DNA of 64,000 nt, taken from Eledone cirrhosa (lineage: Eukaryota). Positions 1-64,000 of this stretch are shown here, one piece after another (the stretch's first letter is position 1; the number at the start of each line of letters is the position of its first letter). The stretch spans positions 100,502,001-100,566,000 of the forward strand of contig OZ024743.1 in assembly GCA_964016885.1 (NCBI GenBank), given 5' to 3'. Below the pieces are notes generated by a model that saw nothing but the letters and a program-made list of their open reading frames with translations, searched no databases and was not told the DNA's origin. A program made the translations under genes and the position numbers.

Positions 1-260
1 ATACAGGAACTGATTTTGGCTCGATTTCTACAGCTGGATGCCCTTCCTAACACCAACCTCATTTACAGTGAGTGCTGGGTGCTTTTTTTCCGTGGCGCCT
101 ACACGTCCACTTTCCAGTGTGGGCTGGGTGCTTTTTTGCCGTGGCACCTCCACGACCACTTTGCAGTGGGAGGGTGTGGGGGCATATTGTCTATATGCTT
201 CAGCTTGTACCCATGGGAGGTCGGGTACTCTGTATTACTGCGTGACGCCAGAGGTCACAG
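1..260 (-). mobile_element. RTE LINE 3' end/3'UTR fragment (family B), cut by the window edge
   Basis: Reverse complement matches the ORF end and 3'UTR of the long RTE at about 55245-55505. Confidence 0.85.
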
Positions 261-1062
261 TCGAGAATTTCTAACATTAATAGCTTTGATGTATAGTTAT
301 AGATATGAAAATAAACACCTATTGAATGGGTGACTCAAAGCAGTCAAACAAGTTTTACATAATCAACCAAGATAAATATGACATTATGATAATAATGTCT
401 AACATCAACTATAACAAATTATAAAAAATAATGAAATGAAAAAAGGATAAATTAATAAGAATTTAGATATTTTTTTAATTATTTCACCACAATTCAAAAA
501 TGTTATAAAAATACTAACTGCCAACTAAATATTTTAGAACTACTTCAGAACAAAATCTAAATGTTTTGATTTTGCTTTTTATAAATCAGTTGCTGGATGA
601 AAAGTTCAACAATGAAATAAAAGAGATTTTAGATATAATTTTATACATGCTTAAATTCTACATTTTAAATAGTATTTAGATTTCTAGTCAGCTCACACTA
701 TGACATCTGGAAACCAGAGAAGAAAAAGTTGTTTATAAAACTACTTTAATACCAACAATGTCAGGTTACACAGAAGAGAATTATTAAAATATCATGACAA
801 AACAAGAGAAGGAATAAAAGAAAGTAAAAGTTAAAGTGTGAAAAGAAATGAGGAGGAGACAAATTCTAAGCCTTGCAGATAAGATGGTGAAGAGCCAACA
901 ATATCTGTGCTTCAACAATTCCACTTTGTGGGGCTCCTTCCTTTGGCATGATACGGGCTGTCTCAAGACCAAAGACACCAGAGATCTCAATGACAAGTGG
1001 CATAATAAACAACAGTCAATGCCCAACATTTTTAAAATTGTTTCCAAGAACAAAAAGACACA

Positions 1063-1262
1063 GTTTAGATTATACAGCACTACCTTTATAGTCTTAAGTT
1101 TAGATTATACAGCGCTACCTTTATAGTCTTAAGTTTAGATTATACAGCGCTACCTTTATAGTCTTAAGTTTAGATTATACAGCACTACCTTTATAGTCTT
1201 AAGTTTAGATTATACAGTGCTACCTTTATAGTCTTAAGTTTAGATTATACAGCGCTACCTTT
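1063..1262. repeat. 35-bp minisatellite, about 6 copies; last copy split by a CR1 insertion
   Basis: Unit gtttagattatacagc(a/g)ctacctttatagtcttaa starts at 1063, 1098, 1133, 1168, 1203 and 1238; the remainder ttatagtcttaagttt resumes at about 1492. Confidence 0.95.
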
Positions 1263-1494
1263 TTTTTTTTTCACGCTCAGAGTTGCTGAAGCATGGAACA
1301 AACTACCTGCATCAGTTGTTAGCTGTCGAGACACTTCATCCTTTAAGGCCTCCATGCTTCCCGAGATCCGCCAACACTACAGCTAACACATACACACATG
1401 TACTTCCCTGACATTTGTGTATTATTCTATGTACTATATTGACGAGTTGTAGTGCACCTGAGCACTTTACACAATAATTTGATTATTATTATTA
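1263..1494 (+). mobile_element. CR1-type LINE 3' fragment with (ATT)n tail
   Basis: Matches about 41100-41370 (FFTLRVAEAWNKLPASVVSC... plus tail gtgcacctgagcact...attattatt). Confidence 0.9.
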
Positions 1495-2240
1495 TAGTCT
1501 TAAGTTTTCTTTTCACTTAACTGAGATAAAAATTTGAAGTGTAAAATGCTTTAGAACTGCCATTTTTCATTTATTTTTTTCCATTTGAATTTTCTGTAAG
1601 TTCTGTCAGCAGCCAGCTGTTTTATTCCAGGTGTGAGATCATTGGGTATTTCAAAATAGAGAATGTCATATTTCTTAACATCATTGAAAAACACCACTGG
1701 TCAATCGTGTTTTATATGCAACAGATGCCAACTCTCCATTTAGAATTATCTTTGGCAAACAACCAGCTATAATTCATGACATCTGCCAAACTTAGGAGGA
1801 TGGCACATAACTGTGTATACCTGTTCATTATCCCTCTCAATATTAACATCTAATCAAGTTCAAATGTGCAGCTTACATTTGACCACTGGTAGCAAAACTG
1901 TAAGATATTGAGTCTCCATTCTTATAAATGGTCCAAGTTCGCTGTCACACAGGATAATATGGCCTTAGTGATACACAACCTATTTTTAGTGAACAACAAC
2001 AGAAACATGGAGGGAGAGTTGTTCTACAGTTACATTGATAATAATTAATGCAGGTTTAAAAGTATGAGACTTTGTATAAAGAAAACAATAAGGTCTATAT
2101 TACAAAATAACTAAGCACTTCTTATGATTTCTGTTCTACCTCACACAGCATAGTGACATTAAAATCTAGAGACTTTGGTATAGATTTCTCTAAAGACATT
2201 CTTCATTTATATTGATACACTAGAGCAAGTCACTACTTAC

Positions 2241-2348
2241 CACAGGAATAACATGTGTCACACCATCACCGGAGTCTATCACAGTACCTGTCAGTGTACG
2301 ATTACCAACTTGAGGTGAGGCCCAAGAAGCTGCTAACGCTAGGACTGC
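2241..2348 (-). CDS. ACTR3: Arp3 internal coding exon (108 bp); the gene continues beyond the left edge
   Basis: [36 protein letters not shown], including the DSGDG phosphate-2 loop; acceptor attag|GCA, donor GTG|gtaag. Confidence 0.97.
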
Positions 2349-2669
2349 CTAATATTGAAAAGGAAAAAACAAAAAAAAATTACAAATAAAATTTAAACAA
2401 AAAATTAATTTTAAAAATGCTTAATTACAATATTACAATTCAAACTAATATAAATGGTAGATTTAAAGAAACAACAGACCTCAATATTTAGTTTAATCTC
2501 TTTATGTTCTTAATTACAAATTCTACCAGAATTATATTTTTTTTTTACTTTTCATTACTCCAAAGATGTTAACCCTTTAAACACCAACCTACCGAGAACT
2601 ACTTCTATTAAAGCGTTTAAATTTATATTAAAATCTTGGATTGAAATTTTATTATTACATGACAGGTTA

Positions 2670-2887
2670 AGGGTGGTGAATTGTCAGAATCCTTATTAGA
2701 GCATCAGATAAAATGCTTTGTAGCATCTGTTCCAGCTCATGTTCTGAATTCAAATTCTATCACGGTTAGTTTTACTTTTTATCCTTCCAGAGTCGATAAA
2801 ATACCAGTGAATAACTGAGGTTGATATAATTGACTTTCCCCTCCCACCAAAACTGTTGGCCCTCTGCCTAAATCAGAAATCATTATC
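2670..2887 (+). mobile_element. Diverged tRNA-head SINE (family with a gcctttcatcc..gtcgataaa core)
   Basis: Homologous to cleaner copies at 42208-42407 and 51157-51337. Other copies at about 8808, 12691, 17495, 29442, 31020, 32435, 39700 and 60270. Confidence 0.75.
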
Positions 2888-3370
2888 AAGTTGAACGTTA
2901 ACTATTTCATTAAACCTCTCGTAATTCTTGATTATTTCTATATTTAAAACACAATGGTAGTATACTCCTGTTAAAGATATAGGCACAAAGGAGTTTAAAT
3001 CATACGCTACTTGGATTAATTCATTTAATTATATGATACTCTTTTGAAAACTGTCCTGTTAAAAAAAAATTTTTTTTTTAAATCAACTTTCAATAATTTG
3101 TGGGCCATGGAGTAAGAGGCTGTAGAGTGATGGATTAAATTTAATGCTATTTGTAGTTACATCCCTTGATAGTTGACTACAAATCTTATGTTAACTTTGC
3201 ATTTCATTCTTTCAGGTTTGATAGAATAAGTACCAGTCAAGTACTGAGTTGAATTTAATGTAAAATCTAGTTTCAGAGAAAACTGATGTTCTGCATATGT
3301 AACAATTCGAGGAGTTCATTTACCATAAGGAATATCATAGAGTCTCAAGTTTTGGACTTTGTACTTCCCT

Positions 3371-3735
3371 TGAGAGTGAGGAGGAAGGGGGAAAACAGGG
3401 GTATTATTGCTTGGGTTTACTTCCTTCCCAAGCAACACCACCTTTTTTTCTTTTCCTCACTCCCAGACAAAACATTAGATTATAAGACTCCTCACAAAAA
3501 ATGAACTCATGCAACTAAGTTTGCTATAACTGCCACAAAATGTGGCCTTGTACAACCAGCATTTTAAAACTATTTTCCTCATTAAAGCAAGAGCTCAAAC
3601 ACTTCTTTTATGAGGAGTTTTATAATCTAATGTTTTGTGCCTCACCTTTTGACTGAGAGTGAGGAAATAAAGAAAAGGTAGTGTTGTTGCTTGGCAAGAA
3701 GGTAAACCCAAGCAATAATACCCCCGTTTTCTTTA
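3371..3735. repeat. Foldback inverted repeat whose arms are themselves hairpins
   Basis: 3391-3503 is the imperfect reverse complement of 3600-3731; each arm contains ttgcttgg-loop-ccaagcaa. Confidence 0.9.
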
Positions 3736-4035
3736 AAAAAAAAAAGGAGACTTTTTTTTAGAATGTTTCATAACTTGATGTCCTGCGTACCAGCCCTTTT
3801 AGTCACCTCTTACATACATGGTTACAGTGTATCTTTTGAAAACCAGATACACACAATAGATATTCAACCAAAAGGATATGTCTAGGCATTACAATGAAAA
3901 ATAAAGGAATAAATAGTTGTTTAATTAAACAAAAATATAAAATAACATCAAATAACATCTAAGATAAGATATATATGATAAAAATATTCTGCTGTAATAA
4001 AATCTAATCTTTTAATAGTGCTAAATGATACTCTT

Positions 4036-4037
<2 letters not shown>

Positions 4038-4092
<55 letters not shown>
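4038..4092. repeat. (CA)n(TA)n microsatellite
   Basis: Direct reading. Confidence 0.97.
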
Positions 4093-5179
4093 AAATGTGA
4101 TCAAATATATGGAGAAGAAAGGATATGTTCTGTATGTACTGACATAATAATTGCACATTGTTAAACATAATTGTCCTAGAATTGATGTAATTAATCTTGC
4201 TGTCAACAGATTACCACTACTATTAAACTTTTCCAGCTAATGATCATAAGTAAACTTGACAAAGACTGATCTGGGACTAAACAACAACAAACTCTTATCT
4301 TGGCTGTACCTATTAATACTCAGGTTATCGTATTTTTAATGAAAAACACTGCTCATAATTTTCAAATTTTTTAAAAATAAGTATGTGGATGGATTTAGTA
4401 ATATAACTTTCTCATTATTAAGCTGGAGCTGAGAACAAAACAAAATTATGATGGAAGGTTTTATTGGACAAATATAAAGACTTTAAAATAAAGAGCTTCA
4501 TGCTGTTTGATATTAAAAGTTAAAGAGATGTATTGCAACATACTGATTATATGGTTACTGATTGACTGCCATAATCAATTGACTTCATATTCATATCTGG
4601 ATAGATGAAGCTGACAAAGACCATCCTCTTTAGCTCCATATGGGATGGAACTGTTGATACAGTACTGTATCTATTTAGAGCTTGTTTGACTAGTAAACTG
4701 GAGTCATGTTTGATAGCCACAATAGACATACTATAACAGGATACAAACTAGCCACTGCTCAAGCAGCTTCACTGGCAACCTATAATCATGGTCAATCATG
4801 CCCTTAAACTGGTTATTACTCATTCTATATGGTATCTAAATAAGATTAAAATTTAATAACTAGAGCAATTCTTAGACATTAACACTTCTATATCACTTCT
4901 ATGAGTATTTATGCATAAATTTTAAAATCTATCTAGTGCTGGTTCCACGATAATATTCATCCTGTAATCTCTGTAAAATGTTTGGTATTAGGAAGGGAAT
5001 CAGGTTGTATAAACCCTGCCTAAAATATGGAATATCATGAGCAACACATGGTTATCTAACCCATCTTGTCTTAGACTCTAACAACCCATCCAACCCATGA
5101 AAAACAGACATAAAAATATCTTGTTATGAAAAGGTATGATATAATCTGAGGAACAGTATGTTAAAATCCAAGGGAACAA

Positions 5180-5545
5180 ATTCAGAAGATTCAAACTGCA
5201 CATTTCTCGAAATACCAAGCCAATGAAGAAATTTCTATGCTGTCACTGAACCTACTCATTTTAACATCCAGATATCCTTTCAAACTGATTTCCTATCAAT
5301 AACACTCTTCAAGGCATAATTGAGACCATCAAGAAGGGCAAACAGATGGGCTGGCCATGTTTCTTGCTTGAGAGACAGAGTGCACACCAAGGCAGTGGAG
5401 AAGAACCAGAGAGTGGCCAAAGGCCAGATAGTATGATGATCTGACCATATACTCAGTCCCCACATGTCCCAATATGGCCAGAGATAGGAAGCAGTAGAGG
5501 TCAACCAGGGAGGGATTCCTCCAACAGGAGTGAGAAGGCACTGGA
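5180..5545 (+). mobile_element. Old RTE-clade LINE 3' coding relic
   Basis: Decayed translation includes WAGHV...DDL...ARDRKQ.R, typical of an RTE ORF C-terminus. Confidence 0.6.
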
Positions 5546-6552
5546 TTTTAGATTTTGGATCAATTTTCAAAGTTATGGGTTCATAGGCAAGTAACAAAAC
5601 TGGAATTTGATGGGAGAGAATTTTACTAATGTGAGTATACAGTATTTAGCAACAATTGTTTTAATTGTCCTACTTAATGTCAGCCACTCCTGCATCTAAT
5701 TTCTCTATCAGCTGCTACATCAGAATTATATTTAAGTGTCCAACAATAACATTTGTTTAAACATAAACCTTCTCCAACCACCACTAATACTACCAATCTT
5801 GTTAAGTTGATGTCATCACTGTATCCTAGTTGTCAATTGATAGATCAATGGAACAGCCTGCTCCAGAAATTAATATGCAAGTGTCTGAGCACTCCACAGA
5901 CACATACACCCTTAACATAATTCTCAAGGAGATTCAGTGTGACAGTGCATGACAAAGCTGGCACTTTGATTTACAGGAGCAATCCATGAGAAGAGCATCT
6001 AAACAGTTTCTATCTACCCTATCTCACTAACAAAGCTTGGGTCAACCTGAGGCTATAATAAAAAGACATTTGTCCAAGATGTCACACAGTAAGATCAAAC
6101 CCAGGACCTCAGGATGGCAAAATGAATTTCATAAACATTTAGGATAGATGGGAAGAAATTAAATTTCCCGGTTGCCTACCCACAATCTGGCAAATGAAGG
6201 TGTAACTGTGTTCTGAAGAACAAAGATGATAGTAGTGGCAGACGAGATACATTTCTATATTTACTTTGTCATCAAATGTAATATTTAAACTAAATGAAAA
6301 CTTAATTTTGTGAGTGACATATTCGATTGGATCAGGGTCAGCCTGCTATTAGAAGGAAAGGTTGAGCTGAGTGGGCTTGAATTTAGAAGAGGAAACTAAA
6401 TATGTTGACATATTTCATCTGAAACTCAACTATCTTAGCCAATATAAGAATAGCGTGGAAGAAGTTTAGGGAATTGGTACCTCTGCTGACAACAAAGGGC
6501 TCTCTCTCTCAGAATAAAGGGAAGAGTGTATAACATCTGCATATGAAGTACA

Positions 6553-6897
6553 ATGTTACATGGTAGTGAGATACAGACCCTGTTACATGGCAGTGAGATA
6601 CAGACCCTGTTACATGGCAGTGAGATACAGACCCTGTTATATGGTAGTGAGATACAGACCCTGTTACATGGTCATGAGATACAGACCCTGTTACGTGGTA
6701 GTGAGATACAAACCCTGTTACGTGGCAGTGAGATACAAACCCTGTTACATGGTAGTGAGATACAGACCCTGTTACATGGTAGTGAGATATAGACCCTGTT
6801 ACATGGCAGTGAGATATAGGCCCTGTTACATGGTAGTGAGATACAGACCCTGTTACATGGTAGTGAGATACAGACCCTGTTACATGGTAGTGAGATA
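6553..6897. repeat. 27-bp minisatellite, about 13 copies (LLHGSEIQT)
   Basis: Unit ctgttacatggtagtgagatacagacc, derived from the RTE MLHGSET motif. Confidence 0.95.
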
Positions 6898-7010
6898 GAT
6901 ACCCAGACTACAGAAGACCTGAGAAGACTAGAAAAAATGAAATGAGTAGATTCCGCTGAATGTGTAATGTCAATTTACAGGAACAATGTAGCATAAAAAA
7001 GCTGAGAGAA

Positions 7011-7241
7011 ACACTTGGTATAAGAGGAATGAGATGTAGTGTGACACTTGGTATAAGAGGAATGAGATGTAGTGTGACACTTGGTATAAGAGGAATGAGA
7101 TGTAGTGTGACACTTGGTATAAGAGGAATGAGATGTAGTGTGACACTTGGTATAAGAGGAATGAGATGTAGTGTGACACTTGGTATAAGAGGAATGAGAT
7201 GTAGTGTGACACTTGGTATAAGAGGATTGAGATGTAGTGTG
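7011..7241. repeat. 33-bp minisatellite, 7 copies (TLGIRGMRCSV)
   Basis: Unit acacttggtataagaggaatgagatgtagtgtg, with near-identical copies. Confidence 0.96.
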
Positions 7242-7891
7242 CAAGAGAGAAGACTGTAATAATGTGGACGTGATGTGTACAGAAAATGACAGCTGCGTAA
7301 ATTACAGGGAAATCTCTGTGGAAGGAACTCATGGAAGGGGTAGACCTAGGAAGACATGTAATGGGGTAGTGAGGGATTACCTTAAGAAGCTGAATCTCAC
7401 AACAGAGGTGACAACAGATTGTGAATACAGACAATATGCTGCGTTGGAGAAAACACATCTACCAACTTAAAACCTGTCCTGACCCATCTCAGCACCCACC
7501 CCCCATCCCACTTACCAGTTATCCTCACTATTACTACACATCCCACAACCCTCCCACAGCCCCTTTAGTAGGTATTCTCAGCATCACTGTACATCCCACC
7601 CAAACTCTATCCAGATATATTCCCACCTCTCCTAAATTCTACCCACACTCTACCCAAGATCCCACTCTATTCTAGATACCACTAACTCTTAAACACCAGT
7701 CACAGCCCAAACCCCCTAGTAGCTGTTATTACTATAGTACCTCTCACTTTGGTACCATGATAAAATGCACTCAGTAGAACATAGGATTGTGTGCCAGGAC
7801 CCTGGCCCATCTGTAGGTCAGACTGAGTACTGACCAGTCTATGACAACATGTCCAACCCTTGTTAGCAGAAAACAAACATTAAACAATGAT

Positions 7892-7927
<36 letters not shown>

Positions 7928-7928
7928 T

Positions 7929-8250
7929 GGTGGCACATGGCTTAGTGGTTAGAGAATCAGGCTTACAATCATGAGGTTATGAGTTCGATTCTCGGACTGG
8001 GATTTGCATTGTGTTCTTGAGCAAGATACTTTATTTCACGTTGCTCCAGTTCACTCAGCTGTAGAAATGAGTTGTGATGTCACTGGTGTCAAACCGTATC
8101 GGCCTTTACTGGACAACATCGGTGGTGTGGAGAGGGGATACTGGTATGTATGGTTAACTACTGGTCTTCCACAAACACACTTGCCCGGATTTGTGTCTTG
8201 GAAAGGAACTTTCTAGGTGAAATCCCATGGTCATTCGTGACCGAAGGGAA
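7929..8250 (+). mobile_element. tRNA-derived SINE following a (GT)n run
   Basis: A-box tggcttagtgg and B-box gagttcgattc, followed by a cttgagcaagatactttat...cactcagctgtagaaatgag core. Confidence 0.85.
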
Positions 8251-9268
8251 TCTCCCCACCACATATATGTACTCTATAATTCTTGCTACATTAAATAACA
8301 GTAATACGTGTTGAGTGCTCATTCAGTTAATATTTGGCTAACCTTTTGTATGTCTATACATAAAACACACACACATGAAAACTGACAAAAAACACTTTCA
8401 GTATAAAGTCATAAGGAAGGTATTTACAGGCTGCAACATTGAAATATTTGAAGAGTGGCAGCCAAGTGATGAATAACCTTACTGTTAAGATATTTCTGTG
8501 GTTTTATTTATCTATTTTCCAATATATAAAGCATGCTATGTTGATTACTCTCTGCCTCCTACAACCATCATAGTTAACGAAGCTAGCTCATGTGAGAAAC
8601 CACCATGGAGTCACTCTATATGTTCCAACTGTTTGCAATGATGATGATGGTTTCTTAAATTGGCACAAGGCCACCTATTTCAAGTGAGGAAAGAGGAGAA
8701 TACAGTTGATTAAGTAGTAACAAGCTCACTCCACCTACACTCTAGCCATTCAGTACATGACTAGCACTAAATGTTATTAACTCTAGCGTGATGGAAATAG
8801 AATAGGGGATAAGTTGGCAGAGTCGTTAGAATGTCTGATAGTATGCTTTACTGTATTTGCTCTGGTTCTCTGAGTTCAAATCACGAGGTCAACTTTGTTT
8901 TACATCCTTATGAAATTGATAAATAAAGCCTCAATCCACTATTGGGGGTTGGTTCTTCCACTTTATCTCTTTCTCACTACCTATATCTCTCACTACACTA
9001 TATCACTACAGCATCCCTACAACTCAATCAGAAGTTATAGGCCCATGGTATGGATAGATATAACTGTCAACTTCACTCAGATGTGAAAGATTAGAACTAA
9101 ATGCTGGAAGAGCTCTTGAATTCTTTCATTTCTGCCTTACTTTTTCCATCCTAATAAGAACAATGATCAAATAAATTTTACTACTAGTACGTAATCCATT
9201 GTTTTATGTATGGAATAAGTATCATTTAGTTCCTTCACTAAACTTTAACATGTTTATGGGTTATATGT

Positions 9269-9299
<31 letters not shown>

Positions 9300-9974
9300 C
9301 ATGATAGAAACATTGTTGACAGAGAATGCTGATTGAATGAGAACATTTTTGAAAGAGCGTTTGTGTCGTTGATGGAGGAAAAGGATGTACAGTTTATAAC
9401 AGAGGTTAATAACATTTTACACTATTGTTGTTGTTGTCGTTATTGTGGGCCCATTTGCATTACATTCTTAGGAATAAAGTTTATTAATTTCTTTTACATA
9501 AGGAATTTCTTTTACATAAGAAATTTTTTTTACTTAAGGAAGCTTATATGAAATCATTCAACCTGTTAAAAATAGCAGCCAAATCACTACCCACATCCAC
9601 CTCTTTAAAGTTTTAAAATAAAAAGGATACACTAAATAGTGTATTTTCAGATACACTATGCCTGAGAAAAAGGAAAAGAGAAGATGGTCTGAACTGATTA
9701 TAGGTAAGTTTCCATGATATGCTATGGAGATTTACAAAAGCAAACATGATTTGCTCAAATTCCCTAAAGATGCTTTATAGAGTATTTGGGAAGTAGATGC
9801 AACTATCAGTACTTGGGTTTTAACAAATGTTACTTGATGCAGACTAGTGTCACATCCAGTGAGGGTAATAATAATTTCTTATTTAAGCACAAAGTCTGCA
9901 ATTTGTAGGTAGTGGGGAGTTGATTATACTGTCCCCAATACATGGCTGATACTTTATTGACCTCGAAGGGATGA

Positions 9975-12352
9975 AACCAAGGCATACCCTGGGAAGAATG
10001 TACCCCATAGCATAGGTTAGTCGTTAGTGATATCTCAGTAAGCAAGAGATGGAATGAGACATACAGGAAGGTGTGAAGAAGAAAGGTCTGGAAGCTAAAA
10101 GACCTTTCACTAAAATACAAAATTTAGGAAAGCCCTTCAAGATGTGTATGATGAAAAAGAAGACGATTTAGAGTCGTATGACATAGATAATAACTGGAAT
10201 TTCTTACGCGACAACTTACTGCAGGCTACTGATGAAACTTGTGGCTGGAGCAGAGCTCCAACTAGACAGAGAGTGACCTGGTGGTGGAACAGCACAGTAG
10301 ATAAGGCCATTAGAGACAAAAGACTAGCATGGAAGGCTTGGAAAAAGGGTGGGAGTAGAGAAGGATATACAGCCGCTAAGAGAGAAGTTAGATGTCAGGT
10401 GTACTTAGCACGCAGGGAGGCTGAGAGTAGGAGGTTTGTCAATGTTCTGCGACAGGAAGAACAGAGACGTACGGTGTTCCACATTGCAAGGCAGTGTGTC
10501 AATGCAAATCAGGATGTTATTGGAGATAAATGTGTCCGGAATGATGCCGGTGTACTTAGTGTCACGAATGATCAGAAAAAGGAGGCTTGGAAATGTCATT
10601 ATGAGAGACTGATGAATGTGGAGAACGAATGGGAGAGAGAGAAATTACCCTCAGTAGATCCGACAGAGGGACCAGCTATTGAGATTGACGAATATAGGGT
10701 CCAAGAGGTGATTAAGGAAATGAAAAATGGTAAGGCTGCTGGACTGTCAGAGATAGTTGCTGAGATGCTGAAGGCATCAGGGGACGTAGGCACTAAACTG
10801 GTTGCACGCATCATCAATCAGGCTATATATGGCAGTGTCAAACCCAAAGACTGGTGCAGCAGTATTCTCATAAATTGCTACAAAGGTAAAGGGGATGCTC
10901 TGGAGAGGAGCAATTATAGGGGTATAAAACTGATGGATCGGGTTATGAAAGTGGCAGAAAGGATATTAGCACAACTAATTAGAGAAAGGGTCAAACTAGA
11001 TGAGATGCAGTTTGGTTTTGTGCCTGGGAAGAGTACAACAGATGCCCTCTTCTTGGTGAGACAATTACAAGAGAGGTTCTTAGAGAAGAATAAGCCACTA
11101 TACTTAGCCTTTGTTGACCTAGAGAAGGCCGTTGATAGGGTTCCCCGATCTGTCATCTGGTGTTCCCTAAGGAAACTAGGTGTTGAGGAATGGCTTGAGG
11201 ACAGTGCAAACTTTGTACAGAGGTACTCTCAGTAAAGTCAGGGTAGGAATGGAGTTTAGTGAGGAATTCCAGATACAAGTAGGAGTACATCAAGGTTCGG
11301 TCCTCAGCCCGCTCTTGTTCATTATAGTCCTCCAAGCCATACCAGAGGAGTTTAAGACTGGCTATCCATGGGAACTTCTCTATGCTGACGATCTGGTTCT
11401 TATAGCAGAATCAGTAGAGGAGCTAGAGAATAAATTCTGGCTATGGAAACAGCAGTTGGAAGCAAGAGGACTGAGAGTGAACCTAGCTAAGACAAAAGTG
11501 TTGATGAGTAGAAAAGAGAACAAAACTCTGATTCCGTCAGGGAAATGGCCATGTTCGATATGCAGAAAAGGAACTGGTATAAATTCTATAAAATGCACAC
11601 AATGCAGCTCCTGGGTACACAAGAGATGTAGTGGGATAGCAGGCAAACTAACGGGTAGGGAGAAATACGTATGCAGTAGATGTACAGGGAAATTAGACAG
11701 TAGAAGTCGCATTGATAGACACATTTTTCAAATGCAGGCGGGTGCTATAGAAGTGGTGGCCTCCGGTACCTAGGAGATCAGATTAGCATGCGAGGGGGGT
11801 GTTCCGAGGCCATAGTATCTAGAATAAGGACGGGTTGGAAGAAGTTTAGGGAGCTGCTTCCTCTGTTGACGAAGGGTTTCTTCCTGCGTACGAAAGGCCG
11901 GTTATATGATGCCTGTGTAAGGAGCACGATGCTGCATGGTAGTGAGACATGGGCAGCAACTGCAGAGGATAAGCGACGGCTGGAGAGAAATGAGGCAAGC
12001 ATGCTTCGTTGGATGTGCAATGTCAATGTGCGTGAACAACCCAGCATGGATGTGTTGAGAGAGAAACTGTGTCAGAGATGTATTGTGCGAGAGAGGAGAC
12101 TGCGGTGGTATAGACATGTCATGCGCATGGAGGATGACTGATGGGTGAAGAAGTGCCAGGAAATGCCAGTTGAAGGAAGACGTGGTAGAGGTAGACCACG
12201 AAAAACATGGGCGGAGGTGGTGAGAGCTGACCTCAGATCGCTGAAGCTCACGGTGGAGATGATGAAAGACTGTGACAAGTGGAGAGATACTGTGCTGAAT
12301 AAGACCCGTCCCACCCTTGCAAGCAAGGAAAAGCGGACATAAAATGATGATG
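9975..12352 (+). mobile_element. 5'-truncated RTE LINE (family A), RT region with frameshifts, (GAT)n tail
   Basis: ORFs 10144-11235, 11180-11773, 11788-12141 and 12145-12342 encode consecutive RT segments (QFGF, FVDLEKA.DRV, GVHQGSVLSP, YADD, C4HC3 finger, GRGRPRKTW). Confidence 0.95.
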
Positions 12353-12947
12353 AACTAATAAAATTTAGAAGAAATTTTTTTTCTATACGACTGATTTAGT
12401 GAATTTCTTGCTATTACCATATATCTCCCATGCAGATATGAAAATATAATTGCCACAATGCAGATAACTATATATAATAGTTGAGTAAATCAGGTAAAGA
12501 ACCCCTGGAGATGGAAAAAGTGGTCAGATGTCTGTGGAGAATTGAACCATACAGTTCTTATATACCAAAAGGATCCTTGGCCATCATTTTAGAAGATTTA
12601 AGCAGGTAGCTAGAAGTGTAAACAAGACTAGTTGACTTAGAAAACATTGAGAAATTTGAAAATATAGTCACCACAATGTAGATAACTATAATAATTGTTT
12701 CTACTTTTGGCACAAGGCCAGCAATTACCCAGTGTATTACTGATACTTTATTTTATCGACCCCATAAGGATGAAAGGCAAAGTTAACCTCGGCGAATAGT
12801 TGATAATTACAGATAATTGAATAAATCGGATAATGTACCCTATGAGACGGAAAAAAGTTGGACAGAGACACCTACAGGGACTTGAATCACATGTTCTCAG
12901 ACATAGATATGTCCTACTGGCAAATAGAGTCATTTTGAGTTACTTAC

Positions 12948-13043
12948 CTGGACAGCTATGTACAAACCAGGTACATTAAAAGATTCAAACATTATTTCAG
13001 CAGTGTATTCACGATTTTCAGGTGTATTTAAAGGTGGTTCAGT
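12948..13043 (-). CDS. ACTR3: Arp3 internal coding exon (96 bp)
   Basis: [32 protein letters not shown] (actin-fold signature); acceptor ttttag|ACT, donor CAG|gtaag. Confidence 0.97.
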
Positions 13044-13429
13044 CTAAAATAAATGTTTCAAGAAATTATAAATATATACAAATGTAAATCATTCCAAAAG
13101 AAGGAATTTATAAGAAAATTTACTTTTAAAATCATCTCAAATGCTAGCATATAAATTAAACAAGACTTTTTAAAGCAGTTTTTCTATGGCCTATATGTTA
13201 TTTCTAAGTATTGTATATATCGCTCATTGTCATTGAACAGCTATGTTGCAGGACATATTGTTCATGCAAGACCTAAATAAATGTCACTGCTTGCTTTAAC
13301 AACATGTAGAAACTGACACACACAGCAGGTTTTCTCACAGTTTCCATCCATCAAATTCACTCACAATGCAATGGTTAGCCCAAGGAAGTGGAAGTCATTT
13401 TCCCAAGGTGCCACACAGTGTGGTTGAAC

Positions 13430-13803
13430 TCATCATCATCATTTTTTACACCCGCTTTTTCCCTGCTTGCAAAGGTGGGATGGGAACTGATTCTGGCTTG
13501 ATTTCTACAGCTGGATGCCCTTCCTAACACCAACCTCATTTACAGTGAGTGCTGGGTGCTTTTTTTTCGTGGCGCCTACACGTCCACTTTCCAGTGTGGA
13601 CTGGGTGCTTTTTGCCGAGGCACCTCCACGACCACTTTGCAGTGGAGTGATGGGCACCCCAGTCCCTATCATCTCATTTCTACAGCTGAGTAAACTGGAG
13701 CAATGTGAAATAAAGTGTCTTGCTCAAGGAAACAACACATCACCCGGTCTGAGAATTGAACTCACAACCTTTCGATTGCTTAACCACTAAGCCATGTGGC
13801 TCC
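13430..13803 (-). mobile_element. tRNA-head SINE with chimeric RTE-B/RTE-A 3' tail
   Basis: tRNA-like head at about 13740-13803, core, RTE-B 3'UTR modules, then the RTE-A terminus and (GAT)n. Confidence 0.85.
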
Positions 13804-14299
13804 AACTAGAAACCACAATTATGAATCGAACATCTTAGTCACACAGCCCCATGCTGTGCCATTCTTAACCACAGCCCCATACTGAGCCATTCTTAACCAC
13901 ACAACCATGCTGTGCAATTCTTAACCACACAACCATGTATATCTATTTAATAGAATTACACTGAAAGAATTAAATGGCTAAAATATTATAGTGGTGACTC
14001 ACAAAAATTACCAGTTTAATTCATGTCATTAACACTACTTTGAGCTCTGTACCAAACATTATATGCTTTTCTTGGTTCAATAACCATAGAAAAGCAGGTT
14101 TGTTCATAATTGAATGATTAGTAGTGTAAAGGACACATGGTCATAAATCCTCCTGAACAATATTTAAAACCAGAGGAATTCGCTTCACAACACCTTGGGT
14201 TTGGTCCCACTGAATGGCCACTTGGACAAGTGTTTTCTACTATAGCCTTATACAAGTGCCTTGAGAGGGAAATTTGGTAGACAAAAGTCTATTGTCATG

Positions 14300-15250
14300 A
14301 ACATCATTATCCTTTTATGTCTACTTAAGCTTGCACAGGTCGGACTGGTTTCTTCCAGCACAGCCTCCCTCCAATTATTGCATTCCTTCATCATCTCCTC
14401 TGTGAGGTTCAGCATTTTGAGAACCACTCTCACTACTTCCACCCAGGTCTTCCTTTATTGCAGTATCTTTCTGGGGTCTATTTCTTCACCTAATAATCAT
14501 TACTCATATGCATTACATGTCTATACCAGTGCAATCTTCTCTCTTGCACAGTACACTTGATTCCTCTCATACTCAGCTTTTCTATGCTTTAATATTTGTG
14601 CACATTAACATTACACATCCATCGAAGCATGCTTGCTTCATTTCTTTCCAGTATTTGCATATCCTCTGCATTTACTGCCCATGATTCTCTGCCATGCAGC
14701 AGCACACTTTACATACAGTCTGCCTTTCATTTATAGAGAAACCATTTGTTGTTAACTGATGTAGTGTCTCCCAGAACTTCTTCCATCCTCTTCTTATTTT
14801 AGTTACTATACTTTCAGAACAACTACTGCTAATTAGGTCACCTAGGTAACAGAAGCTATCAACTGTTTCTATGATGCCTTACCAGGATTGAAAAAAGTTT
14901 ATTTTATTGAGACCCTATTATTAACTATACCAGTGCATTTCCCTCATACAAGTCTGTCTTTTCTGTTAGTCTGTCTATAATTCCACTACACCTCTTGTGT
15001 ATATCATACAAAGTTTCTTCTTACTCCTTTACATATCAAGCACAACCCTTTCCCTAATGAGACCAGAATCCTGTTTTCTTTCCTATATATTAAAACTTTA
15101 ATTCTTGTTAAGTGTACTCTGAGCCCTTTTTATACTAAATTCTGTTTCCACAGTAGGAATGTCTTCTCAAGCTCTTCAACAGATTCAGCTTTAAGAACTA
15201 GATCATCAATGTACAATTCCCATGGGTAGCTCATATTAAATTCTTATGTT
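14300..15250 (-). mobile_element. Strongly decayed RTE LINE 3' portion
   Basis: Minus-strand relics PWEL...DDLVL, FCYLGDLIS, GWKKF, EASMLRWMCNVN. Confidence 0.8.
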
Positions 15251-15717
15251 GAGGCCTGGAGGACTATAATAAACAAAAGTGGGTTGTAGACTGAGCCTTG
15301 ATAAACACCTACCTGGTAGTGCTGGTGCCATGATAAAAAGCACCCAGTGATGGCAGTGGTGGTACGACAACATACCCACTACACACCATGAAGTGGCTGG
15401 CATTAGAAAGGGCATCCAGATGTAGAAACTAGGCGAGAAGGAAGAGCAAGGCACATTCATCTGACATGTCTGGTCTCATATATGAATGGAAAATAGACAA
15501 AGTGGTGCTGGTAGGAAGAGGAGTGGCAGTAATGATGATGGTGTGTCTATGTCAGTGTTTATGTCCTTTAACTTAACAGTTCAATAAAAGTACTGGCTTT
15601 GGTATGATCAACTTTAACATTGTGCTTCAGTATAGCCACAGTCTAATGACTAAAACAGGTGAAAGACTAAAAAGTTTAAAATGAAAACATGAGAGTATAA
15701 AATATCAAAGAACTTAC

Positions 15718-15828
15718 CAACAGAAAATAATGATCTTCTGGTTCAGAACGCAGGTATTTAAAAATGGTCTGTTCCCAAAATCGTTCCATCAAGTCCCAAT
15801 CATCAACAATACCATGTCGGATTGGCCA
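15718..15828 (-). CDS. ACTR3: Arp3 internal coding exon (111 bp)
   Basis: [37 protein letters not shown]; acceptor ccag|TGG, donor TTG|gtaag; phase 0/0 and continuous with the neighbouring exons. Confidence 0.97.
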
Positions 15829-16116
15829 CTGGATTTTTTTTTTTTTTAATTAAGTGGAGAAAAATAAATATATATATTAAAAAATTTCAGAAGTTTAATA
15901 TTTTCTCATTTCCATGAAATAAACAAGACACTGAATAGTTTAGTGTACATACAATATGTTAATGTTTTTTTGAGAAAGGGAGGGGATAATTTTGTGTATG
16001 TTCAGGTACACCATTGATTTCTTAGCAACTGATTATCTAGCATCTTTTTTAACCCTTCTGATATCAAATCACCTGAAACTGCACCTGGTTCTATGATACA
16101 AAGCCATTTGTTTTAA

Positions 16117-16334
16117 CCCTTTACCATTTACATTATTCTATATATACTATTGTATTTTCATGGTAAAGGCCTTATCTTACATAATTATATCACATAATAT
16201 CGAATCTATGAGATTTTGATATTTATTTTGAGAACAATACCTTAACATCAGTATGAGTAGCAAGTTATGGCTGGTTTGAACAGAAAGAGGTGAGAGAATT
16301 CTGGCCAGATACAGCCAGTTTAAATGTTAAAGGG
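16117..16334. mobile_element. About 220-bp TTAA-flanked MITE (piggyBac-like ends), nested in a larger TTAA element
   Basis: TTAA at 16113-16116 and 16335-16338; ends ccctttaccattta...taaatgttaaaggg; three more copies in the window. Confidence 0.85.
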
Positions 16335-16457
16335 TTAAAGTGTTCATATCTAAATTTAAAACTTCCATCAAAATTTTATGTAAAACAACTTCGTTTCATT
16401 TCAAACACCAACTTAATGACAAAATTATTTTACTAAATCATTACAAATTCTTGATTA

Positions 16458-16832
16458 CCGTATATACTGGTGTACAAGTCGATCCTGCACATAGGTCGAC
16501 CTCTAAAATTCCGAGGTGTATTCAGGTCTATATTCGCCGGATAAGACGACCCCCCAAAATAAGGCAGTACCATCTCCCCAGCCTTAGATGCACTTGCCAT
16601 TCCTAAATATTATGTTAAATAGACTTAACAAATACAAGATTCAGTAGGAAATAATTGTGGTGGTCTGCTAGAGTTATGGTAAGCGGTGTACAACGAGTGT
16701 TAGGCAGGCAGTTTCACTGTTTACCCCTCAGTGGTAGAAGTTCACATTTTATATTTGGCAGACAAGTCGACCCCTGGTTTTGGAGAGTTATTTTTAGGCC
16801 CCAAATGTTGACTTGTACGCTGGCATATATGG
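16458..16832. mobile_element. TcMar (Tc2/pogo-like) non-autonomous element, 375 bp
   Basis: TA TSD at 16456-16457 and 16833-16834; imperfect TIRs ccgtatatactggtgtacaagtcga / ttgacttgtacgctggcatatatgg. Confidence 0.85.
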
Positions 16833-17531
16833 TATTTAAAAAAAAAATTTTAAATCAGAGTTTTTCATTTGAAATATGCAAACAAAAGAGTTAATCTAGA
16901 TATAATTATATGCATGCACTCAATTTCCCTGACCCACCAAACTAGTTCACTCACCTTTACTAAAGGGAATATAGTATTCCAGTATAAAGCAAGAAAAGTT
17001 AAATATATTATGCACTTTGCAGTTACATTTCAAGAGTGTCTTGATAGGAGGAAGAGAGGGTTAGGAGGTCAGCAAATAGTGATAGATTTAGTTTTAAAAA
17101 TTTGCACCTTCATATTAGTTGAGAGGTAGAGAGTGCATTTCCACCTTCACAATTGATTTCTAGTGAATAAACAAAGGAGGGGTGTTGTGAAGTAGTGAAG
17201 AAGTTATTAATAACATATCCTGAATTGTTACTATTATGTGACCTCAGTTATTGTGGCAAAATATACAACTTGTCTGTAATCTAAGTTGCCGAAAACCAGT
17301 GTTGTATGTATACTGTGTAAATATATACATACATTACATATATATACATACATATTCATATATACATATACATATATATATATACATATATATATATAAA
17401 TAGTTTGGGTGTATATATGAGTAGTTTTTATGTATATATATACTATATCAAAAGTTTTGAGAGTGTGTGTTATGCATACATATACATATTATGCTAGAAT
17501 TGGCAAAGCCATTAGAACATCAGATAGTATG

Positions 17532-17897
17532 TGTAGCGCTCTCTAGACAGGGAAGTAGTTAGAGTTACTTCCTGTCGAAAATCTAGAACCCTCTTTTGCA
17601 ACTACCGGAAAGAGGTTATAAATAGCGGCAACTCAGCCCGCTCTCTCTCTCTTTGGCGCTTTCCTTCGAACTGACAACACGGAAGATGAACATGTTAATC
17701 ACGGGCTTGGACTATACCTAAATAATGTACAAGGATATTTGTGTACCACAATTATAACGGAGTTACAATAAAATGAAGACTTGTATTCGATATGGTGTTT
17801 TGTAAATATATCTCATCCTTTTCTGTAAAAAAATTAGTAGTTAGATTCCGGTGATATTTACTCAAGTAAATAATCCTGGGTCTGACAGAACACTAAA
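17532..17897 (+). mobile_element. Solo LTR (366 bp, Gypsy-like) inserted into a SINE
   Basis: 4-bp TSD tatg at 17528-17531 and 17898-17901; starts TGTAG and ends CTAAA (one change from CTACA); TATAAAT at 17617-17623 and AATAAA at 17767-17772. Confidence 0.85.
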
Positions 17898-19452
17898 TAT
17901 GCATTGTGGTATCATTCCAGCTCTCTCCACACTGCGTTCAAATGCCACTAAGGTCAACTTTGCCTTTCCTCTTCTCAATCTCGATAATAAAGCATCAGTC
18001 CAATACTGAGGTCAATTCTTCCTCTCATTCTCACTATCCTTCCTTCCAACAAATCTGTGGTGTTTAGACATCAGTTTAAAATGCCCCCAAACGCTGTATG
18101 TCTCTATGGACCCCAACAACTCCATCAGGAATTACAGGTCCATACATAATTATATATATGTATATATATATATGTCGATATTTTGTGTATATACTATCTC
18201 TTTTACTCTTTTACCTGTTCCAGCCGTCCGGCTGAGGCCATGCTGGAGCGCCGCCCTTGTAATGTATATAGTTTTGCATATATAGTCTGCGTGTGGATAC
18301 ATTTATGTATACACTGTGAGAATATGTTTGTTAAATATTATATATACAAAGAGTTTTGTGTGTAAATACTATACATTTGAAAGCTTTATGTATATTTGGA
18401 CCACATCTTTTATAGGGATAAAAAAAATAAATATAAATAAATAAAGCAGTTTAGGCAGGCTTCTACAGTTTCTTCATTCACTATCTGAATTATCAAATCA
18501 AACTTAAAGTAATTATACCCCCTTGCAACAGATCCAAGAAAGCTTCCTGTTAGAATGGCTGAAAATGCTATCAATTCCTCAGCATTGTTGTTTTTACACT
18601 GTTTTTCCATGCACACATGGGTTAGATGTGGACTTTAAGGCAGACATGGGCCCTGGTAACAAACACAAACACAGTCCATTCTGTCAAGTAGTTGGCCATA
18701 GGAGAAGCAGTGAGCTAGAAAACCCATGCCAAAACTATGAAAAACACGACCTACTCAACTGCCTCTACTAAATGTATCTATCGATTATGACAATGTGTGT
18801 CTGGTGTTTTTATGTGCACGCACAAATGTATGTAAGTATAAATATTTGAATACTTTGGATTATATTTGAGTTGAAATCAAGAGTCTGTTGATAAATACTG
18901 AAGAGAGCTGACACTAATAACAATGAATGTGTTGTGTGGATATAGATGTTTATGCCCTGCCAGAAAGTCTCAGATATTGCTAAGCAGATACTAAAAGACC
19001 TCAAACATGTGCGCACACACACACACACTCACATGTGTGCATGTGCATACACATATGTACATATACGTGCACACATATACTCACACACAGCTTTTAAGAA
19101 CGACGAGTTTAACCTTTTTGTTACCATATTTCTAATGATACTGCCTAAGATTTTCAACTCATTTTAAAAACAATCTAGAATGTGGATGTATTTAGCAATA
19201 TAACTAAATTTCTCATTATTTAGCTGGTGTTTGGAACATAACTTTACAAAGGTTCTCACATAAAATTATCATGGAAGGTTTTTAGATAAATATAGACATT
19301 TCAAAATAAGGGTACTTTCAGGTGGATTAAGAGTTATCCGTGTGTACACACAAACATGTAAAGGCAACAATGCATGTGTAAGAATATTTTAGATCATTTC
19401 AAGACAATACATAAATTATTCAGTTCACATTGTTGAAGAAATTTAATCTCAC

Positions 19453-19633
19453 CTTAACAGAATAAGAGGAAGCATCTAGAGCTTCATCTCCTATAAAGAA
19501 ATCCAAATCTTCAACTCCCTTGCCGAGTCGTCTAATTGCCTGATCACCAACTTTGGCTGATTCCTTGATGGCAATACATGACGGAATAATAAACTGTGGC
19601 TCTGTGTTTCCAGCATAGCCCATCTTCGTATAC
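19453..19633 (-). CDS. ACTR3: Actin-related protein 3, internal coding exon (181 bp; first Arp3 exon found in the window)
   Basis: Translates (G)[60 protein letters not shown], the Arp3 N-terminal region. Acceptor ttccag|G at 19634-19635 (phase 2); donor AAG|gtgag at 19451-19452. Confidence 0.97.
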
Positions 19634-20335
19634 CTGGAATATAAAAGAAATTGTAAGGAAAATGAAAAAAAATGTAACATATAGTAGAGATTTACAACAA
19701 AAAGCATTTTAATGCCATTTACACTGCTGAAGCTGGGGTTAGCAGTTTAGGCCCTGTGACAAGTTTCTCCACTTTGCCCTATTGTCACTAAACCCCAGCT
19801 TTAATTTCCTCCTCCATCATCTTGAACCATGTCTTTCTTTGTCTTCCCCTTACCATTCATCTTTCCACATTCATTTCCATCACTCCTCTCATCCACTCAC
19901 CCAATCACATTCATCCTTCCTCGACACATGACCCAACCATCTCATTCCATTTTTCTTAACATTCATCAATGGCTCTATTCTCATTATCCTTGGCGATTCC
20001 TTGTCTTCCTCTCATCTCAATGATACTCTGCTCATCCCCAGTTTAGAATAGGTGAATCATATCTGTGTCATTAAATCATAGAGGTGTCATTAATAAAAGA
20101 CTTAAAGAGTGGCACTGGGAGGGGTCTCCAGCCGTAAGACATTGCTTCAAAAAAAGACCCATCATAAATATAACAACATATTAGAGACTTCAATTTCAGA
20201 ATTCTAACAACCATCTCACAGGGGTATATACCTTGACAATATTTCCGATTACACAGCTTACACTCACACTTGTATATACAATAATCACCTCATGCACACA
20301 TATCACCAACTTACACATAATAACCCCACCTATAA

Positions 20336-20371
<36 letters not shown>

Positions 20372-21739
20372 TCCCATTCATTATTTAAACAGCACTTTCT
20401 AAAACAACTCTTAACATTTTCACATAGGGACTACACAGCCTAGACATTATCTATAAAGCCCAGGTCAATGTTTATGACTGTTTACATGTATCACTGTAAA
20501 CAACCCCTTATTTTTCCTTCAATATATACATTGCTATACTGGAAATATTTCAAGCATTCACTCATCATTTTTTTTTTTTAATTCTCTACAAAGTGCCATG
20601 TATGAAACGAACTATACATAGTTGTCTTTGCTTCCCAACTATGTGGTTTTAGGTTTACTTCCACTGCATGAGCCTGTTACTATAATGTCAACATTATGGA
20701 AACAGAAGTCCATTTTTATATATATTTATGAATCCATGTCTGTGTTTACATCTCATTACTTAGCAATTCGACAAAAAAGATTGATATAAGTACCAAATTT
20801 GGAAAAAAAAGTACTGAAGGTTGATATAGTCAACTAAATCATTTAAGGTGGAGTCTCAACATGGCTGCAGTGTAATGAGAGGGAGAGAGGGGGGGGGGCT
20901 GTTTTAATGTTATGTGCCTCCATGCTATCCTGAAAAGGAATATGTAATAAAACATCTGGCTGAAGAAGACTCACCACTTGGTTCGAGAATTGAACCTACA
21001 GCCTTTTGATCATGAGTCCAACACCTTAACCACACTTTCTGTAACTGAAATAGGTGCAGTTCTCAGTCATCATTATATAACTACATTAACAGACGACTGC
21101 AACCCTCCTTCACTCACTGCAGCTTTCATATGTTCCTATAATTGGGTGATTAGCTCTGGCCATGGGTGGAATTTGAATTCAGAATGGAAAGTGCTACAAT
21201 AGATACCACAAAGCATCTCATCTAATACTCTAACAATTCCCCCTATCCTCCATCAAGGACTGGAACATTATTTTATCAACCTCAAAAAGATAATATGTAA
21301 AAATTACCTCAGTGGGATTTGAACTTAAAAATTACAATGATGCAATGATAAAAACAGCTGAGTAAACCATTTCTTTTATTTGAATGTCAAGATTCATTTT
21401 TTACTTATTTCATTATACAACAACTAATATATGAAGAAATGTCAAGTTGCATAATTAAAGAATTCTGCAACTGTAGAACATGCATGCAATAAGTTGCAAC
21501 TGTAACATTTCTTGATGATGTTGTAAAGAGATTATTTGCAGAGCTGTTAACAGTGAGGGGAAAAAAACTTGCTCATGAAGTGTCTATGTTGTCTTTAACA
21601 TGATATCAACCTTGAAATAATTTCTTTTAATACATTTTGAGTGTTTGTTTCTAAATATTACAAATGTAACCCGAGAAGTTGTTTTTCAAAGAAGAACCTC
21701 AATTCAATTATTACTCATCCTTCTTCAACATAGTAATTC

Positions 21740-22010
21740 TCCCGTCCACTAATAGAACTAAATCTCCAGTTTGGAACTGTCAAAGATATTTGTTGGGGTG
21801 GCAATATTTATCTATGAACCTCTCTGTGTTCTAAATAAAGGAAGCCGTGATTCATGTGTTACTGCAGTAAAAAGCAAAACATCTAACTTCTGCCACGAGA
21901 CCTATTCCAAATGCTTACAATAGAGTGGAATCTTCTAAAGTATCTAAGGTGCAGGTGATGATGTTAAACTCAGCATTGGATTAGGTCTAACACCCAAGAT
22001 CATGAAGTTT
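21740..22010 (-). mobile_element. Possible BEL/Pao integrase C-terminal relic
   Basis: Only the short motif QFQTGDLVLLVDG resembles the GDLVLV.D motif downstream of Pao integrases; heavily decayed. Confidence 0.3.
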
Positions 22011-25000
22011 GAAGTGTTTCTGCAGTTTCCATTTATGCATTTTTGCTTACAAGGTTTGGCAACCCATGGCTAAAATTGGTGCCACATAAGGGGTTGGAAT
22101 ACAGAATCAAACTTTACATAGCCATGCCTTCACACGTCAGTGAGTCTGCAATATATTTTCTCCATTAGAATCATCATCATCACCAAATATTTTATATAAT
22201 TCACTAATGCTTTTTAAACAGGTATATTTTGTCCTACCCATGCTAGTGTGGAAGATGAATGTTAAACAATGATGAGGATATTTGATATTTTATCAATATA
22301 AAAAAATGTGTATCCAATTTAGAATAGGTACACCATATCCCTGTGTGTTAAAAGAGACAGCCAAATAGGTTGGCACCAAAAAGAGCATCCAGTTATAAAA
22401 CATGGTCTCAAAAAGCATAATTTGATAAATATTTTATTGCATTTGAAGAAATTCCCTTGAGACTACATTCCAATTGTAGCAAGTAAAATCCAATAATGTT
22501 CTGTCACAACTAGCTGTCCAACCACTGTATCCATTAATGTTACAAAAGAAATGGTAACACTGAACTAAATGCTAAACAACATTTTAGTTTTGTCCTACAT
22601 TTATGAAAATTGTTTTTATGTATGTTTTTTCTTGTTGTCATGGGTTGGGTAATACTTTTTTTAAGGCAGTTTTTCTCCAGTCAAATGAGCCTTCTCACAC
22701 CAATATGCTTTATTTTTAAGCATGGGATATATCATTCATCTTCATCTTATTGTAGTACATAGTTTGTGGGACATGTCACCACTTGCTTTAGATGGTGTTG
22801 ATATGAAAACGCACACACACACATATATGGTTTCCACCTACCAAATTCACCCACAAAACCACTCATTTTATAGGGATCCTATTTAAATTAAAATTTTCCA
22901 GCAATTTTATATAAGAACCCTAAGTTACTATCTTCATTAATTGAAATATTTCATTAGAAATACAGCCACAAAAGGCTTAAAACATTTGTTCCTTCCAATG
23001 AAGAAACCTACACCTAGATGTTTGACCTGCTAGAAGTAGCCACACCCTACCATCTTAGAAAAAGGACACATCGAATGATGTAGTTCTAGATACATTATGT
23101 TACAAATGGGAGGTGGCTCAGAGAGGAAATTTTTCAAAATGAGTTTTGAGGTGCTGCAACAGAAGCACAAAGAGATGAAACTATGATATTGATAAAGCTT
23201 AACTATGTTGCATATATTCTACTATTCCTCACATCTATCTCAAGCAGTCTGGCTGCCATTCAAATGTGACATGTATTCAGAGTGGTATCCTGACACATTT
23301 TAGGCAAATACTTAGGTACCTAAACTGATAAACAACACAACTGTCGTAAAGTCCAGATTTAATGATAATGACTAGAACTGGTTTGTCTACCTAACAAGTA
23401 GGGCTGGTATCTTAAAAGTTTGGAGTTCAAATTCTGTGATTTTTTTGATTTTTACAGGTCATAAAATATCATAATCATGAGAAAGGATCGTTCAAACAAA
23501 GAATTATTACTAAACTTCTTGCGGGAAATCTATTAACTTTGTCAATACCATATATCTAATAAACATCACTGTCTATGTTATGTTCCAAACATTAACTTTA
23601 TAATAAGTCAGTTAATTTACTAAATCTATTCAAATACATCATTATTTTTAAAATTACTTGAAAATAATAGCACATTTCTAATGAAAGAAACTGCCAAACT
23701 GCAAAGAGAAACCTTATCTTGAACAAAATTATTTGGTGTTAATAAAAGATAACTATCAGTTTAATTTTAATTATGGCTTAGCCCCATGTCACTCCTGACC
23801 CTTATTGTGCTTTTGTTTTATTTTTTTTCTTTGGTTTTTGTTGTAGTTATTGTGGATTTTTTAAAATCTAGTAAGTAATTGTACACAATGTAGTTATAAA
23901 TAGGACAAAACTAGAAATACAACTATATATTACTAGTTTACTGACCCCTATGTGTTAAACTAAAGAATTTAATTTTATCAACTGCCAACAAAAAAAAGTG
24001 ACTGAACAAGAAAACTAAATCAAGACAAGATAGTTATACACCCTCTTGTAGCCTAAAATATCACATTTTATGATAAGACAGAATAAGAGAATACTGTTGG
24101 AGAAACTTGTGCAGTGTATGTAAGTATAAAAACAATGAAACACTGTGGTAGTAGTGACGTCATTTTCTGTTAATTTAGTTATCCAGTAGGATACTTAAAG
24201 ACAGATGCTATTGGTTCTTTTTTAAAGACTATATTGATGCTGAATATTTAAAAATAAAAAGGATAAAAATCTGCTTGACTTTTAGAAAACACAATTATCA
24301 AAAGACAAAAGATGGGAAAGAAATAAAGCAAAGACAACAAAAAGCTGTCTCACAACAATAACCTTTGCAAACTATATCTTCTTGTTCAAACAAACAAAGA
24401 AACAAAAAATAAACAAGGTATTGTTTGGAAAATAACTTACTCAACTAACATTTGTAAGGAGACATTCAATTCAAAGTTCTTTGAAGAATGATACAATAAT
24501 TTGTAGAAATAAAATAATATACTAAGATTATTGTTACTATAAACACCAACATCCATTACAACATTGAAAAGATATGACACAAACAAGAAAGACAGATCTT
24601 CCTTCTGTTACCATATTTCTAACAAAATACACTGCTGATGTGTTTCAATTAATTTTGAAAATAATCGAAAATTTGGATGAATTTCGTAAAGTAACTATGT
24701 TTTCATTATTAAGCTGATATGAGAGTTGATTAAATAAACTCCAGATTTTATCCACTCTAGAGAAATGAAAAATGTAATGGGACAAAACCAAATATTGTTA
24801 AGGATTTAGTTTTGTGCTTTACTATTTCTACAAACCTCTGCAAAGTATTTTAGATATTTAATGACTATACTTATTCATCTGCACTGTATTTTTATATAAT
24901 ACTGTTTTTTATTTTGTTTTCCTCTCAAGATCTTAATGATATACTCAGTGCAAGAAACTAGTACTAGTCATATTGCTGCTTTTGTTTCACTATGATTATA

Positions 25001-25971
25001 TTTAACCTGTGGCTTCTTATATGTACATACCTAAGTCATCTTGTAGACAGTCTGATATATCATAAAAACATAAACCACAATATAACTCAGGCTAGGAAGC
25101 AGTCTGTGATAAAACAAAAATATTGCACTACCTTATTTCTATGATGCACTCACACACAAAGATAAAAACATGTCAGGCTGTTTCATAATAGTACTATAAA
25201 TAGTCTATCAACACAAGAAACAAATATATAAAGAAAAAAAGCATACAGGATATATTTAAAAAAATAACTGCTGTTATTGTCTATGTTTACTTCCTTTAAC
25301 AATTTCCCCCACTAACTCTATAGAACAATTATATGGTATATAAAGCAGAGACAGACATACACCTACTCCCCAAATCCAAATTAGTAACACTCTTATATAA
25401 CTATATAATCATCAAACTACAATAGACAGCAGATCAAGTGTTACTCGTTTTATTTGATTCATTGATTGATTGGTTGATTGATTGATTATCATAAGTAGTA
25501 GAGGAAAATTAATCTTGCCACCAAATATACTATTCAAACACTTTGTGTAGATATATCACAAAAGACTGGACTAGTGCTTTCTCTCATATCTCCCACCACC
25601 ACTCATTAAGAGGGTTGGGATGGTTAAGCTTCATTTGAATTGTAAATTAATATGTGTTGAGAGGAAGAACAGTCAAGTGGCAGGAACTGTATAAGCTCTA
25701 AAGAAAATGTGTGGTGTTTGATTACATGTATATGTTCTGAGTTCAAACTTCATGAAGGTTAACTTTACTTTCAGGTGGGTTGCTAATTAAATAAAAACTA
25801 ATAATATACAGATATTAATCCCATCAACTATAACCCTTCTTTGAAAATGTGTGGCCTAGTGTCAAAGTTGAGGGGAGTGTAAGGAAAATGGTGTATCAGC
25901 CTAGCTCAATAACTCAGTATACTGAACCTAAATACAACTGGGCTCAATTCAAATATTTCTACATTTTCTTA

Positions 25972-26180
25972 CCCTTTAGCTTTTAAATCGGCAATATCCG
26001 GCCAGAATTCTCTCACCTCTTTCTGTTCGAACCGGCTGCTCATACTGATGTTAAGCTATTGTTCTCAAAATAAATATCATCAAAATCACAGATTCGATAT
26101 TATGTGAGATAATTATGTAAAGTAAAGCGTTTACTATGAAAATATAATAGTAAATATAGAGTAATGTAAATGCTAAAGGC
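25972..26180. mobile_element. TTAA MITE copy, inverted relative to 16117-16334
   Basis: ccctttagc...tgctaaaggc|ttaa; internal ggccagaattctctcacctc shared with the family. Confidence 0.85.
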
Positions 26181-27219
26181 TTAACTATTCTCAGGCTTCA
26201 TTGCCCAACAGATCATAAAGTACCAGCTACTCAGGTGTCTTGTCAGACCCAGAGTAATGAAAACATCTGTCATCATGTCATACCCCAAAACCCATCAACT
26301 ACTTTGATTGAAGTGGAGATGGGCATCCCCACCAATGAACCTAAAAGGTAGACTGGTTCTTTAAGTACAACTTCCATACCATCTTCTGGGGTAATGTATT
26401 TGACATTTTGTCTACTGGGGCCATGAAACATTTGCATGACATACTTATTCCTTTAGTTTATTAAAACTGTCTTTTAATATAATTTAATAATAATTTTTAA
26501 AATCTTAACTATATTGCTTTTCTTATAAGTAGAGGCCTGGCAACCAGTGTTCTCTCTAATGTGTATTTTTGTTTTCCTTTGACTAAAGTATTCGTGCACT
26601 TAATTATTAACAACAATATTTAAAACCTTTTTATGCACACAATTTCTGATAAATGCACATTAATTCCTTTTGTACAGTGTCAGGCACCTCTTTAAAATCC
26701 ATACATAGTGAGAACACATGGGCAAGAGGCAAGTTTCACAAATGCAAGCCTAAGATAGAAAGATTATTTGTAGTATTTAGTGTAATATCTAGGAAGACAA
26801 ATATCGGATGGTTGACATGGCGAAAAGTATTAGGTGCAACAAGTGATAAAGAGCAAGTATACAAATTTAGTTGGCAGTTGTTTAACCCCAAATCAGCTCT
26901 GATTGAGCAGACATGTTCAAAGACACTGCAGCTGTGACAATTTCATATATTCAATGTCCTGTAGGACATGAAACCACATTAGCAAGATTTTTTTAAAAGT
27001 ACAAAACAGCACTATGAACATATCATATTAAAATCTTTACTTTACTGTAAATACGTCTTGTAGTAAAGATACTGTAAACTCTTAATTAACAAACTTGTTT
27101 TTAGATATTCTTTGCTAAATCATTACAAGAAGTTAAAAGTTAAGATGATGTTAAATTCTTGCATGTTGAGCAACCAAGTAGTAGCACCCTCAATTGCTCA
27201 AGCAACAACATGTGGCATC

Positions 27220-27820
27220 AACATCATCGTTTAACATCTATCTTCCATGCTAGCATGGGTTTAGACGGGAATTATCCCACTTGAGGCAAGATTGGTCGTC
27301 TCGCTCGTATAGGACTATCTGGCAGGTTTTCTACGGCTGGATGCCCTTCCTAACACCGACCACATTTACAATGTGGACTGGGAGATTTTTACCGTGTTAC
27401 CTACACGGCCACATTACAGCGTGGACTGTGTGTGTTTTTTTTTTGTCGTGACACCTACACAACCTCATTTATTTAGGACTGGATGTTGTGGTACCAACAT
27501 AACTTTACAGAGAAAGGGGTGGTGTTGATGGGGGTGGGGGAGTTGGGGTAGTGGGATGGGGGTGTATATTTGGTTAAGAGGTGCCTACTGACTGTAGGTT
27601 TCGCTTTGTACTTAGGCAAGGCGGGTTTTCTGTATTACTGCGTAGCGCCAAAGATCTTGGTCGAGTGACATTGTCTTAGAGAGGTGTAGGTGTGTAAGGT
27701 CGGAATTTATCAAATCGTCCCAGATTTTTCTGGGTCTGCCTACTCCGTAACTTCCGTCAATTTTGATCGCCCTGCACTTTTTTATACAGCTGTCGTCTTT
27801 CATGCGCATCACGTGACCAT
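27220..27820 (-). mobile_element. RTE LINE short 3' fragment with 3'UTR (family C)
   Basis: ORF 27612-27812 MRMKDDSCIKKCRAIKIDG..GRPRKIW; 3'UTR matches 33746-34100. Confidence 0.88.
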
Positions 27821-28259
27821 AAAAAGATATTTCAACTTGGCAATAAAAAGATACATCAACTTAGCAGTGGGTCAAGAAATTGAAGGCATATAGCAGCAGA
27901 GAAAGTAATTCTCATAAAATTAAGAGAATTTGTTTCTTTAATTTAGGGAATGGTGTATCTTTTAATTGGATTTATAATAGCTAAGATGGCTGTTGTAATT
28001 GTTCAGTGATGATATAGCTATCCAAATATTGTTATTTCAATTATATGATATACTGACTCCATAATTACCAGGCTCCACAGGTGTGAACTAGTGCAAAAGG
28101 GATAACATTTAGATCTTAGATCCTAAAGAAAACACACAATTAGTCAATTAATTGGTATCAGGAGTGTTAAGAAGAAAACCAGGAAAAGGATGTGGAATTT
28201 CAGTAATGGTAATATAATGAAATGTATATGAAACATAAGATTTTGATTTTCTCTAGCAA

Positions 28260-28820
28260 AATATACGAATAGGTGCAAAGATGAGAGATAAATTTAACCA
28301 AAAATATATCAGTATTTATTGTAATGTTATGGCAATAATTTGAATTAGAAAAACTAGCAGAAAAACCACACTTCGGGTGGTTTTCTGCTAGCATGTGTAG
28401 TGTGTGTATTGATATTATACGCAAGTATATATGCATGTAGATACGATCAAATAAAATCGTAATTGACAATATACACAAAAATTGAACGAAGACTGTGTTA
28501 CACTGTCTTATGTAATCAGTAATGTAATCCATGATACATTAAAAAAAGACGATATTATATATAAACTGCATTAGGAGAAAATTAGTGACAGAAATATATG
28601 AATATTTATTTAAATGATCACTAACCGGAAGTGTTGACATTTGAAAATTTTAAAGAAGTGAATCTTTAAATAAGTAATAAAATATATTTAATGAACAGCC
28701 ACGAAATTTAGTGGATAAATTATGTAATATTCATTCATTATTTATTCAAAGTAATCCAACTTATTTTACTAAGGGGATAAAAAAATTATAAACCGTACAC
28801 AATCCCGCGCTTCTTACTTT
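28260..28820. promoter_or_regulatory. Candidate unmethylated promoter-like patch
   Basis: Local cluster of CpGs in otherwise CpG-poor unique DNA; CCGGAAGT (ETS-type) at 28625-28632 and TCCCGCGC (E2F-like) at 28803-28810. Inference only. Confidence 0.3.
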
Positions 28821-28836
28821 ATTATAGTTTAGATGG

Positions 28837-28868
<32 letters not shown>

Positions 28869-29785
28869 AGTAATTTATCCCCAAATAAAAAAGCAGAGCA
28901 AATGAAGATATTCTGGATAGGGAAAATAAATGATTAAATGGACATGTCCTGAAAGTCAAACAGAATTAATTAACTTGCTGAAGGAAATAATACTTCAACA
29001 GTTATATTAAACAATAAAAATGACACTTTCAACAATAGATAGATAATAATATCAGACTCAGCATTACTTCTTGTTTATTTCTATTTTTCTTTTCTCTTGT
29101 CTTTAGAGATAAACTGTCCCCTTTCAACTAGTAACAATATTCCCAAATTTTTGTCTTTTGTCTTTATTAGTGCCTAACAGCAGCAGTTTAATGATAACAT
29201 CAGGTTTTCGATGTCAAAAGAAAACTGAAGAATGTAGCTTTATCAATTACACTGAGGATTCCTTAGGCTCTGATATAAATTCAATAATCTTAGATTATAC
29301 ATGTCTGCAATTTCTACATTTATTAGGATCCATGAGATCTTTATAATTTCCTTCCTATCATTTCTCCCAATGTTTCTACATATAATCTTCTGTTCTAAAT
29401 TTGTATCATCGAATGTATTGCTTCATACAGACAATATATTATTAATTGTTTCTACTTTTGGCACAAGGCCAGCAATTACGCAGTGCATTACTGGTACTTT
29501 ATTTTATCAACCCTGTAAGGATGAAAGGCAAAGTTAACCTCAGCGAGATTTGAACTCAGAATGGAAAGGGCCGTAACTATGCGCCAAAGCATGGCGTCTG
29601 GCCCTCTACTGATTATTAATGTTATCCTTTAGCTGTAACAACTCTAATAATAGATTTATATGTAATAAAAATTAAAAAAACATGCTTCCATTATGTCAAG
29701 TATTACCAAAGGTTTCCACAATTTAGAGTGCTTTTAACAATTCTTTTGATGAATTTAGACTACCAAACAATGGGCATATATTTAA

Positions 29786-30005
29786 CCTTTTAGCATTTAC
29801 ATTACTCTATACATACTATTATATTTTCATGGTAAAGGCTTTACCTTATATAACTATTTCACATAATATCGAATCTATCAGATTTTGATATTATCTATTT
29901 AGTGAACAATACTTTAACATCAGTATGAGCGGCTGGTTACAGTTGGTTTGAACAGAAACAAGTGAAAGAATTTGGGCCGGACACAGTCAATTTAAATGTT
30001 AAGGG
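29786..30005. mobile_element. TTAA MITE copy
   Basis: TTAA at 29782-29785 and 30006-30009; same internal sequence as 16117-16334. Confidence 0.85.
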
Positions 30006-33000
30006 TTAATGTTGCTACCAACCAGAAAAATAATATAACCCCTTTTGTGATCCCCTGTCTTTCATATTGGTAAAAAAGGCCTAATTCTGATATAACTATT
30101 TGAAAGTTTTCTTCCTTTGCTTTCTTCAATGTTTTGCTATATTGTTTAATATATTTCTATGTTTTTCAGTTTTAAAATAGAACTTAACTCACTACTGACA
30201 TCAAAACTAAAATCTGATCTAGTTTGTGTAACTGACCAAATTAGATGACCTATCAGTTACCTAATTTCTGTATTTTCTTGATATTCTATCTTCTCGTGTG
30301 TCCGTGTGTCCACACACAGATCAATTTTAGTTTCTTTGTGTGTCTGATTCTCCAAATACAATGAAGTATATTTGTAAATACATTTTATATACCATGAGGT
30401 CTTTTGTGGCTGTGTTTTACAGCCAGATGGCCTTCCTTGTGTCAACTCCTTTAGACCCCTCTTTATGACACAGAAAGACTGTATTTATTCTAAACCAGAT
30501 AGACATAGAAGGAAATAGAGAAAGACCAAGGAAGAACTAGCTAAAACTGGAAGAAAATGGAAACCAGGGTATGAGGTAAGGTGATGCAGACTATAGGGCA
30601 AAATAGAGAAACTTATCATGGAAACCTGCAAGGCTAAACCCTACTTTAGCAGGGAAAATGGCCTTAAAATGCTCAGGTGTGTTGCATACATTTTTATAAA
30701 CCATGTTAAGACATGGTTAATAAAAATAGTTCAATTAGAATCCTATTAGATGTCTAAGTAGATGGACATGATTTGTATAATGAATGTGGAATTTGAAAAA
30801 TTAGAGGTTAGTGCGTAAAAAAAAAAATACTTGAGAGTTAGAAAGTAGTATTTCTGGAAATAATAGCCTAACTGTCCACTTCTTGAAGAATTTAAGGAAT
30901 GAAATAACACCAGTAGTGATAAAGTGTCAGATTCAATAGATATGTTCAAGTGGAATTACCATTTACAACCATGGATTGGTGGAACATTGGCAATTTTGGA
31001 GTTGTACTTGATTGGCAGAAGGCAGTGAATTGGCAGTCATTAGAACATTAGATAGAATGCTTTGTTATATTCAGTATCCAGTAATCTGAGTTCAAAACCT
31101 ACCAAGATCAGCTTCACTTTTCATCCTTTTGAGGCTGATAAAAAAAAGTACTAGTCCTGTATTGGGGTCAATCCTTCTTCGATATCTCTCACTTCACTCT
31201 CTCTTTCTCAGGAATGTTCAGACCTGTTCAGACCTGAAATTGCGGCTCCACAAGGTTTAAAATGCTCAAGACACATACTATGTCACGACAGCACCCCTAT
31301 AACTCCAACAGTTAGGAGTCAGTACATACATATCCATACATATATATCTTAAATGGAAGATATGAGCCAGATGTGGTTCTCTGACCCTTTAGTTTACAAC
31401 AGTTGTGACCTGTCCAACCTATTCCAGCATGGAAAGCAAACATAAAACGAACATAAAATTGTTTTATTTTGTGGTAGTATTATATCAAGTGTCAAATGAT
31501 TTCAATGTATATCTATGACCTGTTCCCTGACACAGTTTCACTCTATTTATTGATCAGATTGCTTTCTTCTGCTCACGGTTAACAAGATTCATGTTAAATT
31601 CAGCACAAGTAATTACATTGTGGTTAAATACATCACCTGTAATTTCATTGACTGGTAAATTCATCTCAAGGTAATTAATTACATCATGAGTAAATATTTT
31701 ATCAGTAAATTTACCAACAGGCTTTTTTTTTTTTATATATTTATGTTTTTTTTTTGTTTTGTTTTTTAAGAGAGAGTAAATATTAAAAAAGAATCTGAAC
31801 TAACTTGCCACTAAATTGTGAAGAAACATTTTTTGATAACTACAAAAAATAGTAAAAAATTTACAAACTATATAAAAAGAAATTTAAGAAATCAGCCTTA
31901 AATGTAATTAATATATTTAAGAGAGATTCAAATAAAAATGAAAGTAAAAAGATGGCACTATTCTAAATTGGAAAAAGCAACAAAAAAATATTCTAAAAAG
32001 ACAAATTATAAATGAGTTTTGTTTAATTTTGTTCACTTGTAACACTGGAGAGCTATTTGGATGGCTTAACCCTTCTGTTACTATATTTCTATTGAAAGAA
32101 ACTGCTTATGATTTTCAAATAATTTTTTAAATAATCAAAAATTTGGAGGGATTTAATAATATAACTAAAAATGAAGCTGTTGTTCAGAACAAAGGATCTT
32201 ACATAAAATTGTGATGAAACGTTTTTGGATAAATACAAGTACTTTAAAAAAAAATAAATAACCTAGTATCATAGAACCAGGGACAGTTTTAGGCAGTTTG
32301 TTATCAAAAGGATCAACACTACAATCTATAGATCAGAACAATTGAAATTGCTATAGTAACAAAATTCCAGTTGAAAGACAGTATTGAAATTAAAAAAGAT
32401 ATATATTTTAAAAATGTATAAATATATTATACAAATAATTGTTTCTACTTTAGGCACAAGGCCAGCAATTACCCAGTGCATTACTGGTACTTTATTTTAT
32501 CGACCCCGTAAGGATGAAAGGCAAAGTCAATCTCGGCGGGATTTGAACTCAGATCGTAAAGGGACTGAATGAGGAGCATCTGTGAATGCCAGAAATAGGC
32601 AATATGAGTATCATCTAATGGACATGCCTAATGTACAGCTGGATGAAAATTGAGAGGTAAATACTAGATGACAAAATATACAAGTGAAAGAAATGAACAT
32701 TGCAGACATGGTTGTGTATGTGTTTATATTTACTGTTTATGTCTTGTAACTAAATGGTTAAAAAAAAAGATCAATGAAATAAGCACCAGACTCAACAACA
32801 AAAAAAGGACCTGAGTCAATATCAACTAAATCCCTTCAAAAAGCAGTGCCCCAGTATGGCCACAGTCAAATGACTAAAACCACTAAAAGTAAATGATAAA
32901 AGAATATGCATTAAAAAAGAAAGCCAAATGAACTTTGTTAAAGGAGTTGGTTTTATATAGAATGGACCTCAATTTCAACAATTTTCCATCTGTTCAATCA

Positions 33001-33745
33001 ACAGAACAGCCTACTCATGATATTAACATGTGGCTGAGTTTTCCAGACATGTGTACCCTTAACATAATTCTCAGGGAGATTCAACATGACACAGTGTGTG
33101 ACAAGGCTGAAATTACATTTACAGTCCATCCAATGGGCTTCTTCACAGTTTCTGTCTACCCAATTTCACATACAAGTCAAAGATTAACTTGACGCTATAG
33201 TAAAGAACACTTGCTCAAATGTCATGCAGTATGATGGAACCCAGGACCATATGATTGTGAAACACTTTAACCATTCGGTCATTCTGCATCCAATCATTTT
33301 ATATAGTGCCAGACTAACTGCAGAATAATTCCTAACTCCAGCCAAGAGCAAGGGAATGAGGTGAAGAAATATCCAATAGTTGACCAGATCACATTCCACT
33401 CTCCTGGGTTCATCAGTAAGACAAGAAATTAAACAGAATCATTAGAAAGAAATGAGGATTCATATCCTTAACCCCCCCCAGTAGTAGTGGTTGATGCTTT
33501 CACTAACCCTTTACATTCCTTCTACAATTTCATTATCACCATAACTACCACCACCTACATTTTTAGATGAGAGAGAAATGTTTGTAATTCATACCATATA
33601 CACTTGGACAAACAAAATGGAGAATTTTAAAAGCTATTAGAATCATGTCCTGAACTATATCCTAGATTATAAATATAATTGGATTCTTTCATTTCATTCT
33701 TTATATGAGAGAGAGAGGGGGGGGGGGGGTTTCAAATTAGAAGTC

Positions 33746-34655
33746 ATCATCATCATCAACGTTTAACGTCCGTGTTCCATGCTTGCATGGGTTTGGACGG
33801 GGGTAGTCCCACTTGAGGCAAGAGTGATTGTCTTGCTCGCATAGGACTGTCTGGCAGGTTTTCTACAGTTGGATGCCCTTCCTAACACCAACCACATTTA
33901 CAGTGTGGGTCTGGGAGGTTTTTACCGTGTTGCCTACACGGCCACATTACAGCGTGGACTGTGTGTTTTTTTGTCGTGACACCTACACGATCTCATTTGT
34001 TTCGGCCTGGATGGCGCGGCACCAACATAACTTTACATAGAACGGGGTGGTGTGGATGGGGGGGGGGGGGGGGTATTTTGTTAGAGATGCCTACTGGCAA
34101 GGCGGGTCTTCTCTGTTACTGAGTACCGCCAAAGGTCTCGGTCCAGTGACATTGTCTTGGAGAGGTGTAAGTGTGTGAGGTCGGAGTTTATCAGCTCATC
34201 TCAGGTTTTTCTAGGTCTGCCTATTCCGTGGCTACCGTCTATCTTTATTGCCCTGCACTTTGTTATACAGCTATCGACTTTCATGCGCATCACGTGTCCA
34301 TACCAACGCAGCCTTCTCTCGAGTAAACAACATCTGATCCCTCTTATCTCTAATTTTTTCCTTAGTTCGTTTATGCTTTGCCGTTCACGTATATTACTGT
34401 TACACATCCAGCGGAGCATGCAAGCTTCGTTCCTCTCTAGTCTGCGTATATCCTCTGCACACAATGCCCAGGTCTCACTACCATGCAACATTGCTGTTCG
34501 TATGCAGGCATCGTACAACCTGCCTTTCATTTTTAGGGAGAACCCTTTAGCAGCTAATAGTGGTATAAGCTCTCTGAACTTTTTCCAACCAGTTCTGACT
34601 CTAGCTACAGTACTTTCAGAGCACCCTCCCCCACTGCTGATTTTATCGCCCAGCT
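33746..34655 (-). mobile_element. 5'-truncated RTE LINE (family C) with (GAT)n tail
   Basis: ORF 34201-34530 MKGRLYDACIRTAMLHGSETW...GRPRKT; tail catcatcatcatc at about 33746. Confidence 0.92.
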
Positions 34656-35493
34656 TAAGTCAGAGTCATATATATAATATAGCGGGGACTGGGATTGAGG
34701 GGGTGTGAATGAAAGTAATTTGAGAACAAACAATACAACAAAGTTATCGTTTTCAGGCTGAAGCACTTTACACTAGTAAAAATAGTTTCACCATGAGAAA
34801 AAAACTCATGGGTGATGGGTGCAAAACACACACACATAGGTAGGTAAGATGGCTGCTTTTTTTTTCTTAACCTTTTTTTAATAGCTGGATGCAGGAACTC
34901 GTAGCCATTATTTATTAATCTCAGCTGTTGTGCCTGCTCTCTTTCAAATACAAGAGAAATACTTATTTAATCAATCTAAATGTCCATATAGTGTTTATTA
35001 GGAGAGGTATCTAATAACCCTTATAAGAAAAACAAGAGACAGAGAAAAAAGAGAAAAGGAAAAAAAAGGTAGACAAAAGAAGCCAAAACAAGGACAGAAA
35101 GCAGCTAAATGTTTCTAGATCTTCTTTATGGTTAGTAAATCCTTGACTGCACTTCCAATCTTGATAGTTTTTTTATATATATAATGATTCTTTACCAATT
35201 CTGACCATTTCGAAGGCCATATTCATTCAAAACACATCAAAAACAAATTTCACATGGAAAGTTACCAGTGTAATATTCACCTCCAAAACAAAAATAATTT
35301 AGCACTTCATTTACATAGAATTTCAAAGTTGGTGAAAATCAGCAAAATATTGACCTCATATGTAAGTCTACTGCCTATTTTACTATTGATTTTTTGGCAC
35401 ATATTTCAGGGTTTATAAATGAGTGTATATGGTAATTCATATTCACTATGGTATGTTATGTAATTACCCTCCACACAGCACATATATATATAT

Positions 35494-36138
35494 ACTTGCG
35501 CAGATTAGAAAGAAACGAAGCCTGCATGCTCCGATGGAAGTGTAATAGTAATATACGCGAACGGCAAAGTATAAACGAATTGAGAGAGAGACTGAGCATC
35601 AGAGGAATCAAATGCTGTGTGCAGGAGAGGCGGTTGCGTTGGTATGGACATGTGATTCGTATGAAGGATGACAGCTGCATAAAAAGGTGCAGAGCACTAG
35701 AAGTCGATGGAAACCACGGAGTGGGGAGATCCAAGATGACCTGGGATGAGGTGATAAAGGCCGACCTTACCCAATTGCACCTCTCAAGAGCAATGACACA
35801 CAACCGTGACCTCTGGTGTCAAGCAGTAATACAGAAGACCTGACCACCCCACAGGAACAAGCTGAAGCATATAGACAATATGCCCCAACACCCTCCCACT
35901 GCAAAAAAGCACCCAGCCCACACTGTAAAGTGGACGTGTAGGCGCCACGGAAAAAAAGCACCCAGCACTCACTGTAAATGAGGTTGGTGTTAGGAAGGGC
36001 ATCCAGCTGTAGAAATCAAGCCAGAATCAGTTCCTGTATGAGCAAGACAAGGTCAGCTAACTGGACACTGCCCACAACAGGACAGCCCGTCTAGCCCATG
36101 CTAGAGTGGAAGAACGGACGTAAAACGATGATGATGAT
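35494..36138 (+). mobile_element. 5'-truncated RTE-B, first of a head-to-tail chain
   Basis: LRRLERNEACMLRW...; 3'UTR as at 55310-55614; preceded and followed by (TA)n. Confidence 0.92.
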
Positions 36139-36166
36139 ATATATATGTATATATATATGTATATAT

Positions 36167-37096
36167 ATAAATTCTGGCTATGGAAACAGCAGTTGGAATC
36201 AAGAGGACAGAGTGAACATAGCTAAAACAAAAGTGCTGATAAGTAGAAGAGAGGACAATACTCTGATTCCATCAGGGAAATGGCCATGTTCGATATCTAG
36301 GAAAGGAACTGGCATAAATTCCATAAAATGTACGCAATGCAGATCTTGGGTACAAAAGAGATGTAGTGGGATAGCAGGCAAACTAACAGGTAGGGAAAAC
36401 TATGTATGCAGTAGATGTACAGGGAAAGTTGGCAGTAGTATGTGATAGACTCATTTTTCCAATGCAGGCGGGTTCTATAGAAGTGGTTGATAGCTTCCGG
36501 TACCTAAGTGATCAGATTAGCATGGGGGGGGGGGCATAGTATCTAGAATAAGGACGGGTTGAAAGAAGTTTAGGGAGCTGCTTCCTCTGTTGACAAAGAA
36601 GGGCTTCTCCCTGCGTACAAAAGGACGGTTATATGATGCCTGTGTGAGATGCGCGATGCTGCATGGTAGTGAGACATGGGCAACAACTGCAGAAGATATG
36701 CGACGGCTGGAGAGAAATGAAGCAAGTATGCTTCGATGGATGTGCAATGTCAATCTGCGTGAACGACCAAGCATAGACGAGTTGAGAAAGAAACTGGGTA
36801 TAAGAGGGATAAGTTGTGGTGTGCAGGAGAGAAGGCTGAGATGGTATAGACATGTGATGCGCATGGAGGATGACCGCTGGGTAAAGAAGTGCCAAGAAAT
36901 TCCAGTAGAAGGAAGACACAGTAGAGGTAGACCACGAAAAACATGGGCGGAGGTGGTGAGAACAGACCTCAGATCGCTGAAACTCACCGAGGAGATGACA
37001 AAGGACCGTGACAAGTGGAGAGATGCTGTACTGAATAGGGCCCATCCAACCCTTGCAAGCAGGGAAAAGCGGACGTAAAATGATGCTGATGATGAT
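36167..37096 (+). mobile_element. 5'-truncated RTE-A, second of the chain
   Basis: Closely matches 11430-12352; ORF 36590-37078. Confidence 0.92.
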
Positions 37097-37111
37097 ATAT
37101 ATATATATATA

Positions 37112-37773
37112 TAAGAACGAGATGGAAGAAGTTTAGGGAACTACTACCACTGCTAGCTGCAAAAGGCTTCTCCCTCAAAATGAAAGGCAGACTGTATGAT
37201 GCGTGTATCCGAACAGCGATGTTGCATGGTAGTGAGACCTGGGCGCTGAAGGTGGAAGACTTACGTAGATTAGAGAGAAACGAAGCCTGCATGCTCTGAT
37301 GGATGTGTAATAGTAATATACGCGAACGACAAAGCATAAATTAATTGAGAGAGAGACTGAGTATAAGAGGAATCAAATGCTGTGTGCAGGAGAGGCGGTT
37401 GCGATGACACATGACCGTGACCTCTGGCATCACGCAGTAATACAGAGAACCCGACCTCCCATGGGTACAAGCTGAAGCATATAGACAATATGCCCCCCCC
37501 CCCCACTGCAAGGTGGTCGTGGAGGTGCCACGGCAAAAAAAGCACCCAGCCCACACTGTAAAGTGGACGTGTAGGCGCCACGGAAAAAAAGCACCCAGCA
37601 CTCACTGTAAATGAGGTTGGTGTTAGGAAGGGCATCCAGCTGTAGAAATCAAGCCAAATCAGTTCTTGTATGAGCAAGGCATGGTCAGCCGACCAGAGAC
37701 TGCCCACAACAGGACAACGCGTCTAACCCATGCTAGCATGGAAGAACAGACGTAAAACAGTGATGATGATGAT
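37112..37773 (+). mobile_element. 5'-truncated, internally deleted RTE-B, third of the chain
   Basis: Matches 54797-55085 joined to about 55240-55614. Confidence 0.92.
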
Positions 37774-37775
37774 AT

Positions 37776-38336
37776 ATATTAATTCAAAATATTAACAAAA
37801 TAGATATTCTTGTGATCAATTATATTTTATTATACATATTTCAGAGGTACTGAGTTAAGTTCAACAGTACGTTCTCATCAGATAAAACAAAATGATACAT
37901 GACATACCCTGACATGGTAGATGGATAATATTCAATCAAGGTAGTGATTAACTTATGACAAAACTCAATATTTATACCCTAATATTGATAACATGAGATA
38001 ACGTAATAGAAACAATAGAGAGTGTGTATGTAATAGATTTTAAGAAATACATGGCATTAATGTAACAGTTATAAAATTTTTAATTTTTAAAAACTACTAG
38101 AGAAAGAGGAGGGAAAAGAAAGCATAGAGGAAGAAATAGCTGATGTGATATATTTAGTAAGTGGCCTGCGAAGACAAATGAAGGATGATTAAAGAGAGAG
38201 ACAAAGGGGAGTAATTTATGTTCAAGTTTCTACACACAGAATTCTATATAATATATTTGGAGACTAATTTTCAAAATATTTAATTTATGTTATTGATCAC
38301 AAGAATATCTATTTTGTTAATATTTTGAATTAATAT
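37776..38336. repeat. Perfect 45-bp inverted repeat enclosing 471 bp
   Basis: 37776-37820 atattaattcaaaatattaacaaaatagatattcttgtgatcaat is the reverse complement of 38292-38336. Confidence 0.93.
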
Positions 38337-38434
38337 TAATAACTCTGGAAAACATTTTTCTGTTGAGTGCTTCCAGTCTATTGTAAAACTCATTCTTTGA
38401 TGTATTCATTGAACCTTGTTTAACTCTTAAATAT

Positions 38435-38776
38435 ATCATCATCATCATTTCATTTTACGTCCGCTTGTCCCTGCTTGCAAGGGTGGGACGGCAACTGATG
38501 CTGGCTTGATTTCTACAGCTGGATGCCCTTCCTAACACCAACCTCATTTACAGTGAGTGCTGGGTGCTTTTTTGCTGTGGCACCTCCACGACCACTTTAC
38601 AGTGGAATGATAGGGACCCCAGACCCTATCATCTCATTTCTACAGCTGAGTAAACTGGAGCAATGTGAAATAAAGTGTCTTGCTCAAGGAAACAACACAT
38701 CACCCGGTCCGAGAATTGAACTCACAACCTTTCGATTGCAAGGCCAATGCTCTAACCACTAAGCCATGTGCCTCCA
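38435..38776 (-). mobile_element. tRNA-head SINE with chimeric RTE tail (well-preserved copy)
   Basis: Head ggaggcacatggcttagtggttagagcattggcc...gagttcaattc; same structure as 13430-13803. Confidence 0.9.
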
Positions 38777-39243
38777 TAGTATATATATATATATATAAGT
38801 GGTCTTGTTGGTGACAACAAAATGGAAATATGTCAAGCCCACACTGTAAAATGATCGTGCAATAACAAGTGCACAGTCTACACTGTAAAGTAGTCATTTT
38901 GGTGACATGACAAAAAGTGCCCAGCCACTGTAAAGTGGTCGTGTTGACGACAACAAAAAGAACCTAGTCCACACTATAAAGTGGTCATTTTGCTGCCAAA
39001 ATAAAATGCCCCCAGTCCACACTATAAAGTGATTGGCATTAGGAAGAGTATCCAGCCATAGAAACCAAGCTAGAAACATTTCAGTATGAGCAAGACATGG
39101 TCATCTCATCTGACTTGTCTCACAACGAGACAACTCGTCTAACACATACTAGCGTGGAAAAAATGGACGTTAAATGGTGATGATATATATATATATCTAT
39201 ATATAGATAGATGTGTGTGTGTGTGTGCGCACATATATATATA

Positions 39244-39670
39244 TGGGACCTCCAAGATAATAACATAACATACAATCTTATTTGGAGCTAACTCCTACAC
39301 GGGAGGACGCCATCCATGTAACTTATGCTCGGAGGAAACATTACAAATGCTGTTTACGAAGGACCAACTCCTAAACAAAAAAGACGAACTTGTAACTGCA
39401 TGCAAACACTGATTGTGTAGGACTTACCTCACCCTCAAACCCCCTAATGACCCGGGTGGGTAGACAATGGCTGCAACATCCTTTTCCCTACTTGCCGAAC
39501 AAGATAGGGGAAACCCCAGCTAACATAGGTAGATGTACTTCTTTTCCTTTTTATTTTCTTCTTCCCTTTATCTCTTCCTATCACTTCCTTCCATTCCCCA
39601 TCCTCTTCTCCCTTTCGCCTACCTCGAGGCAGCCCATCAGGCTTTTGTAGCCTCAGTACCCCCACCCCAG
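39244..39670 (+). mobile_element. Penelope-like element fragment (GIY-YIG C-terminus plus downstream sequence)
   Basis: WDLQDNNITYNLIW/..SYTGGRHPCNLCSEETLQMLFTKDQLLNKKDELVTACKH* matches the PLE W.L...W...C.LC..E...LLNK..EL...C.H pattern; begins at a (TA)n run. Confidence 0.7.
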
Positions 39671-40114
39671 TAAATTATATATAGCATTGGCCGATATATA
39701 TAATTGTTTCTACTTTTGGCACAAGGCCAGTGTATTACTGGTACTTTATTTTATCGACCCCGTAAGGATGAAAGGCAAAGTTAACCTCGGCGGGATTTGA
39801 ACTCAGATCATTACCAATTAATTATAGCAGCTGTTTTAGACCCTAGAGATTTTTTATTACTTTTTACTATCCAATTCTATAATTTTATATATTTTTTATT
39901 TATTTCTTATCTTCTAATCTCAATTTATTAACCTATCCTATAACGTCCCCTCTTTATTTTCTCCAGAATCCTTTTTCGCCTGCTTCCTATCTAGCCTATT
40001 TTCATACACAATTTGCTATAGAGAATTCACTTTCAATGCTTGACCGGCTCCACCCACTCCCTCATTGTTCTACAGGCAAGTTCAGCCACCCCCACCTCCC
40101 ACCCACTGCCATGA

Positions 40115-41398
40115 AAGACTTGTGTTTACAAGAAATTTTGACCAATCATCTTGACAACTACAATCTTCCCAATAAGGAATTACCCCTTAAAAAGTTTGGC
40201 TATTTATTTACCATGCTAAAAATTCTAACTCTCTGCAATGGGTGTGAGGGATGATCTTTTCGACTGGTTGAAATCCTTCATTCTCAGCCGAAAAGAAGTA
40301 GTCATGGTTCTAGGACAGCATTCTTCACCATATGAGATGTCATCTGTTCTTGGTCCCCTTTTGTTTGTGGCATATATTAATGACATAGATGCCAACTTAC
40401 AGAATGCCACGGTACTGAAATATGCAGATGACATCAAGCTGTACCTTGAAATCAAAAGGACTGATCCTGAAATCTACAACTCTTTCCTACAATCAGACCT
40501 GGACACAATGCAGCAATGGATCACAGACTGGCTGTGGACAAGTGTACCACCATGCATTTTGGAAGGAAAAATCCAGCGTCCACATACTCCCTCCACAACA
40601 CTGATATCAAGAAGTCCTCTTGTGAACGTGACCTGGGCATTACTGTCAGCAGCGATTTGCGTTGGACAAAGCATGTCTCTAAGATTGTCAAGAAGGCCGA
40701 GGGTGTCTTGGCATCACTCAGCAAGACCTTTGTTAGCCGCTCCCCAGCCATCTATTTAAAACTGTATACAGCTATGGTACGACCACACTTGGAATTCGCA
40801 TCATCAGTCTGGAACCCCTATCTTGCTCAGAACATTGACCTCCTGGAAACTGTTCAGAGACGTGCAACCAAGCGCATACCCTCCATCAGACACCTACCAT
40901 ACTCTGAACGCCTTGCTTCCCTGGGCATGGATTCATTGAAGCTCCGACGTCTGGCAATGGACTTGGTAAATACCCACAAAGTTATTAACCATCTCGCCAA
41001 TTGCAACCCCGAACACCTTTTTGAAATCCATGTGTCTAACACACGTGGACATGCCTACAAAATCAGAAAACAGCACAGCTCCCATGACTTTCGTAGACAA
41101 TTTTTCACGCTCAGAGTTGCTGAAGCATGGAACAAACTGCCTGCGTCAGTTGTTAGCTGCCGAGACACTGCATCCTTTAAGACACTCATGCTTCCCGAAA
41201 TACGCCAAAACTACACCCGATGTACCCCTTCCATACACATGCACACTTGTGTGTATCATGACTCATGCACTGTTCATTTTCCTGACATTTGTACATTATT
41301 CTATGTACTATACATGCACCTTTGATGAGTTGTAGTGCACCTGAGCACTGTACACAATAATTTCATTATTATTATTTCATTATTATTATTATTATTAT
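40115..41398 (+). mobile_element. 5'-truncated CR1-clade LINE (RT 3' half and tail)
   Basis: SVLGPLLF.AYIND..YADD (40238-40759) and ERDLGI...RPHLEF..SVWNP...VQRRATK (40516-41325); (ATT)n tail. Confidence 0.93.
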
Positions 41399-42155
41399 TA
41401 TATGTGAGAGCATGTGTATATATGTTTGGGTGTGTGTATGAGTGTACATATATAAGTTATAAGGTTGACTACAACTAGGAAAAAGAAAATAACATAAAAG
41501 GAATGAAAAAGATGCCTCATGATAGTTTGAGATATTTTATGAACCACTCCCCAAATCACAATACTATTTTCAATGCTGAAATGCAAGTACCATCATTTCA
41601 CAGAGCTTTTTTTTAGGTCAGTGTCTATATCTATTAGATTAAAGGAAAGACTTGAAAGTGAGGACAGACCAGCCATTTAAATACAACATAGAAATTAAGT
41701 ATTTTAATTTGCAGTTTTGACTTCTAGAGCACAGGTTACCAAACTTTTTTGAACTACTGTCCCTTTCTAGAGAATATATTTCACCCATACCTCCACCACC
41801 ACCCACTGTTGATACAAAAAATTACAAGGAACTAATTTGTATTCTCTGCTCCATTCCCCCCCCCCCTTCACATCACTTTAACCCCTTGATTTCCAGTGTC
41901 CCACATGAGTCCCCCATAGCATCCACTTTGGGAATCACTGATTTAGAAGCATTAAAATCTTCATAGCTTAAAAAATGTGTACTTTCATATGCAATATGGT
42001 TTATATTTCCAGTACTAAGTTATAGAAATATAAACAGAACTAATGTCAATACTATTCACTCATTACAATATATAGATATAAAAAGTTTCCAATGTTTATG
42101 TTCATTCACAAATTTTAACATTCAGTACCTGACAAATTTCACCTCACATATGCCA

Positions 42156-42407
42156 AGTAGTGCACCTGAGCACTGTACACAATAATTTCATTATTATTAT
42201 TAAAAGAGGTTTAGTGAATTGGCAGTATCAGTAGAGGGTCGGATGCCATGCTTTGACGCATAGAGTTACGGCCCTTGCCATTATGAGTTCAAATCCCGCC
42301 GAGGTTAACTTTGCCTTTCATCCTTACGGGGGTCGATAAAATAAAGTACCAGTAATACACTGGGCAATTGCTGGCCTTGTGCCAAAAGTAGAAACAATTA
42401 TTATTAT
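42156..42407 (+). mobile_element. CR1 tail stub (42156-42201) followed by a tRNA-head SINE (42208-42407)
   Basis: gtagtgcacctgagcactgtacacaataatttcattattattatt, then gtgaattggcag...gagttcaaatccc...gcctttcatcc...gtagaaacaattattatt. Confidence 0.85.
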
Positions 42408-45400
42408 AAGGTGATACTTCTAAATATTTTCTTAGATAAGAAATTACTATATACAAAACTATGCTCCAGTAGGACCACAGCTCATGGGCTGAAACAGGTA
42501 AAAGAGTAAATGTAATAATTTTAAGCAGAATTTTCTTTTAGATAAGAATCACTCTTTAAAAAATGAGGCAGACATGTTAATTTTTTTAAAGAGGAAAAAG
42601 GAAATATTAACTACAAGATTAGCAATTCAGTAAACATTTTTGAGCTTAATAACCAGAGTCTTTATTATCATTAGTGGTAAACACAATAATAGCTTCTAAA
42701 TTATGTACAAGGCCAGCAAATTTGATTAAATACACTGCAGTATTTGACTGGTTCTTTATTTTATCTACCTCAAGATGATGAAATGGGGTTGATAAAATAT
42801 AGGGTTTGATATTCTCCTTTCCCTAAAATGCTAGCCTTGTACCTAACTCAGAAATCATTATTACCACCACCTCAGAAGTAAAATAGACTAATGAATACTG
42901 CATAATTCACCCAAGCATACTGTATGTAGCTCATCAACAAACTGATGATTAAACCAGTAAATAAGCTTCTGAATGTATCAGTAAATATATAAAAGATTAT
43001 GAAACAAAACTACACTATAGCAAGTAGATGACATAGAAAGTTAATCTTTCAACAAGACTTAAGGAAAATGACTTCTTTGTATTTTTGAAATATTTTTCTT
43101 TTGATAAATATTTTATAACAAATAAAAAAGGAAAATGTTTCTATAGCAAAATGAACTGAAAATTTTGTATAATTTTAACAACAGGGTCATAAAAATAACT
43201 ATGTATTGAGTACATCTAATTCACTTAGTAACATTTTATAATAACTTATCGATCAGCATAAAACTCTCCATGGAATGATCATTTACATTGTCTCATTAAA
43301 AAAACAGGTAGAGTTTGTTAGAACATTAAATAAAATATTTGTGATATTTAGTTACATTCTCGGTTCAAATCCTGGTGCGGTTGGCTTTATTTTATTGATC
43401 CACAGAAGGATGAAAGGCAAAGTACCAGAGAGTTTATATCATTTGGTATTCTTCTAAAGTCCTGTTTTATGTGGTTAAAATCATAATTTAATCCTTTTGT
43501 TACCATATTTCTAATGAAAGATACTACCTGTTATTTTCAATTAATTTTGAAAATAACTAAGTATTAGAAGAGATTTAGTAAATTAACTTTCTCATTAAGC
43601 TGATGTTTGGAGCATAACTTACATAAAATTATAATGGAAGAGATTTTAGATAAATATATATATACAAACACTTTAAAATAACCAGTTTTGTATCATAAAC
43701 CCAGGGGCAGTTTCAGCAGGTTTGGTATGGAAATGGCTAACAACCATGACCAAACAAAGAAAGAAATATTCCCTACTTGCTATGTAAAATCAAACATACA
43801 GATCATCTGACATACTACTAAACAATGTTCCTAAAACCTATCAACATTACAGCCAGATATACAGTGCATGAAGACAACAGACAAAACAGCAAAAAGAAGA
43901 AAAAAAATGCTTGATATAAATAAAAAAGTAAATTCCCAATTGTCTGGCACCAAACAATTTCCTTATTTCACACACTACTTGACCTAGCAGTCTTGCTAAG
44001 CATTATGTTTTATAGATAAGTAAGCTAAATAGCTAACCTCTCTGAATGAAATGACTAACACCTACTGTCTATCTTCCAAACAGTGGTGGTTGCATCCACA
44101 CATTTAGGTAACAATTCTGTATGCTAAGAAGTTCTGTTTTGTGTATCATCTTGTCTCTTGAGAGCTGTAAGAGGTGTGCGTGTGTCTAACTCTTCACAAC
44201 TGCTGTCAGGGTACTTGAACTTAATATAGAATAATGACAGAGGATGATGAGTTACATACAAACTCAATGTAAAAAAACAGATGGTGACAGTACATAGAGC
44301 TTTCTCTTCACACAAAAAAATTAGAATAAAAATAGAAATATAAAACTGGAAAGAAAAAAATATAAATAATTGCTAACTATATAATTTTCTGCCCAATAAA
44401 CCCCATTTGATAAATATGATTTACTGATTTACTTCATTATATCCCTGTGAATTTTATGTAGTCAATCATTTGTCACTAAAGTTTCTGGAAGAGGTAATTA
44501 TAGGAAGTACTTGATTATCACCAAACTGACAGTCTTTATTTATTAGTAACACTCACCCTTTACAACAGATATTCTCAACATTTTTACCATTTCTCATATC
44601 TGGGTCATTTTTTTTTTTCAGATCTAGATTTACAACAGAGTATTTATATATATATAAAAAAATATTTACCTTCCCTCAAATAAAACCTCTCTAAATATTT
44701 AGTGATTGCTAGAAAGGTTTGCATTTTTTTTACTTTAATTTATTTTTTTCTTTCATTTTCTCTATTTTATCAGCCATGTGAATCCCATTTAAAATAGGTA
44801 CACTGTATCTCAGCATGCAGTAAGAAGCAACAAAAGACATAAAATCAAGAAGGGAAGACAGCTGTAAAACATTGCCTCAAAAAGGACCCCATCTTGAGTA
44901 TGAAATCATGGGACTTCTTGTGTTGTTTCTCTACTTCAAAGGTTGAGAAGATTATGTAAATTCATACATTTTCATTAATTATTGTAGCAAGAGCTTTAAA
45001 ACAGTGTCCTTTTAATTCCATCTATTCAAGCAAAGTAAAAAAAAAAAGTGGGTGGTACCTTTTTTTTTAGGGGATTTTGTTTTTCTGTGTTTCTTTTTAA
45101 TAAAATTGACGAAAATAAACAAAGCTCCAATCAGATTATAGAAAAATAAATAAATGAGTTACAAGAGTTTAGATAATTACAAGGGTTTAGATAATTTAAA
45201 GGTTTTACAAAATTGCAGGATGAACATATACCAGGGAATAAAATTTGAAATAATACTAAAATATTTAGAACCACATTGTTTTTGTTCTGATTCTGCTGTT
45301 AACCCTTTTGGTACCAACCCTCCTAAAATTGCATCTGGTTCTATGAAACATTTAAAGGGTTTCTATTTAAATTAAAACCTTCCATCATAATTTGACATAA

Positions 45401-46089
45401 GAATCTTTTATTAAATTTCATTAGAAATACCATCTTAATGAAACAATAATTTTAGTAAATTGTTCCAAATCCATCATTAATTAATTGAAATACAGTGTAT
45501 TTCACAAGAAATAAAGTCATAATATGGTTAAGTAATCACTTAGTTTAGTTAGAGCAATAATAAATCAACATGAGCCAACTGAGAAGTCTTAATCACAAAC
45601 AAAATCAGAAAGAACTTCCCTACTACCTCAACAAAGTAGAAGTTTTAAATAGTAAGGGACAGCAAGCTTTCACTATCTTAGTGGGAGAATACTATGTAGG
45701 TAGCATACAAGACCATCTAAACACTGCTTCACTAAAGGTAATCTCTTAATCACAAAATCTTGCGCTATAATACCAACAGAACAGAAGCATATGAAAGAAG
45801 AAATTATATATATATATATATATATATGCAGTGCCTTTGGTCACTATAAAAGCTTCACGGCACAGGCATTGCTTTATATCTGGAGATCTCTCTGCACTTG
45901 TCATCACATGGTACCATGGGCCCAGCACTATGTGTCAATAATTGTCACAAGTGTAGTGTTTGTACCAGAGTTTTCAAGTCGGTGGCTGGACTAAAAAGTC
46001 ACATTCGTTCAGTGCATCGATAGGGGTTCTCCTACATGGATATAAAGTAGTGGCCATACTCGAAAACGAGTTGGCAGCCACCGTGTGTG

Positions 46090-46121
<32 letters not shown>

Positions 46122-46125
46122 TGTG

Positions 46126-46595
46126 TTCTGGTTTTATAATTTCAAAAAGTTTTACCAATAGAGAGAGAGAGTCGGTTTCTAACAGACAAGACTCTCTCAT
46201 TGGAATTTACACATCAACTAGGTAGATATGTATGTATGTCTGCATGCATGCATGTGTATGTTTTGAGTTGTATGTGTGCATGTGTATATGCTTTGTATCT
46301 GTACATGTGTATATGCAGTTATTAGATGCAAAATTTTGGGAATGTTTTACATATTTTTACTGTTCCATTAATGGATTGTACTTGTAATTTCCTAACTAGT
46401 TGTGTTCTTTCTGTTCCTGTGAAGCCTAGCTTCTCAAGATTTGTATTGAGGCAGTTACTAACATATCCCAGTGCCCCAATAATTACAGGCATAAATCTGA
46501 AGGTGTAATCAGGGTGGAGTATCTGCAGATTTCTCATCAGTTCTGCATAAATATTCTCCTTTTCACTAATCTTTGATATTATATTGGCATCGGTC
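46126..46595 (-). mobile_element. R4/Dong-like (restriction-like endonuclease) non-LTR 3' fragment
   Basis: D.NII.KI.EK...Y.EL......PVIIGALG motif in ORF 46322-46693; the 3' end abuts a (CA)/(CACG) microsatellite. Confidence 0.75.
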
Positions 46596-46654
46596 CTCAA
46601 TGTTGCCATTGACTGACTGACGGTCAAAAATAATACAGATACAATATAGACACA

Positions 46655-46720
46655 AACACATATATATAGTTTATCATAAATCTTTCGTTGCACATCTGCA
46701 ACATCGTCAGTGGTGTTATA
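46655..46720 (-). ncRNA. Hammerhead ribozyme-like motif (type I topology, stem I degenerate)
   Basis: Minus strand reads aacacca CUGACGA U GUUGCA gaug UGCAAC GAAA G a UUUA uga UAAA C UA^ uauaua ugugu. Catalytic boxes intact, perfect 6-bp stem II, CUA triplet at 46669-46667. Confidence 0.6.
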
Positions 46721-47054
46721 TTTTCCTCCTGTTGTGTTGTATGTCTACGCCATTTTTATTCAGTCTGTCTATCATCATCATCAACGTTTAACGTCCGTGT
46801 TCCACGCTTGCATGGGTTTGGACGGGGGTAGTCCCACTTGAGGCAAGAGTGATTGTCTTGCTCGCATAGGACTGTCTGGCAGGTATATTTATTTATTTAT
46901 TTGCTTGTTTGTTTGTTTATTTTATTTTGTCTTCTTTGCGCATGCGTTTGCGTGTGTGTATAGTGTTGTTTGCTGTGGGATGGGTGACTAGTGTGTGTTT
47001 ATGTGCTTGTTGTTATTGTGCTTGTGTATGTATTTATTTATTTATCTTATTTTA

Positions 47055-47575
47055 TTTATATATATATAAATATTTATATATATATAAATATATATAAATA
47101 TTTATATATATAAATATATATAAATATTTATATATATATAAATATTTATATATATATATAAATATAAATATATATTTATATATATATAAATTTATATATA
47201 TATAAATATATATATATAAATATATATTTATAGAAGATATATATTTATAGAAGATATATATATATAGAAGATATATATATATAGAAGATAGTGGACCTGA
47301 TATCACTGCTCTACACCAACACCAAAGCCCAAGTCATTACACCTGATGGGATGACAGAGTTCTTTGAGATACTGGCTGGAGTGCTCCAGGGAGATACATT
47401 GGCTCCCTACCTTTTTATCATCGTAGTGGACTATTGTATGCGCCTTGCACTGGAGAAACACCAGGACTCTGGCTTTACTGTAGCACCGGCTCAGAGCAGG
47501 AGAGTTAGGGCGAAAAAGGTATCGGATGCTGAATTTGCCGACGACATAGTTTTGGTGACAAATATATATAAATAT

Positions 47576-47606
<31 letters not shown>

Positions 47607-47755
47607 CATAAATATATATAAATAAATATATATATATATATACATAAATATATATAAATAAATATATATATATATATACATAAATATATATATATATATA
47701 CATAAATATATATATATATATACATAAATATATATATATACATAAATATATATAT

Positions 47756-47786
<31 letters not shown>

Positions 47787-47858
47787 CATAAATATATATA
47801 TATATATACATAAATATATATATATATATACATAAATATATATATATATATATACATA

Positions 47859-47894
<36 letters not shown>

Positions 47895-47945
47895 AATATA
47901 TATATATATAAATATATATATATATAAATATATATATATATAAAA
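47055..47945. repeat. Complex (TA)n-rich microsatellite array interrupted by an RT fragment
   Basis: Direct reading; source of the spurious YIYI ORFs. Confidence 0.95.
47292..47560 (+). mobile_element. Internal RT fragment of a different non-LTR family (RTEX/RTE-like)
   Basis: Open frame [46 protein letters not shown]...EFADDIVL; no tail or 3'UTR. Confidence 0.85.
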
Positions 47946-48149
47946 ATCATGATCATCATTTCATTTTACGGCCGCTTTTTCCCTGCTTGCAAGGGAGGGA
48001 CGAGAACTGATTCTGGCTTGATTTCTACAGCTGGATGCCCTTCCTAACACCAACCTCATTTACAGTGAGTGCTGGGTGGATTTTGCCGTGGAATGATAAG
48101 GACCCCAGTCCCTACCATCTCATTTCTACAGCTGAGTAAACTGGAGTAA

Positions 48150-49273
48150 TCTATATATATAAAACTGAGGTTGTCTGTCTGTCTATCGATTTTTGGCACA
48201 CATCTCCTCTTAGAATCTCTCACGGAATTGCACCGAAATTGCTATACTTGTACATTGAGCCCTAGCGAAGACATCGGAAAAAAAATATTTCAAATTGACC
48301 CGCCCTATCTGACGAAATCGAATATAATGTATCGATTTTTGAGCCTAAGTGATCAGTTATTTCCCTTTGTTCTGTTTACATTCAGCGTAGCGTCTTACGT
48401 TCTCTTTACATTTTCTGCGTGCAAAAATTAAAAAAATGATTTCCCTTTGTTCTGTTTACATTCAGCGTAGCGTCTTATGTTCTGTTTACATTTTCTGCGT
48501 GCAAAAATTAAAAAAAATTACGCTGGCAAAAATTAAAAAAATTACGCTGGCTTTCTCAGAGTTTAAAATGACATTAACACGCAAAATTCATCAGTTCGAA
48601 CACTAAGCTTCCGTTTTGCTTCATTTCCATTTAAAAGCCTTTTAAAACAATATTTTTACTTGAAAACAAGTCTATTTAAAGACTACGTAAAACAAGAAAA
48701 TATTTCGTAAAAAAAAGCAAAAATTATATAAGTTTATTTAAAATATATGTATCTGTAAATTTGGTTAGGCGTGCAGACAGACAGTCGTGCAGAGAGGTGA
48801 TATACGCGTGCAGACAGACAGTCGTGCAGAGAGGTGATATAGGCGTGCAGACAGACAGTCGTGCAGAGAGGTGATATAGGCGTGCAGACAGACAGTCGTG
48901 CAGAGAGTTGATATAGGCGTGCAGACAGACAGTCGTGCAGAGAGGTGATATAGGCTTGCAGACAGACATAACTGATAATTTGGTTACGCTAATGTTTTTC
49001 TCTGCGTTGCAGTGTTTACATTTTCGATCTTTGTTAATAAATAACCAGTGCAGTTTTTATCCCCAGCATCCTCTTTTGTTATAACATTCGGGTTATCGTT
49101 ATGTTTTCTTAACTTCATAAGGCATATTGTTGGTTGAGGGAATATTAATCAAAAACACCACATGCAAGTCTGCACAGTAGACACTACAGTTTTTAAGCCA
49201 AAAAAGAAACTTAACATTGTAACTTTAACACAGCTACTGAGCGACCCCGAGCAACGCCGGGCTTTACTGCTAA
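48150..49273 (+). mobile_element. Non-autonomous Helitron, 1124 bp
   Basis: 5'-TC...CTAA-3' (CTRR), inserted between A and T with no TSD; GC hairpin cccg-a-gc-aac-gc-cggg at 49246-49261, 8 nt before the terminal CTAA. Confidence 0.9.
48767..48968. repeat. 37-bp minisatellite (about 5.5 copies) inside the Helitron; also an 80-bp tandem duplication at 48359-48518
   Basis: Unit aggcgtgcagacagacagtcgtgcagagaggtgatat at 48767, 48804, 48841, 48878, 48915 and 48952. Confidence 0.95.
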
Positions 49274-49386
49274 TGTGAAATAAAGTGTCTTGCTCAAGGA
49301 CACAACACATCACCCGGTCTGAGAATTGAACTCACAACCTTTCGATTGTAAGGCCAATGCTCTAACCACTAAGCCGCGTGCCTCCA

Positions 49387-49499
49387 TATATATATATATG
49401 ATATATATATATATGATATATATATATATATATATATGATATATATATATATATATGATATATATATATATATATATATGATATATATATATATATATG

Positions 49500-49530
<31 letters not shown>

Positions 49531-49547
49531 ATATATATATATATATG

Positions 49548-49578
<31 letters not shown>

Positions 49579-49935
49579 ATATATGATATATATATATATG
49601 ATATATATATATATGATATATATGATATATATATATATGATATATATATATATGATATATATATATGATATATATATATATGATATATATATATATATAT
49701 ATATGATATATATATAATATATATATATATGATATATATATATATATATATATGATATATATATATATATATATATGATATATATATATATATGATATAT
49801 ATATGATATATATATATATATATATATGATATATATATAATATATATATATATGATATATATATATATATATATATGATATATATATATATATATATATA
49901 TGATATATATATATATATATATATATGATATATAT

Positions 49936-50007
<72 letters not shown>

Positions 50008-50017
50008 TATATATATA
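49387..50017. repeat. About 630-bp G-interrupted (AT)n microsatellite
   Basis: Direct reading. Confidence 0.97.
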
Positions 50018-50129
50018 TTTTGCTTCTGAATTTGTTTAGCAAGATTCTTTATCTGAAAACGTGTGTTGAAGCAGATATTGTTATATATTGGCAACATGAC
50101 CCTACCAAAGCATAACAATATATAAATAT

Positions 50130-50982
50130 ATATATTTATATTTCAACCGATAATTTTATGCAAATTTTTTTAACTTCTGTTGTCACTCTTGTCTTCATAA
50201 GAACAGTGACTATATTTCCATTATTTTTTTTCAGAATAATTGATTATGAATAGTTTTGAACCTCCAAATTTGTGGAAGAGACACAGAGTTCTTCTTGGAA
50301 TCCGCACCAGGAGGACAAATAAGACCAGAAGATCAACTCCCAGAACAACAGGTGGCTCGCTGTCTCATCCAAAGACATGCCCGGAGTCATGCAGACAAAG
50401 TTTCCAGCGACAACATTGGTCCTAGGTGTCGTCTGCAGTCAAGGTTACGTCATGCCACCTCACTTCTTCCCTGAGAGCCTCAAGCTGAAAACCGATGGCT
50501 ACATCCGCGTTCTGAGCGAGGTAGTAAAGCCCTGGATCGACCAGGTAGCTGCAGGTAGGCCGTACGTGTGGCAACAAGATTCAGCGCCCTGTCATACCAG
50601 CCGAAAGACCCAAGCCTGGCTGTCAGAGAACTTCATCGACCACACTTCACCTGACATCTGGCCTCCCAGCTCGCCTGACTGCAACCCCCTCGACTTCTTT
50701 GTGTGGGTCGCACCAGATCTAGCTGCAATACGAAAGACGATCTGAAGGCCAGGATCACAAGTGCCTTTAGGGGCCTAAGTCGGGGGGACAGTGACGAAGG
50801 CCTGTAGCCGGTTCCGAGGCCGGCATCAAAGCTAATGGCGGGTATATCGAGTGAGATCGAAAGAACAAGTCATGAAGACAAACTGACCCAAGTTTGATAA
50901 ATATATATCTTAAAAAATAAAACTACTGTGTTATTTTTTCCTAGACAGTAATCTTGCGAACAGATATCGTCTGCACCTTGTA
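50130..50982 (+). mobile_element. Internally deleted Tc1/mariner transposon, DD37D (maT) type
   Basis: QQD-x37-D spacing in WQQDSAPCH...WPPSSPDCNPLDFFVW (50377-50745). The N-terminus at about 50246 is joined directly to the catalytic half; the right end ...ctgcaccttg is followed by TA. Confidence 0.85.
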
Positions 50983-51040
50983 TATATATATATATATATA
51001 TATATCCAGGGAGTGTAACGTGAAGTTAAAGTAGGTTCAC

Positions 51041-51074
<34 letters not shown>

Positions 51075-51156
51075 GGATTCCTATATTGGGAGGTGACAAA
51101 AGTTAAAAAAGGTACTCAATACACTAGAGTATAGGCATCATTATTTTATTATGAAA

Positions 51157-51337
51157 GGGCGGTGAATTGGCAGTATCGGTAGAGGGCTTGACATGCTTTC
51201 CAGCATAGTTACGTCCCTTTACGATCTGAGTTCAAATCCCGTCAAGGTTAACTTTGCCTTTCATCCATACGGGGTCGATAAAATAAAGTACCAGTAATGT
51301 AATTGCTGGCCTTGTGCCAAAAGTAGAAACAATTATT
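51157..51337 (+). mobile_element. tRNA-head SINE
   Basis: gggcggtgaattggcag...gagttcaaatccc...gcctttcatcc...gtagaaacaattatt. Confidence 0.85.
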
Positions 51338-52194
51338 TTATTATAAATGAAACAGTTCTAGTCCTACAGAAGTCATTTCTATAATTATATATATCATCAC
51401 CATCGATTAACGCCCATCTTCCATGCTAGCATGGGTTAGACGGGTTTATCCCGTTTATATAATTACACACCCTGAATTTACCCGCCAACAATTTGGGCAA
51501 CTTAACCTTCCTCTTTTGAGAAAGGTTACATGATGACGAGCGAATTACTACTATAGTAGAATGCCTCAATGTCTCCCAGCAGAAATACGTTGGATAATAC
51601 AGAACAAAGCCTGCGAATGAAGGAGACTCTCGTTCCATCATGGTAGCACATTTATGACTTGCATATCCATTATGCAACTCATGATGCAGCTTCCCAGAAT
51701 CCCAGAAACCTATCGAAGATTTTTATTGATTTCTATCTACTCAAGACAGTCAATGCTAGTCTTCGACCTGTTTGTATTTATCATTGGTGTGATATAAGTA
51801 TAGCCATACGCTTTTTTGGTGTCACACTTTCTTAACTTGGTGTTCACTCTGGACGAAAATGTATTAAATTCCCACACCATTGAGTGCTTTGTGACTGCTT
51901 CAAACAATTTGATTTATATCTATTATTATTACATATGTTGGGTTGGACAACATTCCTGCTGTTTTTCAAAAGGAGGCATTTTGGTAGAGTTTTCTAGAAA
52001 TGTTGAAAATTGGGCATACACACATATATAAGAATTGACATTGGTATGCGCTATGTGCATTTCTAATTTTCTGTTACATTGTCAAAGGGGAAGTAGCATT
52101 TTATTCATGGCTATTACTTTATGACTTTAAATCTAGCCTAAGCGCAGCTGCATCGAGTTATCACATTAATAATACATTTGGGTTACCATGAAAT

Positions 52195-55100
52195 ATGAAT
52201 CTGCGAGCTACCAAGCACCCACGTGAAGCGCCAACCCAGAGACCCTCCCCTACGAGTGTCGACAAATGCCCAAAACTCCGAGTTGGTACCATCAATGTAG
52301 GCTCAATGAAAGGAAGAGCAGGAGAAATCGTAGAAATGCTAGAGCGAAAGGAAGTTGATGTATGCTGTGTGCAAGAGACTAGATGGAGAGGAGGGTCTGC
52401 TAGAGTCCTTGTAGGAAAAAGCCAGTGCTACAAATTTTTCTGGGTGGGAAATGACGATGGGATGGGTGGTGTAGGTATACTATTAGCTGACAAGTGGGTA
52501 GATAAAGTAATCTCAGTGTACAGGGTAAATGCAAGAATCATTAAACTCAGACTAGTCCTGAATAAGACAATTACCACAATAATATCAGCTTACGCACCCC
52601 AATCGGGGCTGCCAGACGAACTTAAGGATAGGTTTTACGAGTCCCTAATACACACTACTGCTCTAACAGACGACAAGGACTTCCTAATCATTGCAGGAGA
52701 TTTTAACGGACACGTAGGTAAACACTGCGACGGCTTCAATAGAGTACATGGAGGCCATGGAGTTGGCACAAGGAATGAGGAAGGATTCAGACTTCTAGAA
52801 TTCTGCGACGCCAATGACATGTCGATATGTAACACAAACTTTAAAAAACCCGACAACCACCTGATCACCTATAGATCAGGGGAGCACTCTAGTCAGTTAG
52901 ATTTTATCCTCATCAGAGGACGTGACAGATGGACGGTCGTAAACACAAAAGCCTTCCCTAGTGAGGAATGTACATCCCAACATAGCTTAGTTGTCAGCGA
53001 CCTCACGGTCAGAACTAGACGAGCCCTGAAACAGAGGCCAACCTGGAGAAGAAAGATCTGGAAGCTGAAAGTCCCCTCAACCAGTAACAGATTTAAAGAT
53101 ATTTTACTCAACGCCTACGACAGTAAAGAAGAACAGATAGAGACATTTAACGTAGAAGAGAACTGGGAGTTCCTAAAAAATAACTTACTAGAGGCGACGG
53201 ATGAGGTTTGTGGCTGGAGTAAGACCTCAAGCAGGAGGAGAGTGACTTGGTGGTGGAACAATAAGGTAGATGAAGCAGTCAAGGCCAAGAGACAGGCATG
53301 GAAAGAATGGAAGAACGGGGGGAGCAGGGTACATTACATAGAGACCAAGAGGGAAGCTAGGCGACAAGTATACTTAGCTAGGAGGGAAGCAGAGGATAGA
53401 AAATTCAAGCATGTTTTACAACGTGAGGACCAGAAACAGGAGGTATTCAAGATTGCGAGGCAGTGTGTCAGAGATAGTTGTGATGTCATTGGAGAGAAGT
53501 GTATTCGGAATGATAAAGGTGAGCTTGCCCTCACAAGTGCTGAGAAGAAAGATGCATGGAAGAGTCATTATGATAGATTACTAAATGAGGAGAATGCATG
53601 GGAAGAAGAGACCCTACCCCACGTAGACCCTATAGAGGGACCAGCAGTACAAGTCAGCGGCAGCGTAGTAAGTAAGGCAATCAGAGATATGAAGATAGGG
53701 AAGGCAACCGGTCCATCGGGTATAGCTGCCGAGATGCTGAAGGCATCTGGGTCTGTAGGTCACACTATAACCACACGTATCGTTAACCAGGTAATACTAG
53801 AGGGGGCCATACCAAAAGATTGGTGCAGTAGCATCATTGTCAACTGCTACAAAGGTAAAGGCGATGCACTAGATAGAGGAAACTATAGAGGTATAAAGTT
53901 GATGGACCAGGTCATGAAAGTAACAGAAAGAGTTATAGCACAGCTGATTAGGGACCGGGTGAATATAGACGAGATGCAATTTGGGTTTGTACCAGGGAAA
54001 GGCACCACTGATGCCCTCTTCCTTGTGAGGCAATTACAGGAAAAGTACCTAGCTAAAAGTAAGCCACTCTACTTGGCATTTGTCGACCTTGAGAAAGCCT
54101 TTGACAGAGTTCCACGTGCAGTAATCTGGTGGGCTCTTAGAAAACTAGGAGTAGATGAATGGCTTGTGAAAGCGGTACAAGCCATGTATAGGGGAGCAGT
54201 CAGCAAAGTTAGGATTGGCAATGAGTATAGCGAGGAATTTAGCGTACAGGTTGGGGTCCACCAGGGCTCTGTTCTTAGCCCTCTCCTGTTCATCATAGTC
54301 CTGCAGGCAATAACGGAGGAGTTTAAGACCGGATGCCCATGGGAACTCCTGTATGCTGATGACCTCGCACTCATAGCTGAATCTATGGTAGAACTAGAGA
54401 ATAAATTCCAAACCTGGAAGCAGGGACTAGAGAGAAAGGGCCTCAAAGTCAACATGACAAAGACTAAGGTCCTTATAAGTAGATGAGAAAACAGAACCCA
54501 GATCCCCTCAGGGAAATGGCCTTGCTCAGTATGTAGGAAAGGTGTAGGTAGGAACTCCATTCTCTGCCCCAAATGCAAACAATGGGTACACAAGAGATGT
54601 AGCGGGATCTCAGGAAGCTTAATTAAGAATGTAGGATTCACATGCAGCAGCTGTGCTGAAACAGCAAGCAAACAGCCACAGGAAAGAAGTACCACCAATC
54701 TCTGGGAGGGCCCTGTAGAAACAGTAGACAGCTTCTGCTACCTAGGTGACCGAATTAGCAACGGAGGTGGGTGCTCAGAAAGTACAATAACTAGGGTAAG
54801 AACGGGATGGAAGAAGTTTAGGGAACTACCACTGCTAGCTGCAAAAGGCTTCTCCCTCAGAATGAAAGGCAGACTGTATGATGCGTGTATCCGAACAGCG
54901 ATGTTGCATGGTAGTGAGACCTGGGCGCTGAAGGTGGAAGACTTACGTAGATTAGAGAGAAACGAAGCCTGCATGCTCCGATGGATGTGTAACAGTAATA
55001 TACGTGAACGACAAAGCATAAAGGAATTGAGAGAGAGACTGAGCATAAGAGGAATCAAATGCTGCGTGCAGGAGAGGCGGTTACGCTGGTATGGACATGT

Positions 55101-55311
55101 GATGCGTATGAAGGATGACAGCTGCATAAAAAGGTGCAGAGCACTAGAAGTTGATGGAAACCGCGGAGTGGGGAGACCCAAGATGACTTGGGATGAGGTG
55201 ATAAAAGCCGACCTTACCCAACTACACCTCTCAAAGTCAATGACACACGACCGTGACTTCTGGCGTCACGCAGTAATACAGGGTACCCGACCTCCCATGG
55301 GTACATGCTGA
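52195..55311 (+). pseudogene. RTE ORF (about 1038 codons) interrupted only by an in-frame TGA at 54484-54486
   Basis: ORFs 52195-54486 and 54862-55311 share a frame; the intervening 54487-54861 reads open when translated by hand. Confidence 0.9.
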
Positions 55312-55614
55312 AGCATATAAACAATATGCCCCCCTCCCCCCCACCGCAAGGTGGTCGTGGAGGTGCCACGGCAAAAAAGCACCCAGCCCACACTGTAAAG
55401 TGGACGTGTAGGCGCCACGAAAAAGCACCCAGCACTCACTGTAAATGAGGTTGGTGTTAGGAAGGGCATCCAGCTGTAGAAATCAAGCCAGATCAGTTCC
55501 TGTATGAGCAAGGCATGGTCAGCCGACCAGACACTGCCCACAACAGGACAACCCGTCTAACCCATGCTAGCGTGGAAGAACGGACGTAAAACGGTGATGA
55601 TGATGATGATGATG
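52195..55614 (+). mobile_element. Near-full-length young RTE LINE (family B): APE endonuclease, RT, PHD-type finger, 3'UTR and (GAT)n tail
   Basis: GTINV, QETRW, SAYAPQ, GDFNGH, SQH (APE); YADD at 54352-54363; a single frame from 52195 to 55311. Confidence 0.96.
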
Positions 55615-56503
55615 TCTGAACACTGTGCCAAGGACTAGCTTGCATGCTTCCATCCTTGAAGTTCAACTTTGCACAAGACATCCATCTGATTTCAATGACA
55701 AACAACTATATGAGCTGATAGAAGCTGACCCAAGTCAGACATCACAACTCTGTGCTTGGGGCATCAAAAACAACAATCCTCAATCACATGCAATAGGGAA
55801 TGTGTCCAAGCTGGACCAATGAGTGCCCCACAATCTGACCAATGAGTGCCCCATAATCATGAATATTGGGTGGCAGGTGTAACTGACTGGTTACATTCTA
55901 TTGTCACTGGTGATGAAAAATGGTGTCGCTACATACAGTCAAGCGCAAGCGATCATGGGTTGATAAAGAGAGTGCACCTCAATGGCTGGCCAGCACCCTC
56001 GCAAAACCCTAGTGAGCATCTAGTGGGACTGAAAAAGTGTCATCCACTACAAGCTGCTCCTACCAACATAACCTGACATCTATTACCAATAATTTGACAG
56101 ATTAACAGCAAATAATCACACAGGTAGAACCACACCATGGTCCAGTTTGATTTCTTTATGATAACACTTGGTGTTATGCATCAAGTATGTTCTATGAGAA
56201 GCTTCTGGAGCTAGGTATTGCCCCTCCTGCCATATTCGCTCGATGTCGCGCTTACAATCACCTTTTTCTCTCAATGAAAAATGCAACACACTCAAAGACC
56301 TTTACCAATGAAGACCAGTTATATCAATGGCTGACGGAATTCTTTGCAATGAAGCCAGAAGAATTCTCCAGGATGGAACCATGTGCAGATGGTAATCGCA
56401 AATGATGGCATTTATTTTGACTTGTAAAATGTTCTTAATGTTAAAAAATACCAAAGTCAATAAAAAATTTGAAAAACAGCAAGAATTTACTGTCCAACTT
56501 TAT
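55615..56503 (+). mobile_element. Decayed mariner transposon (5' part missing)
   Basis: Relics RHPSDFND.QLYELIEADP.QT, KLDQ*VPH, IVTGDEKW and YNHLFLSM; right-TIR-like aaaaacagcaagaatttactgtccaacttta. Confidence 0.8.
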
Positions 56504-56994
56504 CTATATACACACACACATTATATATATATATATATATATATAAACTACAAGATTAGCAATTAAGTGTAAATTTCTGACCTGTACTGTAAATGTTAGT
56601 GGGAAATCCTAGCCAAGTTAATAAAAGACTCATCTAAAAGGTTTTCAGGTCATAACCTGAATTAGTTTTTAATGTTATCCACCAGAATAATAAATTCATA
56701 GATGAGTTTGAAACACAAGATTAATACTTTCCCACCCCCTGCAGCTAAGTCAAATAAGAATTCAATGAACTGAATCAAAGTATGGTTTTGTGACATTTGT
56801 GAAAAACTAAATACTAAAATTCTATTTCAATGTAATATTGTGATAATCACCTGAAGCAGAAAACTGGAAAAAATATTAGAACTACTATTGTTAACACTGC
56901 CATTACTATATTTCTAATGAAAGACACTATCTATAATTTTCAAATAATGTTGAAAATCAACTCATTTTTAATTTGGTATTCATGTCTACCACTA

Positions 56995-57385
56995 CCTATG
57001 GTCGTAAATCTTGGGTAATGACTGAAAGAATATCAGGAATATAAGCGGGCGAAATGGGATTCCTCGGAAGGGTCTTTAGAGTAACATTACTCAGTGTATG
57101 TAGCTCGGAGATCAGGGAGTCGCTACTTCTCAAAATTGAGAGATCACAGCTCTGATACTATAGGCATATGGTCGAAATGAAAAGAATCGCTGGATAGATT
57201 TTATGGGCAAAACTAACTAGGAGGACATCCAGGAGTAAACTCCAAGCATTATGGTTGGATAACATTCATGATCTCGGCTGGTCTCAATTAGGGATCCAGA
57301 TGGCTAAATTAGAGACAGGACCCGCTATAAGGGTGCTTCAGGACTGCCTCTATGACACTCCCAGGAATAAGTGGGTGAAAAACAA
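56995..57385 (+). mobile_element. Old RTE (Expander-like) 3' fragment inserted in a TTAA-type MITE
   Basis: YG.KSWVMTER...AGEMGFL...IERSQL..; flanks at about 56890 and 57390-57780 are parts of the larger TTAA element. Confidence 0.65.
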
Positions 57386-59786
57386 CAATTCAGGATTTAA
57401 TAATATAACTTACTCAGTATTAATTTAGAACAGTTTCTTTACAAACTTATAACAGAAGGTTTTTAAATAAATAAAATCACTTTAAAATAAGCAGTTTTGT
57501 GAAGACACATGGCCTAGAGGTGAGGCTGTTGGATTCATAACCATAAGGCCATGGGTTTGACTCTCAGACCAGGTAGTGCATTATGTTCTTCAGAAAAATA
57601 CTTTAGCTTATATTGCTCTTTCTGCTAGGAGTTGCAACTGGTAGATAGTATGAATAATGAAAAGACCAATAAAAACATTGTTTCCTTGGTTTAATCTAAT
57701 AATCAGCTCCTTTACCTTCTTTTTTTTTTAATCATAGAATCAGGGGCAATTTTAGGCAGTTTGTTATCAAAAGGGTTAAAGTAGTGTATTGTCATAATTA
57801 GTAATGAGATAGACAACATTTCGTTGTCCTCATTTCAGATACTTTCAGAATTGATTTTGCCTTTCATCTTTCTAGCATCAGTAAAGTGCCACTCAAGTTC
57901 TGGGGTAGTTTCGATTAATCCTTTGATACCAAACTGCCAGTAAATGTGGTTGGTGTTAGGAAAGACATCCAGCTGTAGAAACCAAGCCAAAATCAGCCCT
58001 GCATGAGTGAAACACGGTCCTCTGACCAGATCTCTCACAAAGGGACAGCCTGTCCTACCCATGCTAACGTGGAAAATGGATGTTAAACAATGATATATAT
58101 ATATATATATACACACAGTTCTGTTACTGGTTACTATGTATATTAAAAAACTATATATATATTAATTAATAATATAAATTTTTTTTAAAGTTAAATGTCA
58201 GTGACATTGTGAAACCTATAAAATTCTACACACACATACACATGTATATATACACACACAAAGTTTTACAGATATGATTAACTCATATAACACGTAGAAC
58301 TGTATTGTCAAGGCATTCTCAAAAAGTATGGAACACTTAAAAGGTATTTCATTTTTATATTTCTAATGAAAGACATTGCCTATGATTTCCAAATAATTTT
58401 TTTAAATAATCAAGAATTTGAGGGATTATAACTTTCTCATGATTAAGTTGGTGTTTGGAGAACAATTTAACAAAGCTTCTTACATATAATTACAAGCTTT
58501 TAGATAAGTATAAACACTAAAAACAAACAGAACAGGTTTCAGGGAGTTTGGTATCAAAGGGGTTAAATTCTTTACATTAGTTGGCTGAAAATATCCACAA
58601 TGATCGGTTGACTAGTAAAGATACTACAAACATTTGATTTAAACTAATTTTTAGATAATTTCAGTTAAATCATTGTAAGGGTTAAGATTTAAGATAAAGA
58701 CAATTGTAAAACAACACTAAATATATATATAATAATTATTACTAGTGATTTTCAAACCTAACATCAAATAAGTTAATATGACTCAACTTATAGCTGTAAG
58801 GAAATATCCACAGGTCAAAGATAACCTGTAAACTTTGAATCTGTATACATTCATACAGTGTATGTTTAATGGAGAGAATGTGTGAAAGTGTAAATGAGAG
58901 AAAGAGAATGTGTGAGTGTGTTTAAAGGTTTGTGAAAGTGTCTGCCTGTGTGAATCTCTGTGCGTGTGTGCATGCAAATGTGTGTGTGAGGGTGAAAATG
59001 TCTGTGTGTGTGAGGGAGAGAGTGCAAATATCTGTGTGCATGTGTCAGTGCATATGAATGTGTGAGAGAGAGTGACATGACCATGAAATAAGAACTGTTG
59101 GTGTTGTACATGTATGTAGAAAGTTTAAATAGCAATCAGAGAGCAAAAGAGTGAACAGTGAGTCCACATTTCTTAGCAGTGCAATGTTGTTGACCCACAT
59201 GCTAACAAACCTATCTATTCACCTATATATATCCCTTTTCCCTTTCTACCCAACAATCAGCAACTTTTTCTGAATGTCAGTACAACCGAAAATGAAAAAA
59301 TAAATTTGAGAAAAATAAAAACTGGGAACAGTCTCCAACAGAATTAACTGATAAAATAACATTCATTAATTCAGTTAACAATAGATTAGTTTACTATGTT
59401 CTTTCGTTCAATCTAATGTGTGTGTATATATACATGTGTGTGTGTGTGTGTATAAAGAAGAGCAAAACCACTAGCACTAATGCAACATAATCGTTGAACC
59501 ACAATCACCATCATCGCCGCCACAACCATCACCACCCTCACCCGATACCAACACCAGTAAAGGAAATGACCATTAACAAGTAACAGCTATGTTTGATATC
59601 AATCAGGTCTCCAAAAAAAACTTAAATAAGAAGCCAAAAATAAGTTCCAAATTAAAAGTCAGTGTGTGAGTAGGCAAGAGAGAGTTTGGGAGGAAAAAAA
59701 CAACAAATGAGTGAGTGCCATAGAATGTGTGTGAATGCCAGAGAGAGGATGTGTGAGTTTGAGAGAGTGGCAGCATGGGCGAATTT

Positions 59787-59809
59787 GAGAGAGAGAGAGA
59801 GAGAGAGAT

Positions 59810-59875
<66 letters not shown>

Positions 59876-59922
59876 GTAAATGTGCGCGAGTAAATGTGAA
59901 TGTGAGAGAGAGAGAGAGAGAG
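59787..59922. repeat. (GA)n(GT)n(GA)n compound microsatellite
   Basis: Direct reading. Confidence 0.95.
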
Positions 59923-61694
59923 ACCAAGTGTGCGAGCAAGCATGATAGAGTACCTTCAATGTGACAAGTAGAAGTGACATAGAATACATAAATGGGTGCA
60001 GGTATGATGCATGTAGTGTCATAATACCTATTTTACAGCATGTGCAAGTGTCTGAGTCTGTGTAATGATCTGGTGGATCAAAGACATTCAAAAACATGGA
60101 GAGTTCTGTGCAATATAATAGCCAATAAAGTAGCAGAAGGAAACACAGATATACACACAGGAGTATGCATATGTAAAAAGGAAAGGAGCAAATCATAAAA
60201 TCAGACCAAGGAAACAATGTTTCCATTGATCCCTTGCTGATACTATCTGCCAGTCACAACTCCAGACAGAGATGCAGAATTTAAACTCAGAACGCACAGA
60301 GACGGATGAAACACTGAAAAGGATTCTGTCTGATGTTTTTACAATTCTGCCAATCTCCTACCCTTAGACTGGTACTTTATCAACCTTGAAAGGATAAAAC
60401 CCAAAGTTGACCTCAGCGGGATTTGAACTTAAAGGGCAGCATGCCAGAACAAATACCATGAGATTTAATCTGACGACCTAATGACTATCAATATGCTGCC
60501 TGTATAGTATTGTAGCAATATATATGAACTGTAAGACTTCAGTTGGAGCATAGGTTTGGATTTTGCTATAAACATTGCTTATCTTTTACATTTTTGAAGC
60601 AAAGAACTAGATGTTAACAGTATCTATCACTAACTGAAAAAAAAAAAAAAAATGGATCTTCAAGCACATTGCTTCACAGGTTATTTAGTGAGAAATTTTA
60701 TTGGAATGTTAGATAAATTCCTAATTTTTACTATGGCATGTGTGTGTATACATGATAAAATGCACCCAGTACACTCAGCAAAGTGGTTAGTATTAAAAAG
60801 TGCATCCGGCTATAGAAACCGTGTCAAAAATGGGACATACAAAAGCAAGACAAGGTTTTTCAACCTGTCCAACTGATGTCAGTATGGAAACCAGAGATAA
60901 GATGATGATCATGATTATGATACACAAAATATTCACTACCATATTATTGAGACCATTCCACTTTCCATGTTTCCTGATCAAAGATATTCCAGTTACAAAT
61001 ATCCTACCATTTTAAAGGCATATTTTACTATAATTTATATGACGTGCTTTATTTTAGATGACAAAGTGTAATTTGAAGGAAATCTTATTTCAAGCAGATT
61101 GACTGCAGTAGAATGGCTGCAAAGAGGAACTTTGTTGGTTCTTCTTTAAGCAACTCAGCAACATCTTACTTTGTACGGTACCAATCTGGTGCATGAGACT
61201 TATTTCTAGTCAGCACTGCCAGTAACAGTGAGATGTACCTCCTGATGGTACTTATTTTTGGTTAACTAAACTTCACTGTTATCAGTATATGAAAGGTCAA
61301 CTATATGGATGGAAGCCACATTATCAATTAGGCTGGTTCTGGCTCACCTTTTGGGACTAAACGTCTAAAGTAAACTGCCTATATATTTCAATTTATTTTC
61401 AATGTAATCAAAATTTTGGAGTTTTGTAATGTTAATTATTTCATTACAATATCTACTGAAAGACACTGTTGATGATTTTAGACCAAGAATTTGGAGGGAT
61501 TTAGTAATAAAATTAACAAAAGGGTTATTAGTATACTATGTGGTGTTAACTAACTGAAGTGACATATTAATTTGAATATGATCGCTTTCATATGGAAGTT
61601 AACTTTTTTAATGAAAGACTGCCTACAATTTGCAAATTATTTTGAAATTATTCAAAAATTGAAGGATTTAGTAAAATAACTTTCCCATTATAAA

Positions 61695-61898
61695 CCCTTT
61701 AGCATTTACATTACTCTATATTTACTATTATATTTTCACAATACTCTACCTCACATAATATTGAATCTATGAAATTTTTATATTATTTATTTTAAGAACA
61801 ATACCTTAACATCAGTATGAACGGCCAGTTACAACTGGTTTGAACAGAAAGAGGTGAGAGAATTCTGGCCGGATTTGGCCGGTTTAAATGCTAAAGGG
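61695..61898. mobile_element. TTAA MITE nested at the internal TTAA of the larger MITE family (about 61600-62028)
   Basis: ccctttagcattta...taaatgctaaaggg|ttaa; the host sequence resumes gctggtgtttgg as in uninterrupted copies (19108-19330, 43488-43740). Confidence 0.85.
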
Positions 61899-62449
61899 TT
61901 AAGCTGGTGTTTGGAGCATAAAGGTTCTTAAAATATGATGCAATTTTTTTAGATAATAACATTTTAAAACATAGCTTTATATGGTAAAACAAAGGGTAGT
62001 TTCAGAGGGTTTGGGATAAAAAGGGTTAAGATATTAACAAAGCATAAAAGAAACAAGGATGAGTAACTGAAAGAAGAAATTGAGAAAAACTGCAGATTGC
62101 ACCATATTGATCAAATACTCAAGACCAAGTTCAATATCAGATTTCAAAACTGGCTTTTAGATAAGGACTGCGTCAAGATGAACAATTGATTTCTTTCAGA
62201 GGGATGCAGACAAAAGATATGTAGAAAAAGAAATAGCGAAGTTGTGAGATCTATGCATATGCCAACATCATGGATAATACAGTTGCTTCAGTAGAACTCT
62301 ATTCACATGTAGAGTGCACTGCGCAGGTTTTTGTGTCGAGTGTCCAGGTTTTTGCAGTACTCGCATGATTTTTCAAAGACCTACTGCAGTGTGACTATTT
62401 GGTCGGCTGTGCTGCTAGTGGGGAGAAAAACCACAATCTCTTTGCCAGA

Positions 62450-63040
62450 CACTTAGCATAGACTTTACCAGGGAAGCTCAACAAGGAGATGTGTCTATGA
62501 TTGGAACAATCTCTCTTGTCTCCTTTTTTGAAAATTGGGATTATTACTCCCAATTGCCATTGCTCATACATGAGTCAGCCAGAGAATACCTTCTCTATTA
62601 AAGGCTTTTAACATCTAGGACCGGATTTCATCCTCCCTAGCGGCCTTGCCACATTTGAGCTCTTTCAACCAAAGCTTCAAGAGGTAAATCCTCCCTCCTA
62701 ATGGTATTCAGTCCATAACACATTCCGACAACCCGGGGGCTTTTGGGTATCCTCACTCCCACCTGTACAGTTATTTCTGATGCCATACCTGAATAGTGTA
62801 GTTTCAATCCTCCATCCAAATCTACAGTATCAGAGCCATGGAATTTTGTTGAGGAAACCCGACTATATCTAGCCTCCTCCACTAGTTCCTGCTCCTTACA
62901 TGTAAGGGTTGTGATATTCCAGGTTCCAATTGTCATGGTTTGCTCTTTTCTGGGATCTTGGGATATGTAATCTTTGTGCATCCATCCCACGCCTCCCAGG
63001 ACAGGTCGCAAGCCCATCGCCAGTTTTTGTGGCATGGAAT
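62450..63040 (-). mobile_element. Internally deleted RTE LINE: APE N-terminus joined to RT relic
   Basis: MTIGTWNITTLTCKEQELVEEARY (ORF 62637-63035), then decayed GVIIPIFKKGD...SLLSFPGKVYAKCLA. Confidence 0.75.
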
Positions 63041-63502
63041 GGAGATTGCAATATTAAAACTTCATAAACATATTTTATACTCATGACAATATGAAAACCA
63101 CACCATCTAAACATGTGTTGATTAGTTACCTCGGCATATAAATGGAGTTTGGATTTTTGCCCATTTCTCAGACATAAAAGGGGGGGGGGCAACTTGTATG
63201 CGAGTATCATAATCTATAAAGCTCAGTGTGTGGTCAAGCTCCTTCGTTATAGAAATCTACGATATAGAATTTCTTCAATTGAAATTTACAATTCAGTATT
63301 CGAAATAGTTTCGATTGCATCTTGACGCAGATAATTTTTTCAATTTCACCCACAATTACGCAAAAAATAGATAAAACTCAATATTTTACGATTTTCCTCT
63401 GTCATTTAAACTGCTGAACTCTTTCTACTACCATTCAAAATCTATACAACTTCATACTTTCTGCTACTTTCTCTTTCCAAGCTTGATAGTGATACTGTCC
63501 GT

Positions 63503-63816
63503 TCACACCACTCCCTACCGTCTTAAATTTAGAAAACACATATCCTCTATGAGGTTACTAAACCTGCTAGAAACAGCAGCTAACTCTCCCCCATATCACA
63601 CCCCTCCCTACTGTCTTAAATTTAGAAAACATCTTCTATGAGGTCACTAAACCTGCCTGAAACAGCAGCTAACTCTCCCCCATATCACACCACTCCCTAC
63701 TGTCTTAAATTTAGGAAACACATATCCTCTATGAGGTCACTAAACCTGCTAGAAACAACAGCTAACTCTCCCTCATATCACAACCCTCCCTACTGTCTTA
63801 AATTTAGAAAACACAC
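63503..63816. repeat. About 93-bp tandem repeat, about 3.4 copies
   Basis: Units start at about 63503, 63596, 63685 and 63778 (tcacacc..ccctactgtcttaaatttagaaaac...acctgctagaaacagcagctaactctcc). Confidence 0.93.
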
Positions 63817-64000
63817 AGACAACCATGCAGAACAACTCCATCACAGCTCTGTTGTTCGGCTGGCATCGTCTACGCGCGTGTTGCGCAAGTACTGTGAAAC
63901 AATAAATTTCAACACTGTTTTGCACAGAGATAATATCTATAGGCGAAACTACAATTGTCACTGCTGGTGCAGCTCCTGCTTCGGCAGTCCAGGTCTGCAA

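What the first reader, a model, noticed from the sequence alone, without database searches (positions are those of the whole stretch)
46655..46720. Hammerhead ribozyme core on the Arp3 sense strand, inside the presumed first intron
Seen on the minus strand: CUGACGA (46710-46704), one extra U, a perfect 6-bp stem II GUUGCA/gaug/UGCAAC (46702-46687), then GAAA (46686-46683). Stem III is G-a-UUUA/uga/UAAA-C and the NUH triplet is CUA (46669-46667). The 5' stem-I arm AACACCA can pair with UG-UGUU (46660-46655), but that partner sits behind a 6-nt UAUAUA run. Established: CUGANGA-stem-GAAA is the hammerhead core, extra residues after A9 occur naturally, and animal hammerheads are mostly carried by Penelope-like elements and retrozymes. 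Inference: this is a fragment of an unrecognised ribozyme-bearing mobile element between an R4-like piece and an RTE tail. It may have been silenced by (TA)n slippage; if active it would cut Arp3 pre-mRNA.
Basis: partly seen in the sequence, partly recalled or inferred. Interest (0 to 1): 0.75.

Follow-up and report, generated by a model that had tools for sequence, protein, structure and literature searches.

The report
Eroded Penelope hammerhead in Arp3 intron
This is one broken copy, among more than 11,000, of the self-cutting-RNA motif that Penelope-type jumping genes carry at their ends; it landed in the first intron of an Arp3 gene and is predicted not to cut it, so it is likely ordinary transposon debris.

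Summary
The motif is real and lies in the sense strand of Arp3 coding intron 1 (66 kb). It belongs to a known kind of element. It is the minimal type I hammerhead in the pseudo-LTR of a young, Neptune-like Penelope-like retrotransposon (RT plus C-terminal GIY-YIG), with 11,148 exact core copies in the genome.

Sister families and metagenomic relatives put helix III at A-G-AU-U-U, the cut site at UUA (46677/46676, not CUA), and stem I at ACCA/UGAU. The UAUAUA run is shared by the family (1,332 identical copies; 1 without it), so it is not slippage in this copy.

This copy is a solo, 3'-truncated pLTR with no partner ribozyme on the pre-mRNA, and its stem I is predicted unformed. It likely does not cut Arp3 RNA; this is untested and no RNA run was listed.

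One oddity: along the lineage the core and stem II are kept, with compensatory changes, while stem I erodes and a longer helix III ending at CUA appears in the youngest copies. The scan has already noted Penelope hammerhead stubs in this and other octopus-like genomes.

The parts
46704..46710 (-). Hammerhead core box CUGACGA (C3-A9)
   Evidence: invariant apart from N7 in 39 aligned copies of three families
46687..46703 (-). Extra U after A9, then 6-bp stem II GUUGCA/GAUG/UGCAAC with G10.1-C11.1
   Evidence: 99% of cells paired, 2 pairs changed on both sides between families; pair probability 0.92-1.0
46683..46686 (-). GAAA box (G12-A15.1)
46678..46683 (-). Minimal helix III: A15.1-U16.1, G15.2.U16.2, 2-nt loop AU (near-palindrome AGAUUU; AGAACU with G-C in sister families)
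   Evidence: same register, with perfect palindromes, in 5 metagenomic relatives
46676..46677 (-). Predicted cleavage site, after A17 (46677), triplet UUA
   Evidence: inferred from homology; not tested
46711..46714 (-). Stem I 5' arm ACCA
   Evidence: pairs with 46676-46673 with an A.C mismatch at the third pair; family C has a perfect GUCA/UGAC here
46673..46676 (-). Stem I 3' arm UGAU
   Evidence: predicted pairing probability about 0 in this copy
46661..46668 (-). UAUAUAUA run, shared by the family; can pair with AUAUA 46721-46717 as a distal stem I extension (predicted weak)
46646..46748 (-).
   Evidence: MFE, z -2.9 for 46645-46750; pair probabilities 0.79-1.0
46590..46772 (-). 3' segment of the truncated pLTR (positions 185-367 of the family UTR/pLTR); ends about 120 nt short of the element end
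   Evidence: 98-99% identical to other copies
46773..46883 (-). 3' tail of an RTE-type LINE ending in (GAT)n, inserted inside the pLTR
   Evidence: 100% identical over 114 bp to L017 and L028, where it follows an RTE-like ORF in L028
46884..47066 (-). 5' segment of the pLTR (A-rich 3' UTR just behind the ORF stop)
47053..47283 (.). (TA)n microsatellite at the 5' end of the copy, the family's usual insertion context
46126..46589 (-). 5'-truncated 3' end of an R4/Dong-like non-LTR element (restriction-like endonuclease C-terminus and 3' UTR), joined to the pLTR at a 2-nt GA microhomology
   Evidence: clade label from recalled motifs
19634..64000 (-). Arp3 coding intron 1 (continues to extended position 85946; 66,313 bp)

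Best explanation
The motif is the minimal type I hammerhead of the pseudo-LTR of a young Penelope-like retrotransposon family (likely Neptune type), left as a solo, 3'-truncated copy in Arp3 intron 1, where it is predicted not to cut. Shown: the family has a unit of about 4.1 kb, with one ORF of about 1,210 aa (RT, CX4CxxC linker, C-terminal GIY-YIG) between pLTRs in partial tandems; this motif sits about 230-270 nt behind the stop and about 220 nt before the next start; copies end in (TA)n. Inferred: in the parent element the motif would cut after UUA only when two copies pair their helix III halves and/or the element's own protein helps folding, as reported for other Penelope hammerheads. 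Inferred history: a 5'-truncated pLTR landed at a (TA)n, later lost its 3' 120 nt and tail at the R4-like junction, and received an RTE tail. It now lacks a cis partner and the ORF-start region that the element protein is suggested to bind, and it has only two contiguous stem I pairs.
For: 11,148 exact core copies; 38,462 first-look candidates for the C-terminal protein, the best 150 scored at 98-100% identity; ORF-pLTR-ORF-pLTR tandems and inverted truncated copies; RT and GIY-YIG support; register fixed by family C (GUCA/UGAC: 5' arm in 23 of 29 copies, 3' arm in 29 of 29), pair counts and 5 metagenomic relatives; no second motif in the window plus 40 kb upstream; stem I probability about 0; single minimal motifs showed no cleavage in vitro (PMC4209133); an Anolis Penelope hammerhead cut only with its protein and was not needed for insertion in vitro (PMC11167929).
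Against: No activity or RNA data for this species. Energy models ignore tertiary contacts and proteins. A D. virilis Penelope hammerhead has a 2-bp helix I, so a short stem I is natural. The compensatory changes amount to only three independent events among related families, and the shuffle control for the number of such pairs is not exceeded (415 of 500). The clade was assigned from motifs, not from a tree with reference elements. The downstream introns of Arp3 outside the window were not searched for a partner.
Confidence: 0.82

Rival explanations
1. Register switch: the young subfamilies have moved the cut site to CUA (46667) by building a monomer-competent long helix III, and cut with a 1-bp or protein-scaffolded stem I held by the outer helix.
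For: Helix ending in G15.2-C16.2/CUA is absent in families B, C and the intermediate (median probability 0.005 or less), 6 bp in the window type (0.11) and 10 bp in the ORF-intact type (0.49; 2,612 exact copies), while the old stem I falls from 4 to 2 contiguous pairs and the core stays unchanged.
Against: Only one stem I pair is possible at CUA in every subfamily. The 10-bp helix comes from a tandem duplication of an imperfect palindrome, which lengthens a hairpin by itself. 5,586 copies with the same stem II keep the ancestral GAAC-UU-UG and spread well.
Confidence: 0.07
2. The motif is already non-catalytic throughout the young lineage; core and stem II are kept for another role (for example protein binding) or by chance over a short time.
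For: Stem I probability 0.008 or less in B, intermediate, window and ORF-intact types; in full-length pLTR RNA the ACCACUG stretch is predicted to pair about 150 nt downstream, covering the core; Naiads spread without canonical hammerheads (PMC8557442); cleavage is dispensable in vitro. This is compatible with the best explanation at this locus and differs only for the parent element.
Against: All 12 core positions are kept between families only 70-80% identical in aligned pLTR columns; two stem II pairs changed on both sides along this lineage.
Confidence: 0.3
3. One reading: an intact ribozyme silenced in this copy by (TA)n slippage, able to cut Arp3 pre-mRNA once repaired.
For: AACACCA can pair with UG-UGUU; older copies do show expanded (TA)n at this run.
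Against: 1,332 copies share the run exactly and 1 lacks it; ORF-intact copies carry it; family B has the run but no UGUGUU; the outer helix competes for UGUGUU.
Confidence: 0.01
4. The copy does cut Arp3 pre-mRNA at a low rate in trans, by pairing helix III with abundant family transcripts or with help from the element protein, and so lowers Arp3 output.
For: Sense orientation in a 66-kb intron; thousands of possible partner RNAs; protein assistance is reported.
Against: AGAUUU self-duplex is 0.0 kcal/mol against -5.0 for a perfect palindrome; the copy lacks the ORF-start region; no sign of exaptation (99% identical to other copies).
Confidence: 0.06

Closest known systems
Minimal hammerheads (min-HHR) in pLTRs of metazoan Penelope-like elements (Cervera and de la Pena 2014, PMC4209133; parts 1-2 of 4 read, figures and supplements not seen)
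   Same: Type I order, extra nucleotide after A9, G10.1-C11.1, long helix II, 2-bp helix III with tiny loop, position in the pLTR, mostly solo copies, opposite-strand pairs
   Different: Helix III is palindromic only through G.U pairs (not at all in AGAACU relatives); stem I has two contiguous pairs then an A.C mismatch; an extra outer helix
Drosophila virilis Penelope hammerhead variant (same paper)
   Same: 6-bp helix II with bulged 5' base, 2-bp helix I, very uniform young copies
   Different: No evidence here for an intron ending at helix I; linker zinc finger points to another clade
Neptune-clade EN+ Penelope-like elements (Craig et al. 2021, PMC8557442; 12 passages read)
   Same: C-terminal GIY-YIG with CCHH-type residues, CX2-5CxxC linker, (TA)n targets, partial tandems, inverted truncated copies, one-sided tail
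   Different: Not placed on a tree with reference elements; nearest named protein is an Octopus vulgaris hypothetical protein at 67%
Poseidon PAc of Anolis carolinensis (PMC11167929; passages read)
   Same: Hammerhead in pLTR, tail that is the ORF start, AT-rich targets
   Different: PAc cut site lies inside the ORF; here it is about 190 nt upstream of the ATG; activity untested here
Metazoan non-LTR retrozymes (bioRxiv 10.64898/2026.07.22.740005; parts 1-2 of 5 read)
   Same: Type I hammerhead, Penelope link
   Different: No tandem non-coding monomers here; the motif is part of a protein-coding element

Membership tests
PLE minimal hammerhead (type I) | CUGANGA and GAAA boxes with NUH in type I order | tested here: met
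PLE minimal hammerhead (type I) | Unpaired nucleotide after A9 and G10.1-C11.1; long helix II | tested here: met
   (G-C in 39 of 39; two pairs changed on both sides)
PLE minimal hammerhead (type I) | Very short helix III | tested here: met
   A-U in 38 of 39, G-C or G.U in 39 of 39
PLE minimal hammerhead (type I) | Palindromic helix III/loop for dimer formation | tested here: inconclusive
   AGAUUU self-pairs only with wobbles, 0.0 kcal/mol; AGAACU +1.4; perfect palindromes in 5 metagenomic relatives
PLE minimal hammerhead (type I) | Helix I of 4-5 bp | tested here: inconclusive
   3 of 4 pairs with an A.C mismatch, predicted unformed, in this copy; 4 of 4 in family C; a 2-bp variant is in print
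PLE minimal hammerhead (type I) | Located in the pLTR of a PLE | tested here: met
PLE minimal hammerhead (type I) | Self-cleavage as dimer or with protein | not testable with these tools
   needs a bench assay
Rfam hammerhead families | Covariance-model hit | tested here: not met
   none of the 7 control loci, 5 of them with 3-5-bp stem I motifs, hit either
EN+ Penelope-like element | Single ORF with RT | tested here: met
   ORFs of 1,217-1,218 codons; YVDD motif; RVT_1 E 8e-5, below the Pfam cut-off; the full ORF alone gave no Pfam hit
EN+ Penelope-like element | C-terminal GIY-YIG endonuclease | tested here: met
   VYSI...YIGET motif; 7 of 32 aligned homologues hit PF01541; 37% identity over 607 aa to P0071, which carries PF01541
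EN+ Penelope-like element | pLTR partial tandems, inverted truncated copies, one-sided tail | tested here: met
   tail of about 43-58 nt that equals the ORF start
Neptune clade | CX2-5CxxC linker before the endonuclease, CCHH residues | tested here: met
   CTNRKCIIC and CTEGTC...H...H by inspection; linker pattern in 47 of 52 homologues that keep the YxGET-type motif, out of 60 examined
Neptune clade | RT phylogeny with reference clades | not tested
   no named reference proteins in hand
Non-LTR retrozyme | Tandem non-coding monomers of a few hundred nt | tested here: not met
   no such tandem at the locus; same-strand repeats are 4.1-kb coding units
Non-circularly permuted hammerheads | Scrambled order of core, GAAA and site strands | tested here: not met
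   order is the ordinary type I order

The most novel reading that the evidence does not exclude
A massively amplifying Penelope lineage has rebuilt its hammerhead in steps that are all still readable in one genome (families C, B, intermediate, window type, ORF-intact type). The dimer-type stem I eroded, an outer bracket helix and a 6- then 10-bp helix III appeared, and the cut moved to a new CUA site that works as a protein-scaffolded monomer with almost no stem I. Thousands of copies in introns, this one included, would then be cut only when the element's protein is expressed.
Probability: 0.07. Interest if true: 0.65.

Novelty: new member of a known kind. Interest (0 to 1): 0.2.

Why it matters
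The locus itself matters little: it is one of thousands of intronic and intergenic stubs. The family has some value. It gives a graded natural series of one hammerhead in which the core and stem II are kept while stem I decays during continued amplification. That allows a direct bench test of the open question whether Penelope hammerheads need to cut at all, cut only as dimers, or cut only on their own protein.

Tried and rejected
Rfam scans: no hammerhead at E up to 10; controls were also blank. Sequencing runs: no RNA holder listed. Four contig runs of one study were laid on 46330-46900; they show the three repeats as separate high-depth families, and no listed piece spanned the pLTR-R4 junction, so the junction rests on the assembly alone. 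Type III reading (UGG at 46752-46750 with CCA): no NUH before it. Distal reading (UUC/UGG about 170 nt downstream in full pLTRs): predicted probability about 0 in all but one of the rows printed (at most 14 per group; one family-B copy 0.3), no counterpart in family C, and that stretch is absent from the window copy. AUA/UGUGUU register: G15.2 would face A, probability 0. Splicing as the origin of the pLTR-R4 junction (it falls at a donor-like CCGA|GTAAGT): no register gives both GT and AG, and the GT is missing in family B. Pile-up of 5'-truncated ends at the predicted cut: none among 156 internal 5' ends (1 at +6, 1 at +9), but the sample was chosen for an intact core, so this is inconclusive. 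My covariance model finds the window copy by construction; among the 17 metagenomic loci given it scored none of the five clear motifs, with only weak hits at E 0.02-0.2. Of 22 metagenomic loci reaching the ORF end, 5 gave a motif in a relaxed scan and 17 did not; several have under 300 nt downstream, and L090 shows a degenerate motif by eye. The PDB sequence search gave only weak RT hits. Lunse et al. 2017 (PMC5785218) is not held; only its title was seen in reference lists. Searches for this family in print; the O. vulgaris repeat paper PMC13282606 lists 30 recently active Penelope families and has no mention of ribozymes in its main text. Supplements of these papers and Repbase were not seen and may hold this family.

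Full report
OBSERVATION. The letters are as described: on the minus strand CUGACGA 46710-46704, an extra U, a 6-bp stem II with G10.1-C11.1, GAAA 46686-46683. My descriptor found this one motif in the window plus 40 kb upstream; a stem II of 6 bp or more appeared in 4 of 100 shuffles of the window. Actin-family exons lie on the minus strand. Exon 2 begins at 19633 and the first coding exon (MSGRLPAVVIDNGT, donor GTAAGT) ends at extended position 85947, so the motif is sense in a 66.3-kb first coding intron. The name Arp3 rests on recalled peptides. Rfam has no hit, but also none on relatives with good stems.

WHAT IT BELONGS TO. A DNA search of the own genome (3.0 Gb) returned 40 scored candidates, 92-100% identical over window 46772-46590. 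The same family covers 47066-46884, and the 111 bp between are an RTE 3' tail, identical to two other places. In other copies the sequence follows an ORF that ends in CTNRKCIIC...VYSIRCTEGTC...YIGET...EHARQQH and precedes the start of the next ORF. Longer loci show truncated ORF - pLTR - ORF - pLTR units of about 4.1 kb, inverted truncated partners, a one-sided tail of about 43-58 nt equal to the ORF start, and ends in (TA)n. Among 18 loci picked for long open frames, three have whole ORFs of 1,217-1,218 codons. RT support is weak but present (RVT_1 E 8e-5); 7 of 32 aligned homologues hit GIY-YIG; the protein is 37% identical over 607 aa to one that carries PF01541. The nearest named protein is from Octopus vulgaris at 67%, so the host is likely an octopod. 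By the clade features given in PMC8557442 (passages) this is an EN+ Penelope-like element of Neptune type; no tree was built. The 28-nt core pattern has 11,148 exact matches against 0 for the control.

THE REGISTER. Related families fix the fold. Family B (306 exact cores; protein 77-79%) and family C (protein about 50-65%) change two stem II pairs on both sides and read GAAA-GAAC-U-U-UGA. These are few independent events, and the shuffle control for the number of doubly changed pairs is not exceeded. Independent support: 5 of 22 metagenomic relatives that reach the ORF end show a motif 110-170 nt behind it, each with a 2-4-nt palindrome between positions 15.1 and 16.1 and a 3-5-bp stem I directly after. 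This is the min-HHR architecture of PMC4209133 (parts 1-2 read). The predicted cut is after A46677.

THE TA RUN. All 35 aligned rows keep it (two loci overlap). 1,332 copies match the window through the run, 1 has three or fewer bases there, and ORF-intact copies carry it. It is not damage to this copy.

HOW IT LIKELY WORKS. Shown: position, family, truncation, absence of a second motif in the window and the next 40 kb. Predicted: stem II and an outer 15-bp helix form, stem I does not (probability about 0), and the helix III dimer duplex is marginal. From print: single minimal motifs gave no cleavage and dimers little (review PMC6765202, passages); the Anolis motif cut only with its protein, possibly through binding at the ORF-start region, and cutting was not needed for insertion in vitro (PMC11167929, passages). 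The window copy lacks that region. Inference: it does not cut Arp3 pre-mRNA to a meaningful degree. The 3' loss occurred at a GA microhomology with a 5'-truncated R4-like element; deletion, insertion with target loss or template switch cannot be told apart.

THE ODDITY. Across C, B, an intermediate type (5,586 copies), the window type and the ORF-intact type (2,612 copies; median pairwise identity 0.994 in a sample chosen for long ORFs), contiguous stem I pairs fall from 4 to 2 and the predicted stem I probability from 0.79 to below 0.01. Against reading this as a new ribozyme: CUA is followed by only one possible stem I pair, and the longer helix arises from duplicating an imperfect palindrome. 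I give the switch 7%.

COMPARISON AND VERDICT. Works like, and is, a Penelope pLTR minimal hammerhead; its stem I is weaker than typical. It is not a retrozyme array and not a permuted hammerhead. Five paper searches showed no description of this family; supplements and Repbase were not seen. The scan's earlier notes report Penelope hammerhead stubs in this and other octopus-like genomes (unchecked AI notes, not used as support); a look-up by sequence gave nothing. New member of a known kind; interest 0.2.

Noticed in passing
window 50085-50020, minus strand: 59-bp piece matching the pLTR end and tail of the older sister family C (83% to the window family), abutting the (TA)n at 49386-50018.
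   Followed up: partly
window 52192-55311, plus strand: Near full-length RTE-type LINE with APE endonuclease and RT (764-aa frame, then a stop and a 274-aa frame with a PHD-like finger), antisense in Arp3 intron 1.
   Followed up: partly
window 49319-49375, minus strand: tRNA-like head (Rfam tRNA 27 bits, E 0.02, below gathering), probably a tRNA-derived SINE; a similar one near 38700-38760.
   Followed up: no
window 46590 / L005:1683-1689: The pLTR-R4 junction falls exactly before a donor-like GTAAGT; a second donor-like GTGAGT (GTGCGT in family C) lies about 30 nt before the ORF ATG and may mark a Penelope-type 5' intron.
   Followed up: partly
L005:1556-1565 with L005:1736-1746: In full-length pLTR RNA, ACACCACUG (stem I arm plus start of core) is predicted to pair with CAGUGAGUGU about 150 nt downstream in many copies (probability up to 0.99): a possible off-fold, missing from the window copy.
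   Followed up: partly
L082:4357, L099:2426: Metagenomic relatives with core variants: U15.1-A16.1 swap with palindrome UAGCUA (L082) and U3-A8 (L099).
   Followed up: no
L058-L061 (G000:C2:375705573-375729454); L066, L072, L075: Other hammerhead-like motifs in this genome: one in a tandem with 4,661-bp spacing, one with stem GAGAUA/UAUCUC next to (TA)n; probably further Penelope families.
   Followed up: no
L036:4806-5993: ORF of a different Penelope-like family inserted about 1.5 kb from a copy of this family.
   Followed up: no
L185:761-4414 (ORF): The family ORF has a long asparagine-rich low-complexity stretch (about 150 aa) in its N-terminal half.
   Followed up: no
L071:1460-1620: A copy with many T-to-C changes on the element's sense strand around the motif, which would fit A-to-G editing of the antisense RNA copied back to DNA.
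   Followed up: no
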